From: an uncultured Patescibacteria group bacterium
GTDB lineage: Bacteria > Patescibacteriota > Microgenomatia > UBA1400 > PJMF01
NCBI GenBank assembly: GCA_905478415.1
Contig: CAJQIG010000002.1
Location: 186,699-250,698 of the forward strand
Reading direction: 5' to 3'
DNA length: 64,000 nt
Part shown: positions 1-64,000 of the stretch, piece by piece
How positions within the stretch are numbered: the first letter of the stretch is position 1
Layout of the letters: each line of letters starts with the position of its first letter
The notes under the pieces: model-generated
Databases searched by the model: none
The model's input: the letters and a program-made list of their open reading frames with translations, nothing else
Told to the model about the DNA's origin: nothing
Program-made: the position numbers and the translations under genes

Positions 1-21
1 ACCGAAACAACGTATCTAGCT

Positions 22-1356
22 ATGCAGGGACTTTCTGTCGAGAGAAGGTCTGCTATTTTGCTTGGAATTTTAAGAAGTTTTCAGCAGCATGCTGGTTCTC
101 AGCTGCTTTGGCAGCACATGGTTGTGGATGTATTGATGCAGTTTGTCTCTGGAACAAAGTTGCTACAGATGGATGTTTTTATTCCCGAAGAATTCAAGCT
201 ATTAGCTCTCTCAGCCAAAGAAAACATGCCTCCTACCAGTAAGTTTTTTGTGAGAGATGCTTTGAAAGCATCAGATAGGTTGGGAGAGTATACGGGGATT
301 GGTCCCTCTCGAGCTGCAGCATCAACAGCTACAGTGCATCCATTGCAAAAAGTAGAAGATGCACCAGGAGAGTACAGCGCTGTATCTAAAACAATCCACG
401 AACATGCGGAGGCACACTTGGATGAAGAGTTTGCAGCATTCCGAGGAGCACTGACCTACCTAGCTCAAGAACTGGGTCTGCAACTGAACGTAGAGGGAAT
501 ACTCCAAGAGTTGCAGCAGCTTGTAAGGGTTGAACTGGATCCATTTGTTGAGTCGGCAAATACCAAAGTACTTCGTAAGTTGCGCAGTCGTCATACAGCT
601 GATTGGGTGCAAGTGCCAGAGATTATTTTTCGTTCTGATAAGCATATCGAGATGAGTATGGCGCCAGGCTATTCACTTCAGTCATTATTGGAAGGTGATG
701 TGCCCGAACAATATAAGCAAGTTAATTGGAAACAAGTATGTTTCTTGATAGTCAGGGATTACTTTCAGCAAGTGTTTGAGTTTGGCATGTTTAATGCTGA
801 TGAACACGCGGGGAATGTATTTGTTCGTTTAAAAGCGTCTTTAAAAAAGCTCATAAAGAGTTCTTCTGCAGACGAATCACCACCTGTAACAGTAATTGAT
901 CATGGGGCAGTGGGGTTTGCTGGATCTCAAGAGAGAAAGAAAGTGTTCTTTTTGTTTGGACTCGGGTTCGAACTTCAGGATGAGTCGATGGTATCCGAGG
1001 CTCTTTTTAACATACTCACAAATAGTGAGTTCAAATCTGCAGAGGCAGTGAAACAACGATTACGAGAATTGCCTGGAACGTTATTTGAGAATGCAGTTGA
1101 ACTACTTGTGCTTTCAGGTAAGGGTGCGGACCTGATTTTATTTGCCAAAGGATTGGCAGCTTTATTTCCACTCATCGAAAAGTTAAGTTTATTTGACAAA
1201 ATGCGAATTGCTATGCCGTATATTCGCAAACTTGGTTTAGAGCCGACGCTCATTAGAAATACTGGTTCTTTAACTCGGTCAGTACTTTCACAAGTATTAA
1301 CAGGTATTCGAGAGAAAAAACAATCATCTCTTGATAAGAACAAAAGTAAAACATAA
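22..1356 (+). CDS. UbiB/ABC1-family atypical kinase-like protein, probably 5'-truncated by window edge
   Basis: Motif FNADEHAGNVFV ... VIDHGAVGF matches the ABC1/UbiB HADxHPGN...DFG catalytic core. The frame is open back to base 1. Confidence 0.45.
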   Translation: MQGLSVERRSAILLGILRSFQQHAGSQLLWQHMVVDVLMQFVSGTKLLQMDVFIPEEFKLLALSAKENMPPTSKFFVRDALKASDRLGEYTGIGPSRAAASTATVHPLQKVEDAPGEYSAVSKTIHEHAEAHLDEEFAAFRGALTYLAQELGLQLNVEGILQELQQLVRVELDPFVESANTKVLRKLRSRHTADWVQVPEIIFRSDKHIEMSMAPGYSLQSLLEGDVPEQYKQVNWKQVCFLIVRDYFQQVFEFGMFNADEHAGNVFVRLKASLKKLIKSSSADESPPVTVIDHGAVGFAGSQERKKVFFLFGLGFELQDESMVSEALFNILTNSEFKSAEAVKQRLRELPGTLFENAVELLVLSGKGADLILFAKGLAALFPLIEKLSLFDKMRIAMPYIRKLGLEPTLIRNTGSLTRSVLSQVLTGIREKKQSSLDKNKSKT

Positions 1357-1527
1357 AAGTATGTAGTAAATATGCATTGTTTTTTTTAAAAACATGCGCT
1401 ATAGTTCCAAAAGTATGTATAACTTTGTTTGCTTTACCAAGCGCCACACTATTCAACTCTCAATTACAAGGGGTTGCGCTGTGGAAGTTGGAAAATAAAA
1501 CAACAAAGAAACACAACAAAGCGCGCA

Positions 1528-1551
1528 ACCTCCTAAAACAGGAGGTTTTTT
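1528..1551 (+). terminator. Rho-independent terminator-like hairpin (CCTCCT-aaaaca-GGAGG + T6)
   Basis: Perfect 5-6 bp GC stem followed by TTTTTT, downstream of the first CDS. Confidence 0.4.
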
Positions 1552-2232
1552 AATAGTAAAAAGTAGCTGCGCGCGAGGAAAGGAAGTATGAAAGATGGCG
1601 AACACATGCCATATTCACCCGAAGGATTGAAAGCATTAGCTTCAACCTTGAAGATTCACAAGTCTCTTCTATGGTTCGATGCCACTAATAGCCGGATTGC
1701 CTTCGCTCAACTTCCATCGCGCGAGTATCAACAAAGCTACGAAGAGGAAGAAGAGTAGCTGAAGGGCAAACTCTTTAGCTGTGCCAAGAGGGCACAGTAG
1801 ATAAAATGAGATGCGCAGTAGCAAGAGTAGAATATGAAAGGGATTGTATCGGTCGGGCGCGTCGCGCCAAGCAAGAGGCTTGGCGCAGTACGCCTTCACT
1901 CTGAGCTTTGTGACAGAGAAGATGATTAACTTGGAACACTTAGAACAAGGCACGAACTATTCATTACTGGGGGGCGACCCCACAGGTGAGTTGTATGTAT
2001 TGTTTACTGGCATTGTTGGTGAAGAAAACGACTCACTCATAGATGACTTTATTGCAGTTGGGATCATTCGATCTTTGCTTCAAAGTGGAGAGTATGTAGC
2101 TATTTCACTGGATACAGAAAATACTGAAACCTCAACTAATTCTTTTGAAGAAATGCGCTCTATGCAGTAGTGTGATATACTAGAACCTAGAATGTATAGA
2201 CGAAATAGAACCACGACCACCTCAACTATCAG

Positions 2233-2294
2233 CCCCATGTAGGGAAGAGAGGTTTCGTGTCAAAAAGCAGCTCTCCCACATGGGGGAGTTTTTA
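2233..2294 (+). terminator. Long imperfect hairpin + U-run just upstream of thrS (terminator or attenuator)
   Basis: CCCCATGTAGGGAAGAGAG...CTCTCCCACATGGGGG followed by AGTTTTTATT. No T-box sequence was recognised. Confidence 0.35.
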
Positions 2295-2358
2295 TTAGAC
2301 ACAAGTCTATTTTATTAATTGTTCAGAATGAACTATACTATCCAAGAAGGAATCACAC

Positions 2359-4143
2359 ATGTCAGACGCACATAACCACAATCACAACCACCTAGCAGAA
2401 CTCGAAGCTTTGGCTCAACTCCGTCACTCTGCCGCTCATTTACTTGCAGCCGCAGTACTCGAACTGTATCCTGATGCCAAACCAACTATTGGTCCAGCAA
2501 CTGATGATGGTTTTTATTACGATTTCGATTTTAGTGAGCCAATCTCAGAGAATGACTTACCTAAAATTGAGAAAAAAATGAAAGAGCTCGTCAAACATTG
2601 GCGAGAGTTTTCTCACCAAGTTGTAACTGCCGATGAAGCCCTAGAACTCTATAAAAAGAACGAATATAAGTCTGAACTTATTCGAGAATTTGCTGGAGAG
2701 AATAGAACACTCACACTCTACATGGCTGGCAATTTCACAGATCTTTGTCGAGGTGGGCACGTTGAGAGTCCTAAGAAAGAACTCAAATTTTTTAAGTTAC
2801 TCTCACTAGCTGGTGCCTATTGGCGTGGGAGCGAAGAGAACAAAATGTTGACTCGTATTTATGGAACTGCTTTCTTCAGCAAAGATGAACTCAAAGAAAA
2901 CCTGCAAATGCGAGAGGATGCAAAAGCTCGTGATCATCGAAAACTGGGTAAAGAACTAGGATTATTTGTCTTTTCGGATACTATTGGCAAAGGTCTGCCG
3001 CTTTGGACAGAAAAGGGGACAACAATCCGCCGAGAACTGGAACGCTTTATTACTGACGAAGAAATTCGTCGTGGTTATAAGCATGTGATGACTCCTGATA
3101 TTGCTAATCTTGATCTGTATCGAAAATCTGGTCACTATCCGTACTACAAGGATTCGATGTATGCGCCAATCAAAATTGAGGATGAAGAGTACATGCTTCG
3201 GCCAATGACCTGTCCACATCATTTTGAGTTATATTCTTCGGCTCCACATTCGTATCGAGAATTGCCAATGCGTATTGCCGAACTAGCTAAGTTGTACCGC
3301 TACGAGCGTTCTGGCGAACTATCTGGATTGATTCGTGTCAGAAGCTTCTGTTTAGCCGATTCTCACATCATCTGTAGCAAAGACCAAGCTAAGGCCGAAA
3401 TTAATGGTGTTCTGGACCTGATAGAGTATATTTCAAGTGTCTTTGGTCTCGAAAAAGGTAAAAACTATTCATATCGCTTGTCACTCGGTGATCGCTCAGA
3501 TGAAAAGAAGTACTTTAAGGATGACGCTTCGTGGGATTTTGCCGAAAAAGTGCTTCGTCAGGTTCTGATTGAGCGAGATGCTGTGTATGTTGAAGCCGAA
3601 GGAGAAGCTGCTTTCTACGGGCCAAAAATTGATGTGCAGATGCGTAATGTTAATGGAAAAGAAGACACAGCTTTTACGGTTCAGTACGACTTTGTTATGC
3701 CAAAGCGATTTGACCTTAAGTTTACAAATGAAGCTGGAGAGGAGGAGCAGCCAGTAGTGGTTCACAGATCTTCGATTGGTGCGATCGAGCGCAGTATTGC
3801 GTTTTTGATCGAACACTATGCCGGTAAGTTCCCGGTTTGGCTTTCGCCAACTCAGGTAAGCATCTTGCCAATTTCTGATAATTATTTGGAGTATGCCGAA
3901 GAAGTCAAAATTGCACTGGCTCGACACAATGTGCGCGTTCACCTTGATGACAGGTCGGAGCGACTCCAAGCCAAAATTCGCCATGCCCAGATGGAACAGA
4001 TTCCGTACATGCTGGTTGTCGGTGAAAAAGAAGTTGCCGATGGCACGGTGGCCGTGCGTCACCGAGACAAAAAAGAGCAGCAAGTGATGAAAATTGCCGA
4101 CTTTGTTTCCTTGGTAGTTTCTGAAATTGCTGAAAAGAAGTAA
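2359..4143 (+). CDS. thrS: Threonyl-tRNA synthetase
   Basis: 594 aa with a class II aaRS core, an N-terminal editing/TGS-like region and a C-terminal anticodon-binding domain. RBS AAGGAA lies 7 nt upstream. Confidence 0.93.
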   Translation: MSDAHNHNHNHLAELEALAQLRHSAAHLLAAAVLELYPDAKPTIGPATDDGFYYDFDFSEPISENDLPKIEKKMKELVKHWREFSHQVVTADEALELYKKNEYKSELIREFAGENRTLTLYMAGNFTDLCRGGHVESPKKELKFFKLLSLAGAYWRGSEENKMLTRIYGTAFFSKDELKENLQMREDAKARDHRKLGKELGLFVFSDTIGKGLPLWTEKGTTIRRELERFITDEEIRRGYKHVMTPDIANLDLYRKSGHYPYYKDSMYAPIKIEDEEYMLRPMTCPHHFELYSSAPHSYRELPMRIAELAKLYRYERSGELSGLIRVRSFCLADSHIICSKDQAKAEINGVLDLIEYISSVFGLEKGKNYSYRLSLGDRSDEKKYFKDDASWDFAEKVLRQVLIERDAVYVEAEGEAAFYGPKIDVQMRNVNGKEDTAFTVQYDFVMPKRFDLKFTNEAGEEEQPVVVHRSSIGAIERSIAFLIEHYAGKFPVWLSPTQVSILPISDNYLEYAEEVKIALARHNVRVHLDDRSERLQAKIRHAQMEQIPYMLVVGEKEVADGTVAVRHRDKKEQQVMKIADFVSLVVSEIAEKK

Positions 4144-4164
4144 CTTTTGTATAGAATTGAATAA

Positions 4165-4199
4165 AAAAGCCTCGACGCGCTGCGTCGGGGCTTTTTACT
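4165..4199 (+). terminator. thrS terminator
   Basis: GCCTCGACGC-gctg-CGTCGGGGC followed by TTTTT. Confidence 0.6.
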
Positions 4200-4225
4200 G
4201 TGTACTACATAATTAAGACAAAAAA

Positions 4226-4252
4226 ACGCCAAGGTAGATCCTTGGCGTTTGA
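4226..4252 (-). terminator. Terminator for the minus-strand gene 4261-4584
   Basis: CGCCAAGG-tagatc-CCTTGGCG with a T-run on the minus strand. Confidence 0.5.
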
Positions 4253-4260
4253 CATACGTA

Positions 4261-4584
4261 TTATTGATAAAGTTGGCAGACGGCGACTTCGTCACCGATC
4301 TGCCAGGTGCAGACGCCAGTGACATCCTGGTCACTGGTCGAGACAACAAATTGTCTCAGGATAACTTCACCGTCACCGCTCGGTAGAACGGTTTTGTACA
4401 AAGTTACCGCGTTTTCAGAAACTGAAACTCCTGTTTCCTGCTCGAAGAATGTAGCAACTTGAGCCTTGTCAGGTTCGAGCTGACTGACTTGAGATAGAAT
4501 AACAACAGACCATATTCTGATTCCAATAAGAGCCAGTAGCAATACTACAATCAATCCAATCAAGAGGTCTCGTCGATTATACAT
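4261..4584 (-). CDS. Small membrane-anchored hypothetical protein
   Basis: 107 aa with an N-terminal TM helix (LLIGLIVVLLLALIGIRIW). Confidence 0.45.
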   Translation of the reverse strand: MYNRRDLLIGLIVVLLLALIGIRIWSVVILSQVSQLEPDKAQVATFFEQETGVSVSENAVTLYKTVLPSGDGEVILRQFVVSTSDQDVTGVCTWQIGDEVAVCQLYQ

Positions 4585-4751
4585 ATTTCTTCATCCCTTT
4601 ATCCAATTTTAAAAAAACTGGGTAAATAAATACGTTTATTAAAGAGTGGCTATTCCAACTTAAATTAAAATAATACAAGTTGAAACAACATCCTATATTA
4701 TATACAAAAATGACAAAAAGTCAAGTGAAATAAATAAAAATGACAGAGAAA

Positions 4752-4779
4752 AGCCCCAGCATGATTGCCGGGGCTTTTT
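4752..4779. terminator. Bidirectional terminator hairpin
   Basis: AGCCCCAGC...GCCGGGGCT flanked by an A-run and a T-run. Confidence 0.45.
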
Positions 4780-4788
4780 AACAAGTAA

Positions 4789-5211
4789 CTAATCATCGGT
4801 GGTACACACCATTTTTTCGCGGCGCGTACCCCAAATGCATGTACCAATAATTTTATTTCGACCTTCTACATGCACTTCGAAGTCCTGGGAACAGCTGTTG
4901 CCGCCGGTGATTTGGTGGCATGCTTGTTCTAGAAGCACAACGTTCTCAGGCTCGATACCATAATTGGTATACCTTGTCTCGTTACCTAGATAGGTAGCAA
5001 TCCTGGCTTCATTTGGCATTTGGCCAAAGTAGTTACTGACTGCGTTTGTGACAAAGAGTGTTCCTAGTAGGGCGGCCAAAATAATCGAAAGAATAAAGAG
5101 TCCAACGGCTAGATCTTGAACAAACCACTGCCAAATTTTTTGAATTTTGACTTGGCCTTTTTCAAGAGTCTTTAAAACTTTCAGTTTTAACTCATATTTT
5201 TTTTGTTTCAT
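4789..5211 (-). CDS. Membrane-anchored hypothetical protein
   Basis: 140 aa with one TM helix. Its start overlaps the stop of the upstream gene in ATGA. Confidence 0.45.
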   Translation of the reverse strand: MKQKKYELKLKVLKTLEKGQVKIQKIWQWFVQDLAVGLFILSIILAALLGTLFVTNAVSNYFGQMPNEARIATYLGNETRYTNYGIEPENVVLLEQACHQITGGNSCSQDFEVHVEGRNKIIGTCIWGTRREKMVCTTDD

Positions 5212-5606
5212 GATTCCTCCAAAAAAGCTAGAACGCCAGGTTTCTGGCGTTGATTAAAATCGTCAATAAAGCACCTTGGAATCGCATAGCTTCCAGTAGT
5301 GCATACACCAGTTGAGTAAGTGTCATCGGTGAAGATGACGTCGAACTTGACTTGGCAGATTTTTTGAATAGTATTTTTTCCATCTAGTTTGCAGTGCCAG
5401 TCAGATTGAAAGGCAATATGTTTTACTAGAAGGGAAGGATTCTCTTCAATCTTTTCTAAATTCTCATTCAAAAGCAGTTCTGCTTGCTGTTCAGTCAGCG
5501 GATGGACTTCGACCAGGGTATACGATAGTAATCCTTGAAAAAGCATCCCAGTACAAAAGAGAATCAGAGCCCACATATGGGGCTCATATTTTTTGAAACG
5601 AGCCAC
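5208..5606 (-). CDS. Membrane-anchored hypothetical protein
   Basis: 132 aa with an N-terminal TM helix, translationally coupled to the downstream ORF. Confidence 0.45.
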   Translation of the reverse strand: MARFKKYEPHMWALILFCTGMLFQGLLSYTLVEVHPLTEQQAELLLNENLEKIEENPSLLVKHIAFQSDWHCKLDGKNTIQKICQVKFDVIFTDDTYSTGVCTTGSYAIPRCFIDDFNQRQKPGVLAFLEES

Positions 5607-5776
5607 GAGGGCCTCCTTTTGTTTTTTTATAGTTACTTGTTAAAGAAAAACATTACAATTGGGTTGTGAAACACAACTGTAATGTCCTATATTATATATT
5701 AGGAATCATTTTTATTCAAGCAATGGCTTGGAAAAAGACCTATGGTACAATTTGTTTCGTAATTATTTGGAGTTTC

Positions 5777-6640
5777 ATGCAAGAAAATAAAAAAATACTT
5801 TCTATTGGTTCACTGGTTATCGATAGAATTAACGGTAAGAAAAGACCTGGTGGAGAGGCTACTAATGTAGCGGTCAATACACAACGGTTAGGAGTAGATG
5901 CTTCGTTGTTAACAGTTGCTGCGCGCAGCCCAGAGTCGGTTGTGTTGCAGGAGGAAATTGAGGCTTTGGGTGTTTCATTTTTTGCATTATCACAGGTTTT
6001 AGAAAAACTTCCAGAATGTCACATCTATATGGGTGCAGATGGGAAAGAAGAAGGATATGATTGGATTGATAATGGTTTAGAAAGTGCTTATGCAACTTCT
6101 GAAGTTCCTGTTTCACTTGTTCAAGCATACCAAACAGTTTATTTAGCAGCTTGTGAACCAGGATTCGCGTACCGTGTTTCTCAACAGGTGCAATCTCATC
6201 AAACTGTCGTTTTTAATCCTGGCACAAGAATATATGAAGATCCAGGCATGTTTATGCAGACACATAGGCAAAGCTCTATCACATTTATGAATCAATCGGA
6301 GTTCGATCATTTGCAGGTTAAAAAATATGTTAGGACAGAAGAGGATCTTTTATATTCTTCAGAACAGATGGTTATTATTACGGCTGGAAAAAATGGAGCT
6401 CGGTTAGTAACTAAAGAGGGCATAAAAAACTATCCAGCTCAGTTGGTGCCAGCTATTGATGAAACGGGAGCGGGTGACTCCTTTGCTTCTGCAGTGATTT
6501 GGGCTTTAGGTAGAGGTTTAGAAATGGATGCGGCAATGGTCTCAGCAAGCATACTAGCATCACTCGTTGTTCAAAGGGTTGGAGCGCAAATAGATGCAGA
6601 AACGGCTGCTCACTTTATACAGCAAATTGTGAATCAGTAG
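5777..6640 (+). CDS. PfkB-family carbohydrate/ribokinase-like kinase
   Basis: C-terminal DETGAGDSFASAV PfkB signature. The internal Met at 5777 gives a typical ribokinase N-terminus (KKILSIGSLVID). The ORF opens at 5666. Confidence 0.75.
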   Translation: MQENKKILSIGSLVIDRINGKKRPGGEATNVAVNTQRLGVDASLLTVAARSPESVVLQEEIEALGVSFFALSQVLEKLPECHIYMGADGKEEGYDWIDNGLESAYATSEVPVSLVQAYQTVYLAACEPGFAYRVSQQVQSHQTVVFNPGTRIYEDPGMFMQTHRQSSITFMNQSEFDHLQVKKYVRTEEDLLYSSEQMVIITAGKNGARLVTKEGIKNYPAQLVPAIDETGAGDSFASAVIWALGRGLEMDAAMVSASILASLVVQRVGAQIDAETAAHFIQQIVNQ

Positions 6641-6655
6641 TTACTGGATCAAATT

Positions 6656-7423
6656 TTATGTTACGTGTAAGGGGTGTTCAATTGGTGTGTTAGCCAATAT
6701 TTCAATTACTTGTTGGTAAGTGTGATCAATGTTTCCGAACTTTGGTGTAATTATTTGAATGATTCCATTTTTTTCAAGCAAAGCACAATGAGCTTGATCA
6801 GCTTTTCCTTCAGCAACGCGGATGACTTGTTTTTCTGGAGAGTCTGTGGCTCGTTTTTGTAATGTTTTCTGAGTAAAATTTTCATCGGTGGGTACAACTC
6901 CAACCTTAATGGCTTGGGGAAGAAGGTATTCAACTTCACCTTCTATGCGGTTGGGAGGGGACTCCATAATGAGTTTTTTATTCGCTGCTAATAGTGAATA
7001 AATAATATCGATATCATATGCATAGGCATTACCATAGGCAGTCACAATTAAAAACAATTTTCCTGTTCCTTCCAGAATGTAGAGTTCATCATGAGATATT
7101 CCATATGAGCCTTTCTCGATTTCACCAGGTCTTATGGGTTGTCGAGTGGTGACGTATGGTGCTTCTTGGAAGCCAACTGTGTGTTCTAAAAAGGAGATCA
7201 AGGTGCCTTTTCCAGCTCCAGATGGGCCGGTAATGAGAATAACTTGATTACTTCTTTTTTGTATAAATGATATTTTTTCTTTGAGTTCAGTGGTTATTTT
7301 CTCAAGAGTTAGCATTTCAACTTGGTTGAGTAGCTGAGTGATAAAGTCAGGTCCAAGTGCTAAGAGTCTTTGATCAGTGAGGATATCTGCAGATTGTAGA
7401 GTAATAGGTTTTATTTCTTTCAT
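6656..7423 (-). CDS. gmk: Guanylate kinase-like protein with N-terminal extension
   Basis: GPSGAGKGTL P-loop and YVTTRQPIRPGEIEKGSYGISHDEL match the Gmk S.TTR..RPGE..G..Y motif. Confidence 0.6.
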   Translation of the reverse strand: MKEIKPITLQSADILTDQRLLALGPDFITQLLNQVEMLTLEKITTELKEKISFIQKRSNQVILITGPSGAGKGTLISFLEHTVGFQEAPYVTTRQPIRPGEIEKGSYGISHDELYILEGTGKLFLIVTAYGNAYAYDIDIIYSLLAANKKLIMESPPNRIEGEVEYLLPQAIKVGVVPTDENFTQKTLQKRATDSPEKQVIRVAEGKADQAHCALLEKNGIIQIITPKFGNIDHTYQQVIEILANTPIEHPLHVT

Positions 7424-7463
7424 AGTTGAGGATTATACCAGATAATTTTAAAATCCTATAGTT

Positions 7464-7492
7464 TTGACAAAAGGATCGACAAACTGTATAAT
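7464..7492 (+). promoter_or_regulatory. Consensus sigma70-type promoter TTGACA-N17-TATAAT
   Basis: Exact TTGACA (7464-7469), 17 nt spacer, TATAAT (7487-7492), about 93 nt upstream of the 7585 CDS. Confidence 0.5.
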
Positions 7493-7584
7493 TTACGCAT
7501 CAGGTATGTACAATATCTGATTTTTCTTTAACATTCAAAAAAATTGTACGTAAATAGTTTTTTTACCTTCATAAGGAGATAACC

Positions 7585-8988
7585 ATGAGTCAAATGTACG
7601 ATGTAATTATTGTAGGAGCAGGCCCCGGCGGAATGTTCGCAGCAATGGAGTTAATTGGAAAAGGACTCAAGGTCCTTATGTTGGAGCATGGCCGACCGTA
7701 TGCAAAACGGTTGGAATGTCCAATTATGGATTTGGGGCATGAACGATGCCCTGGGTCTGGTTGTGGCGGCAGTTGTAATGTGATAAGCGGGTTTGGTGGT
7801 GCGTTCACTCAACGAAGTGGGGGTACTCTAAGTATGTATCCTGCAGGATCACATCTGTTGAACTATTTTCCTTCAGAGAAAATTTTGATTGCTCGGTACA
7901 ATGAAGTACTGGGTGTTTGGAAAAATTTTGCTGATGGAAGAATGAAATTAGAAGGGGATATCCCCAAAGAGAAGATTTATCGTTTTGGACATGATGTTTC
8001 TCTACAAGGTGGGGTATATAAGCACTGGCAAGGATATAAAATGTCCCGAGAAGTGTTGAATCAAACCACCCAGAAGATGGAAGAACACATTAAGAATGGT
8101 ATCGAAGTAGCCCACAGGAAATCAGTTACTAAAGTTGAAAAACAAGGCAAAATCTGGCATCTCTACTGTGCAGATGGCACAGAGTATATGTCAAAATCTG
8201 TCTTGTTTTCTACTGGTCGAAAAGGCAACTCAGTTGTCTCTCAGATATTAACTGAAGCTGGTATTCAATATGCTCGCTCATCAATCGATATCGGCATTCG
8301 CCTTGAAATCGATGAAGGAATTATTGATCACTTGGCTGAAATTCATCCAGATGTCAAAATTAAATTTGATGTTCATGGCCATGAAGTCAGAACGTTTTGT
8401 TTCTGTCCTGGTGGTCGGATGGCGGTCTTTTCTCAAGACCCAGTTGACGAGATCAGTTGGCAACGCATGCTGTTTTTAGAAGGCTATATTGGCCTTGCCG
8501 AGAGTAGTGGTCGAACTAACATGAGTTTCTTGCATCGGCTGAGTTTTGAAAATTCCGAACAAGTTTGGGATTTTCAGCGCAAGTTTGAGGGTAACTACCA
8601 GAAAATGGGAGGTGTCCCAATTGCGCAGCGGTACACCGATTTGGGTAAACCAGTGTTTCGGGCTCTGCCAGATGGACACACTCTCTCTGTATATCGGATT
8701 GGTGGAGTCATGAACGTGATTCCCAATGATTCTGGTGAAAAAATTCTTGAAGCAATGCGTCGGTTTAACCGACTCATGGGTGGTAAAGTCCTCACGGATC
8801 GCGCTGTCCTCATTGCTCCCGAATTGGGAAACTTTTGGCCAGAGGTAGTCGTGAACAATGATTTTCAGACTTCGCGCGCCGGCATGTTTATGGCTGGCGA
8901 TGGCTTAGGATTTACTCGTGGCGCTTTGCAAGCATCCCTGACGGGAACTGCAGCAGCTCGTGGTATTCAAAACTATCTGTCAGCATAG
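7585..8988 (+). CDS. FAD-dependent oxidoreductase (uncharacterised FAD-dependent dehydrogenase family)
   Basis: N-terminal DVIIVGAGPGG dinucleotide-binding motif, 467 aa. Confidence 0.7.
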   Translation: MSQMYDVIIVGAGPGGMFAAMELIGKGLKVLMLEHGRPYAKRLECPIMDLGHERCPGSGCGGSCNVISGFGGAFTQRSGGTLSMYPAGSHLLNYFPSEKILIARYNEVLGVWKNFADGRMKLEGDIPKEKIYRFGHDVSLQGGVYKHWQGYKMSREVLNQTTQKMEEHIKNGIEVAHRKSVTKVEKQGKIWHLYCADGTEYMSKSVLFSTGRKGNSVVSQILTEAGIQYARSSIDIGIRLEIDEGIIDHLAEIHPDVKIKFDVHGHEVRTFCFCPGGRMAVFSQDPVDEISWQRMLFLEGYIGLAESSGRTNMSFLHRLSFENSEQVWDFQRKFEGNYQKMGGVPIAQRYTDLGKPVFRALPDGHTLSVYRIGGVMNVIPNDSGEKILEAMRRFNRLMGGKVLTDRAVLIAPELGNFWPEVVVNNDFQTSRAGMFMAGDGLGFTRGALQASLTGTAAARGIQNYLSA

Positions 8989-9006
8989 CTGGCAAAGGAG
9001 AACCTT

Positions 9007-10302
9007 GTGACAAATCAAGTAGTTTGGCATGAAATCTCAGCAACTAAGTTGGCAGAAAAAATGGAAACTGGTGACTCTAACAGCGACTTACAACAGGCGC
9101 GTGGAATCAAGTATGGTCACCATACATATGGTGAAATGTATATGATTGAGCGTGAGAAATCACTTGGCCATTGGCCTCATTTCTTTGCTCAATTCTGTGC
9201 ACAACAGCAGTTGAAAGTTACTGGCAACATTACTGTTGTTGGTATCAATGATGGTCAAGAAGTGGCAGTCTTACCAGCTCGTAGTATTGTCGGTTTTGAC
9301 ATTGCTGCAGCGGCACTCGAACGTGGCCGTCAGGCATTTCCATACATTGATTTTAAATTGATGGATATCACGATTGGTGAGTTAGCGGCTAAAAATGCCG
9401 ACGTCTATCTCAGTTTCCGTACTGCCCATATTTTTTTTAATGAGCAGTTGGCTCACATTGTGAGTCAGGCTTATCGGAATTTGAAAGGCGGCGGCAAAGC
9501 TGTATTTTCAGTTCCAGGTGGCTATATGGAAGCAGATGGCACCATAGTGATTGGACAGAAAGTTGAAGGTGGTGTAAATCGCCAAAAACCTTTTGAAGAT
9601 GCCGGACGGATTGCGGAAGCAATGCGTGTTGCAGGCTTCTTAGATGTTGCAATTGTAGATCACGGTATTGAGATTTTTGTTGTTGGTTTGCGACCATGGA
9701 GTATTTTGTTTGTAAACGGCAGTCCTCGTTCAAAAGGGAACTCGGATCAACTGGTTACCTATTTGATGGGAGAAGCACAAGCGATGGGGTTTAGTCCTCA
9801 GTCTGTGAATCTTCGTTCAAAAAAACCAGCTCCGATTGCTTTTTGTACTGGGTGCGATCACTGTCACGCAGTGAAGCACAATGTCTGCGTTTTTAAAAAG
9901 GACTACTTCACGCTTGAGGTCGAACAGCGAATGCTTGATGCAGATGCTGTGTACTTGGTGAGTCCCAGCTACCAAGCTGGGGTCACTGGTTTCATGAAAA
10001 TCTTCATGGACCGGTGTGAAGTCTTCCGTAAAGGACGTTTGCTTAAGAACAAAGTATGTGGAGGAGCTGCTATCGGCGGCTATGCCGGCGGTGGGCAAGA
10101 GTCCATTTTGCATCAAATGCATTTCTTTGCACAAATCCTGGCAATGCGCTGGGTAGGTGCACATGGTAAACGTCGTTCTCACCTTGGTGGGCACCTAATC
10201 GGTTACGATAAGGGTGCTGTCATGGAAGATGAAGACGGCCTAACCAGTGCACGTAATGTGCTGGTTGAAATGCGAAGTTTATTGGAAGATATTGCAAGCT
10301 GA
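9007..10302 (+). CDS. Fusion protein: methyltransferase-like N-domain + NADPH-dependent FMN reductase / iron-sulfur flavoprotein-like C-domain
   Basis: GTG start. The C-terminal half has ILFVNGSPRSKGNSD (flavodoxin-like FMN reductase) and CTGCDHCH...C cysteine cluster. The N-terminal half has a Rossmann MTase-like fold. Confidence 0.45.
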   Translation: MTNQVVWHEISATKLAEKMETGDSNSDLQQARGIKYGHHTYGEMYMIEREKSLGHWPHFFAQFCAQQQLKVTGNITVVGINDGQEVAVLPARSIVGFDIAAAALERGRQAFPYIDFKLMDITIGELAAKNADVYLSFRTAHIFFNEQLAHIVSQAYRNLKGGGKAVFSVPGGYMEADGTIVIGQKVEGGVNRQKPFEDAGRIAEAMRVAGFLDVAIVDHGIEIFVVGLRPWSILFVNGSPRSKGNSDQLVTYLMGEAQAMGFSPQSVNLRSKKPAPIAFCTGCDHCHAVKHNVCVFKKDYFTLEVEQRMLDADAVYLVSPSYQAGVTGFMKIFMDRCEVFRKGRLLKNKVCGGAAIGGYAGGGQESILHQMHFFAQILAMRWVGAHGKRRSHLGGHLIGYDKGAVMEDEDGLTSARNVLVEMRSLLEDIAS

Positions 10303-10360
10303 ACACATTTTTTTGAAGTTATAGAATGGGCTGGGTGTTTAATAACATCCAGCCCTTTTT

Positions 10361-10783
10361 TTATTTATTTTGTAGTTTTTCAATATCTACCTTGGTTGCA
10401 ACAGAGAGGGGGAGGTGTTGAGCTTCTTCGAGATTGAACCATTGTAGTTGTGAAATTTTTGTTGGTTCAAGGATCGTTGGGGTGCCGGAACGTATAGAGC
10501 AGATAAAAGTGAGTGCTACCCAATGTTGTTTTTCGTTGGTAAGGATATGATCAATGGTGCTCAGCTGGCTCTCTACCTGTATTATTACTCCAATTTCTTC
10601 TTGTACTTCTCTGATAAGAGCTTCTTGAAGTGTTTCACCAAACTCAACGGTACCGCCAGGAATTTCCCAAGTACCACGCTCATTTTTTGCAGCTGGTCCA
10701 CGTAAGCTAAGTAGAATTTTGTTATCAGGGTCTAAGATAACTGCTCCAACCCCAACCCCAATACAGTCTGTTCCTATTTTCAT
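10361..10783 (-). CDS. NUDIX hydrolase
   Basis: Nudix box GGTVEFGETLQEALIREVQEEIGV. Confidence 0.8.
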   Translation of the reverse strand: MKIGTDCIGVGVGAVILDPDNKILLSLRGPAAKNERGTWEIPGGTVEFGETLQEALIREVQEEIGVIIQVESQLSTIDHILTNEKQHWVALTFICSIRSGTPTILEPTKISQLQWFNLEEAQHLPLSVATKVDIEKLQNK

Positions 10784-10844
10784 AGTTTTTTCTATAAAAA
10801 TGCCAGATTCATAGAATCTGGCATTTTAAATAACTTTTTTTTCT

Positions 10845-11561
10845 TTACACCTCAAAATCAACTTTAATCCCAGGACTCATGGTCGCAGAAAGAGTAGATT
10901 TAAGGACTTTTCCTTTAAGAGCAGTCATCAAAGCGTTGTAGTTTTCAACGAGTTCTTTTGTATCCATTGAAACTTTTCCAATGGTTACATGAATAACTGG
11001 TCGTTTCTTTTCTGTCTTAATGATCAGCTCACCTTTTTCAAGATCAGCCTTCTTCTGTTCTGGATTTGCAGTCACAGTACCGTTCTTTGGGTTTGGCATT
11101 AAGCCTCTTGGGCCCAAAACACGAGCGTGTTTGGCTATTTTAGGCATAAACTGTGGAGTCGTGATCAATGCATCAAAATCGATGTTGCCGGCTTCAATTT
11201 CAGCTAGGACAGCGTCATCAACGATAACTACTTTGAGTGATTTTCCAGTAGAGTGGGGAAGCGTAAGCTTGTTTTGGACTCCAGTTTCTCTGACAACTCC
11301 ATCAACAGTAATACTACCGTCGAATTTTGAGTATGAAAGTTTCTTGGTAAGTTCAATCGCAGAGAAAGCGTCGTAGATCTTGGTTTTATCGACCTGTGAA
11401 CGAGTTGCTACATACTTCTTGCTGCGAATTCGAGCAGCTTTTTTTTCTGCTTTTGGAGCAGCTGTTTCAGCATCGCTTTCTACAGCAGGTGCTTGTGTGT
11501 TTTCGACAATTTTGACCTCATCAGTGGTCGCGGACATGTCAACGTTTTTTTTCGATCCCAT
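10845..11561 (-). CDS. rplA: 50S ribosomal protein L1 with N-terminal extension
   Basis: Conserved L1 core (LGPRGLMPNPK...), 238 aa, downstream of rplK. Confidence 0.9.
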   Translation of the reverse strand: MGSKKNVDMSATTDEVKIVENTQAPAVESDAETAAPKAEKKAARIRSKKYVATRSQVDKTKIYDAFSAIELTKKLSYSKFDGSITVDGVVRETGVQNKLTLPHSTGKSLKVVIVDDAVLAEIEAGNIDFDALITTPQFMPKIAKHARVLGPRGLMPNPKNGTVTANPEQKKADLEKGELIIKTEKKRPVIHVTIGKVSMDTKELVENYNALMTALKGKVLKSTLSATMSPGIKVDFEV

Positions 11562-11616
11562 GGTATCTCCTTAATTCCGTCAAAGCGGGGTATAAGTAAT
11601 TAATACTTTTCGTGCA

Positions 11617-11668
11617 TTGCACCTCTTTTATTCATCTGCTATCGCCAGGCTGAACAAAAGAGGTGCAA
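11617..11668 (-). promoter_or_regulatory. Candidate L1-binding autoregulatory hairpin in the rplK-rplA intergenic region
   Basis: 13 bp perfect inverted repeat TTGCACCTCTTTT / AAAAGAGGTGCAA enclosing a 25 nt loop, on the mRNA between rplK and rplA. Confidence 0.25.
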
Positions 11669-11690
11669 GGTACTCTTTTTCTTCTTACAA

Positions 11691-12116
11691 TTACTCAGCA
11701 ATGGCAACACCCATACTTCGGGCTGCACCCTTGACTGAGTTCATAGCTGCTTCAACATCATTGGTGTTGAGGTCAGGTAGTTTTTCAGTAGCGATAGCTC
11801 GAACTTGATCCATTGTTAGGGTTCCCACTGAGTTGCGACCTGGAGTTTGACTTCCAGATTTGAGTTTGAGCACTTGCTTGATCATAGCTGATACTGGAGG
11901 TAGTTTGAGTTCGTATGTGAATGAACGGTCTGCATAGACAGTGATTTCAGCAGGAATAGTTTGACCTTTTTTGTCTTGAGTAGCAGCATTATACTGCTTC
12001 AAGAAGTCCATCATGTTGATTCCAGCTTGACCAAGAATAGGTCCCACTGGAGGAGCTGGAGTTGCGGTACCAGCTGGAAGATTAAGTTTGAGTTTGTTAA
12101 TTATTTTTTTTGCCAT
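11691..12116 (-). CDS. rplK: 50S ribosomal protein L11
   Basis: 141 aa, conserved PPVGPILGQ ... motif. Confidence 0.9.
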   Translation of the reverse strand: MAKKIINKLKLNLPAGTATPAPPVGPILGQAGINMMDFLKQYNAATQDKKGQTIPAEITVYADRSFTYELKLPPVSAMIKQVLKLKSGSQTPGRNSVGTLTMDQVRAIATEKLPDLNTNDVEAAMNSVKGAARSMGVAIAE

Positions 12117-12136
12117 ACGTTGCTTTTATATTATTC

Positions 12137-12748
12137 TTATACTTTCTTTACTTGGAGGAAATCGAGGGTAACTGGAGTCTCACGACCGAAAATGTTAACC
12201 AGGACTTCGACTTGACCTTTTTCTTCATTAATTGCATTGACTGTTCCGAGGAAGTCGTTGAACGGACCATCGACAATGCGGACCGCTTCGCCTTCGACAT
12301 AATCTGCCTTGTATGAAGGAGCAGCTTGAGTCATGTACTTCATGATGGCTTTGACTTCATGCTTAGGAAGAGCAGTTGGTTTGTTACCAACTCCAACGAA
12401 ACCAGTGACTCCTTGAGTGGTGCGAACAGCTAACCAAGAATCATCTGTGAGTTCCATGTTAACTAACATGTACCCAGGGAAGATTTTTTCGCTGACAGTT
12501 TTTCGAGTTCCGCGTTTGATCTGAATTTTTTCTTGGGTTGGAATCAAAATTCCGAGAATTTTACCAGTTAAGTTCAAAGTTTCGACACGTTGCTTGAGGG
12601 CTTCAGCTACTTTGTTCTCGTGACCAGAGTAGGCGTGAACGACATACCAACGAGCCTTGCGGTTTTCGGCTTCCGAAACAACAATTAAGTTTGGGGTTTG
12701 CACCTTAACTTCTTGAACTTCTGGTGGTGTCATTGTTTGATCTGTCAT
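12137..12748 (-). CDS. nusG: Transcription antitermination factor NusG
   Basis: NGN domain (RWYVVHAYSGHENKV) + C-terminal KOW (VRIVDGPFNDFLGTV). Confidence 0.9.
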   Translation of the reverse strand: MTDQTMTPPEVQEVKVQTPNLIVVSEAENRKARWYVVHAYSGHENKVAEALKQRVETLNLTGKILGILIPTQEKIQIKRGTRKTVSEKIFPGYMLVNMELTDDSWLAVRTTQGVTGFVGVGNKPTALPKHEVKAIMKYMTQAAPSYKADYVEGEAVRIVDGPFNDFLGTVNAINEEKGQVEVLVNIFGRETPVTLDFLQVKKV

Positions 12749-12782
12749 ATATTTTCTTTTTAGCTACAACTCCGGGCAGCAG

Positions 12783-12980
12783 TTATACCAATACAGCGAG
12801 TAATTTTGAGAAGATAAAATCTAATACTCCAATGTACAAACCAATTAAAATACTGACGCTGAGAACCAAGATTGTCTTTTCTTGTGTCTGTTCTCTTGAA
12901 GGCCAAGAAACCTTTTTGATTTCGCGGGTTACTTCCTTAAAGTACGTTGCAGGTTTGAACATAGGCAAGTATTGTAACAA
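12783..12980 (-). CDS. secE: Preprotein translocase subunit SecE
   Basis: 65 aa, single C-terminal TM helix, in the conserved position upstream of nusG. Confidence 0.7.
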   Translation of the reverse strand: MLQYLPMFKPATYFKEVTREIKKVSWPSREQTQEKTILVLSVSILIGLYIGVLDFIFSKLLAVLV

Positions 12981-13022
12981 AAAAGATCAATTTTTGAAAT
13001 ACCCTAACTTAACGGGGCTTTT

Positions 13023-14753
13023 TTATGATTTATTTGTTGGGACTGTGGGACCACTTGGTGGAGTAATACCCTTACTTTTTACTCGTTCCATCATGCTGGA
13101 GGCAGGTTTTGACTCAGTCGCACTTGCTTGAGCAGGAGCTTGTGTAGCAGCAACCTGTTTTTCCAATGTTGCTTGGGTTGGCATACTTGCGGTTGGTGTT
13201 GTCATGCTGCGAGCAGTGGTTAATGGAGTCTCGATGTTTTGTCGTTTCTCAATATCTTGGGGTGCTGCTGGCTTTGTTGCAGGCGTAACTGGTGTTCCAG
13301 AGCTTTTTTTATTGCCGAGGGCTTTCTTTATAAGTAGCACAATCAGCGCTAGTATAAAGAGTCCGATGCCAGCTCCAATAACAATCAGTGGCAAGGCCGA
13401 ATCTGGTGTGCTCATCATCTGACGAAGGAGGTCGAGAGCACTTTCATTCTCAGCCAATGGAATATTTTCAAGAGTATCTGCTTTTTCCATACCAGGAATG
13501 ACGTTCTCTTGCTCAGGCGTGGTCTCTGTAGTTTCTGTTGTGGCTTCTTCTGTTGCATCGGTGGTTGTTTCTGCAATTTCAGCAGGTTTTCCAGTGTTCT
13601 CTGATTGTGAGTCTGCGCCCTTAGGAGCACTGTAGGTAGTAGAAATAATTGCAACTGTTGAAGGAGTGCAGCTGGTACTACTGACGTTTGTTGCCAGGCG
13701 GCAAGCTCCTTGATAACAGCGAAGATTGATGTCACAGTCGTCATTTGTCGAACAAGCAGTGTTACAGCTTAACGCTAAGTTTTCTTCTTCTTCTGTAGTG
13801 AGCGCAGTACAAGCTGTGTCCTCTGTATTTTGTGGATCTCGGCATTTATTATTCCAGCAGAAGAGGCCATCTTGGCATTCATTAGTGGTGGCACAGCCTT
13901 GGTTACAAGAGTACTCTGGGCCAGATACTGTGGTACTACATTGGTTGTTTGTTGGATTAATGGCTAAGCGACAGACACTTTTTTCACCTAAATCGTAGCA
14001 GCGTTGGTTAATACCGCACTCATCATTACTTGAACAATTGTCATTACAACTGACAACTTCGATGCCCCCAACTGCAGGTGATGGAGAAGGTGACGGAGAG
14101 ACATCTGGTGATGCTGATGGAGAAGGAGAGGGGCTCACTTCTGGATCATCGCTTGGTTCTTCGTTAACAGTTAGGGTGAGTGAAGGCACGTGCTTGAGTT
14201 TGTCCTCGAGAGGATTGCTTCCGTGGAGAATAGAGATTGATTCTTCACGATCAAAGTTAAAAGTAATGGTCCCTGCTTGCGTAGGAATGAAGCTGACTCT
14301 TAGAAAGGCCGCTGGTTCAGCGGTGGTAAATGGTTGTCCAATTTGGGCAGGAAGAGCGAGCGCTTGCACTAGGAAGCCATCTTGCGTACGTTCAACTTGT
14401 GTACCTGCTGCTTGTAGACCAGTGCCAGTAATGACATCGGCAGTGAGCGTATCAAAACTGTCTGAGATAACGTTAAAGAGAACTTGGATTCCATCCGTGG
14501 GGACTGAGTGGGTAGTGACTTTGAAGACAACCTCAGTTTCTTGACCAACAGTAATCTTGGTTCCAGGGGTAACCGTGTTTGAAATTTCGACAACGCCGTT
14601 ATCGATTGATGCTTGTCTTCGAATATCTTGAGGGTTTTGCAGAGGGGCTTGCACAAGGAGCAGGCCGACAACACTAAAAGCTACCGTCAAAACAGCCAGC
14701 AGGACGCCAGTTGTTGATGGTTTTTGAAGAAATGATTTTGTTGTCTTTTTCAT
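13023..14753 (-). CDS. Cell-surface protein with SP-dipeptide linker, three cysteine-rich repeats and a C-terminal TM anchor + cytoplasmic tail
   Basis: N-terminal signal/TM helix, SPSPSPSASPDVSPSPSPSP linker, three copies of C..C..NDECG/DCDIN..RCY..C(R)LA and a TM segment LPLIVIGAGIGLFILALIVLLI. Confidence 0.55.
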   Translation of the reverse strand: MKKTTKSFLQKPSTTGVLLAVLTVAFSVVGLLLVQAPLQNPQDIRRQASIDNGVVEISNTVTPGTKITVGQETEVVFKVTTHSVPTDGIQVLFNVISDSFDTLTADVITGTGLQAAGTQVERTQDGFLVQALALPAQIGQPFTTAEPAAFLRVSFIPTQAGTITFNFDREESISILHGSNPLEDKLKHVPSLTLTVNEEPSDDPEVSPSPSPSASPDVSPSPSPSPAVGGIEVVSCNDNCSSNDECGINQRCYDLGEKSVCRLAINPTNNQCSTTVSGPEYSCNQGCATTNECQDGLFCWNNKCRDPQNTEDTACTALTTEEEENLALSCNTACSTNDDCDINLRCYQGACRLATNVSSTSCTPSTVAIISTTYSAPKGADSQSENTGKPAEIAETTTDATEEATTETTETTPEQENVIPGMEKADTLENIPLAENESALDLLRQMMSTPDSALPLIVIGAGIGLFILALIVLLIKKALGNKKSSGTPVTPATKPAAPQDIEKRQNIETPLTTARSMTTPTASMPTQATLEKQVAATQAPAQASATESKPASSMMERVKSKGITPPSGPTVPTNKS

Positions 14754-14768
14754 AGGTGCCGATACTCC

Positions 14769-15743
14769 TTATTGAGTTACTGTGAATTTTCCTGCCATGA
14801 TTGAGTAATCTTTAATGTCTACACTCGAGTCGCAGTTTATATCTGCGGTAAGCATACTATTCCGAGTTAAGAATTCTCGACTTAAAATAGCAAAGTCTCT
14901 CAGGTCCACTTTTCCATCCGTATTGAGGTCTGGATTGTTAGCACATTTTTTAGCATCAAAGGTGTGTTGGTGTTTATTGTTGTCGTAGTTTGTTTCTTGG
15001 ATGATGGTTTCTCCATGGGTATCAACAGTATCAATACTGAAGAGAAAACGGTTTCTTTCCTGAGCTACGAAAGATCCGGAAAGTTTAGTCATGTAGCCAT
15101 CTTGGTGAGCAGTGAGCATGTTGTAGAAGACAAGATCTCCCGTTTTGTTTCGATTTGATGTGAGTGATACAAAAAAACTTGGAAGTTGTTCAGTGGGACC
15201 TTTCACCAGGTTTTGTAGAGCTACATCGACGCTGAAATAGTAGGTTTTACCAGTCATGAGTTCAGATTCTGGGACTTCGTCAGTGAGAGCTTCATCAAAA
15301 AAGAAGGTTGGGGTATCGAGTTGAGTAGTATCAGTGAAGAAAATATCTTCAATTGGCTGGGTGCAAACAATAATGGGATCACAAGGAGCGGCAAAACACT
15401 CAACCTGTTGGTATCGACATCCAGGAGGAAGTTCGCAGATTCTACGGCTTGCACAACTGCCTTCAGTCAAAGCACCTTCTGTCTCAAGACACACATCTAG
15501 GTTTTGGCACGGTTCTATAACTTCATCTCTAGAAACGGCAACAGTTGCAGTACTAGCATCGGAGCGTACATCGACGGACTTATTTGATTGAAGATCCTGA
15601 AGTACAAAAAATGATCCGATAATACCAGCTACAACTAAGAAGATACTAAATCCAAACAACGCGCCACTGAGTCCATTAGAAAGTCGAGTCAGAGGAGAGT
15701 TCGATAAAGATGTAGTTTTGTGCATAAAAGGCAAACTAGGCAT
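14769..15743 (-). CDS. Membrane-anchored protein with C-terminal dockerin-like (type I, duplicated D.N.DG.VD) repeats
   Basis: N-terminal TM helix. C-terminus carries DLNTDGKVDLRDFAIL and DINCDSSVDIKDYSIM repeat pairs. Confidence 0.5.
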   Translation of the reverse strand: MPSLPFMHKTTSLSNSPLTRLSNGLSGALFGFSIFLVVAGIIGSFFVLQDLQSNKSVDVRSDASTATVAVSRDEVIEPCQNLDVCLETEGALTEGSCASRRICELPPGCRYQQVECFAAPCDPIIVCTQPIEDIFFTDTTQLDTPTFFFDEALTDEVPESELMTGKTYYFSVDVALQNLVKGPTEQLPSFFVSLTSNRNKTGDLVFYNMLTAHQDGYMTKLSGSFVAQERNRFLFSIDTVDTHGETIIQETNYDNNKHQHTFDAKKCANNPDLNTDGKVDLRDFAILSREFLTRNSMLTADINCDSSVDIKDYSIMAGKFTVTQ

Positions 15744-15929
15744 ACTATGTAATAGACTGCATATACATAGTATCGAATTTTTGGCATCTTGTTTAGTCTG
15801 AATTTTTGTCGAGAGAGTATTGGGTGGGAAAAATGTTACAATGTATGAAGAAGTGTGATACTTTTAAGTATAGTGTAAAATGAAATAGTTAAAGACTATT
15901 ATTTTGCGTAACAATAAAAAGGAGAGCAT

Positions 15930-16814
15930 ATGACCGAACATCCAGTTAGAAAAGCCATTATCACTGATGCTGGTTTTGCCAGCCGATATCTTCCCATTAC
16001 TAAATCAGTGCCAAAAGGTATGTTACCACTTGGGAACAAACCAATTATGCAGTTTATGGTTGAGGAATGCGCTGAAGCGGGGATCGAAGAGATTATCATT
16101 GTGGCTACCCCAGAAGGAAAGCCAGTCTACGAAGATTACTTCAACAACAGTGTCAACAGAATTCGTAAGCAGCTAGCTGCTCAAGGCAAAGAAGATCGAT
16201 ACGAACCGGTGCAACATGTGCTTAATTTTCCAAAAATTGTAGTGATTACTCAAGACGAGAGTTTGCCATATGGGAATGGTTCTCCAGTAGCTTCTGCTCA
16301 AAAATTTGTCGAAGGAGAAGAAGCCTTTTTAGTTATGTACAGTGATGATGTCCTGTTTGGCGATCAAGGTGATGCTAAGACAATGGTTGATTTGTACGAA
16401 GCCAATCCAGACGTAGCCGGCATTATTATGTCTCAGGCAGTCAGCCCTAAAGTGGTTGATAAATATGGAATTATCACCTTTAAAGATGGATCTGATACAG
16501 ATCTCGACTTTATTGTTGAGAAACCTGATAAAGGAACAGAACCATCTCTCTTAGCTTCGTATGGACGATATTTGTTAACTCCAGCAGTGTTGCAATATCT
16601 TGTTCCAACAAATACTGGTAAGGATAATGAACTCTGGACTGTAGATGCAATTACCCAGGTTTCAAAAACAAAACGAATTTTAGTTGGTAAGACAAAAGGT
16701 GAGTGGATGACCACCGGTGATCCTGAAAATTACTTCAAGGCCCACCTTAAGTTTGTGCTTAATAACGAGAAGTATGGTTCAAAGGTGTCAGAGTGGGTCA
16801 AAGAGTTGGCCTAG
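15930..16814 (+). CDS. galU: UTP--glucose-1-phosphate uridylyltransferase
   Basis: KAIITDAGFASRYLPITKSVPKGMLPLGNKPIMQFMVEE matches the GalU N-terminal signature. Confidence 0.85.
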   Translation: MTEHPVRKAIITDAGFASRYLPITKSVPKGMLPLGNKPIMQFMVEECAEAGIEEIIIVATPEGKPVYEDYFNNSVNRIRKQLAAQGKEDRYEPVQHVLNFPKIVVITQDESLPYGNGSPVASAQKFVEGEEAFLVMYSDDVLFGDQGDAKTMVDLYEANPDVAGIIMSQAVSPKVVDKYGIITFKDGSDTDLDFIVEKPDKGTEPSLLASYGRYLLTPAVLQYLVPTNTGKDNELWTVDAITQVSKTKRILVGKTKGEWMTTGDPENYFKAHLKFVLNNEKYGSKVSEWVKELA

Positions 16815-17255
16815 TTTGAGATTTTTGATCATCTTTTGAGATGCTTTGGATAGTTGTATACTGAACCTATTCAAGCAATTGAAGAACATTAATAAACAGT
16901 CCTGTGTGAGAGGTGCGAGTTTTCCCGAATAATTCACGTACGGGTTTATGGATGTTGAAATGCTCTGTGGAGTACTTCACTTCCTACCCACTTTAGTTCC
17001 TGTGGGAATTAGATGCCTCTCACGCAGGGCTGTTTTGTAGTTTAAAGAGACAAGTGTTTGATCTCTATTTAATTCTCAAGGACAACTTGATTTGCATCTT
17101 CAAAAACTTCGTGATGAATTCTTCGATACATAGATTTTAAGCGGGTAAATTACTTCAATTTACAATTGAGTCCTATATGTTATAATATAGGTGCTTAAAC
17201 ATAGTAATTATGTCCGGATTCTTATCTGGCATACCGTTCCTTAAAGGAGAAAACA

Positions 17256-17546
17256 GTGGTTACACCAAATCATTTAGATGTCACAGAAGTTGTTAAAACA
17301 GAAGGTGGTTTTCTAGCAACAAAATCAGTGAAAACCGTTTCGATTACCAACAATCATCAAACTGAGTCAGTTTCAGTAAGGTATTGTCATCACAATGTGA
17401 TGTCGCATTACAGCTACGGAAGCATCCCTCAACAAATAATCTGGCTTACTCCAGGTTTTAGCGTTGATATAATTATGGATCACGACGGCTCCATCGAGAT
17501 ATTCGGAAGTGGGATGCCAGTCAAGTTGATAACTCACTCGACCTAA
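17256..17546 (+). CDS. Hypothetical small protein
   Basis: 96 aa ORF with an upstream -35/-10-like TTTACA-N16-TATAAT and RBS AAAGGAG. Confidence 0.35.
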   Translation: MVTPNHLDVTEVVKTEGGFLATKSVKTVSITNNHQTESVSVRYCHHNVMSHYSYGSIPQQIIWLTPGFSVDIIMDHDGSIEIFGSGMPVKLITHST

Positions 17547-17574
17547 TACCTTAGTTTTTATGTTTAATGTACAA

Positions 17575-17602
17575 AGCGCCATTTTTTATGGCGCTTTTTT
17601 TT
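17575..17602 (+). terminator. Rho-independent terminator
   Basis: AGCGCCAT-ttttt-ATGGCGCT followed by T8. Confidence 0.6.
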
Positions 17603-17742
17603 GAGGCAATAGACATGCAGGGTGTAGGGGAAACGCTAGGGTACTTTTGGTTACTATTTTATTGAATTGAGATTTAGTAAGCTATGTAGTACACTACATG
17701 TCTTGTACTTGGTACAATGAGAGTTGTAGTGCGTCTAGATTT

Positions 17743-17815
17743 GCCGAAGTGGCTCAGTGGTAGAGCACCATCTTGGTAAGATGGGGGTCACGGGTTCGAT
17801 TCCCGTCTTCGGCTC
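17743..17815 (+). tRNA. tRNA-Thr (anticodon GGT)
   Basis: Cloverleaf with acceptor GCCGAAG/CTTCGGC, anticodon loop TTGGTAA and T-loop GGTTCGATTCC. Confidence 0.9.
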
Positions 17816-17941
17816 AGAGTGGGTAGTTAACTTGAAAAGTTGCCGATTTGCTCAAGATCAAACTATGTCGAGGTGATATAATTTGTGAAGGTTTCTGGAT
17901 GAATAGTGCAGAGATTTTGTTTTTTAATGTCTTTGAAAGAT

Positions 17942-18023
17942 GCCAGGTTACTCAAGCGGTCAACGAGGACAGACTGTAAATCTGTTGGCTCAGCCTTCGT
18001 AGGTTCGAATCCTACACCTGGCA
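17942..18023 (+). tRNA. tRNA-Tyr (anticodon GTA), long variable arm
   Basis: Acceptor GCCAGGT/ACCTGGC, anticodon loop CTGTAAA, T-loop GGTTCGAATCC. Confidence 0.9.
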
Positions 18024-18041
18024 CAACTATAATAGTAAGGT

Positions 18042-18115
18042 GCCACCTTAGCTCAGTTGGTTAGAGCGACGGTTTTGTAAACCGTAGGTCCAGGGTTCGA
18101 ATCCCTGAGGTGGCT
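18042..18115 (+). tRNA. tRNA-Thr (anticodon TGT)
   Basis: Acceptor GCCACCT/AGGTGGC, anticodon loop TTTGTAA, T-loop GGTTCGAATCC. Confidence 0.9.
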
Positions 18116-18192
18116 CAAGCATTTTGACTGGCGTATTTACGCATGGTCATTCGTTTGATATAATACCCGTCTGAAAAGAAAAGAAAGTTAGT

Positions 18193-18393
18193 ATGGCAAG
18201 CAAGAAAAAAGGTCCACGACAACACGTCGGCTTGAAGTGTAAAGAATGTAACGCTTTTGGGTACGTGACCGCATTTAATAAAAATAATGAACAACTTAAG
18301 AAACAAGCAGGAGGTTCTACTTTCCCGCTGAACAAGTACTGCAAAAAGTGTCGCAAGCACACGGAGCATGTACAGTCTAAGAAACTTAAGTAA
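18193..18393 (+). CDS. rpmG: 50S ribosomal protein L33 (with internal insertion)
   Basis: C..C...Y.T..NK.N ... KYC..C.KHT.H zinc-ribbon pattern. An extended -10 TGATATAAT lies upstream. Confidence 0.75.
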   Translation: MASKKKGPRQHVGLKCKECNAFGYVTAFNKNNEQLKKQAGGSTFPLNKYCKKCRKHTEHVQSKKLK

Positions 18394-18418
18394 TCGTTTC
18401 ACCTACATAAAAATTGAG

Positions 18419-18445
18419 AACCGCACTGAAAAGTGCGGTTTTTTG
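18419..18445 (+). terminator. rpmG terminator
   Basis: AACCGCAC-tgaaaa-GTGCGGTT followed by TTTT. Confidence 0.6.
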
Positions 18446-18501
18446 TACTGAAAAATAGTAGTAACATCCCATATGATATAATAGGAGTCTTAAATGAGTA
18501 C

Positions 18502-18532
18502 CAGCACCGGCCTTCGCGCCGGTGCTTTTTTT
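18502..18532 (+). repeat. GC-rich REP-like hairpin/terminator, copy 1 (CAGCACCGGCCTTCGCGCCGGTGC + T7)
   Basis: An identical 31 bp sequence recurs at 19091-19121, and a shortened relative (TAGCACCGAAGGTGCTA) at 19189-19205. Confidence 0.6.
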
Positions 18533-18743
18533 GCTTATATATTGATCTTTTACACCTCATATGATATATTATGAGCTAGTTACATTGCTTTTTAAAATAA
18601 TAACTTTTGGCTACAACAGCGAATACATCATGCTTTTTACGAAGTCTGGGTGTGTTGACTGTTGTGGTCAAGAGTATTGTTACGATTGACTGCACAAAAA
18701 TTTTTTCAACTTTTTCCACCTAATAATCAAAAGGAGCAAGAAA

Positions 18744-19067
18744 ATGGAAAATGAAATGTTGCAGTTAGCTGGTGCTGAGGTTTCAGAACGTGTTGAGTTG
18801 GTAATTGCCGACCCCGAACATGATCGTCACCTGGATCTGTGTGGATTCCTACAAGTCGGACCAACATTGGTGGTCCGGATTCAGGAAGAAACCAGTATCT
18901 ACCAACTCCCCGATGAGTTGGAGTGGGATTGGGACGAGGTCGATTGCGGCCGCGAAACGGCTGGCCAGCTCATGGAGGCTGAGCAACTGCCCTATGAACT
19001 GACCAAGCACTTGGTCATTACAGCAGTCGCCACGAGCATTCTTGAAGCGTTTCTCAGCATGCGGTAG
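18744..19067 (+). CDS. Hypothetical acidic protein, GC-rich ORF bracketed by the duplicated hairpin
   Basis: 107 aa, about 55% GC against a 40-45% background, between two identical hairpins. Confidence 0.35.
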   Translation: MENEMLQLAGAEVSERVELVIADPEHDRHLDLCGFLQVGPTLVVRIQEETSIYQLPDELEWDWDEVDCGRETAGQLMEAEQLPYELTKHLVITAVATSILEAFLSMR

Positions 19068-19090
19068 AACCTTCAAGCAGCAATGTAGCA

Positions 19091-19121
19091 CAGCACCGGC
19101 CTTCGCGCCGGTGCTTTTTTT
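19091..19121 (+). repeat. GC-rich REP-like hairpin/terminator, copy 2
   Basis: Exact copy of 18502-18532. The upstream flank is also similar (aatg..ta.caCAGCACC). Confidence 0.6.
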
Positions 19122-19124
19122 CGT

Positions 19125-19735
19125 AGCGAGGAAACTCCGGACAGTTCATCCATTGGAGCGAAGCGATAGTGTCCGGGGATGAACGCCTCATAGCACCGAA
19201 GGTGCTATGATGTCATCATGAAAACCCGGAAGTTAAATCATAGTGTGTATAAACACCAATATCACTTGGTATGGGGGACGAAATATCGTCGGAAATTTTT
19301 CAAGAAGTATGTTGGAGATGAATTTGAACATCTTCTATACGAATTAGTTAAAAAGAAGTATCCAGATTTATATATCGAAGCGGTTAATACAGACCAGGAT
19401 CATGTACATATACAGATAGAAATACCACCAACATATGCAGTGTCAGACGTAGTAAAGCGAATAAAATGGCATAGTAGTGTGTACCTCAAGAAGAAGTTCA
19501 AATTTATCGATAGAATGTATATAAATGGAAACATTTGGGGTGTGGGATATTACTCATCAACCATAGGATTGGACGAAGAAACAATTAGAAAATACATAGA
19601 ATATCAGGGGAAAGAAGAAGTCCTCCAGACACCGAGTCTATTTGAATAAAATTTTCATGAGAACTTGACCTTTAGGTCATTGCGAAGCAAATAGGAAACC
19701 CCGGACATTGGCGTAGCTGTCCGGGGAGGACGTCA
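19125..19735 (+). mobile_element. IS200/IS605-family insertion sequence (tnpA only) with subterminal hairpins
   Basis: Left-end hairpin CCGGACA...TGTCCGG (19137-19176) and right-end hairpin CCCCGGACA-ttggcgtagc-TGTCCGGGG (19699-19726) flank the Y1 HUH transposase gene. Confidence 0.65.
19218..19649 (+). CDS. tnpA: IS200-like Y1 (HUH) transposase TnpA
   Basis: 143 aa, HUH motif HVHIQIEI, C-terminal catalytic Tyr region (RKYIEYQGKEE), typical IS200 size. Confidence 0.85.
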   Translation: MKTRKLNHSVYKHQYHLVWGTKYRRKFFKKYVGDEFEHLLYELVKKKYPDLYIEAVNTDQDHVHIQIEIPPTYAVSDVVKRIKWHSSVYLKKKFKFIDRMYINGNIWGVGYYSSTIGLDEETIRKYIEYQGKEEVLQTPSLFE

Positions 19736-19791
19736 TTTTACAAAAACCAAAAAACACAACTAGTTTTCTCAAGAAAAACCGCTTAGTGGTA

Positions 19792-21108
19792 TTATTTTAC
19801 CGATTTTACAACTTTTATGATATGTTGGGCGCCGTGTGTGAGTGACGTGGGGAGGGCGTGAGCGTTGAGCATAGCTTGTTCAATCCATGAATGTTGTTTA
19901 CCACGGGTTGAAAGTAAGCTTTCGAGCTGAGGCACAATTGAGTCCAAGACAATTCGACGACCAATTTGTTTTTGTTCGAATACTTCACGAATTCGTTCTT
20001 CCCACGGTCCCCATTCGTCCAGTGTCAGCAAAAAGCTGCCGGCAGCAGCTGCATCGTAGGCCATATCGCCGGAAGGTTTGGTGATAAAACCATCGGCCCA
20101 TGGGAAGCCGTAGGTTTGGAGTTTTTCATTCGCGTCTACAATCTGTGGATGGTAGAGAACCCGGAGTGGGGCATTTTTATCTGTTTCATCAAATACTTTG
20201 ACACGGTGTTTTTTTGCGAGTTCGAGTACACTTTTATAAATATCTTCGTGCGTGCCACAGTAGATGAGCAAACTGAGTTTTCGGGTTTTTCTTCTAAGCT
20301 CTGGCAGTAGTTGTTCGAGCGCAATCAGTAGTTCTGGCTTGTTGGTTCCAAGTCCGCCAGTAGTGAGGCAAAGTTTGAGAATTCCACTGCGGTGAGGATG
20401 TTTTGTTTCTTTGGCTTTGAGGGTGCGAGGGTCGATGGGGGCGCCAGTGACAAAAATTCTACTTGGTTCGGCCGCTATCCCAAGCAACGCTGCTTTTTCG
20501 AGAAACTCTGTTTTGGTATTTTCATCAAACACACAGAAGTACATATTTTTTCTATATGAGTTGGTGACGTACTCATCCCGAACATGAGGATCAGTAATGA
20601 CCTGGACGATAGTTTTACCTTGAGAAGCCAAAATATTTCCTGCCGCAATATGAAGTGACAGAATAGGATGTTTAATTCCGGCTGTGACGTATAAAAGTGG
20701 GGGAGTAATACTATCAAGAATCGGTAGCTTACTACGTCCAAACCTGTCAATAAAGGCTTTAATGGTCTGGAGAATACTGTACCGAGCAATAGTCTTGCCA
20801 ATTTCTTCGGTGAGCACAATTGATTTCCAATCTTTTTTGGAAACATAATTCGTTGGGTCAAGGACCCAAGCTTTGGTGTGATCAACTTTTTTGCCCCAAG
20901 CCGCCGTAGCGATTGCTAGAGCCATGGAGTAGTGAGCTCTAGAGAACACAATATCGGGGGTATCGTCCCGAGCGGGGAGGCCATGCATTTCTTTTAGATC
21001 CTCTTTGTAGCTGCTCGAAACGGTGATGATTGGGACTTCAGTTTTTTCGAGAAAGAGCTTATCTTCTTTGAGTGTTTTAATGAGGAAGGGGTCGAATAGT
21101 TCGGGCAT
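19792..21108 (-). CDS. Putative GT-B glycosyltransferase (MGDG-synthase/UgtP-like), low confidence
   Basis: 438 aa with a two-domain layout. Weak resemblance to GT28-type lipid glycosyltransferases. No stronger motif recognised. Confidence 0.3.
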   Translation of the reverse strand: MPELFDPFLIKTLKEDKLFLEKTEVPIITVSSSYKEDLKEMHGLPARDDTPDIVFSRAHYSMALAIATAAWGKKVDHTKAWVLDPTNYVSKKDWKSIVLTEEIGKTIARYSILQTIKAFIDRFGRSKLPILDSITPPLLYVTAGIKHPILSLHIAAGNILASQGKTIVQVITDPHVRDEYVTNSYRKNMYFCVFDENTKTEFLEKAALLGIAAEPSRIFVTGAPIDPRTLKAKETKHPHRSGILKLCLTTGGLGTNKPELLIALEQLLPELRRKTRKLSLLIYCGTHEDIYKSVLELAKKHRVKVFDETDKNAPLRVLYHPQIVDANEKLQTYGFPWADGFITKPSGDMAYDAAAAGSFLLTLDEWGPWEERIREVFEQKQIGRRIVLDSIVPQLESLLSTRGKQHSWIEQAMLNAHALPTSLTHGAQHIIKVVKSVK

Positions 21109-21218
21109 ATAGTTTTAGTATAGCGTATTGTGGTTTTTGTTTACATTAGGAAGAAAAGATTCCTTTTTAACCTGTTTTTTGGTAGGCTCAAGATAGTTTT
21201 ATATGAGAAGAGGATAGA

Positions 21219-21650
21219 ATGCTTGAACCAAACTCGTTTTTAAATGAAGGTCACCATGATCATGTGAAGGGGGTACTTGCAAAGTACGAGGACAAACTTT
21301 CAGTGGATGCACTTCGTGATGCTGAAGTACAGAAAAAACTAACCTACGCACTTGAACAGCAACTTCATCAATGGGAAACAATTACTAGCGGAGTCCAGAC
21401 TGCGTTAGATGCCGGGTTGTTTGCGCAAGGAGTTCCGAGAGAGTTTGTTGAATCGTTTTCTCAACAGTTAGAAACAAATAGTGCAAACTTAGACATACTT
21501 TTCAAAGCTGCTGAAGAGGTTAGCACGTTAGTACCCGATGAGAGCGAACTGGTAGATACTCTATCAGAGTACCAAGCCCGAATTAGGATTAGAATAGAAG
21601 AATGTCACTTAGCATTAAAAGAATTAAAAAAAGTCAAAGTAACAGACTAA
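21219..21650 (+). CDS. Hypothetical protein (alpha-helical)
   Basis: 143 aa ORF with RBS, no recognisable motif. Confidence 0.4.
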   Translation: MLEPNSFLNEGHHDHVKGVLAKYEDKLSVDALRDAEVQKKLTYALEQQLHQWETITSGVQTALDAGLFAQGVPREFVESFSQQLETNSANLDILFKAAEEVSTLVPDESELVDTLSEYQARIRIRIEECHLALKELKKVKVTD

Positions 21651-22150
21651 AGTGCTTGGAATATTCCCTCAAGGATGTGTTTAGCAGGCGCAGGATCACC
21701 ATCATCTGGTTCCAGAGTTAGGACGTATTTGCTGTGATCTGTGAGATCTTTGCTATCTATAAATGTATTAGTATAGGTGCCATCTTCACTTTTTTCAGCA
21801 ACCCCTGTGCTAATTATACTTAAAGGAGCAGGGCGTACAATCCAGCCTTCGTAGAAATCTGTACCTTCTGGGTCTGGCAAGTTTTCGAGTGGGGCAATCA
21901 TGCGGTACTCATTTTCAATAAATCCTGCCATAACCGTGCCAGAACCACCACTATTAGCTACGTCCTCAAGGAGTGCTTCGAACTGGTACTGTGTGAGTTG
22001 AGTATCGACTATTTGGTCTGGATTTTCAGTTGCATTTAGAGCTTCAGGAACTTCCGGAGGAAGTGATGGGGTTGCAGGAGTATTTTTTGTGCATCCAGCT
22101 ATCAGTATGCTTGTGGCTCCTAAAAGGAGTAAAAAGAGAGTTTTTTTCAT
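21647..22150 (-). CDS. Lipoprotein (signal peptide + LIAGC lipobox)
   Basis: The internal Met gives MKKTLFLLLLGATSILIAGC. The ORF continues upstream to 22267 but that part looks noncoding. Confidence 0.5.
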   Translation of the reverse strand: MKKTLFLLLLGATSILIAGCTKNTPATPSLPPEVPEALNATENPDQIVDTQLTQYQFEALLEDVANSGGSGTVMAGFIENEYRMIAPLENLPDPEGTDFYEGWIVRPAPLSIISTGVAEKSEDGTYTNTFIDSKDLTDHSKYVLTLEPDDGDPAPAKHILEGIFQAL

Positions 22151-22187
22151 GTAGTAAAAGTATAGCAGGTTACTGTAGATAATAAAA

Positions 22188-22216
22188 AAAGGCGGCGAGT
22201 TCGGTGACTCGCCGCT
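22188..22216 (-). terminator. Terminator-like hairpin (minus strand)
   Basis: GCGGCGAGT-tcggtg-ACTCGCCGC with a T-run on the minus strand. Confidence 0.3.
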
Positions 22217-22298
22217 AGTAGTAACAGAGAATCTAGTCGTTTGGAGAAACAAGAAAGAACGGTCCAAGGATACTTACAGCACTCAGCACTCTCAATAA

Positions 22299-22646
22299 AT
22301 GATAGTATATTCTGAAATGTCAAAAAAACCACATATTTTAGTCATCTGTTCGCGAAACAAGAAAAGAAGTCTGACTGCTGAGAGAATGTATAAAAATGAC
22401 CAGCGTCTTGTAGTACGTTCGGCAGGAACGAGTCCAAGAGCGATACACAGAGTTACGAAGCAGGATATTACTTGGGCAGATAGTATTTTGTGTATGGAAA
22501 ATAAGCATCGAGATATGCTACAAAAAACATTTGGCAAGAGTAGTCTGCCTACGCTTTGGGTAGCAGATATAGAAGACGAATATGAATATATGGATCTAGA
22601 ACTTGTCGAGATGTTACAGGTTGAGATTGAAAGAGTTATTTCATAA
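22299..22646 (+). CDS. Low-molecular-weight phosphotyrosine phosphatase / arsenate-reductase-like small protein
   Basis: HILVICSRNKKRS fits the CX5R(S/T) P-loop of LMW-PTPs. 115 aa. Confidence 0.45.
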   Translation: MIVYSEMSKKPHILVICSRNKKRSLTAERMYKNDQRLVVRSAGTSPRAIHRVTKQDITWADSILCMENKHRDMLQKTFGKSSLPTLWVADIEDEYEYMDLELVEMLQVEIERVIS

Positions 22647-22690
22647 TAAACGAAGAGCCCCGACAAATCTTCCTCTCACACAGAGCACAT

Positions 22691-23362
22691 TTGCAAATAT
22701 ACTCACGGAGTCTCTATACTAGTAGTATGTCTAACTTTGAAAGAGTAGTGGTGTTTCTGTTGTTTATTGTATTTTGCTTGATCAGCACGCTCTTTGTGCT
22801 TTTTTTTAAGACGGATGCCATCCCAAAAACTATTTCTCAAACTAGTGAGGGCAAAACTGAGAATACAGTTGCTCCATCTCTGCAACAAACTCAAGCGTTA
22901 CTCGAGCAAGTAGATGCATTAGCAGCAAGTTCATCAGCTCTATTAGAGAGAATTCAGATACTTGAAGAAGATTTGCAAAAAAAAACTAGTGTGCAAAAAA
23001 GTGCAGCTCCTGCCTTTCAAAAACAAATTATCTATATTGGATCTGCCAGTACGAAGGAGCGCGAGTGGACGGATTCTGGGGTAGAAGTGACATTGGATAG
23101 TGCTGATTATCCCTCAAATGTCACAGCTGCATTTGAAGTTGGCCTCTCGATTGTGGGAGGAGAGGCTTGGGCCAGGTTGCTCAACAAGACTACTGGAGCT
23201 ATACTGGCTATTACGGAAGTGTCACACGCCTCGAGTACGACGACTTGGAAAACATCCCCAGTATTTACACTACACCCCGGAAAAAATACGTACATACTCG
23301 AGATAAAGTCTAGCAGTGGTGAAACGGCCAGCTTTTCTGGGGCCCGGGTGGTGATAGAGTAA
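22691..23362 (+). CDS. Membrane-anchored secreted hypothetical protein
   Basis: N-terminal TM helix (VVVFLLFIVFCLISTLFVLFF), 223 aa. Confidence 0.45.
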   Translation: MQIYSRSLYTSSMSNFERVVVFLLFIVFCLISTLFVLFFKTDAIPKTISQTSEGKTENTVAPSLQQTQALLEQVDALAASSSALLERIQILEEDLQKKTSVQKSAAPAFQKQIIYIGSASTKEREWTDSGVEVTLDSADYPSNVTAAFEVGLSIVGGEAWARLLNKTTGAILAITEVSHASSTTTWKTSPVFTLHPGKNTYILEIKSSSGETASFSGARVVIE

Positions 23363-23497
23363 GTGGAACCTATTTATAGATTAATATCTGTTTTACCCTC
23401 AACATAATCACGAATTAAAACCCCAAGCAGAGTTTGATATGGAATATTTTTTGCCTTTAAACATACTAGAGTATTTTTACTACACAGACAGGAAATC

Positions 23498-24115
23498 ATG
23501 AGTGAGAACCCCCTGGATAGGATAAAATATAGGCAGTTCCAAAACACCTTAGAGAACAGAGGTGGAAGCGAGACGATTATTCGTAGTATGTCTAACATAC
23601 TAAAAAAGATGGCGGAAAATAACGTTTCGACAGTATTTTTTCTTGATCGATCAGCAAGACCTTTGGCCTATTTAGCCAAGGAAATGTGGCAGGTTATGTA
23701 CCAGGGACGTGAATTTCCCGCGGTACGATTCATAAATATTGGAAAAGAGACGAGTCAAAAAGATATTAATCAATCTGGTGGAGTAGGTGATATCTATTCG
23801 ATTCCAGACGATGGCACTATAATGATTATTGACGAATTTGTGATGCATGGGCACTCTCTCAGGAGAGCCAAAGAGCTCTTAGATAAGTCTTTTCCTAATA
23901 GAGAATTTATTACCATTTCACCGTACTTACATGAATTTAGAGAGTTGCCGGCGATCTTCAAGGGTATTGAAGACAGGTCAGTTGAAGGTCCGATGAAGTT
24001 TGTTGCGCAGCCTCACTCAGATCAAAGTTCAGTTGAAGCACGAATAAAATTGAGGAAATACCTCAAGGAGTTTGTCAAAAATAATGCTGAAAAAATTAAG
24101 GAGACTACGGAGTGA
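23498..24115 (+). CDS. Phosphoribosyltransferase-domain protein
   Basis: IMIIDEFVMHGHSLRRA matches the type I PRTase PRPP-binding loop. It ends 10 bp before repeat R1. Confidence 0.45.
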   Translation: MSENPLDRIKYRQFQNTLENRGGSETIIRSMSNILKKMAENNVSTVFFLDRSARPLAYLAKEMWQVMYQGREFPAVRFINIGKETSQKDINQSGGVGDIYSIPDDGTIMIIDEFVMHGHSLRRAKELLDKSFPNREFITISPYLHEFRELPAIFKGIEDRSVEGPMKFVAQPHSDQSSVEARIKLRKYLKEFVKNNAEKIKETTE

Positions 24116-24125
24116 CTAATTTTGC

Positions 24126-24154
24126 GGGGACTAGTGACGGATGTTCGAACCTAT
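24126..24154 (+). repeat. Cassette-boundary repeat R1 (GGGGACTAGTGACGGATGTTCGAACCTAT), tRNA-Trp 3'-end-like
   Basis: One of five direct copies of a ~29 bp motif. It abuts the stop codon of the 24156 gene. Confidence 0.7.
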
Positions 24155-24155
24155 A

Positions 24156-24419
24156 TCAGTATTGATCATGGTTTACTAAATCAAAAAAGATGTAAACATC
24201 ATCTTCTTTAATTGCCAATGCTCTCAAATCTCCTTTTATTCGAATAGCATACTGACTAGATCTTTCACCTTTTAATCTATGCAAACGCAACCCCATATGA
24301 TAGGGATTTTCTTTAAATTTTTTAAACTGTTTTCTAAAAATTTTATCCAAAAGAGGATTTTTATTCTTAAACTTTACTACTTTTCTCTTAAATGACTCTG
24401 TATAAACAACTTTTATCAT
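24156..24419 (-). CDS. Type II toxin, RelE/YafQ family (mRNA interferase)
   Basis: 87 aa. LRLHRLKGERSSQYAIRIKGDLRALAIKEDDVYIFFDLVNHDQY resembles YafQ/RelE. 4 bp overlap with the upstream antitoxin. Confidence 0.7.
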   Translation of the reverse strand: MIKVVYTESFKRKVVKFKNKNPLLDKIFRKQFKKFKENPYHMGLRLHRLKGERSSQYAIRIKGDLRALAIKEDDVYIFFDLVNHDQY

Positions 24420-24673
24420 AAAGAGTCAAAAAATTCATCAACATTAATCATTTCGTGGGTTTTTCCCAAACGATGCTCTTCCAAAGCCTTTAAGCCACTT
24501 TCTTCTGTTTTCTTACTCATTTTAAAAGTTGGAACTTCATTTTTCAAAATTTCTTCTGAGGCTTTACTTATAAAAAAACGAATAGTTTTGGGTAAATTAT
24601 ACCCAAATTGAGAACCATAATTTTTTAAAAGGGTAGCTTCTTGAGTTGTAAGAGTTAATTGAACTTTAGTCAT
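24416..24673 (-). CDS. Type II antitoxin, DinJ/RelB-like
   Basis: 85 aa with a C-terminus like DinJ (...LKALEEHRLGKTHEMINVDEFFDSL), upstream of and overlapping the toxin. Confidence 0.6.
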   Translation of the reverse strand: MTKVQLTLTTQEATLLKNYGSQFGYNLPKTIRFFISKASEEILKNEVPTFKMSKKTEESGLKALEEHRLGKTHEMINVDEFFDSL

Positions 24674-24740
24674 ATGTATTAGTATTATATTATAAAATCA
24701 TTGTTTTGTAAATACTTTAATACTACTTTTGATATTTCTT

Positions 24741-24769
24741 GGGGATTAGTGAAGGATGTTCGAACCTAT
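24741..24769 (+). repeat. Cassette-boundary repeat R2 (GGGGATTAGTGAAGGATGTTCGAACCTAT)
   Basis: Overlaps the TAG stop (24766-24768) of the toxin gene. Confidence 0.7.
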
Positions 24770-25044
24770 TTGTACACCTGATCATGAGTTCCAAAACTAA
24801 AAAAAACAATTTTAGACATGTTTCCATCCTGATTATAGTAATAAAGTAATCGATGGGACATATCTACAGAAATACTCCAACTCTCTCTTTGACCTCCGCT
24901 CAATTTGTGGAGTCGTAATGACGGATGATTTTTGTTCTGTTCGAACAATACTAACTGCTTTTTAATTTTTGTGAATAACTGTGTATCGTTTTTTTTAACT
25001 CTTTGCAATTGCTTCAAACATTTTGGTGAAAACGCAATTTCCAT
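24766..25044 (-). CDS. Type II toxin, YafQ/RelE family
   Basis: HPSLRLHKLSGGQRESWSISVDMSHRLLYYY ... FFSFGTHDQVYK parallels the YafQ core and C-terminus. Confidence 0.75.
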   Translation of the reverse strand: MEIAFSPKCLKQLQRVKKNDTQLFTKIKKQLVLFEQNKNHPSLRLHKLSGGQRESWSISVDMSHRLLYYYNQDGNMSKIVFFSFGTHDQVYK

Positions 25045-25046
25045 TG

Positions 25047-25307
25047 CTATAGATCCTGGAGCAACTTGCCAACGTCATTAGTTTGGATTAAATCTCCAGT
25101 TTTTTCTGCCTCTACAGCCTCTTTAAGATCGTTAGTTGATTGACTGGACATTTCAAAAACAGGATAGTCAACGTCTTGAACATCATTTATCACTAAATTT
25201 CTGATGTAAGCTGATAAGCTAAGACCGTATTTATTAGCTTTAGTCTGCAAGTAACCTTGCAACTGGACTGGTAATGTAACTCTAATTTGAGTAGTTTGTG
25301 TTTGCAT
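25047..25307 (-). CDS. Type II antitoxin, DinJ-like
   Basis: LSLSAYIRNLVINDV...DYPVFEMS...DLKEAVEAEKTGDL matches the DinJ pattern, immediately upstream of the toxin. Confidence 0.65.
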   Translation of the reverse strand: MQTQTTQIRVTLPVQLQGYLQTKANKYGLSLSAYIRNLVINDVQDVDYPVFEMSSQSTNDLKEAVEAEKTGDLIQTNDVGKLLQDL

Positions 25308-25372
25308 AAAGCCATTATAGTCTAATTAAAGCATTTATCAAGTACTAATCAAGGCTATTTTGTGTACTTTTC

Positions 25373-25401
25373 AGGGCCTAGTGAAAAATGTTGGAACCCA
25401 T
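25373..25401 (+). repeat. Cassette-boundary repeat R3 (AGGGCCTAGTGAAAAATGTTGGAACCCAT)
   Basis: Retains CAGGGCC and GAACCC blocks identical to the tRNA-Trp 3' end at 27623-27646. Confidence 0.65.
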
Positions 25402-25429
25402 ATCAACTGTAAGTACATGACTTCATTTG

Positions 25430-26032
25430 CTATTTATCAAAAACAACAACAATGCCATCAATGCTTTTCTTAAATTCAGAACATCTTTGATCATTATATC
25501 TTTGGGTGATTTTATCCATTACTTTGGAATCAACCCCGTTAAATTCCCAAGAATCACTTAGCCTGCTGCTAAAAAATAATGTATCGAATTTAATGACAAT
25601 TTTAAGTGTTTTTAAACTATCAGGTGAAAGATTAAAAAACCAATGAATTAAATCATTAAAAGCAGCATGATGACAACCTTCTACAGGAGTTGTTTCCCCA
25701 CCCATTAACATTACTTCCAATAAACTTGCCCCATCTTTTGACAATAATGCCGTTAAGTCTTCGGGGTTGATAATATCATAGTCATGACCATATTTTTTTC
25801 GTCTTTCTAAAGCAATATTGGGATGATTGTTGAGATAGCTAGAGACAACATGTGGAGCATTTACATATAGACCCCAATGTGCATCTTTTGACTTAAAACC
25901 TGTTACACATATATTTAAATTATACCTTTGATCATCAAAAATTGCTTGCATAGCCTCTCGAGCAGGTTCTTTATAATAAACTTCTCTAATAGGGTGTATT
26001 GCTAAAGCAACGCTTAGATTTTCATTTAACAT
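25430..26032 (-). CDS. Hypothetical protein (cassette gene)
   Basis: 200 aa, no recognised motif, AT-rich. Confidence 0.45.
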   Translation of the reverse strand: MLNENLSVALAIHPIREVYYKEPAREAMQAIFDDQRYNLNICVTGFKSKDAHWGLYVNAPHVVSSYLNNHPNIALERRKKYGHDYDIINPEDLTALLSKDGASLLEVMLMGGETTPVEGCHHAAFNDLIHWFFNLSPDSLKTLKIVIKFDTLFFSSRLSDSWEFNGVDSKVMDKITQRYNDQRCSEFKKSIDGIVVVFDK

Positions 26033-26108
26033 ATTTACCTCTATTCTCTTCTAAAATATCTGTTTATATTTTTAATTCAGCATTCAGCAAACTTATATAA
26101 TAAATACA

Positions 26109-26141
26109 AGGGGCTTGTTACTTGAGGGATGTTCGAACCTA
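26109..26141 (+). repeat. Cassette-boundary repeat R4 (GGGGCTTGTTACTTGAGGGATGTTCGAACCTAT, diverged copy with insertion)
   Basis: Shares the GGATGTTCGAACCTAT 3' half. It abuts the stop of the methyltransferase gene. Coordinates are accurate to about 1 bp. Confidence 0.55.
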
Positions 26142-26152
26142 TTTTAAGCTCG

Positions 26153-26806
26153 TCACTTCTTCCTAGCAACCACCACAAAATATTTTAATACTCCAAAATA
26201 GCGAAGTGTTTTTTCTTCAACTACTATATTGCCCGCAGCCTTTATGTAATTTGATAGCTCTTTTTGTTTATACATCACATCATAAGGATGATCTAATATT
26301 ATTCTAAGAAGTTTACCTAGCGGAGATTCAAACGTTTCAATTGAAAAATCCTCCATAATTATCAGTCCCTTAGGTTTTAAAGTTCTCGTTATCTCTTTAA
26401 CTGCTTTCTTCCATTCTGGAATGTGATGAAGAACTCCAAAGTCAAACACTGCATCAAAGGTATTGTCTTTGAACGGCAATTTTGTCGTACTTGCTACTTG
26501 AAAATCAATGTTTTTATTAGAATACTTTCCTTGAGCGATACTAATCATTTTTGAATCAAGGTCAGTAGCAATGATTTTTCTGGGAGAAAAGTGCTTCATG
26601 ATAAGTTGACTACCATATCCACTACCACATCCAATTTCTAATGTCTTATTTATCTTCCCTGGATTAACTAACTTTCTGAGTCGTGGTATCTCCAAAGTAC
26701 TTTGAAACAACCGACGCATTGGGTTATTCATTAGTAGGAATTCAATAGTATTGAGAATCATGAATGTAGTATACCATGTGATTAAAAAGAAACCATTTAT
26801 AGGCAA
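26153..26806 (-). CDS. Class I SAM-dependent methyltransferase
   Basis: Motif I LEIGCGSGYGS and post-I/II motifs (FDAVFDFGVLHHIP). Confidence 0.8.
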   Translation of the reverse strand: MPINGFFLITWYTTFMILNTIEFLLMNNPMRRLFQSTLEIPRLRKLVNPGKINKTLEIGCGSGYGSQLIMKHFSPRKIIATDLDSKMISIAQGKYSNKNIDFQVASTTKLPFKDNTFDAVFDFGVLHHIPEWKKAVKEITRTLKPKGLIIMEDFSIETFESPLGKLLRIILDHPYDVMYKQKELSNYIKAAGNIVVEEKTLRYFGVLKYFVVVARKK

Positions 26807-26821
26807 ATATTGCTGTTTTGC

Positions 26822-26850
26822 AGGGATTAGTGAACTATGTTGGAACCTAT
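26822..26850 (+). repeat. Cassette-boundary repeat R5 (AGGGATTAGTGAACTATGTTGGAACCTAT)
   Basis: Preceded by TGC, giving TGCAGGG, which is identical to the tRNA-Trp 3' terminus on this strand (27622-27628). Confidence 0.65.
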
Positions 26851-26851
26851 T

Positions 26852-27178
26852 TTACCTTTCTCGTAAAACAAAACTCAATTTAATACTATCGTTTAACTCA
26901 ACTTTTTCTTTGTTTCTAACCTTTACTGGTAATGCAATGAAGTGTGTACCATCACCCATAGGGAGAAATGATGTTTTCCAACTACTGCTACCTACTTTTG
27001 CAGTTATAGCTACCAAACCCCTATCTAAAAGATGTTTAGTCTCATTCGTATATTTTTTAGGAACTCTCACATAATGCCAACCCTTTTTTTGGGGAAATAG
27101 TTCTACTTTTCCAGATATTGCAAATTTTTTCTTGGTTAATAATGGGGTCAAATTAGACATATAAAAAATATAGCCCAA
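26852..27178 (-). CDS. DUF1905-family small protein
   Basis: GWHYVRVP...GLVAI...WKTSFLPMGDGTHFIALP matches the DUF1905 pattern. Confidence 0.5.
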   Translation of the reverse strand: MGYIFYMSNLTPLLTKKKFAISGKVELFPQKKGWHYVRVPKKYTNETKHLLDRGLVAITAKVGSSSWKTSFLPMGDGTHFIALPVKVRNKEKVELNDSIKLSFVLRER

Positions 27179-27180
27179 AT

Positions 27181-27510
27181 TTACATCTCATGAACAGGAT
27201 AAACACTCACCGTACTACCATCGTTATCCATTATCACTGGATGATCTTTTAATAAAGACTGGGCTGCTTCTAGGCTCTCAGCTTGAACTATTCCATATCC
27301 TGTTACATCATCTTCTTGAAGCTTTGAACCATCAACAGAAGTCACATGTTGAGGCCCAACTGGATTTCCAAAATCAACTACAGCATCAACATGAGTTTCT
27401 TTCCACTTCATCCAAACACCCATAACTCCTTGTACTTCTTCTTCTGACATTGACGCAAATTTTTCCATTGCTTCTTTAGGTGAGTGATAAATTAGAAGAA
27501 ACTTTTTCAT
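27181..27510 (-). CDS. YciI-like / Dabb-fold small protein (putative)
   Basis: 109 aa with a C-terminal ...GIVQAESLEAAQSLLKDHPV... motif typical of YCII-related proteins. Confidence 0.35.
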   Translation of the reverse strand: MKKFLLIYHSPKEAMEKFASMSEEEVQGVMGVWMKWKETHVDAVVDFGNPVGPQHVTSVDGSKLQEDDVTGYGIVQAESLEAAQSLLKDHPVIMDNDGSTVSVYPVHEM

Positions 27511-27623
27511 AGCGTGATCCTTTACTACATGTTTTTATTCTTTATCTTAACATAATTTAGAACCTAATTTATTGGGGATAAGTTAACAAAAAAAGAACTA
27601 TAAATAGCTCTAATTCAAAACTG

Positions 27624-27694
27624 CAGGGCCAGAGGGAATCGAACCCCCGTCAAAGGTTTTGGAGACCTCTATTCTACCGCTGAACTATGGCCCT
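27624..27694 (-). tRNA. tRNA-Trp (anticodon CCA)
   Basis: 71 nt cloverleaf with acceptor AGGGCCA/TGGCCCT, anticodon loop CTCCAAA, T-arm GGGGGTTCGATTCCCTC and discriminator G. An extended -10 TGATACAAT lies upstream on the minus strand. Confidence 0.9.
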
Positions 27695-27807
27695 ACGTTG
27701 AGTTGTTAACGTTCAAATTGTATCATTAAGTGCTAGGTTTGCGGAGTAGAGGATTCGATTTTTTAGGCCTGTATCTTGAGAAATTTGCGGATGTTTGGTT
27801 AGCAACA

Positions 27808-27836
27808 CTTGACATAACATTAGTTATAGGATATAA
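27808..27836 (+). promoter_or_regulatory. Consensus promoter TTGACA-N17-TATAAT preceding a ~237 nt structured leader
   Basis: Exact hexamers with a 17 nt spacer. The leader contains hairpins including GTGAAACA...TGTTTCAC followed by a U-rich tract. Confidence 0.45.
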
Positions 27837-28079
27837 TGAAAAGTGTTGTGAGAGCGTACAGCAGACACTTCGTCTGCAACTACCTCGAGCAATACTGAAC
27901 CTTAACAGAATACTTACTTTTGTCTCCTTTAGACAGAAAGGACCGCGTATTTGTTGGAATCACCATAGGGTGAAACAGAGGTGTTACTCGAGAGAGTGGC
28001 GCTTGTGTTTCACTCTATTGTTTTGAGACCAGCGATTTTGTTGGTTTCCTTTTTGTTAATATTTTAAGGAGATAGAAAA

Positions 28080-28646
28080 ATGCAGGCATTCACTATTCAA
28101 ACAAATGGCGAAACAAAAAAAGGTATCCGCGTAGAACGTTTTGAAAAAACGGGAGCATATCAGATCAGCGTGCTGAAAGGCCGTCGTCCGGTTTTTGTCC
28201 CAATTTTCAAACGTAATCAGATTGTTGGAGAAGGACCTCTTGGTTACCAAATTTTGGAAGCCGGTATTTGGTCTGATTCTCAGACAGGTCGAGTAAAACT
28301 GCAAAATCCAAAAAATGATGCGTGGGAAGCCAGCCGAAACTTGGTTAGTTTGCGCGTGTATTTTGCCGAAGGAGCAGAGTTAGAAATTGCTCCGCCGGTT
28401 GATTCCGCAAGTTTGCCTCTGGCTGTGGCCTATGACCAGATGCGTAATGGCCGGCAGTATTGCGACCTAGTCGCGGTATTGAAGGCCGGCGAGAAGGTTC
28501 GTTTCATCGAGCACGCCCGTATGGGTGTCAAGGTCGTCAAGACCTTGTTGACCGATGAGAACGGAATCCCGCAACTGGTCGACGGGGATGTCCCCGAACC
28601 AGCGATGATGCAAGCCCTGGCCGAAGTCGCGGCTGCAACCAAGTAA
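28080..28646 (+). CDS. Hypothetical protein (3' half markedly GC-rich)
   Basis: Strong RBS AAGGAGATAG. 188 aa. Composition shifts to about 60% GC after ~28400. Confidence 0.5.
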   Translation: MQAFTIQTNGETKKGIRVERFEKTGAYQISVLKGRRPVFVPIFKRNQIVGEGPLGYQILEAGIWSDSQTGRVKLQNPKNDAWEASRNLVSLRVYFAEGAELEIAPPVDSASLPLAVAYDQMRNGRQYCDLVAVLKAGEKVRFIEHARMGVKVVKTLLTDENGIPQLVDGDVPEPAMMQALAEVAAATK

Positions 28647-28663
28647 GTATCTGAAAAAGGAAA

Positions 28664-28691
28664 GGCCCTAGTTTTACACTGGGGCCTTTTT
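28664..28691 (+). terminator. Rho-independent terminator
   Basis: AGGCCC-tagttttacact-GGGGCCT followed by TTTT. Confidence 0.5.
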
Positions 28692-28776
28692 GCGTCTCAA
28701 ACCCAATCGCCACCAATCTCAAGTATTTTGTTCAAAACTAGCGTATACTACAGTTGTATCAATCTATATCACTAGT

Positions 28777-29694
28777 ATGCCAAAACCATTAGAACAAGAC
28801 CAAGTAACCAAGTTCACAACTTTGTGGCAAGGTTTCCATATCAAGAAAAATGACTCAGCTCAGGCCGCCGACCAGGCAGCTGAAGCTCTTCATGCTCTCG
28901 ATACAGAAAACTTTACCAACACAGAAGTTGCTACTGCGCATGGAGAACTTTCCAGAATAACTGCGGTCTTAGCTCTGAGTGCAGTCAAAAAAGCTAAAAA
29001 TTGGGAGGAAGCTCGTCAATATTTGCTTCTTTCCCTCGAGACAGTGCAGACAAGCTATCCAGTAGCAAAAACCTATGATCAAGCTAAAATCAGGGGAGAG
29101 TACTGGAATCCGGTGTATGGTGAAAGCTGGGCCCAGTTGAGTGCGCTCATGGATGTTCTCGAGTTGGCAAAAGTACTCGTGGTGCTGTACCCCGAAGCCG
29201 AATCGTTTGCTTATTTTAGAGCGGTTCATGAGGCTTTGTTCACAATCATTGCTGATACAGAGAAAAACCGGGAAATACTGGTTTTGATGATCAAACACGG
29301 TGAGTTTGAGTTGGCTCAAGAGGCATACCAAGAGTACCAGAGCTTGTATGGGCCAGAGTCTAAAGCTTTTAGCCCAGACCAGTGGATTACGTTAACCACC
29401 TTGATGATTGGGCAGTTCTTTGGTCACTCTCAAGTTGCAGAGGCCAGAAAGCTTTCTGGAGAACTTGGGAAGGTCTTGATACACCAGAAGGGAATGTCTT
29501 TTTTTGGGATCAGGGAGTTTTTTAAGAATATGTCACCCTCCAGAGGACAAAGACAGCTGGATTCAAAGTTGATTGGTTGGTACTCGGAAGGTGTCAAAAC
29601 TGATCCCGACGTCAGAAAACAAGTAGAAGCGCTTTTCGACCATGTCTTTGTTGGTGTGGGCGAAGAGGTTCAGTATCTCAATACTAAAGAATAA
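28777..29694 (+). CDS. Hypothetical alpha-helical protein
   Basis: Internal Met at 28777 (MPKPLEQDQV). The ORF opens at 28690. Confidence 0.45.
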   Translation: MPKPLEQDQVTKFTTLWQGFHIKKNDSAQAADQAAEALHALDTENFTNTEVATAHGELSRITAVLALSAVKKAKNWEEARQYLLLSLETVQTSYPVAKTYDQAKIRGEYWNPVYGESWAQLSALMDVLELAKVLVVLYPEAESFAYFRAVHEALFTIIADTEKNREILVLMIKHGEFELAQEAYQEYQSLYGPESKAFSPDQWITLTTLMIGQFFGHSQVAEARKLSGELGKVLIHQKGMSFFGIREFFKNMSPSRGQRQLDSKLIGWYSEGVKTDPDVRKQVEALFDHVFVGVGEEVQYLNTKE

Positions 29695-29916
29695 GCGAGT
29701 CTTCGTTTTTGTTTCGGTTTTTCAATAAAAGTGATTATTATATCAATTTGAAACCATAAAATACTCAAAATAATTAAAAAACATTTATAAATCAATATAT
29801 TATATTTTTCATAAAAACTGAAAAAGAGTGCTTTATTAATAAAAAAGTTACGTTATCTAACTTCGGAACATCACAATAACAGTGAAAAAAATTGGTTTTT
29901 ATTTGGGTACAAACGA

Positions 29917-30579
29917 CTATTCGTCGAATCCAAGGTTCTTCTGTTCAGCTGCAACAGTAGTTGTTTCTCCGTGCCCAGACAGCAGTTGAGTGTTTCCAGG
30001 GTACTCGAGAAGTTTTTTGAGTGAACGCTCCAGATCAAGGGTGTTTGAGTATGAAAAATCAGTTCGACCGACCCCGTTTTTAAAGATGGTGTCACCACAA
30101 AAAATATGGACATCATCTGGTGCAACCGTGGAGACAAAACTGACACTACCAGGAGTGTGACCTGGTGTTTCGATGGTCGTCAGGGAACAGTTGCCAAAGG
30201 AAAAGGTACTACCTGCCCTGAGGAAGTTGGTTGGTTGGGGCACGGGGTCCGCCTGACGATGTAACCAGTGTTCAGCGCTGTCTTTTGCCCCCTTTATGAG
30301 AAAGAGGTCAGCTTGGTGTAAGAAAATAGGGATATCATCAAAGTTAAGTTTCACTTCTAAGAGGCCGAGGACATGGTCGAAGTGACCATGGGTGAGGAGT
30401 ATGGCGGTGGGTTGAAGTCCAAGACGCAGGATTTCTTCCGAGATGGTATCACCTGCATCAGCGGGGTCGATAATCACTGCCTCGAGTGTGTCTGGGCACC
30501 AGGCTAGGTAGCAATTGGTATCGAGTGCACCAAGGGTGAGAGTAGTTACGGTGGGGTGTTTGAACTTCATGCGGTACAA
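29917..30579 (-). CDS. MBL-fold metallo-hydrolase (glyoxalase II-like)
   Basis: HGHFDHV (HxHxDH) zinc-binding motif. Confidence 0.8.
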   Translation of the reverse strand: MYRMKFKHPTVTTLTLGALDTNCYLAWCPDTLEAVIIDPADAGDTISEEILRLGLQPTAILLTHGHFDHVLGLLEVKLNFDDIPIFLHQADLFLIKGAKDSAEHWLHRQADPVPQPTNFLRAGSTFSFGNCSLTTIETPGHTPGSVSFVSTVAPDDVHIFCGDTIFKNGVGRTDFSYSNTLDLERSLKKLLEYPGNTQLLSGHGETTTVAAEQKNLGFDE

Positions 30580-30586
30580 TGCAGAT

Positions 30587-31219
30587 ATGACTATTTACTT
30601 CGATATTGATTCTACCTTATTTACGACCAATCTGTTCAAGAAAACAAAAATCGATCCACAACTCGAAGAGTTACTGGGCGTGAGTTTAGAAACATTGCAG
30701 GAGTCTGAAAAAGCATACTTCACTGGACTGGAAAAGGGCACAGACTTCGATTTTCACAATTACTGTGCTTTTATAGCCGAAAAATTCAATGATGTCGGAG
30801 GCAGTGCCTCGAAAGAGCAACTTGAAAAACTTTTCGAGGACCAGGCTTTATATGAGGGGATGGTCTATCCAGACGTATTTCCAACACTCCAACTTCTACA
30901 AGATCGAGGAGATTCGATTGGTATTTTTTCTGAAGGACATACCGATTTTCAAACAAATAAAATTACTTTTACTGGGGTGATGACCTTTGCTGATCCCACA
31001 AAAGTCCATATTGCTCGAAGAAAATTGGAGCCGGAAGTGCTTTCAAAGTTAGAAGCAGGGGCGATTGTGATTGATGACAAAATTGAGTATCTTGAGAATC
31101 TACCAGAAACACTCACTCCAGTTTGGATTAATCGAACCTCAGAAGAAAAACATTCGACTATTGCTACAATTAAATCACTTGAGGAGATTACTCAGTTTTT
31201 ACTTAATAAAAAGGATTAA
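30587..31219 (+). CDS. HAD-superfamily hydrolase
   Basis: Motif I FDIDSTLF at the N-terminus when started at the Met at 30587. The ORF opens at 30515, overlapping the MBL gene. Confidence 0.65.
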   Translation: MTIYFDIDSTLFTTNLFKKTKIDPQLEELLGVSLETLQESEKAYFTGLEKGTDFDFHNYCAFIAEKFNDVGGSASKEQLEKLFEDQALYEGMVYPDVFPTLQLLQDRGDSIGIFSEGHTDFQTNKITFTGVMTFADPTKVHIARRKLEPEVLSKLEAGAIVIDDKIEYLENLPETLTPVWINRTSEEKHSTIATIKSLEEITQFLLNKKD

Positions 31220-31220
31220 G

Positions 31221-31718
31221 ATGTCAATATTTGAGAGAAGACAAGGAATTGATCAAGGAAAGAAGTTTGAGCTTCCTTCTTTGAGACCTGGATTGCAAGC
31301 TTTACTAGTACCTTCACTTGAAGCAGAAAAGTTTGGATTAAAAAACCCAAATCTTGAAATCCAACAGCTTATACAGACAGTAAGTGAGTTACTTATAGAA
31401 AAAAACTCTGAATTACAGACTACCGTTGCTTTGGGTGGGGTAGATGGTGGATTTGTGGGACTGCTCATTGTGGTTAGAAACCAGGATGATACACCACCAG
31501 TTGAAAATGTTGGCAATACACAACGAATAGAAACAGTTTTAATTGAGTCAAAGCTGGCGAAAGCCTGGGGTTCTCGAGATATTTTGGGTGAATTGACTGA
31601 AGCGCTAGACACAAAGCTTCAGACCTTACCAGAAAGCACCGAGCTTATCTCAATAAATGCAGTACCCTCTCCATCAGGAAGAACAATTGGTTTAGTGTTA
31701 GTGATAAAAAATTCTTAG
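31221..31718 (+). CDS. Hypothetical protein
   Basis: The Met at 31221 (MSIFERRQG) sits right after the HAD stop. The longer ORF from 31071 overlaps the HAD gene. Confidence 0.4.
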   Translation: MSIFERRQGIDQGKKFELPSLRPGLQALLVPSLEAEKFGLKNPNLEIQQLIQTVSELLIEKNSELQTTVALGGVDGGFVGLLIVVRNQDDTPPVENVGNTQRIETVLIESKLAKAWGSRDILGELTEALDTKLQTLPESTELISINAVPSPSGRTIGLVLVIKNS

Positions 31719-32371
31719 CCAACCAGAATTGAAACGATCATCGAAATAATCGGACTAATCAGCGTAGCTACTGCTGAGGTTCCATTCCAAGGCACTATCA
31801 ACATCAAAAGCACAACTGAACCATATCGATGCATAAACGACTCATATGCTAACGCATTTTCTGGAGGCAATATCGACTCGAGGATTTTTGATCCATCGAG
31901 CGGATAGACTGGTACTAAGTTGAAAATTGCGAGCATGACGTTGATATATAAAATAAAGTACAAAGCGGGAGCAAGGAGTGTGCTAAAAAAGACTCCAGCA
32001 GGTAAAAAATTGAGCACCAGCGCGAGTAGTACGGCAAGTATGAGGTTGCTAGCAGGGCCTGCGAGTGCAATTAAGGCAGTGTCACGTTTAGGATCTTTTA
32101 AGTTAAAGGGATCGAACTGGACGGGTTTTCCCCAGCCAAAGCCGATTAGTAGAATTGCGAGTGTTCCCATGGGATCAAGATGAGCGAGTGGATTAAGAGT
32201 GACTCTGCCCTGATAGGTAGGGGTAGGATCACCAAGCTTATCTGCTACGAATGCATGGGCAAACTCGTGAATTGTGAGGGCAACAACCAGGCCAATAGCA
32301 CTGATAAAGAAGAGTAGGGGGTTAGTGAAGAGGGTTGCAAGCATCATACGTTTGGCCATTATAGCAGTCAA
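31715..32371 (-). CDS. M50-family site-2 protease-like metallopeptidase
   Basis: HEFAHAFVA (HExxH) in a TM helix, second zinc ligand LDG region, polytopic membrane protein. Confidence 0.75.
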   Translation of the reverse strand: MTAIMAKRMMLATLFTNPLLFFISAIGLVVALTIHEFAHAFVADKLGDPTPTYQGRVTLNPLAHLDPMGTLAILLIGFGWGKPVQFDPFNLKDPKRDTALIALAGPASNLILAVLLALVLNFLPAGVFFSTLLAPALYFILYINVMLAIFNLVPVYPLDGSKILESILPPENALAYESFMHRYGSVVLLMLIVPWNGTSAVATLISPIISMIVSILVG

Positions 32372-32476
32372 TGATTTTGACTGCTAGACACAATCCTCTC
32401 GAGAGGTTTCGTTTGATGTTTCTTTCTTATTTTCCCGTTTGGAAAAATTCTGCCTTGATGATATAATCACAGTCTT

Positions 32477-32695
32477 ATGTCAAGCTTTACATTCAAGTTC
32501 CCAGTAACTGCTCATATCGGTAATAAGGTTTCTCACGCTAAAAATAGAAGCAAGAGAAAATTTAAGTACAACCTTCACACAGTGACAATGATAGTTGATG
32601 GACAAAAGCAGCGTCTTCGAGTACCTACCAAGGTGCTGAGAATGCTCAAGAAGTCCGGAATGACTACGCACTGGAAGAAACCTGTAAAAGAATAA
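32477..32695 (+). CDS. rpmB: 50S ribosomal protein L28
   Basis: 72 aa basic protein. HIGNKVSHAKNRSKRKFKYNLH resembles the L28 core. Confidence 0.75.
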   Translation: MSSFTFKFPVTAHIGNKVSHAKNRSKRKFKYNLHTVTMIVDGQKQRLRVPTKVLRMLKKSGMTTHWKKPVKE

Positions 32696-32786
32696 ATTTT
32701 TACAGTTTCTGTAGTGCATTTGCAGTTATAAATAAAATCTAAAAATACCTGAGAAATTCTCAGGTTTTTTGGGACCTTTTTTTCTT

Positions 32787-33752
32787 TTAGTTAAGCAGGG
32801 TGTTTTTTATTTGGTTGAACAGAGCTGGAGTTTTACCTTCAAGCTGCACAGTTTCAAGTGTTAGAGATTCATTTGCAGTAGTTGTTTTTGGAGTTACCAC
32901 AGCGGAGATAATCTTCATCCGTTTTTCTCCCTGCTTAGTTTCAACTTTGGTCCAAAGATTAGGCCAAGGTGAGAAAGCTTTAGTGGCGGCAACAAGGAGG
33001 GCTGGAAGAGAAGTGTGTGCAGTTCGAGCCGCTTCGAGTAACGGAGGGAGCGTTATAAAACTTGGTTCTACTCCTTTTCGAGCCAGTGCGATCACATTCC
33101 AAGGTACAAAGGCATCATCTTTAGTAAGTTTTCTAGCAGTTGGTGTTGGTGATGAGACAGGTTGTGGTTGGCTTTTTTTGTTTGAAATATATGTTTTGAG
33201 TATATTAGGGAGTTCTGGAGCAAGCAGCTCAAAACTATGCTGGTAATACTGTTCGGCGGTCCATGCAGTATCAACGTTAAAAGGGAGTGCGGCTACGATA
33301 GGACCTTGGTCTAGCTGTGCATTCATCTCGATCAGCGTAATAGCTGATTTTTTTTCTCCATACAAGAGCGCAAACTGACCAGGAGAACTACCTCTCCATT
33401 TTGGCAGTTCGGACGGGTGAATATTGAGTGGAGCAATTTGGGGAAGTGCCAGAAGCCAGCTCGGGACAAGGTAGCCAAAGTCTACAACAAGGAGGATGTC
33501 TACCTGTGGTTGTTGTGTTATCTCTTGTCTTGTTACAGAGGTGATCTTATTTTTGATAAGTAGAGTTGGGATAGATTGTTCAGTTGCAAAACTATGCAGG
33601 GGGTTAGGGGTGATAACCTTTTTTCTTCCAAGAGGTTTTGGTTCTGGCGTTACAATCCAGGTTATTTCAAAATCTTCTGCTTGACTGAGAGCTTCGGCAC
33701 AGAGGCGGGTTCGTTGAGTTGTGCCAGCAATGGCAATTGAGATTTTTGGCAT
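32787..33752 (-). CDS. fmt: Methionyl-tRNA formyltransferase
   Basis: Formyltransferase motif HPSELPKWRGSSP, 321 aa, adjacent to def. Confidence 0.85.
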   Translation of the reverse strand: MPKISIAIAGTTQRTRLCAEALSQAEDFEITWIVTPEPKPLGRKKVITPNPLHSFATEQSIPTLLIKNKITSVTRQEITQQPQVDILLVVDFGYLVPSWLLALPQIAPLNIHPSELPKWRGSSPGQFALLYGEKKSAITLIEMNAQLDQGPIVAALPFNVDTAWTAEQYYQHSFELLAPELPNILKTYISNKKSQPQPVSSPTPTARKLTKDDAFVPWNVIALARKGVEPSFITLPPLLEAARTAHTSLPALLVAATKAFSPWPNLWTKVETKQGEKRMKIISAVVTPKTTTANESLTLETVQLEGKTPALFNQIKNTLLN

Positions 33753-33756
33753 TACT

Positions 33757-34323
33757 TTATATCATCTCGAAGAGAGCAGGATCAACTTCTTCGAGTTTTT
33801 TAGTTATTTTAGTTTCTTTGTAGATGGGAAGTCCGTGTTTGATGGCATGATCGGTAAAGAGAATACCGTGCAGATGATCAAGTTCATGTTGCATGACTCG
33901 GGAAGCGAAATCTCTGAAAGTAGTTTCCTGATCAATCAACTCATTCCCTTTTACTTGTTGAAAGCGAAATGTGGTCCATGAGTGCCGAGGAACAGGACCA
34001 TAGATTCCAGGCATAGAGAGACAGCCTTCTAAACTAGTTTCGTCCTCGGTTGGTCCTAAAATAAGTTCGTCTGAAGCATCTACGATTGTAGGATTAATAA
34101 AAATGCGTTGCGTATTCTTTCCTTGCTCGTCCTCAAGTAGGGTAGTGAAAAGAGACCAGTTTTTATCTACCTGTGGTGCAGCTAATCCAACTCCTTGAGG
34201 ATTTTTTTTGTTTGCTAGCGTTTTTTCGAGATCGCTAATAAATCGAAGTAGTTTTTTATCTACATGGGTGACGGGCTCAGCTTCTTGTCGAAGGGCGCTG
34301 TGGGGGATAGTTACTATTTTCAT
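33757..34323 (-). CDS. def: Peptide deformylase
   Basis: Motifs GVGLAAPQV, EGCLS and HELDHL. The start is taken at the internal Met (MKIVTIPHS). The ORF opens at 34437. Confidence 0.85.
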   Translation of the reverse strand: MKIVTIPHSALRQEAEPVTHVDKKLLRFISDLEKTLANKKNPQGVGLAAPQVDKNWSLFTTLLEDEQGKNTQRIFINPTIVDASDELILGPTEDETSLEGCLSMPGIYGPVPRHSWTTFRFQQVKGNELIDQETTFRDFASRVMQHELDHLHGILFTDHAIKHGLPIYKETKITKKLEEVDPALFEMI

Positions 34324-34399
34324 ATATTTTTTGAGGCTGTAAGCTTTGGAGGGTATTGTCTCCCATCTTGATGGTATTTTCAAGCTTGGCCTCTTGTAG

Positions 34400-36508
34400 T
34401 TACTGTTCGGCTGCCGCGAGTTGTTCGAGTTTTTCAAGAGCGGTCTGGTTTTGAGGGTCTATATTTTTGAGAATATACTTAAATTGCTCTCTGGCTTTTT
34501 CTAGTTCGGCACTGTTGATGTAGGCCTCTCCAAGCTGAATTCTGGCAGCGAGGTAGTTCGGCTTGAGTGTAATAGTTTCCTCGAGTAGTGTGCGTCCTTC
34601 ATCCGTGTTGCCCATAGTTGTTTCAACTACTGCCAAGTTGTAAAAAAGTTTGGGATCGTTCGGTGCACGCTCGATGCCAGCTAAGAGTGTGTTTTTTGCC
34701 TCTAGCAACAATTGGGGTTCGAGTTGAGCGAGTGTGATGAACATTCGAGCACGAGTTTTATAGAAATTGAGATGTACTGGGTTAAGGTTGAGGGCGGTGT
34801 CACTCATGGTGATAGCAGTCTGGGCAACCCGAGCTGCCGTAGTAGCTTCATTTTGTTCGGCCAAAGCCACGGCCAATCGAGAGAGCTCGCCAGAGAATGT
34901 ATCGTAAAAGAGCGCTTCATTGGGAGATTTTTGTAGAGCTTCTTCCATTTCAGCAACTCCTGTTTGATAGTTTCCCGATTTGAGTAAGGTTTTTGCTGTT
35001 GAGTAATGCACATCCGCACTCCAGTAGGTATACACTTTTGTGAGCAGGAAGAGGGTGGCTATAGCAGTGATTGTTAAGAAGGTGTATTGACTTCCAATTA
35101 GTTCACTGGTTGTTGCTTTAGTACCTTTTTCTTTTGGCATGAGGATGACTGCACAGGCTCCAAAAAAGACAAACATAGTGAGAGAAACAGCAACAGTTGA
35201 AAAGCCGAAGAAGTTAGAAATACTCAGAGCTCCAACTCCTGTTCCCAGCGCGAGCAGCACTAGTTTTTGTTTTTCAGAGACTTTCGTAGTACCCAGCACT
35301 GTTTTTGCAATGAAGTAAAAAACAGTTCCCAACAAGAAGAGGTAACTACCCAAGCCCGCTATCCCCGATGTAGACAAATAATTCAAAAATTCGTTGTGGG
35401 CTTTGTTGTAGAGAAAATCCCATTCGGAAACAAGGTTATGCTCCTGAGGTCGATCTTTGTAATAACTATACGCAAATGTTTCGACACCTGAACCTAAAAT
35501 AGGGTATCGTTTCCAGATAGCAAGCGCTCCTTGCCAGACAATTTTTCTAATCTCACCTGAATCTGTACCACCAACTTCTAATCTATCTGTTGCCGGTGCA
35601 GTTGTTTCCACGGGTGCTGTGACAGCTGGTTGGAGGAGCTGACTGAGTGAGGGAGTATAAATAGTACCGGTTATTAAGGTGGTTATCCCAATAAAAACAG
35701 TAGTAATTACTATGGGGGACCATTTTTTTAGATCTTCTTCAGACTTTTTGAGTATACTGACAATGGTGTATCCATACATAATCAGCAGTTCGGCAACAAA
35801 TGCTATAAAGCCAGATCGAGATCGGGTGAAGGAAAGCGCTGCTATTGCTAGAACAAGCGTGGTTCGATAGAGAATTTTTTCTAGCAATACTTTTTTATGC
35901 GAAAAACTTTGGATGAGTACCAAGGGAAGCACGAGCACAATAAATGCAGCCATCCAGTTTGGTTGCCCAAACGAGGCATAGACGCGGTTTTGGACATCTT
36001 GAACCCAACAGGCAGTGTTGAATTCCCCAGTCAGGATTGAGCAGCTCAGCGAGTGTCCAAAGTGCTCAAAAATGCCCCAAATTGAGACCAGACTCAAGCT
36101 AGTAAATAAGGCCCCAAAGAGTGGTAAAATTTGTTTTTTTGTAATGTTTGAGACAAAGGCGTAGTACAGTAGTGTATAGCTGAGTGTTGACATGAATCCG
36201 CCATGAAATCGGGAGTAGTAACCCAAAAACGAAGTTCTAGGATGCATCGAAAGGAGTGATGCTAAAAGCTGAATTGTGACAAATAAGAGTAGAGGAAAGT
36301 CAAGAAAAGTGCGTTTAAAAACCCACCTTTTTTCGACAATCATCCGGGCAATCCAGGTTCCAGTAATAAGGACTGTGCCAGCATATACCAGAATCATTTT
36401 ATTGAATTCGAAAAGTTCTGTGGTGATAAATCTAAAGTAGAGAGGAGTTGCCAGAAGTAAAAAGTAAAAGAGGACAAGAATGCTGTTTTGAAATGTTTGG
36501 GGTTTCAT
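34400..36508 (-). CDS. O-antigen ligase (Wzy_C)-like polytopic membrane protein fused to C-terminal TPR repeats
   Basis: About 12 TM helices with a Wzy_C-like loop, and a C-terminal ~250 aa with TPR-like repeats. Confidence 0.65.
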   Translation of the reverse strand: MKPQTFQNSILVLFYFLLLATPLYFRFITTELFEFNKMILVYAGTVLITGTWIARMIVEKRWVFKRTFLDFPLLLFVTIQLLASLLSMHPRTSFLGYYSRFHGGFMSTLSYTLLYYAFVSNITKKQILPLFGALFTSLSLVSIWGIFEHFGHSLSCSILTGEFNTACWVQDVQNRVYASFGQPNWMAAFIVLVLPLVLIQSFSHKKVLLEKILYRTTLVLAIAALSFTRSRSGFIAFVAELLIMYGYTIVSILKKSEEDLKKWSPIVITTVFIGITTLITGTIYTPSLSQLLQPAVTAPVETTAPATDRLEVGGTDSGEIRKIVWQGALAIWKRYPILGSGVETFAYSYYKDRPQEHNLVSEWDFLYNKAHNEFLNYLSTSGIAGLGSYLFLLGTVFYFIAKTVLGTTKVSEKQKLVLLALGTGVGALSISNFFGFSTVAVSLTMFVFFGACAVILMPKEKGTKATTSELIGSQYTFLTITAIATLFLLTKVYTYWSADVHYSTAKTLLKSGNYQTGVAEMEEALQKSPNEALFYDTFSGELSRLAVALAEQNEATTAARVAQTAITMSDTALNLNPVHLNFYKTRARMFITLAQLEPQLLLEAKNTLLAGIERAPNDPKLFYNLAVVETTMGNTDEGRTLLEETITLKPNYLAARIQLGEAYINSAELEKAREQFKYILKNIDPQNQTALEKLEQLAAAEQ

Positions 36509-36623
36509 AGCTAGCAGTATACAAGACTCTGTTCAAAATAACACTTAGTTTTCACCTTGTATTCCAAAATAAAACTCTGTACTATTAGTAGTACATAAGT
36601 AATATAGTTTATAGCCTGCCGCC

Positions 36624-37157
36624 ATGAATACAAACTCCTCCTATAGTGACGAATACACTCCACCAGTTAGTGCTGCTACAGCACCAGCGAGTTCTGTTGA
36701 TCCAACTGAGACCAGTGGTAAGCAAAAACTCGAAGATCAAAACATTTTCACTCTTCTGGGAGTGAGTGATGGAAATGAGAGTGAAAAGTCACAATTTTTA
36801 GATCAACTACAACAAGTCATTTGGGAAGATTTTCTTGAGAATGACGTCTCACTCTTAGTCCTTGATTCAGAGCATCAAAAACTTAAAGAGCTTATTGGAG
36901 AAAACACTGCCAGTTTGTCTATTGAGACACAAGAAAAAGTGATTGAGTATCTCGAAGAACTAATTCCTGATTTAGAAGAAATAATGGTCGACAAGGCTAT
37001 TCGACTCAAGGCTGATCTTTTTAGAGAACGCATCGAAAGTATGAAGACTTTATTTGCTGGTGATGCTGCAAAGCTTCAAAAAGTAACTGAAGCTGAGTCG
37101 TTTGTTCAATCTGGAAGTTGGGCTTCTGCAGCTGACGTTCTTAACACGCTCAAGTAA
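36624..37157 (+). CDS. Hypothetical acidic protein
   Basis: 177 aa, no recognised motif. Confidence 0.4.
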   Translation: MNTNSSYSDEYTPPVSAATAPASSVDPTETSGKQKLEDQNIFTLLGVSDGNESEKSQFLDQLQQVIWEDFLENDVSLLVLDSEHQKLKELIGENTASLSIETQEKVIEYLEELIPDLEEIMVDKAIRLKADLFRERIESMKTLFAGDAAKLQKVTEAESFVQSGSWASAADVLNTLK

Positions 37158-37221
37158 TTCTCTTTTTTTAATTTTTTAACTTAGTTTTAGACAGGTCATA
37201 TGTTTCTTGGCGTGACTGCCC

Positions 37222-38298
37222 TTGTACTATCGGGTTTTTTTGATGTATTCTAGCGGCATGAGTAGAGTTGCACAGTTACTATCAACTTTTTCGGGATTTT
37301 CTAAAAACCAACCGTTGTTATTCGATTGCGGATCGACAGTGACGCGAGTGTTTTTTGAGGGCAAGTTGTTAGCCGAAGAGCCAACCTGTATTGCAGTTCA
37401 TGCTGAGTCGGGCTCGACAGTTGCTGTGGGGGCGAAGGCTGTTTCGCTGCTGGGTAAAGTATCAGACAAGTTTCAGGTTGAGTTTCCAATAGCGCACGGT
37501 GAAATTAGCAGTCCGTCTTTACTGCAAAAATTTTTAGAAGTAGTAGTTTCAAAATTTGATACCACTGTGTTTTCAAAAGTAATGGGCTTTCCAGTTGTCC
37601 TAGTGGTGCCAAGCGAACTGTCTCCTGTCCAAAAAACTATTTTTGAAGAGACGTTTAAAAAGGCTGGATTTCGCTCAGTAGTGCTCATTCCCCAAGCTGA
37701 GACATTACTTGAGAAACTAGGTGCGGGTGGAGAACATGAAAGTTTCTGTTACCTTGATTTTGGTGGGCAGAAAAGTGAGTTCGGTATTTTTACTCTCAAC
37801 GAAAAAATTAAAAGTATGACCGTTAGAACCGGTGGTGTTCAGCTGACAGAAATTATTCAGGAGCACATACGCTTAGTGCATAATCTGGAAGTTAGTTGGC
37901 ATGTGGCGGAGCAAGTCAAACGGGAAGCCTGTAGCTTTGTGGGCTTGGTCCCTGGAGGAGGCAGAGTAGCTGCTACTAAAGTAGCAATTAGGGGAAAGGA
38001 TGTGGTGACGCAGGCGGGAAAAACAGTCACGGTTTCATCAGCTGATTTTCTAGAATCATTTGGATTTGTCGTCGAAGAGTTGATTGACGCGCTTCAGTTC
38101 TTTTTTGCAAGTGTTCCGGCTCACTTAGTGGCTTCTTCACTTGAAGATGGCATTTTTATGACGGGAGGAATGAGTCAGATGACCGGTCTGAAAGAGCTGC
38201 TTGAACATACTTTTTCAAGTCCAGTGTACGTACATAAGCATCCAGATTTAGATAGTATTGAGGGACTACATCTTCGAGTAAGTAAGCATGAAATATAA
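37222..38298 (+). CDS. mreB: Divergent actin-like ATPase, MreB-like (rod-shape protein)
   Basis: LLFDCGSTVTRVFF...EEPTCIAVH...VAVGAKAVSLLGK follows the MreB N-terminal pattern. It lies directly upstream of mreC-mreD-PBP2. The real start is possibly the Met at 37258. Confidence 0.55.
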   Translation: MYYRVFLMYSSGMSRVAQLLSTFSGFSKNQPLLFDCGSTVTRVFFEGKLLAEEPTCIAVHAESGSTVAVGAKAVSLLGKVSDKFQVEFPIAHGEISSPSLLQKFLEVVVSKFDTTVFSKVMGFPVVLVVPSELSPVQKTIFEETFKKAGFRSVVLIPQAETLLEKLGAGGEHESFCYLDFGGQKSEFGIFTLNEKIKSMTVRTGGVQLTEIIQEHIRLVHNLEVSWHVAEQVKREACSFVGLVPGGGRVAATKVAIRGKDVVTQAGKTVTVSSADFLESFGFVVEELIDALQFFFASVPAHLVASSLEDGIFMTGGMSQMTGLKELLEHTFSSPVYVHKHPDLDSIEGLHLRVSKHEI

Positions 38299-39079
38299 GA
38301 TACTCAGACCAAAAGAAGAACTGTGGGGACACAGAGTCCTGATGGCAGTGATGGTGGTTGGGGCGATGGTTCTCATTTCTATTAGTGGTTGGTATACACC
38401 AATTCAGAATACTTTACTGACAGCCAGTGCTCCCTTTTTGCGAGTGACTTCACGAGTGGTGTCAGTAGCTCTGTTACCGGTTAAGGGTGTATTTTCTGGA
38501 GCAAATTCCCAAGATAAAATCAGACAACTATCTGCAGAGGCTAGTATTTTGCAGGCTCGTATCGCAGAGTTAGAATACGTTGAAAAAGAAAATGAGGCAT
38601 TGAAGAATATTCTTGAAAATTCAGATAGAACTCTCGATGAGATGTATATTGCTTCTCCGATCTTATCACTCTCATATCCAGCAATTGGGGTAGGGGAACG
38701 AGAAGGAGTGTTACCTCAACAAGCGGTGGTGTTATCTGGAACATTAATAGGCACAATTTCCGAGGTGTACCCAACTCAGTCGAAAGTCAGTTTACTCTCA
38801 AGTCAAACGGCATCACCACTGTTAGTGAGGACGGAGACCGGTATTGAAGGAATAATTATTGGAGACGGAAAGAACGTGATTATGCGCCACATCCCCAGAG
38901 AAATTCAGGTTAAAGAGGGGGAGCGTGTTTTTACTATTGGTCAAGAAGGTATTAGAAAAAATATGTTTGTAGGTCGAGTTTCGCAGGTTGTGGCTGAGCC
39001 AAGTTCTCCAACTCAGGAGGCCACTATTTCTCAATACGTTTCATTTTATGATGCGGTACTTGTGGAGGTTTGGCAATGA
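38288..39079 (+). CDS. mreC: Rod shape-determining protein MreC
   Basis: N-terminal TM helix, coiled coil (LQARIAELEYVEKENEALKN) and beta-rich C-terminus. Overlaps the mreB stop. Confidence 0.6.
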   Translation: MKYKILRPKEELWGHRVLMAVMVVGAMVLISISGWYTPIQNTLLTASAPFLRVTSRVVSVALLPVKGVFSGANSQDKIRQLSAEASILQARIAELEYVEKENEALKNILENSDRTLDEMYIASPILSLSYPAIGVGEREGVLPQQAVVLSGTLIGTISEVYPTQSKVSLLSSQTASPLLVRTETGIEGIIIGDGKNVIMRHIPREIQVKEGERVFTIGQEGIRKNMFVGRVSQVVAEPSSPTQEATISQYVSFYDAVLVEVWQ

Positions 39080-39561
39080 GGACTGCTTGGCCAAAATCAC
39101 TACTATTAATTATACTTTTGTTTCTGTCTCTCTCTTTTGAGAGAGTCATTGGTGTGCCTCTTATTTCGTTGATAGTATTTTATCATCTTTTTTTTACCGC
39201 CCGTACTTCAGTCCAGGGGATATCGCTGCTTCTTTTTTCATTGTTGGTTGCCGCTCTCTATACTACAGATCCTGTTTTGACAGCCATTTTGATGGTTGGT
39301 TTTTTCCTTGTACTTAAAAGCATTTCGGGCACAATGGGGTCATTACTGAGTTGGCAACTCCTAGCACTTTCTTGTGTTCAAGCAGTGGTTTTGGGGTATT
39401 TGGCCCACTTGGAGATCACGTTCATATCCCTCTTTGCCGGAGTATTACAATTTTTAGTTTCAGTCTTTTTTATTAGGAAAGTGATGTTTAAGGATATTCA
39501 ACAATCATTTACCTGGAAGCAGAAGATTTTTTCTTCTAAAGTGTATGAGAAAACCGTATAA
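39070..39561 (+). CDS. mreD: Rod shape-determining protein MreD-like polytopic membrane protein
   Basis: 163 aa, about 5 TM helices, overlapping mreC and PBP2. Confidence 0.45.
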   Translation: MAMRTAWPKSLLLIILLFLSLSFERVIGVPLISLIVFYHLFFTARTSVQGISLLLFSLLVAALYTTDPVLTAILMVGFFLVLKSISGTMGSLLSWQLLALSCVQAVVLGYLAHLEITFISLFAGVLQFLVSVFFIRKVMFKDIQQSFTWKQKIFSSKVYEKTV

Positions 39562-41482
39562 TCACACGTATACTCGGCAGATAGCTTTTGTAATTGTAGT
39601 GGTGGGGACTATTTTCGCACTTCTTTTCTTACGATTACTTGATCTACAAGTTGTGCGTGGAGCATTTTTTCGAGCTAAGGCTGATGGAAACAGATTTTAT
39701 ACACGGTACGTACCAGCCGAGCGTGGCGTTTTCTTTGACAGGTTTGGTGAACCACTTGTAGTTAATGTTCCGAAATACTATCTCCTCGAGGATAGAGATT
39801 CCCTGTACAGTCCAAGAAAAGCAATTTCTCACCAAGAAGCTCTAGAAGAAATGAGTAGAAACAGTGATACTGTTGATTTTGAAATTGAACGACACTATCT
39901 TTTCCCAGAATCAACCTCACACATCATGGGATATGTGGGTTCGGTGACAGCTGAAGATTTGGCAAAAAACTCGTCTCTTCCAAGAAATGCCCAGATTGGC
40001 AAGATGGGGCTTGAGAATGTTTTTGACGAAGTAATTCGAGGTACAAGTGGTTCAGTTACGTACGAAATTAATGCGCTTGGGAAAAAACAGCGTACTGTTG
40101 TCACTCAACCAGGATCTCCAGGAGAGAGTATAGAAACATCTTTAGATCCATATCTGTCCGAAGTGGCATTTCGAGCTCTGGGTGATCAAAGGGGAGCAGT
40201 AGTAATCTTGGATGCAGATACAGGTCGAGTACTTTCGTTAGTGAGCGCCCCAACATTTAATTCTTCTGTAATGAGCCGAACTGCTATCGATATTTCTTTG
40301 GAGCGAGCACGCCGTAAGCAAGTGCAGGAATACTTTAGTAATCCTCTACAGCTCTTTTTTAATCGTACGACGGCAGGCGCCTATCCGCCTGGTTCTGTGT
40401 TTAAACTGATCACTGCACTTTCGGGTCTGGAGAAAGGTGTTCTTACTAAAGATACAACTGTTATTGATGAGGGAACACTAGATCTGGGTGAATATAGTTA
40501 TGCCAACTGGTACTTCACTCAATATGGTCGAGTTGAGGGAGAGATTAATCTGGTTCGGTCTATTGCTCGGAGTAATGACATCTTCTTTTATAAAGCTGCT
40601 GAGGCGATTGGTCCGACTCAGTTGGCCGAGGATGCTCACTTATTTGGTTTAGGTGAAAAGACAGGTATTGAACTTCCTGGTGAGGTTACAGGTTTAGTGC
40701 CTACCCCAGAGTGGAAAGAACAAGTAGTTGGTGAAAAATGGTACACAGGTAATACCTTCCACATGGGTATTGGACAGGGGGATGTGTTAGTTTCTCCGAT
40801 TCAACTAGCTGCAGCTATCCAGACTATAGCGAAACGGGGGGCTCACTGCCTTCCTCGAATAACGAGCAGTACTGCTCAAAATACGCAACGCTGTGCCGAG
40901 TTGGGGATTCAAGAAGATCATTTACAGATAGTTGTTGAAGGGATGCTCGATGCTTGTTCTGAAGGAGGCACGGCCTATCCTTTCTTTGCACATAATAAGG
41001 AAGCCCGCAAACCAGAACTAGATCCCTATGCCCAGGTTAAAAGTGGAGGAGTGGCCTGCAAAACGGGAACCTCAGAGTTTGGGGGTGTCGATGAAGAAGG
41101 CTACAGAAATACTCACGCCTGGTTTTCATTGTTTTTTTCTTTGAATCCAGAGATGAAAGCTCGGGCTGAAGCAGTTGAAAGCAAAGATACAATAGTTGAG
41201 GCGGTCGCAACTGGTTCGGGTGAACTTGTGAGTGATGTCCAACAGCCATTCGATACAACTCTGACTCTAAAAAAGAGTGCCGAAGAGTATTCACTTGAGG
41301 AACTCTATCAGCTTTGGAGTCAAAAGATGCTGACAGGGTATCCTAAAAATATAGTGATGGTTGTGCTGATTGAAAGTGACGAAGCAAATCAGTTTAAAGA
41401 GGGGTCTCGAGATGCAGCCCCCGTGGCCAAGAGTGTTTTTGACTGGATGTTAGGAGAAATACCAACGACGGTTACTCCGTAA
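39545..41482 (+). CDS. mrdA: Penicillin-binding protein 2 (peptidoglycan D,D-transpeptidase)
   Basis: N-terminal TM anchor, SxxK (GSVFKL), SxN and KTG (CKTGTSE) transpeptidase motifs. Confidence 0.85.
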   Translation: MRKPYNHTYTRQIAFVIVVVGTIFALLFLRLLDLQVVRGAFFRAKADGNRFYTRYVPAERGVFFDRFGEPLVVNVPKYYLLEDRDSLYSPRKAISHQEALEEMSRNSDTVDFEIERHYLFPESTSHIMGYVGSVTAEDLAKNSSLPRNAQIGKMGLENVFDEVIRGTSGSVTYEINALGKKQRTVVTQPGSPGESIETSLDPYLSEVAFRALGDQRGAVVILDADTGRVLSLVSAPTFNSSVMSRTAIDISLERARRKQVQEYFSNPLQLFFNRTTAGAYPPGSVFKLITALSGLEKGVLTKDTTVIDEGTLDLGEYSYANWYFTQYGRVEGEINLVRSIARSNDIFFYKAAEAIGPTQLAEDAHLFGLGEKTGIELPGEVTGLVPTPEWKEQVVGEKWYTGNTFHMGIGQGDVLVSPIQLAAAIQTIAKRGAHCLPRITSSTAQNTQRCAELGIQEDHLQIVVEGMLDACSEGGTAYPFFAHNKEARKPELDPYAQVKSGGVACKTGTSEFGGVDEEGYRNTHAWFSLFFSLNPEMKARAEAVESKDTIVEAVATGSGELVSDVQQPFDTTLTLKKSAEEYSLEELYQLWSQKMLTGYPKNIVMVVLIESDEANQFKEGSRDAAPVAKSVFDWMLGEIPTTVTP

Positions 41483-41516
41483 TCTCTTTGTCAGAAAGAC
41501 AGAGTACTCTGTCAGT

Positions 41517-42641
41517 ATGGATTTTGTTTCTCTAGATTTCCTTTCTTTGCTTGATCAAAAAATCTTGGTTTTCTTTCTTTTAGCTCAAAAGGGGATTGGC
41601 CGACAGCGGGCACGGGCTATTTTATTAGAACTTTCAAAAACACAGATAAAACCCAAAGAGATTCGGAAGTATTTACAACCCCTTTTAATAAAATATAAGT
41701 GTAAAAATATATTTGATAAATCAATTTCATGGAATGAAATAGAGAACTTTTATTACTCAAACAGTGAGGCGTTTTTAGCAAGAGGTGTTTCGGTTGTCTA
41801 TTATAGAGAAAAAGCATTTCCTCATTCATTGCGGTCAATTGCTGACTCACCACTGCTCCTTTTCTATAAAGGTTCTGGTGGATTGTTCTCCCAAAGAGGG
41901 GTGGCTATGGTTGGGACACGAAAGATTACTCCCTATGGGAAACTCGTCACAAAAAAAATCACAGCCGAAGTCGTTGCAGATGGATTTGTGACCATTTCTG
42001 GTTGTATGTATGGTGTTGACGAGCTTGTTCATCGAGAGACGATGAAGTATAGGGGGAAAACGATCGCTGTGCTTGGCTACGGTTTTGATTATTTTTATCC
42101 ATCACAGGCTCAAGCTCTTCAAGAGGCTATTATTGCTGCGGGTGGCACGGTAGTCACAGAATATTTCCCTTGGATAGAGCCTCGGCCAGGTTTCTTTTTA
42201 GATAGGAATCGTTTGATTGCTGGCCTCAGTCAAGCAACTATTGTCCTTGAAGCAGCTGAAAAATCGGGAAGTCATAGAACTGCCGTATCAGCTGCCGAGA
42301 ATGGTCGTCAAGTTTTTGCAGTTCCTGGTCCCATTACTAATCCCTACTCTGAAGGTACTAAATGGCTCATAAATCAGGGGGCACTGTTGATTACCTCAGG
42401 GTTTGAGGTGGCGCAACACTTGGGCGTAGCCTCCTCACCAGTGAGGAGCAGCAACAAAAACCTTTTTGTCGAGGGAGATGCAACCAATTCAGTGATCCAG
42501 GTTTTACAGTCTGGGCCAAGTACGGTAGAGGATCTGGCTTGTAAAACCAGTTTGTCGTTACGCGAAGTATTGCGGACGCTCGGATATATGGAGTTAGATG
42601 GTACACTTGCCAAAGATGGTATACTCTGGTATCTGAAGTAA
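41517..42641 (+). CDS. dprA: DNA processing protein DprA
   Basis: Rossmann-like DprA core (GVAMVGTRKITPYG ... GSHRTA), 374 aa. Confidence 0.75.
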   Translation: MDFVSLDFLSLLDQKILVFFLLAQKGIGRQRARAILLELSKTQIKPKEIRKYLQPLLIKYKCKNIFDKSISWNEIENFYYSNSEAFLARGVSVVYYREKAFPHSLRSIADSPLLLFYKGSGGLFSQRGVAMVGTRKITPYGKLVTKKITAEVVADGFVTISGCMYGVDELVHRETMKYRGKTIAVLGYGFDYFYPSQAQALQEAIIAAGGTVVTEYFPWIEPRPGFFLDRNRLIAGLSQATIVLEAAEKSGSHRTAVSAAENGRQVFAVPGPITNPYSEGTKWLINQGALLITSGFEVAQHLGVASSPVRSSNKNLFVEGDATNSVIQVLQSGPSTVEDLACKTSLSLREVLRTLGYMELDGTLAKDGILWYLK

Positions 42642-42738
42642 CGTGTCAGCTTTTGTCTCTTACAGAACTGTGCGCCTCTTTGATAGAGTAGAAGAACCTG
42701 ATTTTTGATTAAAGTAATACGGAAAGTACAACACTGCC

Positions 42739-44943
42739 ATGCATTTAGTTATTGTTGAGTCACCCACTAAGGCTCGAAAGTTGAGTGGGTATTTGGGAAA
42801 AGAGTTTAGAGTTGAAGCCTCGGTTGGACATGTTCGTGATTTACCAAAAAGTGGCCTCGGGGTTGATGAAGAAACACTGGAGCCAACCTACGAAGTGAAT
42901 GAAGACAAGAAAAAGGTAGTGAGTAACCTCAAGAAACAAGCAAAAGATGCTGAGCTTGTGTATTTGGCAACTGACCCTGACCGAGAAGGTGAAGCAATTG
43001 CTTGGCATATTCAGGCTCTATTGTCGGAGGCGAAGGGGAGTACTAAAAAACCAAGTGATTTTCGTCGAGCAACCTTTCATGAAATTACAAAATCTGCAGT
43101 ATTAAAAGCTATGGAAAAGCCAACTGAGTTGAATATGCATCTCGTAGATGCACAGCAAGCTCGGAGAGTTTTGGACCGTTTGGTGGGATATAAAGTTTCG
43201 CCGGTGCTTTGGAAGAAGATTCGTCGGGGACTCTCTGCAGGTCGAGTTCAGTCGGTGGCCCTCAGGCTTTTAGCAGAGCGTGAGCGAGAAATTGAAGCTT
43301 TTATTCCAGATGAGTATTGGGAAGTGGATGTAGCTCTTGCTAAGGAAACTCAGAAAGCTGAAATTTTTGTCGAAGGCAAAGCGGTGAAAGAAATTCCTGA
43401 AGGAATTTTGATGGGGTCTGTTCAGACAGTGAATGGCAAAAAATTTGCACCAAAAGTGGAGGCAGATGTAGTTGATCTTAAGAAGGTCATCCCGAGTGCT
43501 ACTATGGTTATTTCTGACATAGAAAAGAAAGGTCGCAAACGCAGTAGTTTGCCGCCATTTACAACTTCTTCTTTGCAGCAAAAAGCCGCTACCACCTATG
43601 GCTTTAGTGGTAAAAAAACTATGCAGTTGGCTCAACATTTATATGAAGAAGGTTTAATTACGTATCACAGAACTGATTCATTTAACCTCTCAACTCAGGC
43701 GTTGGATATGGCGCGTGCGCATATTTCAGAAAAGTATGGAGCCGATTATTTACCTGCAACACCCAAACAGTTTGCAACTAAAAGTAAGAATGCACAAGAA
43801 GCTCACGAAGCAATTCGTGTGACTGATATCTCGATTTTTGGTGATGACATTGTAGCCAAGAGTACCAAGTTTACCGCGCAGCATGTGAAGTTGTATTCTC
43901 TGATTTGGAATCGATATGTTGCGAGTCAAATGACGGCTGCTCAGTATGAACAGACAGCTGTCACCGTTGCTTTCACACCGAAAGAAGAGGGAACAGCAGT
44001 GAAAGAAGGTGAAATTAGGGTATCTGGTTCGATTTTGAAGTTTGATGGTTGGACACGCTTGTTTCCAAACAGAGAAGATACTCTCTTGCCAGAAGTTGAA
44101 AAAGGAGATGTCTTACATCATGTTGATAGCCTATTCGCTCAGAAATTTACTCAACCACCAGCTCGATTTAATGATGCCTCACTAATTAAGGAACTGGAAA
44201 AGAGAGGCATTGGTCGTCCAAGTACCTACGCTTCGATTATTTCAGTAGTAGTTGACCGTGGCTATGTTGAGCGTAAAGAAAAGCGTTTCTTTACTAGTCC
44301 GGTAGGATTAACGGTCAGTGATTTTTTAATCGAGAGCTTCCCCGAATTTATGGAGTATGAATTCACCGCTGAGATGGAAGAAGATTTAGATAGAATTGCT
44401 CGAGGAGAGCGCGAATGGAAAAAAGTTGTTGCTAGTTTATATAATCCGCTCAGTAAAAAAATTGCTAAAGTAACTGACACAGCCGAGCGCAAACAAATTC
44501 CTGTCGAAAAAACTGGTGAGGTGTGTCCAGATTGTGGCAAAACTGACCACGGTGAAATTGTGATTCGCACTGGCAGATATGGAAAATTCAAAAGTTGTAG
44601 TCGCTTCCCTGACTGTAAGTTCACAGAAAATATCAGTGAAAAGCTTGAAGATGTTAAATGTCCTTTGTGTCAAAAGGGAGATGTCGTCATCAAAAACTCT
44701 CGATGGGGAAAATCGTTCTTTGGATGTGAGCGATACCCAGAGTGTGATTGGGCTTCATGGAAAAAACCAGAAAAAGGTGAGCTTGTTACAGCGGCCGACT
44801 GGAAAGTAATGCAAGAAAAGCGAGCTGAACGCAAGAAAAAGTGGCTTGAAAGCAGAAAAAAAACTACTGGAGCTAAAAAGCCTGCGGCGAAGAAAAAGCC
44901 AACTAAGAAAAAAGCTGCTGCCAAGAAAAAAACTAAAAAATAG
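42739..44943 (+). CDS. topA: DNA topoisomerase I
   Basis: TOPRIM N-terminus, catalytic region, C-terminal C4 zinc ribbons (CPDCGK..C..C..., CPLCQKG...C..C) and a lysine-rich tail. Confidence 0.93.
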   Translation: MHLVIVESPTKARKLSGYLGKEFRVEASVGHVRDLPKSGLGVDEETLEPTYEVNEDKKKVVSNLKKQAKDAELVYLATDPDREGEAIAWHIQALLSEAKGSTKKPSDFRRATFHEITKSAVLKAMEKPTELNMHLVDAQQARRVLDRLVGYKVSPVLWKKIRRGLSAGRVQSVALRLLAEREREIEAFIPDEYWEVDVALAKETQKAEIFVEGKAVKEIPEGILMGSVQTVNGKKFAPKVEADVVDLKKVIPSATMVISDIEKKGRKRSSLPPFTTSSLQQKAATTYGFSGKKTMQLAQHLYEEGLITYHRTDSFNLSTQALDMARAHISEKYGADYLPATPKQFATKSKNAQEAHEAIRVTDISIFGDDIVAKSTKFTAQHVKLYSLIWNRYVASQMTAAQYEQTAVTVAFTPKEEGTAVKEGEIRVSGSILKFDGWTRLFPNREDTLLPEVEKGDVLHHVDSLFAQKFTQPPARFNDASLIKELEKRGIGRPSTYASIISVVVDRGYVERKEKRFFTSPVGLTVSDFLIESFPEFMEYEFTAEMEEDLDRIARGEREWKKVVASLYNPLSKKIAKVTDTAERKQIPVEKTGEVCPDCGKTDHGEIVIRTGRYGKFKSCSRFPDCKFTENISEKLEDVKCPLCQKGDVVIKNSRWGKSFFGCERYPECDWASWKKPEKGELVTAADWKVMQEKRAERKKKWLESRKKTTGAKKPAAKKKPTKKKAAAKKKTKK

Positions 44944-44945
44944 AG

Positions 44946-45512
44946 ATGCACAGAAAAAAAATTGCTTTGTTTGGAGGTGCCTTTGATCCTCCGCATCTTG
45001 GTCACCAAAAAGTTGCCAGCGTTGTCACTGCCGATTTTATTGATGAAGTTTGGTTTGTGCCAGTCTTTACGCACCCTTGGGCAAAAAAGTATCATAAAGA
45101 AAGTTTGGTCCGGTATGAAGACCGGCTTCAGATGTTGGAATTTCTGGTAGCAAAGAATCAAAAAATTGCTGAGTATCGTCAAGTGAGTTTTACGTATCCA
45201 ACACTCAAATTTTTTGAAGAACGGTATCCAGATTACGAGTTTTCATGGATCATGGGTTCAGAGTATATTGGTCGATTTGACGCGTTTCTTGAGGGTCACC
45301 CGAAGCTAAAAAACTTTACCTTTTATATCTATCCCCGAAAAGGATATCCCCTAGAAAACCTGCACCCAAACATGGTGGGTTTGTCTCAGATGAAGGAGAT
45401 TGATATCTCTTCGACTCAAGTCAAAGAACTGATTGAAAAAAAAGAGTCATTGGAAGATGTTGTTCTTCCTGAAGTCGCAGCCTACATCGAGTCCCATCAG
45501 CTCTACCAGTAG
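44946..45512 (+). CDS. nadD: Nicotinate-nucleotide adenylyltransferase
   Basis: IALFGGAFDPPHLGH nucleotidyltransferase motif. Confidence 0.85.
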   Translation: MHRKKIALFGGAFDPPHLGHQKVASVVTADFIDEVWFVPVFTHPWAKKYHKESLVRYEDRLQMLEFLVAKNQKIAEYRQVSFTYPTLKFFEERYPDYEFSWIMGSEYIGRFDAFLEGHPKLKNFTFYIYPRKGYPLENLHPNMVGLSQMKEIDISSTQVKELIEKKESLEDVVLPEVAAYIESHQLYQ

Positions 45513-45546
45513 TCAGAATGCGTATCTTTCGTTATAAAAGAAGGTA

Positions 45547-46434
45547 ATGTCAAAACCACATACCCGCACTCCCGATACTCAATACCGAGAATTACTCGCT
45601 GAAATTTTAGAACATGGCGTCCGCACTCCTTCGCAGCAAGGGGTTGATGCTTTAACCTTGATTGGGCCAAAGCCACTCCATTTTAAGTTGAAAAATGGTT
45701 TTCCAATTATCACCGAACGAAAAATTAGTAAAAAAATTTGGAGCCAGGCTATTGGTGAGATTATTGGATTTATTAATGGGGCTCGTACCCAAGAAGAACT
45801 AGCAGAGTATGGTTGTAAGTGGTGGCATGCTTGGGTGACCGAAGCCAAATGTCATAAACGGGGTCTTGAAACTGGTGATATGGGTCCTGGAAGCTATGGC
45901 GCAGCTTTTCACGATTTTCCTACTGCCGAAGGGCCCACATTCAATCAATTTCAGAACATCATCGAGCAAATAAAAGAGAAACCCCAGCTTCGTACTCATT
46001 TCATTTCTCCCTGGATTCCTCAATACACTATTCGAGGGAAGGGAAAGCAACAAAAAGTCGTTGTTTGTCCGTGCCACGGTTGGATTCACATCAGAATTAT
46101 TGATGGAAAACTAACACTTCACATGTTCCAACGCAGTAGTGATACCCCGGTGGGGCTCCCTGCAAATTTGGCCCAGTATGCAGCGCTCACCATGATGATT
46201 GCTCAAGCTACCGGTTATGAAGCCTATGAGTATGTACACAGCTTTAGCGATGCTCATATTTATGTAGATCAACTTGATCATGTTAAAGAATTGTTAAAAC
46301 GAGAGCCAAAATCGCTTCCTGTTATGAAGATGAACCCCGACAAAAAAGACTTGTTTGAGTTTAGAGTCGAAGATTTTAAGTTAACCGAATATGACTACCA
46401 CCCAGGAATGTGGGACATTCCAGTAGCTATTTAG
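45547..46434 (+). CDS. thyA: Thymidylate synthase (ThyA type)
   Basis: Active-site region VVVCPCHGW and overall ThyA layout, 295 aa. Confidence 0.88.
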   Translation: MSKPHTRTPDTQYRELLAEILEHGVRTPSQQGVDALTLIGPKPLHFKLKNGFPIITERKISKKIWSQAIGEIIGFINGARTQEELAEYGCKWWHAWVTEAKCHKRGLETGDMGPGSYGAAFHDFPTAEGPTFNQFQNIIEQIKEKPQLRTHFISPWIPQYTIRGKGKQQKVVVCPCHGWIHIRIIDGKLTLHMFQRSSDTPVGLPANLAQYAALTMMIAQATGYEAYEYVHSFSDAHIYVDQLDHVKELLKREPKSLPVMKMNPDKKDLFEFRVEDFKLTEYDYHPGMWDIPVAI

Positions 46435-46446
46435 GAAAGTATCCAT

Positions 46447-46905
46447 ATGGTAGATAAACCTGTTGTAGATCTAGATAATTATAGAGAGCCAGAGCAACTT
46501 GAGGTTATGCAGCAAATCCAAAAGGATGGAGTTTGTCCGTTCTGCATGGATGAATTTACAAAACACCAAACTGAAGAGACATTATTCGATGGTAAGTACT
46601 GGCTTTTAACGTATAACCGCTGGCCCTATAAAAACACTAAAGTCCATTTATTGGCAATTTATAAAGAACACGCTGAGCATATTTTAGAAGTTGAGCCGGC
46701 CGCAGGGGCAGAGTTAATTGAGGTATTCCAGTGGGCTTCCACACACTTTACTGTGCCAGGTGGTGGTTTTGTAATGCGATTTGGAGATACTAATTATTCG
46801 GCGGGGAGTGTGCAACATTTGCATGCCCAGTTTATACAGCCTGATATTGATGCTGCTACTTACGAGCCGGTGCGGGTGAAGTTGGGGAAGAGTAGGAAAG
46901 AGTAA
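46447..46905 (+). CDS. HIT-superfamily protein (GalT/Ap4A-phosphorylase branch, HxHxQ)
   Basis: N-terminal CPFC zinc motif and C-terminal VQHLHAQFI (H-x-H-x-Q). Confidence 0.5.
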   Translation: MVDKPVVDLDNYREPEQLEVMQQIQKDGVCPFCMDEFTKHQTEETLFDGKYWLLTYNRWPYKNTKVHLLAIYKEHAEHILEVEPAAGAELIEVFQWASTHFTVPGGGFVMRFGDTNYSAGSVQHLHAQFIQPDIDAATYEPVRVKLGKSRKE

Positions 46906-47051
46906 CTACTTTGTTTTAATCCTATATTTTTTTAAAGTATGCTATATACTATAATTTAGCGAGTACTTGCGCATTTTTTGTGCGGGTATGTAGCTGTTTT
47001 TTAACAATACTTTAACCGCATGTTTTTCAAAAAAACGAGGAGGTTTTTTTT

Positions 47052-47513
47052 ATGAACGTGACCGTCAATTGGTGGAGATCATTAATTTTTGTAGCACTGA
47101 TGATGATGACAACTCTACTCTGTGTTCAAGGTGCGGAGTTTACAATTCACAGGACAATTCCTGCGAATTCATACAAGCAGTTAAATCGGGGTTATGTGTA
47201 TACCACAGAGTCTGGTGAACCTGTTTCGATGGAGTTATATTCGGACTCAGAGTTTGTGATTGAGTGTGATGGAGAAATACCGGCTGACAACCCTAATGGG
47301 CTTGAAGGTATTCCTCAGACTTCATACTTTAATTTCAAACAAACAGTGACTTGTGAGAGGTTCATTGTGTTGATTGGCTACCCATATCTCAACGCTCCAG
47401 GAATTGTTCAAGGGAATGATATTGTTCCCTTCAATAATATTTTTGGGATGATTATCTTGGGTTTGGTACTGATGGCTCTTTGGTTCTGTCTCTGTTTTGT
47501 TTGGAAGAGGTAA
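47052..47513 (+). CDS. Membrane protein, hypothetical
   Basis: N- and C-terminal TM helices, 153 aa. Confidence 0.4.
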   Translation: MNVTVNWWRSLIFVALMMMTTLLCVQGAEFTIHRTIPANSYKQLNRGYVYTTESGEPVSMELYSDSEFVIECDGEIPADNPNGLEGIPQTSYFNFKQTVTCERFIVLIGYPYLNAPGIVQGNDIVPFNNIFGMIILGLVLMALWFCLCFVWKR

Positions 47514-47575
47514 CGCACTAAAGTTGGTGTAGAAGATATTGTTATATAGCAGCCCGGTTTATTCGGGCTGCTTTT

Positions 47576-48394
47576 TTATCCTAAATGCGCAAGTACCACT
47601 CCAGCTTGTTGTAATATAGTTTCCCCATCGAGCATGCTATAGCCCTCAGAAAAATACAGTTTTGAGATACCACTACATGCAATCAATTTTGCGCACACAG
47701 GGCAAGGAAAAGTGGTGACATACAGTTCGGCGCCATCGAGCGACAGTCCTTTTTTAGCCGCATCTGCAATCAGGGCAGCTTCGGCATGAATAGCGGTAGA
47801 AAGATCGATGTGTTCACCTTTGTGGAATGAATTGCGAGGGTCACTGTCAATGTATGGCGTGTAGGGAGAGGGCAAATGATGGTTGTGAGTTACCGAAATA
47901 ATCTCTCCCTTTTGAACCAGAGCGCAGCCAACTTGGCGCCACCAATCACTACTATGCTCAGCCACTTCAAATGTTGCTGCAGTTATGGAATCTGGTTCAT
48001 GTTGAGTTAGAGTGTTATCTCGATTCCACCGTAAAAATGTTTGGTTATATGTTATTTGCGCTTTTGAAAGTTTTTTTTCTGCCAGCCATAGGAAGATATC
48101 TTCATCTGGAAGTATGAGTTGTTGATTTTCAATAGCTAGTTGTTGGAGTTTTTTGGGATCTAAGAGAGAGATGTTTTTCTTGGGGAAGATTGCTCTGAGG
48201 CTTGTTAGGGCATTTTCTGGAGAGAGGGCTCTAATTTCTTTTCGCAAGTAATCAAAGTGGGTATCAATAAGTGCAATCATTTTTTCATCTAAGATATACA
48301 CAGTTGTTTCGTCAGTCAGTTGGGATACGAAGTCAAGATATCCTTTATGGAGAACGGGAAGGTAGAGAAGTGCTGCTGTTTTTGGAGTTGGCAT
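47576..48394 (-). CDS. dCMP/cytidine deaminase-domain protein with ~150 aa N-terminal extension
   Basis: C-terminal HAEAALIADAAKKG ... TTFPCPVCAKLI (HAE...PCxxC zinc site). N-terminal domain unassigned. Confidence 0.75.
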   Translation of the reverse strand: MPTPKTAALLYLPVLHKGYLDFVSQLTDETTVYILDEKMIALIDTHFDYLRKEIRALSPENALTSLRAIFPKKNISLLDPKKLQQLAIENQQLILPDEDIFLWLAEKKLSKAQITYNQTFLRWNRDNTLTQHEPDSITAATFEVAEHSSDWWRQVGCALVQKGEIISVTHNHHLPSPYTPYIDSDPRNSFHKGEHIDLSTAIHAEAALIADAAKKGLSLDGAELYVTTFPCPVCAKLIACSGISKLYFSEGYSMLDGETILQQAGVVLAHLG

Positions 48395-48954
48395 TAGTGA
48401 TGACTTTTAAGTTCTTCAAGTATTTCTTCCATGGCTGAAATAACTTTGTGAGATAATGTTTTACTAATTTTTTTAGCCATTCCAAGTTGGACAAGGCGTA
48501 GTTTGGCACTGGTTGAAGTGGTCGCCATAGGATCAAGCACAACTACTTCACCACAGATTTTTTTGAGTTTAGTCAGTTGCACTTTAGAATAAGTTTCTTT
48601 AGTGGTGATTAACACATTCGGTGAGATGAGACGAATCAGTTCCCATTTGGGTTCTGTTAGGTTTTTAATAACTGCATGATCAACGGCGGTAATGTAGGTA
48701 ACCATTTCGAGTCGTTCAGTTTCTGGGACAATGGGTCGATCTGGACCCTTTCGCTTCTTAATTTTTTCATCCGAATCAATCCCCACAAACAGGACATCAC
48801 CATAGGTTTTGGCAGTAGTCAGGTAGCGACCGTGTCCAATATGAAGCATATCAAAGGAGCCTTGTGTAAGGATAATTTTTTTACCTGCCTTGCGGTAGTG
48901 CTCGGCTAGTTGGGCAATATCGGAGTAATCGTTGACCATTTTTTCTTCGTTCAT
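48394..48954 (-). CDS. Cytidylyl/adenylyltransferase (HldE domain II / TagD-like)
   Basis: ILTQGSFDMLHIGHGRYL ... VGIDSDEKIKKRKGPDRPI matches the (H/T)xGH nucleotidyltransferase fold of ADP-heptose synthase domain II. Confidence 0.7.
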   Translation of the reverse strand: MNEEKMVNDYSDIAQLAEHYRKAGKKIILTQGSFDMLHIGHGRYLTTAKTYGDVLFVGIDSDEKIKKRKGPDRPIVPETERLEMVTYITAVDHAVIKNLTEPKWELIRLISPNVLITTKETYSKVQLTKLKKICGEVVVLDPMATTSTSAKLRLVQLGMAKKISKTLSHKVISAMEEILEELKSHH

Positions 48955-49013
48955 AGTACGTATCGTAGCATGCCGAAATCGTTTTGTCAGAGAATCTGTG
49001 GTAGAGTACTGGT

Positions 49014-49523
49014 ATGAAAGTTACCTTAATCGCAGCTGTCACCATTGATGGTTTTATTGCTCGGGATGATGTCCATTTATCTACTCGTTGGACTAGTAAA
49101 GAAGACACTCGTTTTTTTAGAAGGTTGTCTGCTAAAGTCGGCCATATGGTAGTTGGTTCAAAAACCTTTAAAACATTTGATAGAAAAATGGCTGGGCGAA
49201 AGATCTATGTGTACTCGCACAAACAAACAGTCGAAAATAGTTCTGAAAACGATATTGAGGTAGTGTCTGCCTCCCCCAAAAAATTTATTACAGACCTTGA
49301 ATCTAGGGGCGTTGCGGAAGTGCTGATCTGTGGTGGATCATCAATATATACTCTTTTTATGAAGGCAGGGGTTGTTGACCGGTTGTTGCTGACTCAAGAG
49401 TCTACTATTTTTGGAGCCGGTGTCCCGTTGTTTTCGGAGCCACTCAAGACAAAGGTCAGTTTAGATATTATTCACAACTTATCAGACCAAACAAAAGTTT
49501 TTGAGTATGAGGTGATGAAATGA
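49014..49523 (+). CDS. Dihydrofolate-reductase-family (RibD C-terminal domain) protein
   Basis: MKVTLIAAVTIDGFIARDD ... ICGGSSIY pattern of DHFR/RibD_C. Confidence 0.7.
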   Translation: MKVTLIAAVTIDGFIARDDVHLSTRWTSKEDTRFFRRLSAKVGHMVVGSKTFKTFDRKMAGRKIYVYSHKQTVENSSENDIEVVSASPKKFITDLESRGVAEVLICGGSSIYTLFMKAGVVDRLLLTQESTIFGAGVPLFSEPLKTKVSLDIIHNLSDQTKVFEYEVMK

Positions 49524-49960
49524 AAACATTAACCGTTACGTTTAAGCGTTTTGATACCTCTTTGCCAATTCCAGAATATAAAACTTCTGGAGCTGCAGCT
49601 TTTGATTTATATGCTCGTGAGGAAACAACGATCGCGGCTGGAAAAATTGGCTACATTCCACTCAATATTGCTTTACAGTTGCCCGAAGAGTACTGGGCAT
49701 TGGTATCGGCACGGAGTTCACTGCATAAACGCGGGCTACTTTTAGCCAATGGTATTGGTGTGGGAGACTATGACTTTAGAGGGCCGAACGATGAATATAA
49801 GGCTCCAGTTCTTAATTTTTCTGATGTTGAAGTGACTATCGAAAAGGGTGAGCGGGTAGTGCAGATGATTATTATGCATCGTCACCCAGTTTCTCTTGTC
49901 GAGCTGAAAGAATTTGAGGGTCAAAATCGTGGGGGATTTGGTACCACTGGTCGTAAATAA
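49520..49960 (+). CDS. dut: dUTP diphosphatase
   Basis: Trimeric dUTPase motifs (SGAAAFDLYA, GVGDYDFRGP), overlapping the DHFR-like gene by 4 bp. Confidence 0.85.
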   Translation: MKTLTVTFKRFDTSLPIPEYKTSGAAAFDLYAREETTIAAGKIGYIPLNIALQLPEEYWALVSARSSLHKRGLLLANGIGVGDYDFRGPNDEYKAPVLNFSDVEVTIEKGERVVQMIIMHRHPVSLVELKEFEGQNRGGFGTTGRK

Positions 49961-50103
49961 GTAGGTTACATATCCATTCTGTACATTTTTTGTTCAATAC
50001 TGCTCAATGTGCCCATACGGCTTCTTTTCATTTTGGGAGAGACACGAAATGTGGTAATTTAGAGCTTGCACACCCACTACATCTTGTGGTTTTATTGTAA
50101 GGT

Positions 50104-51114
50104 ATGTCTGCCGCAATTACGAAAGAAATCCGCCACACTTATTCACTTTCTGAGTCAGAATCTCTTTGGAAAAATGAGAAACCAGACCTGATTGTTTTCT
50201 CTTCTTCGAGTGTCCGCAAGGCACTCATTTTTTCTTGGGCACTGCATGATTTTTCTTTTGATCATGTTGATCAAATGGGTCTGACGATCAAAGGGCCAGG
50301 GTTAAAAGGTCTTACAACTCCAGCTGAGATTCAAGAGTATTTCAATACTTATATCTATAATGGTGATATGGCCCTTCGGCAACAAGTTTGCCTAGGTGAA
50401 TTCGAAGGGGTCCCCGTTTGGGCGTACCCTCAAACAACTGAATCAGATAAAAATGATGATCCCATAGCCGAGGCTCGTAACAAAGCAACTGCTTTTGCAG
50501 ATCAATTTGCTGGTCGAAATGTTTTTTTTATTGCCAGTGATGTGGTGGGCACATCTTCTAACTTTATTGATGAAGTAGGTACACAAATTAAAATGGGCAA
50601 GCCAATAAACTTTAGATCCAGTTTAGAGGTAGAAGCTGCAGAACAGGGATCTCAGACACCGTTATGGGAATCTCCCGAAGCCTTCATTGCTTGGTATAAG
50701 GAGGTTGTGTTTGAAGTTAACTCTACTTTAGGACACATTTCTGGAGTAGTCGTACTTGATGCAGCAGAACACCAACTGTATGCCACCGAAGTTGAACTGT
50801 ACCATCAGCTTTCAGCCGAACTACACCAACACTTAGAAGTGTTATCCGATGCGGGTTTAGGCGGTGCTTGGCAGCAGATACAAGCGTATTTACAAGATTC
50901 TTTAACCTTGCTGGGAGATGCTGTTGTAGACATTATCCCAACTCACGCTGATCCAGACGAAGAAACTACAGAACAGCTAGTCTTTGCTCATATGATTGGG
51001 GTTCAAGTTCTGGCATTTTTAGAACTTTTAGTGGGCGTACAGCGAGATGAAGTAGCGGTGCTCTCGGCAAAGAAACCAGTACAAAATCTTATTTTTGATG
51101 GGGAGAGTCGCTAA
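50104..51114 (+). CDS. Hypothetical protein (nucleotide-metabolism neighbourhood)
   Basis: 336 aa, no recognised motif. Its stop overlaps the start of the next gene (TAATG). Confidence 0.45.
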   Translation: MSAAITKEIRHTYSLSESESLWKNEKPDLIVFSSSSVRKALIFSWALHDFSFDHVDQMGLTIKGPGLKGLTTPAEIQEYFNTYIYNGDMALRQQVCLGEFEGVPVWAYPQTTESDKNDDPIAEARNKATAFADQFAGRNVFFIASDVVGTSSNFIDEVGTQIKMGKPINFRSSLEVEAAEQGSQTPLWESPEAFIAWYKEVVFEVNSTLGHISGVVVLDAAEHQLYATEVELYHQLSAELHQHLEVLSDAGLGGAWQQIQAYLQDSLTLLGDAVVDIIPTHADPDEETTEQLVFAHMIGVQVLAFLELLVGVQRDEVAVLSAKKPVQNLIFDGESR

Positions 51115-51860
51115 TGTCACATCCATTTATTGAAGCTCGGGAAAAGGTCGATGAAATGCGTCGTCAAGCTAATTTACTCGAGGCTGTTGATCAGTTTGCA
51201 GCTCCCGAATTTTTACTTTCAATGGCAGTTACCGAGTTGCACGAGTATGCTCAGGAACAAGAAAAATATGGAACTCCAAACTACGATGTAGTAGCTACCA
51301 ATGGTGAGTTTGATGATATTGCTGTTTTCTTTTTTTCTTGGATCCAAACGTATGCCGCTAACGTCGATATGTTGCAAACAATTCATTCTGCTAATGGCTA
51401 TGGCAGTCATTCTGCAGCATTAGAGCAGTTGGGCCCCGTTATTCAAGATGCCGCAGATGATCTGCGAGCAGTTCCAGAAGTTATTACTCGGTTAGCTTCG
51501 ATTGGTATGCACATGCCAGTTCCGTATGTAGCTTTTGAAGGTATGGACAGGACAGTGAATAAAGTGCTTTCAAACCGTCCACCAGCGTTATATTCAGTCT
51601 TTTGCCCTAGTAAAGGTAGAGAATTGAAGGATGAGGAGTTAGTACGCAAGTACCAGCATTTGGAGAAGGGGACGCGCATGATTCGTAACAAGGTGGGGCG
51701 AACCTTGCAACCTGCAGATTGGCAGCCATACTATCAACAGTTGGTTGGTTGGACTCAGTCAGAAACGAACTTAACAGTACTCCAGCATCAACTGGCTCAA
51801 GGGATGCCGGTTACGCCAGTTCAATTAGAGAATGCTAAAACAAAGCTGTATACTAGCTAA
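51114..51860 (+). CDS. Hypothetical protein, possible MazG-like all-alpha NTP pyrophosphohydrolase
   Basis: ELHEY (ExxE) ... EFDDIA (ExxD) with MazG-like spacing. Weak. Confidence 0.35.
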   Translation: MSHPFIEAREKVDEMRRQANLLEAVDQFAAPEFLLSMAVTELHEYAQEQEKYGTPNYDVVATNGEFDDIAVFFFSWIQTYAANVDMLQTIHSANGYGSHSAALEQLGPVIQDAADDLRAVPEVITRLASIGMHMPVPYVAFEGMDRTVNKVLSNRPPALYSVFCPSKGRELKDEELVRKYQHLEKGTRMIRNKVGRTLQPADWQPYYQQLVGWTQSETNLTVLQHQLAQGMPVTPVQLENAKTKLYTS

Positions 51861-51902
51861 AAGTAAATAAAAATCAATAGAGTTGTGTAACGGAGGGAAC
51901 GT

Positions 51903-52544
51903 ATGAACGAGTCTACAAATAAAGGCTTTTTGCTTACGCTTGAAGGTGGTGAGGGTGGTGGAAAGACCACACAGATAGTGCGCCTCAAAGATCGCTTATT
52001 CAAAGAGGGTAAAGATGTGGTGGTGCTTCGTGAGCCGGGTGGAACGGTTATCAGTGAGCAAATTCGAGATGTAGTGTTATCTTCAAAAAATATTGGTATT
52101 GCCTTTACAGCAGAGGTACTTTTATTTCAGGCTGCTCGGGCACAAATTTATCGAGAAATTGTTTTGCCCTCACTTGAAGCTGGCAAGATAGTCATTATGG
52201 ATCGCTCGCGCGACAGCTCTGTAGTCTATCAAGGCATGGTCCGAGGTTTCGGGAAAGATATGATTGAAAAACTCAACGACCTCTCAACGAGAGATACTTA
52301 TCCAGATGCAACATTTTTACTTGATTTACCAGCTGAAATCGGATTACAAAGAAGACAGGAATCTGGCAAGCTTGATCGTTTAGATATGGAAGGAAATGAG
52401 TTTCATTTCAAAATTCGAAAAGCATATCTTGAGCTTGCCGAAAGCGATACTACTGGTCGATGGCAGGTGATTGATGCTTCAAAGTCTCTCGAAGAAGTTG
52501 AGGCTGCTTTGTGGAAAAAAACAAAACAAGTATTGGGTTTATAA
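51903..52544 (+). CDS. tmk: Thymidylate kinase
   Basis: P-loop LEGGEGGGKTT, DRxxxS and LID region. Confidence 0.9.
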   Translation: MNESTNKGFLLTLEGGEGGGKTTQIVRLKDRLFKEGKDVVVLREPGGTVISEQIRDVVLSSKNIGIAFTAEVLLFQAARAQIYREIVLPSLEAGKIVIMDRSRDSSVVYQGMVRGFGKDMIEKLNDLSTRDTYPDATFLLDLPAEIGLQRRQESGKLDRLDMEGNEFHFKIRKAYLELAESDTTGRWQVIDASKSLEEVEAALWKKTKQVLGL

Positions 52545-52584
52545 GCGTCTTCTCTTATAGATCGTTAGAGACTATCATGGTTCT

Positions 52585-53979
52585 ATGGTAGAAAAAAATT
52601 CACACGTTGCTAGCTTAGAAGAAGATGCACCTTCTGTAGAAGAAGAGTATGCGTCTTTTTCATTTTTGGCAACTACTTCACCAGATCAAACGTTTCGAGT
52701 AGCTCAAGAGCATCTAGAAGAAATTTTTGGAGATTTAACTGATAAAAAAGGTCGCAATCTATTGGAACACTATGGTGAAGCCGAGTGTTTATCTGTTTTG
52801 GCTCGGGTAGAGTATATTGCTCAAGAATTGCAAGCTGCGCTAGTTGACTCAGATATTTTAGAAAGTGAGTCAATTAGGAGCGCTGTTTCTGACAAAGTAG
52901 TCGAAAAAGTTCGTCGGTTTTTAATTGATCTTACGCCTTTGGGAAGTACTGCTCCAGATGCTGTTTGGTCTGAGTATGCTCCACAAGTTCGGGAACATGA
53001 TACGGAACGTGCGAAGAAATATGGATATGAGAGTGGGGGTGTCTACCTGAATCCCGAATGGGATCAGCTTGATCGTGCTTCTGAAAAAAGTAAGAACCAA
53101 CCAGAAACTCGGCAAGAAATTAATTTTTATCAGCGTTTGTTAACGCACGTGATGATGACTACTATTTTTGTTGAGAAGTTGGGAACTCAAATCAATGCGG
53201 TTCTAGAGCTAGCAAATCGTGATGGAACTGCCTTGGATGAAGGTGCGTTTGGTTACCTGAAAGAGAAGAATGGCCAGTATCGCACCATTGATCTTAATCG
53301 GATGAAGGTGCGAATGTTAGTGCACGATATTGGTCGTTGGGCGACGCATCACCCGGTTCTGCACGAAACGCTACCTGACTTACTAGCACATTATTTAGGA
53401 GTGACACCGCCCCTAATTCAATATGAATTCAATCATCAAGAGCGGTATTTCTCAGGAACAGTAGATACGGTGAATCCTCAAAACATACCGATTGAAGAAT
53501 CTCTGTTTCACTTTATTGATTTTATTGCGAAGCGTGATGATGAAAGCGATCTTGAGTCGGTAAAAGTTCGTCGCTTAGACCAATTGGCAGAACATGCTAT
53601 TGCTCGAGCCTCTGGATACAATGGTAAGCTTAAGGAATTTTGGGAGGCACAGCTGCGAATGCGGTTAGAGGGGGGCACGTTATCTCTTGAAGATTTAATT
53701 CGGAAAGCCTTGGAAATACTGAGTGATTCACATGACCCGGGTCAGGCAGAGTTCTATAAGATGGAGCTGCAGTTTCTGCAAAATATTTTGCCTTTTTTAG
53801 GAACACAAAAAGAACCAGGTTTATTTCAAACAGTCGGAACTTCTCTTGAGGAACAGATTGCGTTTGGAGAGCAGGAATTTGAACAACAGATCGATTCGGG
53901 TGAATTGCTTGGATATCAAGATATTCCGGTCAGTAGCGTAGTTGCTACTTCTATTACCACTGCTTTAACTGGAAAGTAA
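52585..53979 (+). CDS. HD-domain protein, hypothetical
   Basis: LVHDIGRW HD motif in a 464 aa protein. Confidence 0.4.
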   Translation: MVEKNSHVASLEEDAPSVEEEYASFSFLATTSPDQTFRVAQEHLEEIFGDLTDKKGRNLLEHYGEAECLSVLARVEYIAQELQAALVDSDILESESIRSAVSDKVVEKVRRFLIDLTPLGSTAPDAVWSEYAPQVREHDTERAKKYGYESGGVYLNPEWDQLDRASEKSKNQPETRQEINFYQRLLTHVMMTTIFVEKLGTQINAVLELANRDGTALDEGAFGYLKEKNGQYRTIDLNRMKVRMLVHDIGRWATHHPVLHETLPDLLAHYLGVTPPLIQYEFNHQERYFSGTVDTVNPQNIPIEESLFHFIDFIAKRDDESDLESVKVRRLDQLAEHAIARASGYNGKLKEFWEAQLRMRLEGGTLSLEDLIRKALEILSDSHDPGQAEFYKMELQFLQNILPFLGTQKEPGLFQTVGTSLEEQIAFGEQEFEQQIDSGELLGYQDIPVSSVVATSITTALTGK

Positions 53980-54022
53980 TTAACTCTTGGCTAAGCTGGC
54001 GATAACTTGTAGGATGTGGGCT

Positions 54023-54637
54023 ATGAGTTCAATCAAATTACCACGAGCAGTCACCGATTTAGTCGATAGTTTTGAAAAACTGCCAGGTGTTGGGCCAAAA
54101 TCTGCCCAGCGACTAGTTTTTTATTTACTGCATAATCCTGAGCGCGAGTTAGAATCTTTTGCTGAGAATTTGTTGAAGCTTAAAAAGAATACTGTTCTTT
54201 GTGAGCAGTGCCATAATGTCAGTGAAACAAATCCGTGTCCCATTTGTGCAGACGAGAGTCGCGATGACAGTATGCTCTGCATAGTAGAGCAACCACTTGA
54301 TGTGTTGGCTCTTGAGCGCTCAGATGCGTATAAGGGGCGGTACCATGTACTGCATGGTTCTATAGCCCCTCTCAACAACATTGGGCCCGAACAGTTGTAT
54401 TTGCACGACATTGTGAAGCGACTTGAGGGAGTAGCTGAGATTGTGTTAGCTACAAACCCCACCATGGAGGGGGAGGCCACGGCACTCTATATTACGGAGT
54501 ACTTAACGCAAGCCAGTGTTCCTACTACTGAGATTGTGATGACCAGAATCGGCCATGGGTTACCCATTGGGGCAGATATTGAGTACGCTGATGGCATGAC
54601 GCTCTCACGAGCTCTTGAGGGGCGCCGAAAAGTGTAA
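54023..54637 (+). CDS. recR: Recombination protein RecR
   Basis: HhH (LPGVGPKSAQRLVFYLL), C4 zinc finger (CEQCHNVSETNPCPIC) and Toprim. Start at the internal Met. The ORF opens at 53987. Confidence 0.85.
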   Translation: MSSIKLPRAVTDLVDSFEKLPGVGPKSAQRLVFYLLHNPERELESFAENLLKLKKNTVLCEQCHNVSETNPCPICADESRDDSMLCIVEQPLDVLALERSDAYKGRYHVLHGSIAPLNNIGPEQLYLHDIVKRLEGVAEIVLATNPTMEGEATALYITEYLTQASVPTTEIVMTRIGHGLPIGADIEYADGMTLSRALEGRRKV

Positions 54638-54838
54638 AACTAGCACTTTTTTCTGATGGTTTAGTACCCAGTTTGATTTCTTGCTGTTTTGGTTTTATTT
54701 GGTACTATATAAGTACATGGCGCAAGTCAAAACACATACTTCAATCCGCTGTTCTTTTGAAAGAAAGAGGCGGTTTTTTCGTTTACAGCTTGAATGAGTA
54801 GCAATACGTTTCACTTCGGTGAAATGGAAAGGGATACT

Positions 54839-55204
54839 ATGACAGTCATTGTCGAGTCCAAACGCATGAAAGTAACGAAGGCACTTCGGGACTTCATTGA
54901 GAAGCAAACTCAAAAAATAGTGAAACTCAATAAGAAGGCTACTCAGGTGCGCGTTCACCTCGAGACCAACCAGCGAAAATCAAACGATCCACTTTCGAAC
55001 GTGGTCACTTTTTTAGTTGAGATTCCTGGAAAAAACATTGTGATCACTAAGCATGCCGTCAACATGTACGATGCCATCGTCGATGCTGCAGCTGGAGCTG
55101 CCAGGCAACTTCGAAAAAAGCATGAGAAGCGAATGACAAATCAGAGAAATCAGCGCGCAACGGTAGCTTTGGAGGTTGAGGAAGAACCTGTCGCTGTAGG
55201 TTAG
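54839..55204 (+). CDS. hpf: Ribosome hibernation promoting factor / RaiA family
   Basis: MTVIVESKRMKVTKALRDFIEKQ ... typical HPF N-terminus. Alternative starts at 54794 or 54824. Confidence 0.7.
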   Translation: MTVIVESKRMKVTKALRDFIEKQTQKIVKLNKKATQVRVHLETNQRKSNDPLSNVVTFLVEIPGKNIVITKHAVNMYDAIVDAAAGAARQLRKKHEKRMTNQRNQRATVALEVEEEPVAVG

Positions 55205-55305
55205 GCTTGATTTAAACCTTCTCTCTAGAGTATCTTAAGGGTATGCCCATTTGGGTAGTACTTAATGTACGCGAAGGTAACTAACTAGACAAAAAAGGAC
55301 GTTTT

Positions 55306-55680
55306 ATGGCAGACGACGCACAAACACCACCAGCACAAGATGACAAAAATCCACTTGATGTTTTAGAAGAACTTTTAAAAGATTCTGGATCGGGAAGTGG
55401 TTCTGGCTCCAGTGGTGGAGCTGCACCAGCTAAAGAAGGTGAGCTCACAGAAGAAGAGCTTGCTCAAAAACGGCTCGAGTTTGAACAAAAGAAGGCTGAC
55501 CAGGCGGTGGTAGATACCGCAGACATTGAAAAGCAGAAGGCATTGCTTGAAACTATTACGCAAACACCAGCCTATCAGGCTCGGGTTCAACAGGAAGAAG
55601 CAGCTGTTGAACAAACAGTTAAAAATGAAGAAGCTGCTGTAGGTTTTGACATAAAACAGCTTGAGCACGATAAAATTTAA
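55306..55680 (+). CDS. Hypothetical acidic protein with Gly/Ser linker
   Basis: 124 aa with a SGSGSGSGSSGG tract. Confidence 0.4.
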   Translation: MADDAQTPPAQDDKNPLDVLEELLKDSGSGSGSGSSGGAAPAKEGELTEEELAQKRLEFEQKKADQAVVDTADIEKQKALLETITQTPAYQARVQQEEAAVEQTVKNEEAAVGFDIKQLEHDKI

Positions 55681-55713
55681 GTCGATTTTTAGATACAAGA
55701 ACGGAGAAACGGT

Positions 55714-56334
55714 ATGCCCGGTCCAAAACCAGGTGGTTCCAGCACAGCTATGCGTCCAGGCGGTGGATTTAATTCCATGCCAGGTGGCATGTCCGAACAT
55801 ATGGACGATGCAGCGCTGCAGAGCGCTATGACCCAGAAGGCTGGATCGCAACAAGCTGGTCAAATTTCACCTCAACAAATGGCGCAAGCTGCGGCTGGAT
55901 CGTCTCAACAACAAAAAAAACCTCCTCGCGAAGTGGGGACGATCGGTGAAGAACTCCAGAGAGTTGGAGCTGATTTATTTGAAGGTGTCAAAGATTTATT
56001 TAGTTTTTCTGCTTGGTTTGGTATTAACTCTGACACGCTTTCTCCAGATGAAAAGCAACGGATGAAAGTGGTTCATCAAAATTTTCAAAAACTTGACCAA
56101 GAACAGCAAGCATATGCTCGTCAAAAGTATCAGGAAGAGCAACAGCGCAAAAAGATGCAAGAAGAAGAGGCCCGCCAACGAAGACAACAAGAAGAAGCTG
56201 CCCAAAGTCAGATGGTGATGCCAAGTGGTCCAAGTAAGGGAGCCCAAGGACCTGGTGGCAGTAAGAAACAAAAAGCTACCCAGATGCTTCAGGATAAGCG
56301 CAAGAAGCTGGGTGGTCCGGGGGATGTGAATTAA
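55714..56334 (+). CDS. Hypothetical low-complexity Q/E-rich protein
   Basis: 206 aa, Gly-rich N-terminus, QQ/EE-rich coiled-coil-like C-terminus. Confidence 0.4.
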   Translation: MPGPKPGGSSTAMRPGGGFNSMPGGMSEHMDDAALQSAMTQKAGSQQAGQISPQQMAQAAAGSSQQQKKPPREVGTIGEELQRVGADLFEGVKDLFSFSAWFGINSDTLSPDEKQRMKVVHQNFQKLDQEQQAYARQKYQEEQQRKKMQEEEARQRRQQEEAAQSQMVMPSGPSKGAQGPGGSKKQKATQMLQDKRKKLGGPGDVN

Positions 56335-56379
56335 CGGTTTTTTGTTTCAATGTTATACTAAGCCCGCTGAAGGAAAAAT

Positions 56380-57807
56380 ATGAAGTTATACAATACTCTG
56401 AGCCGAAAAGTTGAAGAATTTCAACCTGCAAATGCACCGAAAGTGAGCCTCTATGCCTGCGGCTTCACCGTCTACGACTACACCCACTTGGGGCATCTTC
56501 GCAAATACTCTATGGATGATATCCTGATTCGTACACTTAAGTACTTTGGGTATGAAGTTACCTTTGTTCAAAATGTGACTGATGTAGGTCACTTGGCTTC
56601 AGATGCCGATACGGGCGAGGATAAACTCGAAAAAGGGGCCAAAAAATATGGCCAATCAGTCTATGACATTGCCCACAAATTTGAAGACTACTTCTTTGAA
56701 AGCATGGATGCTATGGGTAACCTTCGTCCCGATGTTAGCTGTCGAGCTACTGACCACATTGAGCAACAGTTAGCAATGGTTTTGGAGTTAGAAAAAAAAG
56801 GTTTTACCTATGTTATTGATGGCGATGGTGTCTATTTTGACACCTCAAAATTGAGTGATTATGGCAAGCTGGCGCGACTCAACTTGGAGCAGCAGAAAGA
56901 AGGCGCTCGAGTTGATGTGGTGGTAGGCAAGCGAAATCCTGCGGATTTCGCGCTCTGGAAGTTCGAAAAACCAGGAGAAAACAGAGCTATGGTGTGGCCA
57001 AGTCCTTGGTCGGAACGGAGTTTTCCCGGTTGGCACATCGAGTGTAGCGCCATGAGTATGGAGTACCTTGGAGATCAAATTGATATTCACACTGGTGGCA
57101 TTGACCACATTCCTGTGCATCATACCAATGAAATTGCTCAGGCCGAAGCCGTCACCGGCAAAAAACCTTTTGTAAAATACTGGGTGCATCATAATTTTCT
57201 TCGGGTTGAGAATGAGAAGATGAGCAAATCGCTGGGTAATTTTTTTACCATTGATGATGTGATCAAAAAAGGATTTCATCCCAAGGCTCTCAGACTTCTT
57301 TTCTTGAGTTCGCACTACCGAAGTGAGTTGAACTTTACGTGGGACTCATTAGCTGGTGCCCAAAAGGCACTTGAAAAGTTGGTTGCACAGCTAGGTGAAC
57401 ATCTCTCTGAAGAAAGCATAAACATCAAAGATGTATCGCCAGCTGCACTCGATTTTAAAGATCGATTCGTAGCCGCTATGGGGAATGATCTTGATACGCC
57501 TCAGGCGGTAGCAACACTTTGGGAGGTGCTCAAATCTTCACTTTCAGGTGCAGAAAAGGCAGTTTTACTCAGTGAATTTGACCAGCTGCTTGGATTTGAT
57601 TTTAAAGGTCTCGTGACAGAGTTTTCTCAAGAAGTTGTAGATCTAACCAAGTTGCCAGAGGAAGTTCGGACACTCCTAGATCAGCGAAAAGAAGCCCGAG
57701 CCAATAAAAATTGGCAGCGATCAGATGAGCTAAGATCTGCCTTGTTAGAGCAGGGTTTTTCGGTCGAAGACACTGCTGATGGGCAAGAGTTACATCGACA
57801 GAAGTAA
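56380..57807 (+). CDS. cysS: Cysteinyl-tRNA synthetase
   Basis: Class I HIGH-type (HLGH) and KMSKS motifs, 475 aa. Confidence 0.93.
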   Translation: MKLYNTLSRKVEEFQPANAPKVSLYACGFTVYDYTHLGHLRKYSMDDILIRTLKYFGYEVTFVQNVTDVGHLASDADTGEDKLEKGAKKYGQSVYDIAHKFEDYFFESMDAMGNLRPDVSCRATDHIEQQLAMVLELEKKGFTYVIDGDGVYFDTSKLSDYGKLARLNLEQQKEGARVDVVVGKRNPADFALWKFEKPGENRAMVWPSPWSERSFPGWHIECSAMSMEYLGDQIDIHTGGIDHIPVHHTNEIAQAEAVTGKKPFVKYWVHHNFLRVENEKMSKSLGNFFTIDDVIKKGFHPKALRLLFLSSHYRSELNFTWDSLAGAQKALEKLVAQLGEHLSEESINIKDVSPAALDFKDRFVAAMGNDLDTPQAVATLWEVLKSSLSGAEKAVLLSEFDQLLGFDFKGLVTEFSQEVVDLTKLPEEVRTLLDQRKEARANKNWQRSDELRSALLEQGFSVEDTADGQELHRQK

Positions 57808-57808
57808 T

Positions 57809-58666
57809 TTATTTTTCAAGTTTTTTGAGTGCAGCCACAGTGTTGTTTGATGCCAGCCAGGACTCTGGTGTGCCACAATCCAAGTATTGGCTCTGCGGTG
57901 TATAAATCACGACAGGAAACTGGCCGGCCAGAATTGTTGCTGTATCGGTAATGTAGAGTTCTCCAGAATGTGGATTAGGAAGCTGGGTTTCGACGATCTC
58001 GAATACCGTAGGTGTAAAAATGTATTTGCTAATATTAGCTAAGTTTGATGGGGCAGTGCCAGGAGCTGGTTTTTCAACCAGCGTATCTAAGTAGTTGAGT
58101 CCTTTTTCGGTGTGCATTTTGGCAATGCCATATTTAGAGAGGTCTGCTTCTGGACGTTCTAGGCAAGTCACCAAGCCTTGCGCTTGGTTTTTTTCGTGAG
58201 CCGCAAGAAAGTGTGAAATCATAATGCCAGTTTCGCTGAATTTTTCGCCATTGTAGAGGAAGTCATCACCCATTAAGACCAGAAAAGCTTCTTCGTCAAG
58301 AAAGTATTCTTTGGCAACTTTGAGAGGTACGGCGGTGCCATACCCATCTGCAACTTTTTGGGTGACAAAGGTAAAGGTAGCCTTTTCATGTAGGGTAGTG
58401 AGGTGGTCTGCAGCTGCGTGTTTTCCTAAACTTCGAAGCTCGGCTACCAGGTGTTTGTTAGGAGAGTAGTACTCTTCAATTTGGGTGCTCGATTCGTTGA
58501 CTACAATCACAAACTCGGTAATACCACCTTGAATACAGTCGTCGACTAAGTAGTCGATAACTGGCTTGTTGAAGACTGGCAACATTTCTTTTTCGATTGT
58601 TTTTGTAATTGGAAGAAAGCGAGTTCCCATGCCTGCTGCCGTGATGAGTGCTTTTTTGATGTGCAT
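57809..58666 (-). CDS. UTP--glucose-1-phosphate uridylyltransferase paralog
   Basis: KALITAAGMGTRFLPITKTIEKEMLPVFNKPVIDYLVDD GalU signature. Second copy in the window. Confidence 0.8.
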   Translation of the reverse strand: MHIKKALITAAGMGTRFLPITKTIEKEMLPVFNKPVIDYLVDDCIQGGITEFVIVVNESSTQIEEYYSPNKHLVAELRSLGKHAAADHLTTLHEKATFTFVTQKVADGYGTAVPLKVAKEYFLDEEAFLVLMGDDFLYNGEKFSETGIMISHFLAAHEKNQAQGLVTCLERPEADLSKYGIAKMHTEKGLNYLDTLVEKPAPGTAPSNLANISKYIFTPTVFEIVETQLPNPHSGELYITDTATILAGQFPVVIYTPQSQYLDCGTPESWLASNNTVAALKKLEK

Positions 58667-58750
58667 ATGGATAAGTATAACTCATCAATGAGTTCTCGGT
58701 AGGGAAGAACTGGGCTGTGTCTTGAAAAGAGACTGAGATCTTGAGATACT

Positions 58751-58951
58751 GTGGTCGATATGGCCAAACGAAAACTGATTATTCCTAAAAATAACAAAGT
58801 CTTTCTGGGTGTAGCTGCAGCTTTTGCAAACTATTTTAAGATTGATGTCACTCTGATACGAATTATCTGGGTACTTTTGCTGTTGCCAGGAGGTTTGCCC
58901 GGATTAATTCCTTACCTGATTAGTTGGCTGCTTATTCCAGAACGCGAATAG
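58751..58951 (+). CDS. PspC-domain membrane protein
   Basis: KNNKVFLGVAAAFANYFKIDVTLIRIIWVLL matches the PspC domain. Confidence 0.6.
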   Translation: MVDMAKRKLIIPKNNKVFLGVAAAFANYFKIDVTLIRIIWVLLLLPGGLPGLIPYLISWLLIPERE

Positions 58952-59008
58952 CTACTTTAATAAAGCAACTTTGTTGCAATATTTAATAGTTCGTGGTACG
59001 ATTCAGCA

Positions 59009-59926
59009 ATGAAACGTCTTTTTTTGTTACTTCCAATTTTAGTAGCCACAGTGGTTCTGGCCGGATGTAGTTTTCAAACTCCAGCAGTTACCAATGAGAA
59101 CTCGGATGAAACAGTACGTATTGCTGTCAGTATTGTGCCGTATGTTGATTTAGTCGAACAAGTTGGTGGTGACAGAGTAACTGTATTTTCCATTATTCCA
59201 GAAGGGTTTAGCCCTGAAGTCTATGAACCAACACCGCAAGAAATGCGAAAGTTAGCACAGGCTGATATTGTAGTTCTCAATGGAGGTCTGTCATTTGAAA
59301 CAGCGCTTGAAGAAAAAATTAGAGAAAGTAATCCATCAGCTCGAATCATCAGATTGAATGATGCCTTGCGCCCTGAAGATCTAGTATCTCTTGAGTCACA
59401 TGCGCACGATGATGGGGAAGTTCCTGATGCCAATACAGGAGGAGTAGATCCGCACACTTGGCTTTCTCCGAGTGTACTAGCTCGTCAAATTCCCAGTATT
59501 GTTACTGCTCTGCAACAAGTTGATGAAGCCTCGGCCCAAGAGTACCAATTTAGAGGTGAAGAGACAGTTGCAACCCTGACCGACTTGGCGGCCGAGTTGC
59601 AAGCAGCGCTCGCACCCTTTCAGGGCAGAGCTTTTTTGGTATACCACCCGGCTTTTGGATACTTTGCTCATGAATTCGGGCTAGAACAGCATTTTATTGA
59701 AGTTGAGGGTAAAGAACCTTCGGCTGCACAGTTGAAAGAGAGTATAGAAGCTATTAGGTCTGAGAATATTCGCGTCGTATTTTTAGAAAAACAATTTAGC
59801 ACTCGCTCCGCCGAGGCTTTAGCTCAAGAAATTGACGCCGAAGTGGTCTATGTGAATCCATTGGCTCAAAATTATTCTGAAAATCTACATACTTTAGCAA
59901 ATCACATTATCAATAGTTTATACTAG
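59009..59926 (+). CDS. znuA: Zinc/manganese ABC transporter substrate-binding lipoprotein
   Basis: Lipobox LAGCSF, cluster-9 SBP fold with a His-rich loop (HAHDDGEVPD). Confidence 0.8.
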   Translation: MKRLFLLLPILVATVVLAGCSFQTPAVTNENSDETVRIAVSIVPYVDLVEQVGGDRVTVFSIIPEGFSPEVYEPTPQEMRKLAQADIVVLNGGLSFETALEEKIRESNPSARIIRLNDALRPEDLVSLESHAHDDGEVPDANTGGVDPHTWLSPSVLARQIPSIVTALQQVDEASAQEYQFRGEETVATLTDLAAELQAALAPFQGRAFLVYHPAFGYFAHEFGLEQHFIEVEGKEPSAAQLKESIEAIRSENIRVVFLEKQFSTRSAEALAQEIDAEVVYVNPLAQNYSENLHTLANHIINSLY

Positions 59927-59932
59927 GTACAT

Positions 59933-60703
59933 ATGCAGGCACTTTCGGTTACTAATCTTTCAGTTCAGTATCCTCATGACTCTAAACGGGCTGTTGATGC
60001 AGTTTCTTTTGCACTCGAAAAAGGTTCGATTGCTGTTTTGATTGGCCCCAATGGTTCGGGGAAGTCGAGTGTTTTGAAAGCTTTGCTGGGTTTGTTAGAT
60101 TCGACGGGAGAAGTTTTATTCTTTGGTAAGCCTCTCGAAAAGGTGCGCGGCAAAGTTGGCTATGTGCCCCAGCGCTACAGCGTTGATACTACCATTCCAG
60201 TTACCGTGTATGAATTTTTGATGCTTGGGCTTCTGACCTGTCAACATTCTGATCGAGAGAAGCGAGAAATGATTACCACCGTTCTGGAAAAGGTTAATGT
60301 ACTGGGTAAAGAAAAGGAAAAAATTGCTGATCTCTCAGGTGGGCAACTACAACGTTTATTACTAGCTCGGGCGATTATTCATTCACCCAAGTTCCTTATC
60401 CTTGATGAACCAGAAGCCGGTGTTGATGCTGGTGGAGAACAGCTTTTTTACACCCTATTGAAAAAACTTTCTAAAGAAGATGGTGTCACCATTTTGCTAG
60501 CCTCTCACGAAGTAGCTCTGATTCATGAATTCGCCGATGCTGTTATCTGTATCAATAAAGAATTGGTGTGTTACGGCAAGCCAAAAAAAGTTTTGACAGC
60601 TGATACATTTAAAAAACTGTATGGGAGTGGCGTTATGTATTATAGTCATCAGGGACATGAACATCACCACCATGCTGATACCCACCAGAAAGGGGAGCAG
60701 TAA
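59933..60703 (+). CDS. znuC: Zinc ABC transporter ATP-binding protein with His-rich C-terminus
   Basis: Walker A GPNGSGKSS, signature LSGGQLQR, Walker B LILDEP and a C-terminal HQGHEHHHHADTH. Confidence 0.85.
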   Translation: MQALSVTNLSVQYPHDSKRAVDAVSFALEKGSIAVLIGPNGSGKSSVLKALLGLLDSTGEVLFFGKPLEKVRGKVGYVPQRYSVDTTIPVTVYEFLMLGLLTCQHSDREKREMITTVLEKVNVLGKEKEKIADLSGGQLQRLLLARAIIHSPKFLILDEPEAGVDAGGEQLFYTLLKKLSKEDGVTILLASHEVALIHEFADAVICINKELVCYGKPKKVLTADTFKKLYGSGVMYYSHQGHEHHHHADTHQKGEQ

Positions 60704-61527
60704 TGCTAGCAGAATTTACCTCCCTCTTTGAGTTCGCCTTTTTCCAGAGAGCCCTGGTTGCGGGATTTTTGCTAGCAATCTTGGCTGGCATTGTAGGCGT
60801 ATTTAGCTCGATCAGAAAATCGACTTTTTTTGGTGATGCCATTGCTCACTCAGCTTTAGCTGGGGTTGCCCTAGGACTTTTTTTCAATGTGAATCCGCTG
60901 CTTTCTGCCGCAATCTATGCCGTGATAATTTCTGTGGCCTTGCCATGGTTTAAGAAACAGACGGGTTTTTCATTTGATTCGCTCCTAGGTATTTTGTTAC
61001 CAGTTTCAATGGGATTGGGAGTGATTATTTTTGCTTTACTGCCGGGATATCAACCAAATTTGTTAAGTTTTCTTTTTGGAAATTTACTGGCCGTCACCAG
61101 TACAGATTTGTATTTTTTGCTTGGATTATTTGTGGTGGTAGTAGGTGCACTACCTTTTTTTGGTCGAAAACTTTTATTTGTTTCACTTGATCCAGAGCAG
61201 GCTCAGTTGTTGGGTATCCCCGTTGCTTTTTACGAGTTGGTCTATCACTTTTTGATTGCACTTACCGTTGTTTCTGGAGTTCGGCTTGTTGGAGTCGTAT
61301 TGATTAATGCCTTTTTAGTTATTCCTTCGATGGTTGTGAGTTTACACGCTCGTTCACTGCAACAGTTATTTGTACTAACTCCGGTTGTGGCCTTTCTCTC
61401 AGTTGTGGGTGGGTTATTTCTTTCAGTTATTTTCAATTTACCCTCTGGAGCAACGATTGCAGTTTTTTCTGGTTTCGTATTTCTATGCAGTGTGAGTGTA
61501 AAAAAATTGAGGGGTGGTACCACATGA
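60703..61527 (+). CDS. znuB: Zinc ABC transporter permease
   Basis: 8-TM ABC-3 permease. Start overlaps the znuC stop. Confidence 0.8.
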   Translation: MLAEFTSLFEFAFFQRALVAGFLLAILAGIVGVFSSIRKSTFFGDAIAHSALAGVALGLFFNVNPLLSAAIYAVIISVALPWFKKQTGFSFDSLLGILLPVSMGLGVIIFALLPGYQPNLLSFLFGNLLAVTSTDLYFLLGLFVVVVGALPFFGRKLLFVSLDPEQAQLLGIPVAFYELVYHFLIALTVVSGVRLVGVVLINAFLVIPSMVVSLHARSLQQLFVLTPVVAFLSVVGGLFLSVIFNLPSGATIAVFSGFVFLCSVSVKKLRGGTT

Positions 61528-61916
61528 AAAAGAGAAATCTTAAACAATTAGTTGTACAGATTTTAGAAGCTAATCATTATCTTACGGTCAGTGAAGTCAT
61601 GGTTGAACTAGAAAAGGTGGGGCACTCGTTCAACAAAACTAGTGTGTACCGGAACATTGAAAAGCTGAGCGAAGAGAAGCAGGTTTGTCGCCACTCATTC
61701 GGCACAGATAAAGTCTACTATGAGTTGCGTAGACTCGACGAGCACCATCACCATGATCATTTTGTATGCGAAGGTTGCCACAAGATAGAACCACTCGATT
61801 GTAGTGTAGAAGTGGTGAATACACCTACTAATTATAAGGTTGACCACCATCACATGACCATTTTTGGCACCTGTGATCAGTGTCAAAAATATGACCGAAC
61901 ACATTCGCCTAGCTAA
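61524..61916 (+). CDS. zur: Fur-family metalloregulator (Zur-like)
   Basis: Winged-helix N-terminus, HHHDHFVCEGCHKIEP metal sites. ATGA overlap with the znuB stop. The ORF opens at 61485. Confidence 0.75.
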   Translation: MKKRNLKQLVVQILEANHYLTVSEVMVELEKVGHSFNKTSVYRNIEKLSEEKQVCRHSFGTDKVYYELRRLDEHHHHDHFVCEGCHKIEPLDCSVEVVNTPTNYKVDHHHMTIFGTCDQCQKYDRTHSPS

Positions 61917-62943
61917 TCCACAACCAAAAATTTGGTTGATTCTGGTTCTATTCCTGACAGCCTTAGGGCTACTCCTTGTCTCATTGTTCATTACTACTGG
62001 CGGTTGGCAGCAAGATCAATCCTCATGGTTTGGTGAGCAACTTGAAAGTCCGGCCGAGGTGCCGAAAATAGAGCCAGAGCTTGAAATCCCTCAAGAAATA
62101 GAAAAAAGGTCAGTCACCCTTCTTTTTGGCGGAGACCTACAGTTTGATCGCTATATTCGACGCCAGGCAATGGGCCATGGAAGTTACGAATACATATTTA
62201 AAGAACTCGAATCACTCTTTGCAGAAGTTGACGGAGTTATCGCCAATCTAGAAGGGCCGGTGACCAGTTTTGATTCAGTCAGTCTCGGTTCAGTTGTTGG
62301 TAGTCGCGATAACTATATATTCACTTTCAGTCCAGAGGTTGTGCCGGTACTTAAAAATCTGGGTTTTGTGTTACTAAACCTGGGAAATAATCATATTTTA
62401 AATTTTGGTCAGGATGGCTTGGAAGAAACAAAGCAGTTGCTGGATGATGCCCAGATTGGGTATTGGGGAAATACTGGCGGCGAAACCTGGCTCGATGATT
62501 CGTTTTATTTGTACGAGCAGCATGGTGTTCAAATTTTATTTGTAAACTACAATGAATTCCTGTTTGGCGACAGAGAAGAACTGTTAGTCGAGATGCGAGT
62601 GCGTAAGGAACGACTCCAACCTGATTTTATGGTGGTCTACACTCACTGGGGGACTGAGTATCAGCAAGTTGCTAGTGAGTACTATCAGGATTTGGCTACC
62701 GAACTTGTCATAGCCGGAGCCGATATGATAATCGGTTCTCATCCACATGTGATCCAACAGCACCAGCAAATAGGCTCTGCGATGGTGTATTATTCTTTGG
62801 GGAATTTTGTATTTGATCAATATTTCGAAACAGCAGTGCGCAAGGGAACTTTGCTAAAAACAACCTTTACTGCCGGTGAAGAACTGAGTGTTTCAGAAGT
62901 GCCTATTTTCTTAGAAGGCACGGGAAAAACAGTTTTGGAGTAG
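61864..62943 (+). CDS. capA: CapA-family (poly-gamma-glutamate biosynthesis / metallophosphatase) protein
   Basis: Motifs NLEGPVT, GNNHILNFG, YTHWGTEYQ and GSHPHVIQ. N-terminal TM helix. The start may be the Met at 61891. Confidence 0.8.
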   Translation: MAPVISVKNMTEHIRLANPQPKIWLILVLFLTALGLLLVSLFITTGGWQQDQSSWFGEQLESPAEVPKIEPELEIPQEIEKRSVTLLFGGDLQFDRYIRRQAMGHGSYEYIFKELESLFAEVDGVIANLEGPVTSFDSVSLGSVVGSRDNYIFTFSPEVVPVLKNLGFVLLNLGNNHILNFGQDGLEETKQLLDDAQIGYWGNTGGETWLDDSFYLYEQHGVQILFVNYNEFLFGDREELLVEMRVRKERLQPDFMVVYTHWGTEYQQVASEYYQDLATELVIAGADMIIGSHPHVIQQHQQIGSAMVYYSLGNFVFDQYFETAVRKGTLLKTTFTAGEELSVSEVPIFLEGTGKTVLE

Positions 62944-63017
62944 CAATTTGACTCTTTTTGAGCGAGTAACTTCAGACCAATTTCCTCGAGAAGCACTCTC
63001 CTTAGTGTGAAAAAGTA

Positions 63018-63046
63018 TTGACAAAGCCCATAACTAATGTTATTAT
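63018..63046 (+). promoter_or_regulatory. Consensus promoter TTGACA-N17-TATTAT, copy A of a duplicated promoter module
   Basis: About 50 bp is similar to the module at 63645-63690. It precedes about 540 nt with no credible ORF. Confidence 0.5.
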
Positions 63047-63053
63047 ACTTATG

Positions 63054-63590
63054 TTGTTGTTTTCAACGCGCTTTTCTAAGTGTGGCTGAGAAAAACACGT
63101 ACATTAACAGACATTAGAAAAAATTCATTGTAAAACGTGAGTTTCCGGATGTCGTTAGAATTGATCAACATTGGTCTGTTCTCACGACTTCCGGAATATC
63201 TCACAAAAATGGGTGAGTGACCGGAATATATGCATCGCGCTGTAGTCGCAGCTGGATCGGTGCATCTTTACCCTCTTTTTAGAGGGCCGTTCGCCGACAA
63301 GGAAGTCGGCAGGGGTTTAGATGGGCAAATGTACCTCTTATACCAATTGCCTAGGTTGGAAGTCATCCTGTGATTAAAAACTTCCACTCTTATTCCATGT
63401 GCCTTTTTAGGCACGTCGCTCAAAGCCTGCCCGGCGAGCGACCACTCGAGGGTAGCAAGCGCAGCTACCCAACACTCAGTCCCCAAAATGGGGCCGGAAG
63501 CAATGGATTAATGACATCGCGCTGGTCATATCTAATGCTTCTGAGGGGTGTGGTTCGACTTTTGTTTCGAACCCACCCCTTTTTTTATTT
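63054..63590 (+). ncRNA. Candidate structured noncoding RNA of unknown family, ending in a strong terminator
   Basis: Perfect promoter upstream, multiple local hairpins (GCCGAC-aaggaa-GTCGGC, GGGTAGC...GCTACCC) and a terminator GGGGTGTGGTTCGA...TCGAACCCACCCC + T7 at 63544-63590. Only junk ORFs. Confidence 0.35.
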
Positions 63591-63647
63591 TTTCCTCTTT
63601 TATAGAGGATTTTTTGTATCTGAAATGGAGGAGAGTAGTCCCAGATA

Positions 63648-63676
63648 TTGACAAATCCCATAATATTTGTTATAAT
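63648..63676 (+). promoter_or_regulatory. Consensus promoter TTGACA-N17-TATAAT, copy B
   Basis: Exact hexamers with a 17 nt spacer. The downstream ~320 nt to the window end is noncoding-looking. Confidence 0.5.
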
Positions 63677-64000
63677 AATTGATATTGTTGGGACGTTTGT
63701 TCCAACTGCACATTTACTACTTTGGCCAATCTTCAGTGAGCGGCCAATTTGGATCATGTACAACTCTAAGTACGTGGTCCATATTGGCTGTTTGCTGGAC
63801 TATGGGGATTAGCATCCCACCATAGATTCAGAGCCCACAAGCACCACCACCCCAATCTCGAAAGTGGGTGGTAAACACTTCGTCTCTAGCTCCAGAGTGA
63901 GTTTTAGAGATAGGGCAACGATCCATTCTTAGTACTTTCACCTGAAAAGATCAGGGCAACAGGCACGTTGCATAAGTACTAATGGCCGGCAAGGTAGTGC

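Follow-up and report, generated by a model that had tools for sequence, protein, structure and literature searches.

What occupies the space between rpmG and the convergent gene that faces it, where GC-rich hairpins, an acidic open reading frame and a transposase gene lie side by side, and do these parts belong to one mobile system? The first-pass annotation saw the hairpins as REP-like palindromes served by the transposase, and the whole as an acquired segment. Analysis of the surrounding 64-kb stretch of DNA (‘the window’, 41.8% GC overall), from a marine, Pacebacteria-like member of the Patescibacteria, indicates that the interval between rpmG and the convergent 438-aa gene is made up of three layers of differing age. 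The account that we favour comprises an old module around the open reading frame (ORF107), a sister unit (P1–H1) upstream of it and a recent insertion of an IS200-group element, with the hairpins as terminators; we give this account as a whole a probability of about 0.8.

The ancestral condition is a simple junction. On one side the tRNA–rpmG unit is closed by an intrinsic terminator at 18419–18445 on the plus strand (AACCGCACT-GAAA-AGTGCGGTT plus a T-run), which has a counterpart at the same position 3′ of rpmG in the related locus L091 (GGCCGCAC-TTCG-TGCGGCC plus a T-run). On the other stands the ancestral neighbour of rpmG, the minus-strand 438-aa gene (19792–21108, function unassigned), which shows 93% amino-acid identity to its counterpart in L088 at a dS of 1.5. 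In L089, L090, L091 and one JGI contig, rpmG directly adjoins the convergent gene (438–447 aa) and a module of ~680 bp containing ORF107 is absent; the closest relatives by rpmG already lack it. Since the module is missing from more distant relatives, it represents a lineage-specific gain. The proposal that a segment was acquired just after the rpmG terminator therefore stands, in that ORF107 was added to this ancestral junction, with the qualification that the acquisition is old rather than recent, because an ortholog occupies the same place in a lineage separated by a dS of ~1.5–2.

A GC-rich hairpin followed by a T-run is the usual terminator design of the host genome. Five other examples were found in the window, each unique in sequence, and a search of the 16–22 kb region against Rfam gave only tRNAs above threshold. 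For genome scans this carries a caution: GC-rich hairpins in AT-rich genomes are usually plain terminators.

ORF107 (18744–19067, plus strand) is a real gene and an orphan. Its 107-aa product is acidic (pI 4.1; 23 D+E versus 6 K+R), as had been noted, although the GC content of ~55% first ascribed to the ORF is reached only in 200-nt windows (up to 55–56%) and the figure for the whole is 52%, with GC3 of 0.56 compared with 0.35–0.45 for neighbouring genes. Homology searches, suggested when the ORF was first picked out, yielded a single true ortholog (P0010, 62% identity, from an exhaustive HMMER search), and the comparison of the two shows purifying selection: dN/dS is 0.15, differences are distributed 33/21/53 over the three codon positions and indels are in frame. 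Two repetitive giant proteins of eukaryote type, also matched by HMMER, are regarded as artefacts of summed repeat scores. No match was obtained in Pfam, NCBIfam or PADLOC, a k-mer search recovered only the ORF itself, and Foldseek, given an AlphaFold2 model (pLDDT 77), matched nothing in PDB or BFVD.

Around this lineage-specific gene lie the elements of what would be a complete transcription unit, an old module consisting of a strong promoter, a structured leader, ORF107 and an intrinsic terminator. The promoter-like site, P2 (18542–18570, plus strand), has TTGATC, a 17-nt spacer and TG-n-TATATT, the extended −10 box TGATATATT within it starting at 18562. The leader contains a long, imperfect hairpin (18596–18682, plus strand; z −4.4, compared with −1.3 on the minus strand), stable on the plus strand alone, because many of its pairs are G-U, and without a match in Rfam. 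At the 3′ end, a 42-nt block (19080–19121, plus strand), consisting of GCAATGTAGCA and a hairpin with a T7 tail (H2, 19091–19121), would serve as the ORF107 terminator, the hairpin beginning 24 nt past the stop codon.

This hairpin is one of a pair. The 31-nt sequence CAGCACCGGCCTTCGCGCCGGTGCTTTTTTT is present at 18502–18532 (H1, plus strand) and again as H2, the two copies being direct repeats, 100% identical and 589 bp apart, exactly as first observed; the ‘similar upstream flanks’ that were also reported amount to a weak likeness: AATG and a further 5 nt precede each copy, with matches at 5 of 10 positions. The stem is perfect (9 bp, 7/9 pairs G-C), with a 6-nt loop, CUUCGC, and a T7 tail, and the predicted RNA fold is stable (−18 kcal/mol, z −3.6). 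From this structure we infer that both copies work as rho-independent terminators. H1 is preceded by a promoter-like box and, before that, by the rpmG terminator; no gene lies between, which leaves H1 with none to terminate.

The box in question, P1, is a perfect extended −10, TGATATAAT, at 18474–18482 on the plus strand, ~20 nt before H1. The 24 nt at 18464–18487 share 83% identity with P2, and the overlapping segment 18474–18497 shares 79% with the rpmG promoter region. Both extended −10 boxes had been recognised at the outset, each one base out of place (they begin at 18474 and 18562, not 18473 and 18561). The motif is enriched in the window, with seven copies compared with 1.1 expected, and is clustered, five of the seven falling in 17465–18570. 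A further TGATATAAT box at 17465, followed by a terminator at 17573, was considered as another such mini-unit and set aside; more simply, the stretch is the 3′ portion of an ORF of 96 aa followed by that ORF's own terminator. P1 and H1 would then form a truncated-looking sister unit, in which a box related to P2 is followed after ~20 nt by the identical terminator hairpin. The likeliest origin of such a unit is a local tandem duplication that spanned promoter to terminator, after which one copy lost the coding part or the other gained it.

The insertion sequence is a recent arrival. It occupies 618 bp (19122–19739, plus strand), carries tnpA only, lies 3′ of a T-run and ends in GACGTCATTTT. 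Its assignment as a tnpA-only element of IS200 type holds, with slightly wider bounds than the 19125–19735 first proposed. The gene (19218–19649, plus strand) encodes a Y1 HUH transposase of 143 aa, with the HUH motif at residues 62–64 and a Y126-x3-Q130 motif. TnpA covers the Pfam profile Y1_Tnp (PF01797) from position 1 to 121 of 121 (E 9e-31), reaches 111 bits with the NCBIfam equivalog transpos_IS200 (NF033573; cut-off 55 bits), and matches the IS608, ISDra2 and Sulfolobus TnpA proteins in PDB with E-values of 1e-12 to 1e-16. DHVHIQI (H62-V-H64) and KY126IEYQ130 align with DHIHIL and QYIENQ of IS608 TnpA (2a6m).

Both ends of the element bear the predicted CCGGACA/TGTCCGG subterminal palindromes, whereas terminal inverted repeats are absent. 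The left palindrome (19137–19176, plus strand; arms at 19137 and 19170) begins 15 nt from the left end and has a 26-nt loop and a weak fold (z −0.5); the right, CCCCGGACA-TTGGCGTAGC-TGTCCGGGG (19699–19726, plus strand; arms at 19701 and 19718), lies 13 nt from the right end and folds better (z −3.1). Each is preceded by AGGAAAC and shares the flank GGGGA with the other, so that the arrangement AGGAAAC[T/C]CCGGACA...TGTCCGGGGA[T/G]GA is repeated at the two ends. By inspection, the A-rich GGAAAC 5′ of both hairpin feet and the TTTT before both putative cleavage points are candidate guide and cleavage sequences, an arrangement compatible with the IS608 rule, under which only a guide-recognised tetranucleotide is needed (PMC3201880). 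The transposase would recognise the element's own subterminal hairpins and cleave after TTTT at both ends, with GGAAAC, by analogy with IS608, pairing with the T-rich cleavage and target sequence. A third hairpin, CATAGCACC-GAA-GGTGCTATG (19188–19210, plus strand; z −5.05), lies inside the element. It covers the Shine–Dalgarno-like AAGGTG, its extended stem reaching up to the tnpA start codon, and probably limits translation of tnpA, as the corresponding structure does in Salmonella IS200. The short hairpin seen before tnpA at the outset, TAGCACCGAAGGTGCTA at 19190–19206, does exist, but it belongs to this internal structure, present in both copies of the element, and not to the host hairpins.

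A second copy of the insertion sequence (L012), 100% identical over its 618 bp, stands ~107 kb away on the same 394-kb scaffold in a different context, and it is this identical copy that defines both ends. Each copy is directly 3′ of a T-run, is preceded by GC-T(5–7) and ends in CATTTT, and no target-site duplication is present at the flanks of either. The insertion site is polymorphic, as had been suspected: a relative with ~80% DNA identity has this locus without the element, and L086 and L088 are empty sites, in which the T8 of the hairpin runs straight into the homologue of window position 19740 onward. Two variant contigs, L087 and L092, come from the same population, the latter ending 570 bp short of H1. 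ORF107 was considered as cargo of the element and rejected: the sequence common to both copies begins only at the T-run, and the 104-aa membrane-protein ORF before the second copy is unrelated. The plus strand has a GC skew of +0.108, positive in 30/32 2-kb bins, which places the top strand of the element on the lagging-strand template, the orientation reported for the IS200/IS605 family (PMC6006769, PMC5027513). The putative cleavage at TTTT, together with the proposed guide pairing, leads us to suggest that the element inserts 3′ of T-runs in the single-stranded lagging-strand template. In this case the tail of seven T behind H2 may have offered a harmless target, one at which the ORF107 terminator would stay intact and tnpA would be shielded from read-through.

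Could the hairpins and the transposase nonetheless be parts of one system? The original REP-like reading held that H1, H2 and the IS-internal hairpin belong to one family of GC-rich palindromes, which the Y1 transposase would mobilise or recognise, as in REP/RAYT systems. GC-rich hairpins adjoining such an enzyme in a 42% GC genome would suit it, as would the GTAG 3 nt upstream of the foot of the H2 stem and the arm AGCACCG/GGTGCT that the internal hairpin has in common with H1 and H2. The copy number argues otherwise, since at ≤3 mismatches the 64 kb contain two copies, compared with ~8 at a REP density like that of E. coli. Those two matches to the 22-nt hairpin core compare with none in 100 shuffles; no copy was found in 36 kb of related loci, and a scan of JGI metagenomes for the exact core found it, in the host organism, at this locus here only. 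A free-loop scan of genomes returned 62 single matches over unrelated phyla, the host not being among the GTDB representatives matched, and viral scans for H sites found nothing. The search for copies covered the 64 kb, ~10% of a genome of ~0.66 Mb, and a few further loci, and up to ~30 more copies would be statistically compatible with its outcome. Moreover, the copies are direct, not inverted pairs; their stem is perfect, whereas REP recognition requires a stem mismatch (PMC3333891); and H1, at its weakly matching flank (5/10 positions), has GTAC at a shifted position rather than GT[AG]G. TnpA fits IS200 models over their full length and has different end hairpins of its own, the second of the two transposase copies has no such hairpin nearby, and relatives have H2 without any transposase. 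As far as the data reach, the hairpin is a duplicated terminator occurring twice at this one locus, with no REP-associated transposase, and the REP-like reading is very improbable indeed. A looser connection, in which the element targets terminator hairpins as structures and its position at H2 was directed, not incidental, would account for the window copy lying exactly at the end of a strong hairpin's T7 tail, where the hairpin could expose or mark a single-stranded target. This we consider quite unlikely: the second copy follows GCAGCTTTTT in the 3′ end of a membrane-protein ORF, without a hairpin, and the IS608 paradigm calls for nothing beyond the tetranucleotide. Only two insertions are available to judge by, and with 1173 TTTT sites on the plus strand two are too few to show whether the hairpin itself has a part in targeting. 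ORF107 might instead be a mobile gene cassette, the P2–leader–ORF107 unit having entered a P1–H unit by site-specific insertion, with H1 and H2 as att-like sites and the invariance of the 42-nt block reflecting a recombination-site role. Identical 31-nt direct repeats do flank exactly one promoter–gene unit, the module is lineage-specific and its ORF is richer in GC than the neighbouring genes, and the block has stayed invariant while ORF107 diverged to 62% amino-acid identity. Yet no recombinase adjoins, and the genome, JGI and viral scans turned up neither a further cassette nor a further H site. ORF107 and its ortholog are in the same place with a dS of ~2, compared with 1.5 for the 438-aa gene, which fits vertical descent, and since P1 and P2 are duplicated too (83% identical), tandem duplication of the whole unit is a better explanation than cassette insertion, which we regard as decidedly improbable. 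By inspection, the hairpin is also far shorter than an integron attC site, and no adjoining integrase was noted.

The 42-nt block deserves separate consideration, because it may be more than a terminator: it could be an RNA module whose function depends on its sequence, such as a tiny-RNA scaffold. The ~44-nt transcript from P1 to H1 and the 3′ end of the ORF107 mRNA would then have a bound protein or a target in common. In a relative ~80% identical in DNA, 42/42 nt of the block are unchanged, between lineages in which synonymous sites are saturated (pS 0.65–0.70) and identity falls to ~50% over the 27 nt past the H2 T-run; conservation extends beyond the stem to the loop and the preceding 11 nt. 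A plain terminator has no obvious need for 42 invariant nt that include these parts. P1 itself, a perfect box ~20 nt before H1 inside the cluster of boxes, is also suggestive, and the conserved segment before H2 can pair over 11 bp with the ORF107 mRNA at its predicted 5′ end (−15.8 kcal/mol). Against this, just two lineages can be compared, and stem and T-run (25/42 nt) would be constrained in any terminator, so that the real excess is ~17 nt. The 5′/3′ pairing is real but statistically not distinctive, another transcript site reaching −15.9 kcal/mol and 0.4% of window positions scoring as well, and it was dropped as a distinguishing feature. No local target stands out for the tail of the P1–H1 RNA, and the block matches no Rfam family. 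We hold both the module and its shared partner to be unlikely, if conceivable; somewhat less likely again is the fuller form, a CPR small-RNA module made up of the block and a promoter-driven P1–H1, in which the ~44-nt RNA and the ORF107 3′ end would share a hairpin scaffold that binds a protein or is regulatory. If true, it could couple expression of a fast-evolving acidic orphan to the neighbouring, highly expressed tRNA/rpmG locus. Any of these RNA functions would be compatible with our account of the insertion sequence, and the combination of a duplicated, invariant terminator block with a lineage-specific acidic orphan gene is worth checking in metatranscriptomes.

Among known systems, H1 and H2 resemble intrinsic terminators, including the duplicated or tandem ones that follow highly expressed operons for tRNAs and ribosomal proteins; they share with these a 9-bp GC-rich stem, UUCG in the loop and a tail of 7–8 T, a design present at other genes in the window too, and, in H2, a position shortly 3′ of a gene. 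They differ from intrinsic and tandem terminators in the sequence identity of the two copies, in that H1 follows a promoter-like box and not a gene, and that loop and 11 upstream nt are invariant across deeply diverged lineages. With REP, BIME and REPIN sequences and their RAYT enzymes (the E. coli REPtron) they have in common that GC-rich extragenic palindromes of 20–40 nt lie near a Y1-family enzyme; here, however, there are two copies rather than hundreds, a T-run tail follows in the manner of a terminator, and the enzyme is of the IS200 class and is predicted to bind other hairpins.

The insertion sequence resembles members of the IS200 group (Salmonella IS200, Yersinia IS1541 and, as paradigm, IS608 of H. 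pylori) in having a single tnpA for a Y1 HUH protein of ~140 aa with Y-x3-Q, subterminal hairpins at both ends without terminal inverted repeats, insertion 3′ of a short specific sequence without target duplication, a lagging-strand-template orientation, and a hairpin over the ribosome-binding region upstream of tnpA. Among annotated plasmid-borne TnpA proteins the nearest, a member of the IS1541A family, has only ~41% identity to it, and there was no match at the DNA level. It differs from the group in being very short, in the 26-nt loop of its left hairpin, in an apparent cleavage and target sequence of TTTT where IS608 uses TTAC/TCAA, and in its host, a Patescibacteria (CPR) bacterium. To our knowledge, few descriptions exist of mobile elements in CPR genomes, and the locus should thus be useful for annotating them: it offers a minimal IS200-type element in an ultra-small genome for which the two ends, the T-run target and the expected orientation to replication are documented, along with an empty site in a relative. 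Its mechanism is as expected for the known type. The insertion sequence adds one more ordinary member to an established family, and next to it lies a small, unusually well conserved element.

The IS200-group element of the window is inserted in the terminator T-tail of an old, lineage-specific orphan gene, ORF107. The features described in the first-pass annotation were all found in the sequence. Its tnpA (19218–19649, + strand) is a full-length Y1 transposase ORF, and the assignment to the IS200 type held up, the product matching both Pfam PF01797 (E 9e-31) and the NCBIfam IS200 equivalog (111 bits; cut-off 55 bits). Alignment with the IS608 TnpA structure placed both the HUH (H62-V-H64) and Y126-x3-Q130 motifs. 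A second copy (locus L012) lies ~107 kb away on the same scaffold, and the sequence shared by the two loci is exactly window 19117–19739, at 100% identity, running from five T's through CGTAGCGAGG... to ...GACGTCATTTT. Because the IS608 convention excludes the target from the element (PMC3201880), the T-run was assigned to the target, giving an IS of 618 bp (19122–19739). TTTT precedes both cleavage points. Each end is built as AGGAAAC[T/C]-CCGGACA-loop-TGTCCGG-GGA[T/G]GA, its hairpin set in by 15 nt on the left and by 13 nt on the right; by analogy, the A-rich stretch preceding each hairpin foot on the 5′ side is plausibly a guide in the IS608 sense.

The first-pass annotation had proposed checking insertion-site polymorphism, and IS-free sites were indeed present in L086 and L088, contigs of a lineage with ~80% DNA identity: there the ORF107 ortholog is followed by an identical hairpin, a T8 run and, directly, the sequence that in the window borders the IS on its right. 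The IS came into the window's lineage later. In three relatives at a greater distance (L089/L090; L091, GCA_002790935.1; and a JGI contig), the convergent 438–447-aa gene directly faces rpmG with its terminator, and ORF107 and the IS are both missing from this junction. The ~680-bp segment comprising P1, H1, P2, leader, ORF107 and H2 (P1 and P2 being promoter-like extended −10 boxes, H1 and H2 identical hairpins with T-runs) is therefore a lineage-specific gain, and the gain is old.

ORF107 (18744–19067, + strand) encodes an acidic product (pI 4.1) and has 52% GC, against 41.8% for the window. Many marine metagenome contigs, a 394-kb ENA scaffold and a 658-kb NCBI contig among them, carry it together with tnpA and the neighbouring genes at 100% identity in DNA; among named organisms, the window's L33 protein is closest to those of Candidatus Pacebacteria / Patescibacteria MAGs. 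Exhaustive protein searching recovered one true homolog, P0010 (106 aa, 62% identity), whose 502-bp contig (L086) represents, with the independent L088 from another sample, the orthologous locus of the ~80% lineage. Between the orthologs dN/dS is 0.15 with pS 0.70, the three codon positions differ 33/21/53 times and indels are solely in-frame; for the flanking 438-aa gene, protein identity is 93% and dS 1.5. These substitution patterns mark ORF107 as a genuine, fast-evolving gene. The proposal that the segment was horizontally acquired stands in part: it is a lineage-specific, albeit old, gain, and a GC3 of 0.56 and orphan status suggest foreign origin without proving it, since AT-rich DNA (32% GC) makes up promoter and leader and GC3 is undecayed in both lineages.

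The leader (18577–18700, + strand) contains a ~40-bp imperfect hairpin with many G-U pairs (arms ~18596–18627 and ~18651–18682), stable on the + strand alone (z −4.4, vs −1.3 on the − strand) and matching no Rfam family. The predicted 5′ end of the mRNA (18579–18589) can pair with the conserved segment immediately before H2 (19079–19089) over 11 contiguous pairs, one G-U (−15.8 kcal/mol); an equally good site elsewhere in the ORF107 transcript makes this statistically undistinctive.

The 31-mer CAGCACCGGCCTTCGCGCCGGTGCTTTTTTT occurs on the + strand as identical copies 589 bp apart, H1 at 18502–18532 and H2 at 19091–19121. The first-pass annotation took these for REP-like elements tied to the Y1 transposase, a reading not supported by copy number, generic shape, missing hallmarks and terminator design. 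With ≤3 mismatches allowed, the 22-nt core matched only these two places in the 64-kb window (none in 100 shuffles), and the hairpin was absent from 36 kb of other loci in this organism and its relatives, a count that covers ~1/10 of the genome and with which a low-copy family (< ~30 copies) is compatible. Within this organism, JGI metagenome contigs showed the exact core at this locus alone, the five other matches in that collection being unrelated contigs. With the loop left free, a genome-collection scan gave 62 single matches scattered across unrelated phyla; such a pattern is typical of a generic terminator shape that arises repeatedly. Other unique GC-rich hairpins with T-runs lie at 4224, 17573, 18419, 22192, 47548 and 58170, and this is the normal gene-termination design of the genome. 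Compared with REP elements, on hallmarks taken from PMC3333891 and PMC6006769, the stem here is perfect, the copies are direct repeats, not inverted ones, GT[AG]G occurs near H2 only and not at the foot, and the transposase belongs to the IS200 class and has ends of its own. The unrelated JGI contigs (L080/L083, L082, L084/L085; GC 49–67%) carry the exact core GCACCGGCCTTCGCGCCGGTGC in entirely different flanks, some with no T-run after it, an apparent case of convergence on a stable hairpin of the UUCG type.

Conservation around the H2 terminator extends further: 42 nt (19080–19121) are identical in the diverged lineage, against ~70% for the upstream ORF and about half for the 27 nt past the T-run. 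Any terminator would constrain stem and T-run (25 nt), which leaves the 6-nt loop and 11 nt upstream as the excess. H1 matches H2 exactly and follows no gene; it lies ~20 nt past a perfect extended −10 box, P1, which shares 83% identity with P2 over 24 nt and 79% with the promoter region of rpmG. Most simply, a unit running from promoter to terminator would have been duplicated in tandem, only one of the copies having the coding part; a tiny P1-H1 RNA is possible, as is additional insulation by H1 downstream of the tRNA/rpmG unit, which is strongly expressed. This duplicated, invariant block is a minor unexplained feature, of interest for transcript data. The two extended −10 boxes noticed earlier were located at 18474 and 18562. 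Of seven strong TGATATAWT boxes in the window (1.1 expected), five fall within 1.1 kb (17465–18570), on the + strand only, preceding tRNA, rpmG, H1 and ORF107. A 26-aa small ORF, MSTSTGLRAGAFFAYILIFYTSYDIL (18483–18575, + strand; well-spaced AGGAG, ATG at 18494), passes straight through the H1 hairpin and T-run; its translation is doubtful because AGGAG may precede the P1 transcription start.

Among the neighbours, TTTTCTCAAGAAAAACCGCTTAG (19763–19785), just past the 438-aa gene stop and containing the near-palindrome TTTTCT-CA-AGAAAA, is identical in the ~80% relative (L086 445–467; L088) and partly kept as TTTTTCTCAAGAAAAC in a distant Pacebacteria genome (L091 ~5300–5315). The L33 gene rpmG (18193–18393, + strand; Pfam E 5e-8) has no public gene call on record for this organism, and public calls list a 69-aa ORF (17373–17582) opposite and overlapping a 96-aa + strand ORF (17256–17546) with its own terminator (17573–17605); both are probable annotation errors.

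At L012 the IS follows GCAGCTTTTT, close to the 3′ end of an ORF for a 104-aa membrane protein that bears no relation to ORF107; hence ORF107 is not IS cargo, and a hairpin is unnecessary at the target. There (L012 2595–2909 and 3541–3756) the IS lies 4 nt before the present stop of the 104-aa ORF, which would extend ~9 codons further if the IS were absent; only its extreme C-terminus is swapped, and the downstream 71-aa ORF is unharmed. Four independent assemblies (L006, L007, L009, L010), compared with L001/L008 and L012/L013/L016/L017, join the ORF107 left flank to the right flank of the L012 copy (ORF71/VanW side), and the reciprocal ORF104-IS-438aa junction was never observed. This pattern would be expected if part of the population carried an IS-mediated tandem duplication of the ~107-kb interval, and also from assembler chimeras across the 618-bp repeat.

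The short hairpin reported before tnpA, TAGCACCGAAGGTGCTA, is present, although it sits inside the IS. It has a 10-bp stem (z −5), the SD-like AAGGTG falls in its loop and 3′ arm, and a stem extension reaches the ATG; it resembles the translational-repression stem-loop of Salmonella IS200. Its arm AGCACCG/GGTGCT (19192–19206) is common to the host hairpins (18503–18526, 19092–19115), CATAGCACCG and CACAGCACCG matching, with flank, at 9/10 positions; three of only four AGCACCG occurrences on the window's + strand lie at these hairpins, which may reflect chance or a common host factor.

A DNA-level search with the IS gave no match, and TnpA is ~41% identical to its closest annotated plasmid-borne counterpart, an IS1541A-family member; the element is a new but ordinary IS200-group member. 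The + strand is G-rich in 30/32 bins of the window and the IS top strand therefore lies on the lagging-strand template, the same placement as described for its family (PMC6006769, PMC5027513).

Follow-up and report, generated by a model that had tools for sequence, protein, structure and literature searches.

A tRNA-Trp-anchored tandem array of five recombinase-less cassettes in a Patescibacteria genome, probably built by a large serine recombinase acting in trans

Integron cassettes are mostly promoterless and are expressed from Pc, and their attC sites, imperfect palindromes 55-140 bp long, fold in single-stranded form (R''-L''...L'-R'). Tandem cassettes are also built by Ccr, the known large serine recombinase (LSR) system of SCC, and some of these carry no recombinase (PMC11470126). 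The attP site of an LSR has its ZD motif 5 bp farther from the crossover than attB (PMC3783163). Here we describe a tandem array of five mobile cassettes without a recombinase, anchored at a tRNA-Trp gene, which is SCC- and integron-like and which we think was probably built by an LSR supplied in trans.

The array lies within the window, our term for the whole 64-kb stretch of DNA that was analysed. Five direct repeats, on the strand of the tRNA, split positions 24123-27621 directly 3' of tRNA-Trp into cassettes of 615-803 bp (Table 1). Each cassette has the same plan: its own 5' region or promoter, then one or two genes, then a site of about 30 bp. All eight array genes are on the minus strand, and the GC content of the array is 31-34% vs about 42% in the flanks. 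Every cassette has a stop codon inside its repeat or 0-28 nt from it: R2 supplies the TAG stop of the toxin gene, R1 and R5 directly abut a stop, and the distance is 10 nt for R4 and 28 nt for R3. The initial annotation had rightly reported the five direct repeats at gene ends, the minus-strand units beside tRNA-Trp and their AT-rich composition, and it was also right that the 64 kb hold no tyrosine or serine recombinase.

Table 1. Positions of the array features and of two neighbouring genes in the window
Feature	Position	Strand	Remarks
IS200-type Y1 transposase (Y1_Tnp) gene	19218-19649
Convergent chromosomal gene	23498-24115		stop codon adjoins R1
Cassette 1, distal, 615 bp	24123-24737	-	promoter + antitoxin-like gene + toxin gene + R1
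R1	24123-24154	-	AT + module + 8-nt extension
RelE/YafQ-like toxin gene, cassette 1	24156-24419	-	superfamily match below curated cut-offs
Antitoxin-like gene, cassette 1	24416-24673	-	small partner upstream of toxin
Promoter (predicted), cassette 1	24712-24684	-	sigma-70-like match
Cassette 2, 632 bp	24738-25369	-	promoter + antitoxin-like gene + toxin gene + R2
R2	24738-24769	-	AT + module + 8-nt extension
RelE/YafQ-like toxin gene, cassette 2	24766-25044	-	superfamily match below curated cut-offs
Antitoxin-like gene, cassette 2	25047-25307	-	small partner upstream of toxin
Own promoter (predicted), cassette 2	25341-25314	-	sigma-70-like match
Cassette 3, 741 bp	25370-26110	-	200-aa protein gene + R3
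R3	25370-25401	-	AT + module + 8-nt extension
200-aa protein gene, cassette 3	25430-26032	-	no family match
Cassette 4, 708 bp	26111-26818	-	methyltransferase gene + degenerate R4
R4	26111-26142	-	AT + module + 8-nt extension; degenerate
Class I SAM-dependent methyltransferase gene, cassette 4	26153-26806	-	Pfam Methyltransf_11, E 8e-26
Cassette 5, tRNA-proximal, 803 bp	26819-27621	-	YCII-like gene + DUF1905 gene + R5
R5	26819-26850	-	AT + module + 8-nt extension
DUF1905 gene, cassette 5	26852-27178	-	family match, E 2e-13
YCII-like gene, cassette 5	27181-27510	-	family match, E 1.6e-4
tRNA-Trp(CCA)	27623-27694	-	ARAGORN; Rfam 67.5 bits
tRNA-Trp junction sequence CCCTGCA	27622-27628	-	part of proposed attB-type half-site in tRNA 3' part
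tRNA-Trp T-loop box GGTTCGA	27639-27645	-	part of proposed attB-type half-site in tRNA 3' part

The genes first called a 200-aa hypothetical, a SAM methyltransferase, DUF1905 and YciI-like keep those names. The two pairs called YafQ/DinJ do so only in part: both toxins fall in the RelE/YafQ superfamily, with scores below curated cut-offs, and each has a small partner gene upstream, but no partner matched DinJ. Both toxin-antitoxin (TA) cassettes carry predicted sigma-70-like promoters (11/12 match) that are conserved in homologous cassettes, and many cassettes elsewhere start with a terminator-like hairpin. Read-through from the tRNA promoter in the manner of an integron Pc, as had been suggested, is therefore not needed.

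The repeat is a two-part site. Its consensus on the minus strand, which is the tRNA sense, is AT-AGGTTCSAACATCCTTCACTAG-TCCCTGCA. The first part is a 22-nt module (AGGTTCNAACATCNTTCACTAG) and the second is about 8 nt (7-9) copying the 3' end of the adjacent tRNA, here TCCCTGCA. R5 has one mismatch to the module and the full extension, the extension of R3 is GCCCTGAA, and R4 keeps only the 5' 18 nt (AGGTTCGAACATCCCTCA), its 3' part having diverged. Derivation of the repeat from the tRNA-Trp 3' end, as first proposed, stands for the 7-8-nt extension. It fails for the module, which recurs unchanged beside tRNA-Asn and within LSR genes. Identity to the tRNA-Trp 3' end is confined to the last 7 nt of the repeat (CCCTGCA), and the GGTTCGA of the repeat resembles the tRNA-Trp T-loop but at a 5-nt offset. 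Nor does similarity to the tRNA decay with distance as had been claimed: identity to CCCTGCA is 7/7 in R5, 6/7 in R3, 4/7 in R2 and 6/7 in R1, with R4 degenerate.

These sites bear on the idea that autonomous tRNA islands with a tyrosine integrase, tycheposon- or prophage-like, integrated serially and later decayed to partial tRNA repeats and a few cargo genes. The geometry fits, with low GC and direct repeats in tRNA orientation 3' of a tRNA, and in tycheposon islands partial tRNAs lie between stacked elements. However, the repeat is not a partial tRNA-Trp. The Rfam tRNA model detects no partial tRNA in the repeats even at E<=1, and we found no integrase fragments in the array. Moreover, the sharp conserved boundaries and intact homologous cassettes seen in other genomes (below) are unexpected from random decay. 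We consider this history very unlikely.

An integron remnant or CALIN, with attC-bounded cassettes moved by an IntI tyrosine integrase encoded elsewhere, would give small co-oriented cassettes, mostly of 1-2 genes, each with a site overlapping a stop codon, and it would suit both the TA cassettes and the lack of an adjacent recombinase. The sites themselves speak against it. Single-stranded DNA folding of all five with their flanks gave no attC-type hairpin on either strand (z -0.47 to +0.85), and there is no R''/L''-L'/R' symmetry. Aligned across loci, the sites are conserved in sequence and not in structure: the conserved stretch of about 34 nt is not palindromic. In addition, the extension copies the neighbouring tRNA end, the cassettes have their own promoters, and neither the window nor any array locus among the first 62 loci searched yielded a tyrosine recombinase. 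(The sole tyrosine recombinase match among those 62 came from L017, a viral contig caught by chance that lacks the repeat.) Because there is no attC-type hairpin and the linked enzymes, described below, are serine recombinases, the mechanism is not integron-like, contrary to the suggestion in the initial annotation, and we give an integron remnant next to no credence.

Could the repeat be a generic REP-like, terminator or regulatory element, or could it mark the termini of non-autonomous IS200/IS605 derivatives that the Y1 transposase of the window mobilises? The transposase gene is 4.5 kb from the array and the repeats sit at gene 3' ends. Against this, the window copies are confined to the array, barring two weak matches. 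A search with a 16-mer core (<=3 mismatches) returned six window matches, namely four of the five array copies (R3 has more than three mismatches to that 16-mer) and two 3-mismatch matches at 15928 and 55787; shuffles gave 0.39 expected matches, and none of 100 reached six. The repeats form no hairpin, no other array locus has the Y1 transposase, and across genomes the arrays are co-oriented and beside a tRNA wherever the upstream end is captured. An explanation of this kind is scarcely plausible. We also rejected an IS200/IS605-derived PATE, there being no subterminal hairpins and a TnpA in the window only, not in other array loci.

Arrays downstream of, and co-oriented with, tRNA-Trp are present at at least 11 independent Patescibacteria or metagenome loci (W, L002, L003, L005/L037, L006, L009, L013/L049/L057, L014, L020, L032 and L055). 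The core of the original reading, that elements were inserted one after another and site-specifically at the 3' end of tRNA-Trp, is thus upheld. The same 22-nt module, with the extension ACGGAGCCA, marks arrays at tRNA-Asn (L052, L060 and 12 further Asn-type loci). A tRNA adjoins the array wherever the upstream end is captured (tRNA-Trp at 11 loci, tRNA-Asn at 2-3); in several array loci the stretch covered contains no tRNA. Arrays reach nine site copies, with cassettes of 222-4397 bp (median 933). The units are too small for autonomy and have no recombinase nearby, and this widespread cassette system of reduced Patescibacteria genomes is apparently undescribed, as had been suspected.

Cassettes are sharply delimited: the homology between them sets in after ...CCCTGC and runs to the end of each cassette's own site. 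Cassette 2, for example, is homologous over its full length to cassettes in L013, L008 and L011, from right after the upstream site to the end of its own. One hairpin-type cassette start is found directly after tRNA-Trp in L003 and after repeats in L011, L014 and L016. The proteins of cassette 1 are 92% and 80% identical to those of a cassette in L008/L044/L050; between hosts, cassette proteins are 76-92% identical, a core neighbour protein of the same hosts 50-65%. Related cassettes recur at differing array positions in divergent hosts. Judged by these sequences, cassettes spread horizontally between hosts.

An invariant gene order in relatives, which would speak against mobile cassettes, is seen only at the strain level: in all 10 places, from 10 samples, where the window array is assembled its gene order is unchanged (two of these contain the whole array). 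Between lineages, however, arrays differ completely. The window array, unchanged across samples, may be a fossil. This constancy also fits a scheme with no dedicated recombinase today, in which the conserved 30-36-bp sites would be portable homology and cassettes would be swapped between arrays via natural transformation and RecA-dependent recombination. From host to host the sites hardly differ, the window encodes DprA, and in L014 a two-cassette unit bounded by sites is duplicated in tandem. Nevertheless, such exchange cannot account for insertion exactly at the tRNA end with 7-8 nt shared. It also leaves unexplained the tRNA-specific extensions and, from the evidence that follows, both the 5-bp offset rule and the presence of the module within LSR genes that are joined to tRNA ends. 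We judge it unlikely as the explanation of the arrays; RecA-dependent exchange may act as a secondary process.

The module points to a family of enzymes. Its reverse complement encodes LVKDVRT, the conserved C-terminal motif of an LSR family, and with the extension included this reading becomes W-x-x-LVKDVRT. One LSR gene, that of L024 (Resolvase + Recombinase + Zn_ribbon_recom), extends across a copy of the module. Among the 120 best homologues, 70 carry [LIVMFT]-[LIVATK]-x-[DENQ]-[VIL]-R-[TS]-[FYWL] near residue 521. The motif is typically LVxDVRTF, usually with W-x-x before it and variable tails after it, and its bearers include Patescibacteria and Parcubacteria proteins. The module lies inside the LSR 3' end at L024, L067, L068 and L069, with diverged versions at L063 and L066, and module-ended cassettes abut the 3' end of the LSR gene in L068 (three) and L024 (two).

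In other members of the family, the LSR gene lies antisense to a tRNA and is joined to it precisely at the 3' end: tRNA-Arg (L084), tRNA-Leu (L085/L086) and tRNA-Glu (L087). The tails of these proteins, for example WYRRRDLNP, are translated antisense tRNA. Such fused genes are the integrated form that the LSR model predicts, and from these fusions members of the family appear to integrate at the proposed attB. The spacing from GTTCRA to the junction is 18 nt in 13/13 array-adjacent tRNAs (in the window tRNA-Trp, from GTTCGA to CTGC) and 23 nt in 99/102 modules. This 5-bp shift matches the attB/attP ZD-motif rule of LSRs (PMC3783163).

In the mechanism that we propose, the site would be the attP-type left half-site of LSRs that integrate exactly at tRNA 3' ends. 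Every tRNA gene has the T-loop box GGTTCRA, and this box would serve the attB half-site as its zinc-ribbon-domain motif. In the module the same box would lie 5 bp farther from the crossover, as in attP half-sites, and the crossover dinucleotide would fall within the CCCTGCA that site and tRNA share. Recombination between a circular cassette and the tRNA end would regenerate the tRNA and push older cassettes distally. Because the window encodes no LSR, the enzyme would act in trans. Expression of integrated cassettes would start at the promoters they carry, with the TA cassettes lending the array stability.

Several observations count against the LSR model. No LSR is encoded in any of roughly 40 Patescibacteria-type array loci, and a Trp-type LSR (expected C-terminus LQG-LVKDVRT) was not found. 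An LSR att site has two inverted half-sites about a central dinucleotide, yet conservation here ends 4-6 nt past the extension, with neither dyad symmetry nor a conserved, inverted right half-site. The LSR loci with perfect modules, L024 and L068, are non-Patescibacteria-like DNA of 48-52% GC, and R2 and R4 are partly degenerate. Repeated insertion at one tRNA needs attP x attL recombination, which to our knowledge canonical LSRs do not perform. It is also possible that the LSR protein motif arose secondarily from the DNA site, or the DNA site from the motif.

A broader reading seems to us quite possible, though we offer it tentatively. The system may be a serine-recombinase counterpart of the integron: an LSR clade with the T-loop box as a fixed handle and an exchangeable extension addressing any tRNA 3' end, its mini-cassettes (TA, methyltransferase, Fic, defence) stockpiled as arrays in Patescibacteria and, in other phyla, on ICE-like elements. 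If so, with attP in the last codons of the LSR, integration would swap the C-terminus from LVxDVRTF... to an antisense-tRNA tail, which could serve as a built-in directionality or activity switch, and the cassette system would be naturally retargetable.

How does this arrangement compare with known systems? Like the tycheposons of Prochlorococcus, it belongs to streamlined genomes in which tRNA genes seed variable islands of stacked elements with att repeats between them. Tycheposons, however, are autonomous, encode tyrosine recombinases and leave partial tRNAs of about 40 nt, whereas here there is no recombinase and only 7-9 nt copy the tRNA. The phage-type large serine integrases (A118/LI, Bxb1, phiC31) have the same Resolvase, Recombinase and zinc-ribbon domain set and an attP distal motif lying 5 bp farther out than in attB. 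They differ in that they build no arrays and recombine single attB x attP pairs in which both half-sites are recognisable. We know of no phage-type LSR that uses the tRNA T-loop box or carries attP in its own C-terminal codons.

With integrons and CALINs the array shares a fixed insertion point, one-directional small mobile cassettes, a cassette-end recombination site that often overlaps the stop codon, a wealth of TA modules and possible stability within a population. By contrast, it has no IntI and no folded attC, its sites are conserved in sequence instead of structure, its cassettes have their own promoters, its insertion point is a tRNA end, and the linked enzyme is a serine recombinase.

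SCC/SCCmec of Staphylococcus, moved by Ccr enzymes of the LSR class, likewise inserts at the very 3' end of a conserved housekeeping gene, has short direct repeats between tandem cassettes, some of them recombinase-less and moved in trans, and carries defence and TA-type accessory cargo (PMC11470126). The likeness is one of logic only, and the link to Ccr is known at the level of shared LSR domains. The target there is rlmH (orfX) and here a tRNA 3' end; cassettes there measure 20-70 kb and here 0.2-4 kb. Unlike that of SCC, the site here has a modular build that combines a universal T-loop box with an extension specific to the tRNA. One module serves both tRNA-Trp and tRNA-Asn, with related LSRs at tRNA-Leu, -Arg and -Glu, and the proposed attP would lie inside the LSR's own 3' coding end.

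The window holds five direct copies of one sequence, found by direct reading, repeat finding and a mismatch-tolerant scan. On the minus strand, the sense of the genes and of tRNA-Trp, their consensus is AT-AGGTTCSAACATCCTTCACTAG-TCCCTGCA. The initial annotation had described a five-copy minus-strand array beside a co-stranded tRNA-Trp and richer in AT than its flanks; repeat finding and the scan confirmed the array, and its GC content is 31-34% against ~42% around it. We scanned the 64 kb with a 16-mer core (≤3 mismatches) and compared the result with 100 shuffles: six matches were found against 0.39 expected, and 0 of 100 shuffles reached six. Four of the six are array copies, R3 being too divergent for that 16-mer, and the remaining two are weak. 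Eight minus-strand ORFs fill the five intervals, with stop codons within a repeat or 0-28 nt away. Two YafQ/DinJ pairs had been proposed; the toxins stand as RelE/YafQ-superfamily members with small upstream partners, but DinJ is not among the Pfam and NCBIfam matches.

Coordinates of features in the window and, where a locus number (L, other genome or metagenome loci carrying the repeat or a large serine recombinase) is given, elsewhere
Feature	Location	Strand	Evidence or remark
Repeat R1	24123-24154	-	repeat finding and scan
Repeat R2	24738-24769	-	repeat finding and scan
Repeat R3	25370-25401	-	repeat finding and scan
Repeat R4	26111-26142	-	3' part degenerate
Repeat R5	26819-26850	-	repeat finding and scan
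tRNA-Trp(CCA)	27623-27694	-	same strand as repeats
Two RelE/YafQ-superfamily toxins, each with small upstream partner	array	-	Pfam/NCBIfam, below curated cut-offs
200-aa protein	array	-	no family in Pfam or NCBIfam
SAM-dependent methyltransferase	array	-	Pfam/NCBIfam
DUF1905 protein	array	-	Pfam/NCBIfam
YCII-like protein	array	-	Pfam/NCBIfam
Weak matches of 16-mer core	15928, 55787		3 mismatches each
tRNA Thr-Tyr-Thr cluster	17743-18116
IS200/IS605-type Y1 transposase (TnpA), 143 aa	19218-19649	+	Pfam Y1_Tnp, E 9e-31
438-aa protein	19792-21108	-	no Pfam match; neighbour of tRNA region
End of contig L077	~27714		20 nt upstream of tRNA-Trp
Sigma-70 promoter TTGACA-17-TATAAT	27809-27837	+	12/12, perfect consensus
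Stretch without convincing ORF	27838-28079		~240 nt, up to 188-aa gene
Tandem two-cassette unit	L014 4268-4911 and 6000-6643		identical copies
35-nt element / site hairpin	L003 ~7063; L005 ~350; L008 ~1260, ~2620; L014 ~3117; L016 ~140
Inverted half-module	L024 1336-1349; L063 ~9929; L066 and L067 ~9953; L069 9862

Such arrays are found in other genomes. A scan of one genome per species, made with a degenerate version of the repeat, gave 16 loci, 12 of them with the full repeat. Nine of these 12 are labelled Patescibacteria (Paceibacterota, Pacebacteria, Amesbacteria, Lloydbacteria). The three gammaproteobacterial labels look mistaken, because L009 and L014 share a Patescibacteria-type neighbour gene with the window. 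A re-scan revealed arrays whose copies, up to seven per 8 kb, are co-oriented; in every locus whose upstream end was captured, tRNA-Trp comes immediately before the array on the same strand. Searching metagenomes with the 22-nt core contributed 44 more loci and arrays of up to nine copies, and over genomes and metagenomes together 11 independent loci have tRNA-Trp at the head of the array. The 73 non-redundant cassettes of all loci measure 222-4397 bp (median 933 bp), and most carry one or two genes; 103 cassette ORFs are co-oriented with the tRNA versus 29 on the opposite strand, and the stop codon is a TAG at the site edge in 22 of 68 cassettes.

The repeated site has two parts. Its 22-nt module, AGGTTCNAACATCNTTCACTAG, is constant; the next 8-9 nt differ between array types and are identical to the 3' end of the tRNA beside the array. 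Thus the extension TCCCTGCA stands beside tRNA-Trp, which ends in (G/T)CCCTGC-A, and ACGGAGCCA beside tRNA-Asn, which ends in GCGGAGCCA. The tRNA-Asn lies within the locus in L052 and L060, and 12 further loci have the same extension; GGTGAACCA and GGGACCC are further types. The earlier proposal of a tRNA-Trp-derived repeat therefore survives for the last 7-8 nt and fails for the remainder, the module being constant across array types. Nor did alignment to the tRNA-Trp 3' end support it: MAFFT placement was ambiguous, and Rfam gave no tRNA-like match at E≤1. We rejected a decayed tRNA-Trp 3' half, as nothing matches beyond the last 7-8 nt and a T-loop box that lies at an offset. No Rfam model detects the sites, they show no attC-like folding and their right half-site is not conserved. 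A phage or plasmid origin was likewise rejected: the site is unmatched in PLSDB (plasmids) and INPHARED (phages), and IMG/VR scans with the module and its degenerate version were empty. Scanning IMG/VR with another pattern gave two chance matches, with the rest of the repeat missing. In a subset of cassettes the module is directly preceded by a conserved 35-nt element, TTATAAGCCCAAAACCACCTCCCAACTCGAGGAAAA. Many sites lead into a 17-bp-stem hairpin, AAAATAAAATAAATCCCGAATGGGATTTCTTTTATTTT, after which comes ATGGGGTYGATAGGTGAAT.

Cassette boundaries coincide with these sites. Over its full length the second TA cassette of the window aligns with cassettes in L013, L008 and L011; similarity begins right after the ...CCCTGC(A) of the upstream site and stops with the cassette's own site, and the aligned region includes a conserved promoter (TTGATA-N16/17-TATAAT). 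A hairpin-type cassette start follows repeats in L011, L014 and L016 and directly follows tRNA-Trp in L003, which places the junction at CCCTGC/A. The cassettes move horizontally, because the window's cassette proteins are 76-92% identical to proteins at different positions in other arrays, whereas the 438-aa neighbour protein is just 50-65% identical between those same genomes.

Cassettes vary between lineages, occupying different positions in other arrays. Within the window's own population the array is fixed: 10 samples gave 10 places that agree in gene order over the reach of each contig, two of the ten containing the whole array, and no strain-level variability was seen wherever the array is assembled. 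Since its sites are partly degenerate and it is invariant in its own population, the window array may be inactive now. A low-coverage contig of this population (L077, ERZ1764457 NODE_6591) ends just upstream of tRNA-Trp and several others break within the array, which could be a coverage effect or hidden heterogeneity. In L014, a 1.08-Mb Patescibacteria genome, an identical two-cassette unit is duplicated in tandem within the array. The duplication is site-bounded and consistent with recombination between sites; RecA-mediated exchange at conserved sites may contribute.

What enzyme might build the arrays? As reported initially, neither a tyrosine nor a serine recombinase was found across the 64 kb. 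We applied Pfam to candidate ORFs, a census of 150 locus proteins, motif regexes, phmmer with XerD, the N terminus of a large serine recombinase (LSR) and a Y1 transposase, and an LSR profile against all ORFs of ≥25 aa. These hunts yielded only an LSR in L024 and the window's IS200-like TnpA, and no LSR in the window or in Patescibacteria tRNA arrays. TnpA is encoded between the tRNA Thr-Tyr-Thr cluster and the gene of the conserved 438-aa protein. Every other array locus lacks it, so it probably represents an unrelated IS. A seemingly syntenic 143-aa ORF in L002 was spurious. We also considered the conserved 438-473-aa neighbour as a hidden recombinase and rejected it; it has no Pfam match, and its sequence motifs suggest a putative GT-B-type glycosyltransferase. 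Its gene stands apart from the array in the window, and homologues (50-65% identity) lie beside the tRNA region in L002, L003, L005/L037, L009, L014 and L055.

The tRNA neighbourhood itself varies. In L002, L003, L005/L037 and L006, tRNA-Thr, -Tyr, -Thr and tRNA-Trp with its array are co-oriented, 0.8-3 kb apart; L009 has a single tRNA-Thr, co-oriented with tRNA-Trp and 3.7 kb away from it. Relative to the cluster, the window has tRNA-Trp and the array inverted and displaced by ~9.5 kb. The perfect sigma-70 promoter nearby is followed by a stretch that has no Rfam match at E≤1 and could be a leader or small RNA.

The L024 enzyme was the one serine recombinase flagged when the ORFs of all loci were scanned for motifs. 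Its domains are Resolvase, Recombinase and Zn_ribbon_recom. The 3' end of its gene crosses a perfect copy of the module in antisense; next comes a second cassette that ends in a module and carries AbiEii. In reverse complement, extension plus module reads TGG TTC ACC CTA GTG AAG GAT GTT CGA ACC T, encoding W F T L V K D V R T. Searching a database with this LSR returned thousands of homologues, of which we compared the best 120 (50-93% identity, including proteins named Patescibacteria and Parcubacteria). IMG/VR contains only distant LSRs. An LVxDVRTF-type motif occurs near residue 521 in 70 of these 120, usually with W-x-x ahead and variable tails behind. The W is the antisense of CCA and x-x that of the acceptor end of the tRNA; in P0003, a Patescibacteria protein, WLR corresponds to the Asn-type extension. 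A Trp-type LSR, with expected C terminus LQG-LVKDVRT, was not found among the best 120 homologues, with a 42-aa chimeric profile or in a P0003 representative search.

On this arrangement attP would lie in the last codons of the LSR, with the LSR body on the P' side, and it follows that an integrated LSR should be fused antisense to a tRNA 3' end and carry a tail of translated tRNA. Indeed, this prediction was borne out. Tails resembling ...R(R/D/E)SNP occur on 6 of the 120 best homologues (P0023, P0028, P0052, P0062, P0071, P0113). We looked up three of these, and each ORF runs into an opposite-strand tRNA exactly at its 3' end (tRNA-Arg in L084, tRNA-Leu in L085/L086, tRNA-Glu in L087). The L085 junction, ...SIS/WYRRRDLNP, is the antisense of ...GGTCAAGTCCCTCCTCCGGTACCA; attP-form relatives read W-Y-x-LVDEVRTY. 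On the evidence of these fusions, the LSR family integrates at tRNA 3' ends. Integration would swap the LVxDVRTF... C terminus for an antisense-tRNA-translated tail such as RRESNPQP, so that the free or array-flanked protein would differ from the tRNA-integrated one.

L066-L069 and L084 (GC 50-54%) have an ICE-like backbone with the LSR at its edge. In order, this comprises a tyrosine integrase, a TraG-like gene, Replic_Relax, a RuvC-like gene and HTH_3 in L067-L069 (HTH_3 not called in L069), where the integrase adjoins a tRNA in the fetched stretch; L066 and L084 have parts of the set. In L063, a Patescibacteria contig, just HTH_3 and two small ORFs precede the LSR. Variable defence genes lie past the LSR 3' end, and in L068 three modules delimit two ~4-kb cassettes (CBASS-like, AbiEii) abutting the LSR. 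Five divergent LSR loci share an inverted half-module, (A/G)GTTCGAAC + N10 + (G/C)TTG, ~40-140 nt upstream of the start codon; in L024 it coincides with the end of a small ORF, whose last residues are ...KVRTS. This half-module may serve as an operator or as a second site of recombinase binding.

For serine integrases, attB has the zinc-ribbon-domain motif 5 bp nearer the crossover than attP does (PMC3783163). The box GTTCRA, the tRNA T-loop, is 18 nt from the junction anchor in 13/13 tRNAs (Trp and Asn) and 23 nt away in 99/102 modules, a geometry that fits LSR attB/attP rules. With the motif assumed at positions 16-24 in attP and 11-19 in attB, the crossover dinucleotide would fall within the shared extension, at CC of CCCTGCA and GG of CGGAGCCA. 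Because attL is no target for canonical LSRs, renewed insertion at a tRNA already occupied calls for an enzyme that is relaxed in the manner of Ccr, or for some other route.

The genomes of Patescibacteria (CPR bacteria) are tiny and few mobile elements have been recognised in them, which raises the question of how accessory genes are acquired. The locus suggests a dedicated platform for gene capture at tRNA ends, phylum-wide and with cassettes common to distant hosts, and the module is a simple annotation marker for accessory-gene arrays in metagenome bins. If the LSR link is true, this would be the first integron-like array system with a serine recombinase at tRNA genes, and one whose integration rewrites the recombinase's own C terminus. 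Its att sites would be naturally modular: the T-loop handle stays constant, and the 8-nt address can be programmed. This would bear directly on the engineering of serine integrases that can be retargeted.

Full-text literature searches, including the site sequence as query, gave no description of the repeat, arrays, module or LSR/tRNA arrangement. LSR-driven tandem cassettes are known in kind; we did not find described a modular, tRNA-addressable site, an attP inside the recombinase's own coding end, or mini-cassette arrays in Patescibacteria. Integrons share the fixed platform and one-way array of small cassettes, but the tRNA arrays have no IntI and no attC. Tycheposons are tRNA islands and resemble them too, but the arrays have no tyrosine recombinase and no 40-nt partial tRNA. 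Closest in logic is SCC/SCCmec, in which Ccr LSRs build tandem cassettes at the rlmH 3' end, including recombinase-less ones moved in trans (PMC11470126).

Follow-up and report, generated by a model that had tools for sequence, protein, structure and literature searches.

A conserved pyrimidine deoxynucleotide supply and sanitation island in a Patescibacteria genome

The window, a 64,000 nucleotide stretch of DNA from an uncultured bacterium, contains a conserved pyrimidine-dNTP supply and sanitation island that includes divergent variants of known enzyme kinds. The host, which has a tiny genome, belongs to the Patescibacteria (CPR) and is of Pacebacteria type; the region is core chromosome. 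Nearly all thymine-nucleotide genes of the host were concentrated in a single 7 kb block; random placement of 5 named pathway genes within 11 consecutive genes of a ∼650-gene genome has P ∼1e-7. We consider it reasonably probable that the block is a vertically inherited Patescibacteria island that makes and polices thymidine nucleotides, is built from two conserved modules and carries a pair of pyrophosphatases (MafL and MazGL). All ten genes claimed by an earlier sequence-only reading of this DNA were located as open reading frames at the positions given there. The features are as follows.

45547-52544, 7 kb: thymidylate gene block, 10 open reading frames
45547..46434, + strand: thyA, thymidylate synthase (PF00303, 3.4e-66), heading the thyA-HIT pair
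46447..46905, + strand: HIT-superfamily-like protein with H-x-H-x-Q and an N-terminal CPFC, 12 nt after thyA
47052..47513, + strand: small protein whose N and C termini carry hydrophobic segments
47548..47572, no strand assigned: GC-rich, terminator-like hairpin with a 10 bp stem (consensus scan only)
47576-48394, − strand: fusion of an N-terminal domain and a dCMP-deaminase domain, 272 aa
47576..47974, − strand: dCMP-deaminase domain of the fusion, residues ∼141-272 (PF00383, 8.7e-16, residues 143-249)
47975..48394, − strand: N-terminal domain of the fusion, ∼140 aa
48394..48954, − strand: CTPt, cytidylyltransferase-like (HIGH-type) nucleotidyltransferase (PF01467, 2.9e-17)
49014..49523, + strand: DHFR/RibD_C-family reductase (PF01872, 2e-17; PF00186, 5.5e-13)
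49520..49960, + strand: dut, trimeric-type dUTPase (PF00692, 5.6e-21)
50104..51114, + strand: MafL, 336 aa, divergent insertion-bearing Maf-like (YhdE-type) putative pyrimidine NTP pyrophosphatase
51114..51860, + strand: MazGL, 248 aa, all-alpha NTP-pyrophosphohydrolase-like protein (MazG/dimeric dUTPase superfamily)
51903..52544, + strand: tmk, thymidylate kinase (PF02223, 3.7e-43)
52585..53979, + strand: 464 aa protein with VHDIGR, a possible HD-type motif

ThyA passed the thymidylate-synthase equivalog cutoff of TIGR03284 (193.6 bits, cutoff 108.35) and its translation contains the PCH and RSxD active-site motifs. Tmk scored 164.1 bits with TIGR00041 (cutoff 83.25) and dut 93.5 bits with TIGR00576, below the cutoff of 102.55. 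The DHFR/RibD_C reductase reached no NCBIfam equivalog cutoff; its gene overlaps dut by 4 nt and lies upstream of dut in related loci L010, L012, L041, L051 and L052. These canonical genes do encode the route previously read from them, from dCMP through dUMP and dTMP to dTDP, together with removal of dUTP and recycling of folate. The 464 aa protein downstream of tmk gave no significant family match, its L006 orthologue matching PF01966 (HD) at E = 0.079, and was confined to close relatives of the window's lineage, being absent in L051 and L052.

Module A consists of CTPt followed by the N-domain dCMP deaminase, is convergent with the thyA-HIT pair and is conserved. It was recovered in 31 diverse metagenome loci with GC contents of 36 to 60% and varying flanks, and was intact in L022, L023, L033, L037 and L045, where module B (below) is located elsewhere. 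CTPt was immediately upstream of the deaminase in 30 of the 31 loci, and in 21 of the 24 cases where the gap was measured it lay between −8 and +6 nt; in the window the CTPt stop overlaps the deaminase start. The best NCBIfam model for CTPt was TIGR02199 rfaE_dom_II, at 99.9 bits against a cutoff of 181.5. In the deaminase domain the HAE and PCxxC motifs were invariant, and the best PDB matches were dCMP deaminases (4p9c, 2e-13; T4 1vq2, 3e-12). The N-terminal domain was kept in all 31 loci and carries the motifs Y-x-P-V-x-H-x-G-Y, (F-D-Y-L-)R-K-E-I-R-A-L, P-x-E-D and F-L-R-W-D/N. Pfam and PDB searches with a 20-sequence profile of this domain returned zero matches; hhalign paired its HxGY with the HxGH of CTPt at a non-significant E of 0.038.

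The HIT-like gene directly followed thyA in 14 metagenome loci. Its product matched no Pfam or NCBIfam model above threshold. Sub-threshold matches to Pfam HIT were obtained with 4 of 5 orthologues (best E 0.0037), to DcpS_C with 3 of 5, and to DUF4931_N; 10 of 18 weak PDB matches were HIT proteins (E 0.03-0.8). H124-x-H126-x-Q128 and C30-P-F-C33 were invariant. Support for the HIT-superfamily call is weak but convergent. The closest known proteins are the GalT/Apa-branch HIT nucleotidyl transferases and phosphorylases, which it resembles in the replacement of the third His of the triad by Gln and in its N-terminal CxxC; GalT has a duplicated architecture, whereas the HIT-like protein is a single 150 aa domain. 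ThyA was its constant partner here, and we know of no previous association of thyA with HIT proteins. The small hydrophobic protein that follows matched no family in Pfam, NCBIfam, PHROGs or PADLOC. A homologue was present in L004 and L018 and absent in the other loci examined; it is a lineage-specific insertion outside the pathway. The hairpin separates the convergent units, thyA-HIT-small hydrophobic protein and CTPt-deaminase.

Module B (DHFR, dut, MafL, MazGL, tmk) is likewise conserved. The proposed coupling of the 50104 and 51114 genes was borne out: MafL and MazGL share one base (TAATG), with a Shine-Dalgarno-like run, GGGGAGAG, upstream. In relatives the gap was −17 to +3 nt, and two metagenomic proteins are natural fusions in opposite orders, MazGL-MafL (P0081) and MafL-MazGL (P0048). 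Given the gene overlap and the fusions, MafL and MazGL are functionally linked. Among MafL relatives at 21-27% identity, tmk was the next or next-but-one gene wherever downstream sequence exists, and dut was commonly upstream of MafL. The slot between MafL and tmk held TK, a dNK-like kinase, MazGL or nothing; in L017 and L043 MazGL alone occupied it.

The island was flanked by topA/nadD on one side and recR/hpf/cysS on the other in every relative. Because gene order was kept well beyond close relatives, the grouping put forward by the sequence-only reading is retained. The homologues all come from one phylum-level radiation, and shared descent may therefore explain part of the conserved order. 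The non-canonical genes, above all CTPt, the HIT-like gene and the deaminase N-domain, could serve unrelated housekeeping, for example sugar-nucleotide or cofactor synthesis, and be placed here only by inherited order in a slowly rearranging lineage. Every locus was from a Patescibacteria-like small genome, synteny (dprA-topA ... recR-hpf-cysS) extends far past the pathway genes, and CTPt resembles HldE domain II, a sugar-1-phosphate adenylyltransferase. We nevertheless regard this as unlikely: module A stays a unit where its flanks have changed and module B is elsewhere, the CTPt-deaminase start/stop overlaps are kept in 21 of 24 loci, and the same pair occurs on a 63% GC viral contig. The two MafL/MazGL fusion proteins, and the position of MafL beside tmk at such low identity, also count against it.

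A second alternative, which appears less likely still, is that the fusion deaminase acts on dCTP in the manner of AvcD, yielding dUTP that dut would convert to dUMP, with the N-domain binding the triphosphate and MafL/MazGL purely sanitising rather than supplying dCMP. The fusion is like the AvcD/DCD anti-phage dCTP deaminases in having two domains and a C-terminal dCMP-deaminase-like core as the best NCBIfam/PADLOC match, nearer to this defence family (NCBIfam NF041025, 7.6e-21, at 74.5 bits against a cutoff of 400 and limited to the deaminase core; PADLOC dCTPase, 2.7e-21) than to ComEB (1.3e-12). AvcD architecture includes an extra N-terminal domain, and dut was always nearby. However, the best solved structures matched were the dCMP deaminases. 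The N-domain is unrelated to that of AvcD, is not P-loop kinase-like (no Walker A) and did not match the N-terminal parts of the models; the gene sits with thyA, not in a defence island; and one related locus, L053, has a separate DCD-type dCTP deaminase.

MafL matched no Pfam or NCBIfam model above threshold, and Pfam Maf was the leading recurrent family among its relatives. A 46-sequence MafL family profile was compared using hhalign, giving E-values of 7.3e-5 with YceF, 1.4e-4 with YhdE+YceF and 4e-3 with RdgB, at probabilities for Maf of just 53-63%; 13 unrelated control proteins gave 0.07-0.76, so the profile matches are specific to proteins of the Maf/ITPase fold. In a full-length alignment the Maf signature residues of YhdE (S10, R13, K52, D70, K82; PMC3899018) corresponded to MafL S36, K39, K127, D146 and K166, of which S36, K127, D146 and K166 were invariant across the 46 sequences. 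The subfamily residues R12 and Q153 (PMC3899018) corresponded to R38 and Q257, which, like K39, were invariant or near-invariant. MafL thus shares the catalytic Asp, the triphosphate-binding Lys residues and the R…Q signature of YhdE-subfamily Mafs (E. coli YhdE, B. subtilis Maf/BSU28050; PF02545), and their motif order (β1-Ser-x-Arg/Lys, Lys, Asp-Thr/Val, Gly-Lys-Pro, D-x-G…Q, G-x-P). It differs from Maf in length (300-430 aa in the family, against ∼190 aa), in three large insertions, one of them with invariant Asn86-Gly87, and in having Lys for Arg13. The equivalent of Glu33 was ambiguous, and Val takes the place of Thr71 in the window protein. Its neighbours are tmk and dut rather than mreBCD, and its coupled or fused partner is MazG-like, known Maf fusions being with a methyltransferase. 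The AlphaFold model was poor (pLDDT 56) and the best Foldseek match of this weak model, HAM1/ITPase, was not significant. From its sequence MafL looks like a cryptic, insertion-rich, Maf-like protein.

MazGL matched neither the MazG nor the dUTPase_2 Pfam model and reached no NCBIfam threshold; its family comprised only 14 clusters (90% identity) in 5.8 billion proteins. The AF2 model (pLDDT 79) was a helical bundle whose top PDB matches in Foldseek were dimeric dUTPases (probability up to 0.89), while viral NTP-PPase/dUTPase models were matched at probabilities of 0.99-1.0 and E 0.013-0.3, every E-value for MazGL being at least 0.013. Phage NTP-PPases were also among the top structural neighbours. 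ExxE…ExxD (E41, E44, E48, E65, D68) was invariant in 13 aligned close relatives (55-70% identical). The predicted fold and the motif are shared with MazG, the dimeric dUTPases (Trypanosoma, Campylobacter, phage) and human DCTPP1; MazGL is unlike known all-alpha NTP-PPases in its ∼100 aa C-terminal helical extension and in its Maf-like partner or fusion. Judged on the predicted fold and invariant acidic residues, MazGL looks like an all-alpha NTP-PPase, and the earlier guess of a possible MazG-like protein holds at that level.

Maf can act as an inhibitor of division, and dimeric dUTPases can take part in signalling. By analogy, MafL and/or MazGL might be non-catalytic, possibly regulating tmk, dut or cell division. 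MafL diverges very fast and has large insertions, the base-contacting Gln is apparently missing from both fusion proteins (read by eye, no alignment), and dimeric dUTPases moonlight as derepressors (PDB entries 5myd, 6h4b). We hold this to be very unlikely, since the Maf residues predicted for catalysis (Asp) and for phosphate binding (Lys) are invariant in 46 sequences and the four metal-binding acids of MazGL in its 13 close relatives, the latter seemingly also retained, by eye, in L017, L043 and both fusions.

A phage origin of the cluster, or a role for it in phage defence or DNA modification by depleting nucleotides or making a hypermodified base, is barely credible and already largely refuted: 50,697 phage genomes gave no match, IMG/VR contained no MafL, MazGL or HIT relatives, PHROG and PADLOC searches returned zero matches for these three and the small hydrophobic protein, GC equals that of the flanks, the topA/nadD-recR/hpf/cysS position is fixed in all relatives, ThyA is above its equivalog cutoff, and the NF041025 match of the deaminase is far below its cutoff and confined to the core, the N-domain having no P-loop. 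The phage or nucleotide-modification origin raised previously is therefore unsupported, although phages commonly carry MazG-like and dUTPase-like genes, the deaminase domain scores better with the anti-phage dCTP deaminase models than with ComEB, and the CTPt-deaminase pair occurred once in IMG/VR, on the 63% GC contig, where its neighbours include a Tad3 anti-Thoeris homologue and glycosyltransferases. The dNTP-synthesising set of phage T4 comprises td, frd, cd, gp56 (an all-alpha NTP pyrophosphohydrolase acting as dCTPase) and gp1. Thymidylate synthase, DHFR, dCMP deaminase, an all-alpha dCTPase/dUTPase-like protein and a dNMP/dTMP kinase are classes common to this set and the island. The island is cellular and vertically inherited, lacks a hydroxymethylase, adds Maf-like, HIT-like and cytidylyltransferase-like members, and showed no detected sequence relationship to the phage genes.

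The island is thus best read as one of supply and sanitation; the suggestion of nucleotide-pool sanitising is the best fit, given that MafL, the 336 aa partner, proves to be Maf-like. In the arrangement proposed, the canonical enzymes would take dCMP and dUTP to dUMP, dTMP and dTDP with recycling of folate. MafL and MazGL would be two NTP pyrophosphatases of unrelated folds (YhdE-type Maf and all-alpha MazG/dimeric-dUTPase-like) that work jointly, probably in physical association. They would hydrolyse pyrimidine (d)NTPs to (d)NMPs and PPi. YhdE-type Mafs hydrolyse dTTP, UTP, CTP, m5UTP, m5CTP and pseudo-UTP (PMC3899018), and the abstract of PMC7162842 describes all-alpha DCTPP1 as central to keeping the pyrimidine dNTP pools (dCTP, dTTP, dUTP) in balance. 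The dCMP or dUMP produced may feed the deaminase/ThyA line, as reported for DCTPP1 in human cells, and 5-methyl-(d)CTP, m5UTP, pseudo-UTP and dUTP may be cleared as non-canonical nucleotides. An extra dUTPase would be redundant, as trimeric dut is already present. Organisms of this kind are thought to depend largely on salvage, and a load of non-canonical nucleotides is expected in them. A dTTPase encoded beside tmk would create a futile cycle unless regulated. If the Maf-like and MazG-like reading is true, the two “unknown” genes of the island are very divergent nucleotide-cleaning enzymes.

Open reading frames were listed and scanned against family models. The sequence-only reading had described 45547-52544 as a pyrimidine deoxynucleotide super-cluster with uncharacterised partners, and every gene that it named was found in place:

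45547-46434, plus strand: thyA
46447-46905, plus strand: 152 aa HIT-like protein
47052-47513, plus strand: 153 aa membrane protein, hydrophobic at both ends
47576-48394, minus strand: 272 aa protein with a dCMP/cytidine deaminase domain at residues 143-249
48394-48954, minus strand: CTPt, a 186 aa cytidylyltransferase-like protein
49014-49523, plus strand: DHFR/RibD_C protein
49520-49960, plus strand: dut
50104-51114, plus strand: MafL, 336 aa, without a family match
51114-51860, plus strand: MazGL, 248 aa, without a family match
51903-52544, plus strand: tmk

The thyA product passed TIGR03284 (193.6 against a cutoff of 108), that of tmk passed TIGR00041 (164.1 against 83) and that of dut passed PF00692 (75.1 against 22), the last scoring slightly under the TIGR00576 cutoff (93.5 against 102.55). 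The DHFR/RibD_C protein matched Pfam DHFR_1 at 49.3 (cutoff 25) and RibD_C higher, at 64, and reached no NCBIfam DHFR equivalog cutoff; its DHFR role is taken from its linkage to ThyA. By gene identity a complete enzyme set leading from dCMP or dUTP through dUMP and dTMP to dTDP is encoded with a DHFR-family reductase, as had been proposed. Five named pathway genes within 11 consecutive genes of a ~650-gene genome have a probability under random placement of P ~1e-7.

The window around the cluster is ordinary core chromosome. Its flanks encode ThrRS, MreB, an O-antigen-ligase-like protein, topA, a NadD-like protein, recR, a ribosome hibernation factor and CysRS, with a GC of 0.40-0.45 across cluster and flanks. 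No Rfam elements were found in the cluster, and promoter and terminator scans of it gave no excess over shuffle expectation. At 47548-47572, exactly between the convergent membrane protein and deaminase genes, a strong GC-rich hairpin (10 bp, with T-runs) is plausibly a bidirectional terminator.

Gene order was compared across related loci (L001 and following). Close relatives (55-70% identity) share the order dprA-topA-nadD-thyA-HIT-deaminase-CTPt, continued by DHFR-dut-MafL-MazGL-tmk-X-recR-hpf; since synteny is global in these genomes, this conservation alone says little. More informative are MafL homologues at 21-27% identity: in all those with sequence on the downstream side, tmk follows MafL either directly or after one intervening gene, and dut commonly precedes it. 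The slot that separates dut from tmk was occupied by MafL alone in L009, L012, L013, L041, L051 and L052, by MafL and a thymidine kinase in L010, by MafL and a dNK-like P-loop kinase (Pfam dNK, 3.6e-4) in L011, by MafL and MazGL in the lineage of the window, by a MazGL-MafL fusion in L053, and by MazGL alone in L017 and L043, where a MafL remnant was looked for and none was found. The occurrence of MafL-only, MazGL-only, paired and fused forms in the same slot fits overlapping or cooperative roles. Additions specific to the lineage of the window are the membrane protein, MazGL and a 464 aa protein after tmk, the latter two being absent from L051 and L052. The genes are thus clustered as first read, and the single super-cluster resolves into two adjoining conserved modules plus lineage-specific additions: module A, in which CTPt and the deaminase converge with thyA and HIT, and module B, DHFR-dut-MafL-MazGL-tmk.

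Several features of these neighbourhoods were recorded in passing. The 464 aa protein (52585-53979), seen in the window lineage only, may be an HD phosphohydrolase: it contains the motif VHDIGR, and Pfam HD matches the L006 orthologue weakly (E=0.079); L011 and L053 have YfbR-like HD 5′-deoxynucleotidases near MafL instead. L011:1-17122, from a more distant lineage, holds a nucleotide-metabolism cluster even larger than that of the window, with CTPt, deaminase, HIT, thyA, two YfbR-like HD proteins, DHFR, two phosphoribosyltransferases (one a UPRTase), MafL, the dNK-like kinase, tmk, adenosine deaminase, IMPDH and GMP synthase. At L053:6001-10606 the fusion gene (product P0081) and tmk overlap; two genes beyond comes one resembling DCD-type dCTP deaminase, and the surrounding 6 kb showed no N-domain dCMP deaminase. 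L015 (JACKFX010000006.1, isolate HK-STAS-PATE-16) has the gene content and order of Pacebacteria loci, and its GenBank label ‘Pseudomonadales bacterium’ is probably wrong.

Single-sequence and shallow-profile searches of Pfam, NCBIfam, PHROGs, PADLOC and PDB sequences assigned neither MafL nor MazGL. A word-seeded search with MafL returned only 10 clusters at 53-100% identity, and an exhaustive profile search returned 74 representative clusters at E<=1e-3, mostly of 300-430 aa. The consensus of a 46-sequence alignment runs I-x-x-A-T-x-S-x-R-K-A, N-G-D-G, G-V-P-V, G-E-T-x-x-N-x-x-P-x-x-E-A-x-N-K, D-T-V…L-G-K-P-x-N, H-x-x-G, D-x-G-G-G-G-x-x-Q-Q and I-x-G-x-P, in the motif order of Maf proteins. 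In hhalign the MafL profile matched E. coli YceF at E 7.3e-5 (probability 62%) and YhdE+YceF at E 1.4e-4 (53%), compared with E 4e-3 (8.3%) for RdgB of the same fold superfamily and E 0.07-0.76 (<=0.8%) for 13 unrelated E. coli proteins; relative to these 13 controls the profile-profile match to Maf was significant and family-specific. The link was detected only once the exhaustive representative search had added distant relatives, a 9-sequence alignment giving a non-significant E=0.23. A scan for viral Maf sequences for enriching the Maf profile found none.

The Maf signature comprises YhdE S10, R13, E33, K52, D70 and K82 (PMC3899018). In the full-length hhalign alignment, which runs end to end under a permissive alignment threshold, YhdE S10, R12, R13, K52, D70, K82 and Q153 correspond to MafL S36, R38, K39 (an R to K change), K127, D146, K166 and Q257. 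Each MafL residue in this list is either invariant or >=90% conserved, S36, K127, D146 and K166 being invariant in the 46 sequences and K39 conserved in at least 90% of them. The counterpart of Glu33 is ambiguous, with the near-invariant E113 as candidate. MafL of the window had no Pfam or NCBIfam match; among its 46 relatives Pfam Maf was the sole recurrent family, matching three, all sub-threshold (best 7e-4). An AF2 model of MafL (pLDDT 56 overall, 65-85 over the N-terminal 145 residues) was too poor for fold assignment, and its top Foldseek match, HAM1/ITPase 1vp2, was non-significant (E=0.58). The 336 aa protein first listed as hypothetical is therefore Maf-like by profile-profile comparison and short of the curated Maf model threshold. 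Its motifs and aligned residues make it very likely a YhdE-type Maf that is highly divergent and carries three large insertions (an invariant Asn-Gly lies in one of them), and it probably works like Maf. As it reaches no curated family threshold, it is best called a remote relative, not a catalogued Maf member. No canonical maf was found after the mre genes of the window, unlike E. coli mreBCD-yhdE: at 37222-42641 short genes come after MreB (Pfam 8e-44), PBP2, dprA and then topA were placed next by position in comparison with the L001 annotation, and the sole Maf-like gene seen in the window was MafL, 10 kb downstream.

Homologue searches with MazGL gave 14 clusters, and curated MazG/dUTPase_2 models gave no Pfam, NCBIfam or PHROG match for 13/13 members. 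The AF2 model of MazGL was all-helical (pLDDT 79). Its PDB neighbours in Foldseek were mostly dimeric dUTPases (prob up to 0.89, TM 0.3-0.57, modest E) and its viral neighbours mostly phage models named ‘NTP-PPase-like’, ‘nucleotide pyrophosphohydrolase’ or ‘dUTPase’ (prob 0.99-1.0), with modest structural-match E-values of 0.013-3. An acidic motif ExxE…ExxD is present on the helical bundle. Residues E41, E44, E48, E65 and D68 were invariant in 13 aligned close relatives, the acidic residues were also kept by eye in L017, L043 and the fusions, and E65xxD68 aligned to the ExxD of E. coli MazG in hhalign (E=0.013). On fold matches, invariant acids and this alignment, the guess of a ‘possible MazG-like’ protein holds at superfamily level.

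The MafL and MazGL genes overlap as TAATG with a Shine-Dalgarno-like GGGGAGAG upstream, and their spacing in relatives is -17 to +3 nt. Two fusion proteins were both recovered by the MafL search: P0081 has MazGL at residues 16-230 (1.9e-21) and then MafL at 320-657 (6e-48), and P0048 has MafL at 7-311 (2e-47) and then MazGL at 348-567 (1e-14). With their domains in opposite order, the two proteins imply separate fusion events. Judged from sequence, the pair is a functional unit. It may be regulatory, not catalytic; its two members carry catalytic residues of two different NTP-pyrophosphatase superfamilies, genetically coupled or fused between dut and tmk. Searches of the literature gave no account of Maf-like and MazG-like proteins being paired or fused, and the database name of relatives of both proteins is ‘hypothetical protein’.

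Module A was followed by a metagenome scan seeded on the N-domain, the ~140 aa N-terminal part of the deaminase protein, which returned 31 loci at 28-49% identity with GC from 36 to 60%. CTPt was directly upstream of the N-domain deaminase and co-directional in 30 of the 31; the gap, measured in 24 cases, was -8 to +6 nt in 21. A HIT-like gene was convergent downstream of the deaminase in 21 loci (<=100 nt away in 19 of those), and thyA was upstream of HIT in 14. The 20 kb loci L022, L023, L033, L037 and L045 contain the four-gene module but have none of DHFR, MafL and tmk in its vicinity; L022 and L023 do have dut after thyA. In the interval between thyA and HIT, recorded for L021 and L023, some loci have two tandem HIT-like paralogues downstream of thyA, and others a 470-635 nt gap. 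No description of a CTPt-deaminase-HIT-ThyA module was found in literature searches.

CTPt is a HIGH-type nucleotidyltransferase nearest HldE domain II. It falls below the equivalog cutoff for that domain (TIGR02199, 99.9 against 181.5 bits) and passes the generic cytidylyltransferase models PF01467 (63.5 against 21) and TIGR00125 (51 against 27.7). In the HIT-like protein H124-x-H126-x-Q128 is invariant; Pfam HIT matched 4/5 members, all sub-threshold (best 0.0037), and PDB HIT proteins matched weakly (E 0.03-0.8). The sequence evidence for a HIT identity of the 46447-46905 protein is weak but convergent. Members of the GalT/Apa branch with the HxHxQ variant are transferases and phosphorylases, not hydrolases. 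CTPt and HIT may be bystanders.

The deaminase domain passed PF00383 (58.1 bits against 25), its zinc-binding HAE and PCxxC motifs were invariant and its best PDB matches were dCMP deaminases; the N-domain enzyme may instead act on dCTP. Identification with the anti-phage dCTP deaminase NF041025/AvcD was rejected: the score was 74.5 bits (cutoff 400), the deaminase core alone aligned, and the N-domain has no Walker A motif where NF041025/AvcD is defined by an N-terminal P-loop kinase-like domain. The N-domain carries the motifs YxPVxHxGY, RKEIRAL, PxED and FLRWD. Profiles of 6 and 20 sequences found no match in Pfam or PDB. Comparisons in hhalign with CTPt, NadD, HIT and its own deaminase domain were non-significant; the N-domain HxGY aligned to the CTPt HxGH only at E=0.038, and the best score, 0.003, seems implausible, the alignment being short and out of register. 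With the 145 aa N-domain as query, a word-seeded protein search gave no match, not to the parent protein either, despite the 31 known loci, and negatives of such searches with short domain queries are unreliable.

The resemblance to phage modules suggested at first reading did not hold up: a phage or defence origin of the cluster is not supported. PHROG and PADLOC gave no matches for its uncharacterised proteins, 50,697 phage genomes gave none, IMG/VR contained no MafL, MazGL or HIT relatives, and no compositional (GC) shift was found at the cluster. Cultured phages had the deaminase core only. The sole exception was a CTPt and N-domain-deaminase pair at L050:4468-5828 (IMGVR_UViG_3300037483_001116, 158 kb, GC 63%), a putative phage contig, where the pair adjoins a homologue of the type I Thoeris inhibitor Tad3 (L050:3550-4227, PF25185, 2.5e-27). 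Other neighbours are an Rv2179c-like exonuclease and two GT2 glycosyltransferases; neither HIT nor thyA adjoins the pair. This contig shows that CTPt and the N-domain deaminase travel as a two-gene unit outside Patescibacteria.

Elsewhere in the window, 24100-27700 has a low GC (0.32-0.35 against ~0.42) and abuts tRNA-Trp (27623-27694, minus strand). It contains two tandem pairs of ~85-92 aa genes, resembling by eye a RelE/YafQ-type toxin and antitoxin, and a SAM-methyltransferase-like ORF, and is probably a small integrated islet.

The cluster draws its components from known superfamilies, and its pathway is a textbook one. CPR bacteria (Patescibacteria) are thought to rely heavily on scavenged nucleotides, and in salvage-dependent organisms non-canonical pyrimidine nucleotides would be a plausible burden. 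We infer that MafL and MazGL would hydrolyse pyrimidine (d)NTPs to monophosphates, and the dCMP or dUMP so formed would enter the deaminase/ThyA line. They would also destroy non-canonical pyrimidine nucleotides like those preferred by YhdE-type Mafs, which favour m5UTP, m5CTP, pseudo-UTP and dTTP/UTP (PMC3899018). According to PMC7162842, the all-alpha DCTPP1 is central to balancing the dCTP, dTTP and dUTP pools.

Two more far-reaching readings are, taken jointly, improbable. Module A could be a single undescribed route to dTMP, in which CTPt would take the (d)CMP moiety from (d)CTP and attach it to a phosphorylated carrier, a transferase-type HIT enzyme would release dCMP from the carrier or exchange it, and the deaminase and ThyA would complete dTMP synthesis; overall, nucleotidyl transfer would lead from the triphosphate pool to dTMP. 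The MafL-MazGL pair or fusion could be a new composite enzyme, a two-fold pyrophosphatase gating dNTP/dNMP flux beside tmk.

Patescibacteria account for much of bacterial diversity and have minimal genomes, and to our knowledge the balancing and cleaning of their dNTP pools is largely uncharted. Two conserved ‘hypothetical proteins’ become testable enzymes, a cryptic Maf family with ~74 clusters (50% identity), none of them annotated, and its MazG-like partner, and in the fusions two unrelated pyrophosphatase folds, as predicted, are used together. A recurrent four-gene unit is defined around ThyA, three members of which (the new deaminase domain, the nucleotidyltransferase and the HxHxQ HIT protein) are not known to take part in making thymidylate. 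These proteins provide targets for biochemistry and for better annotation of CPR genomes.
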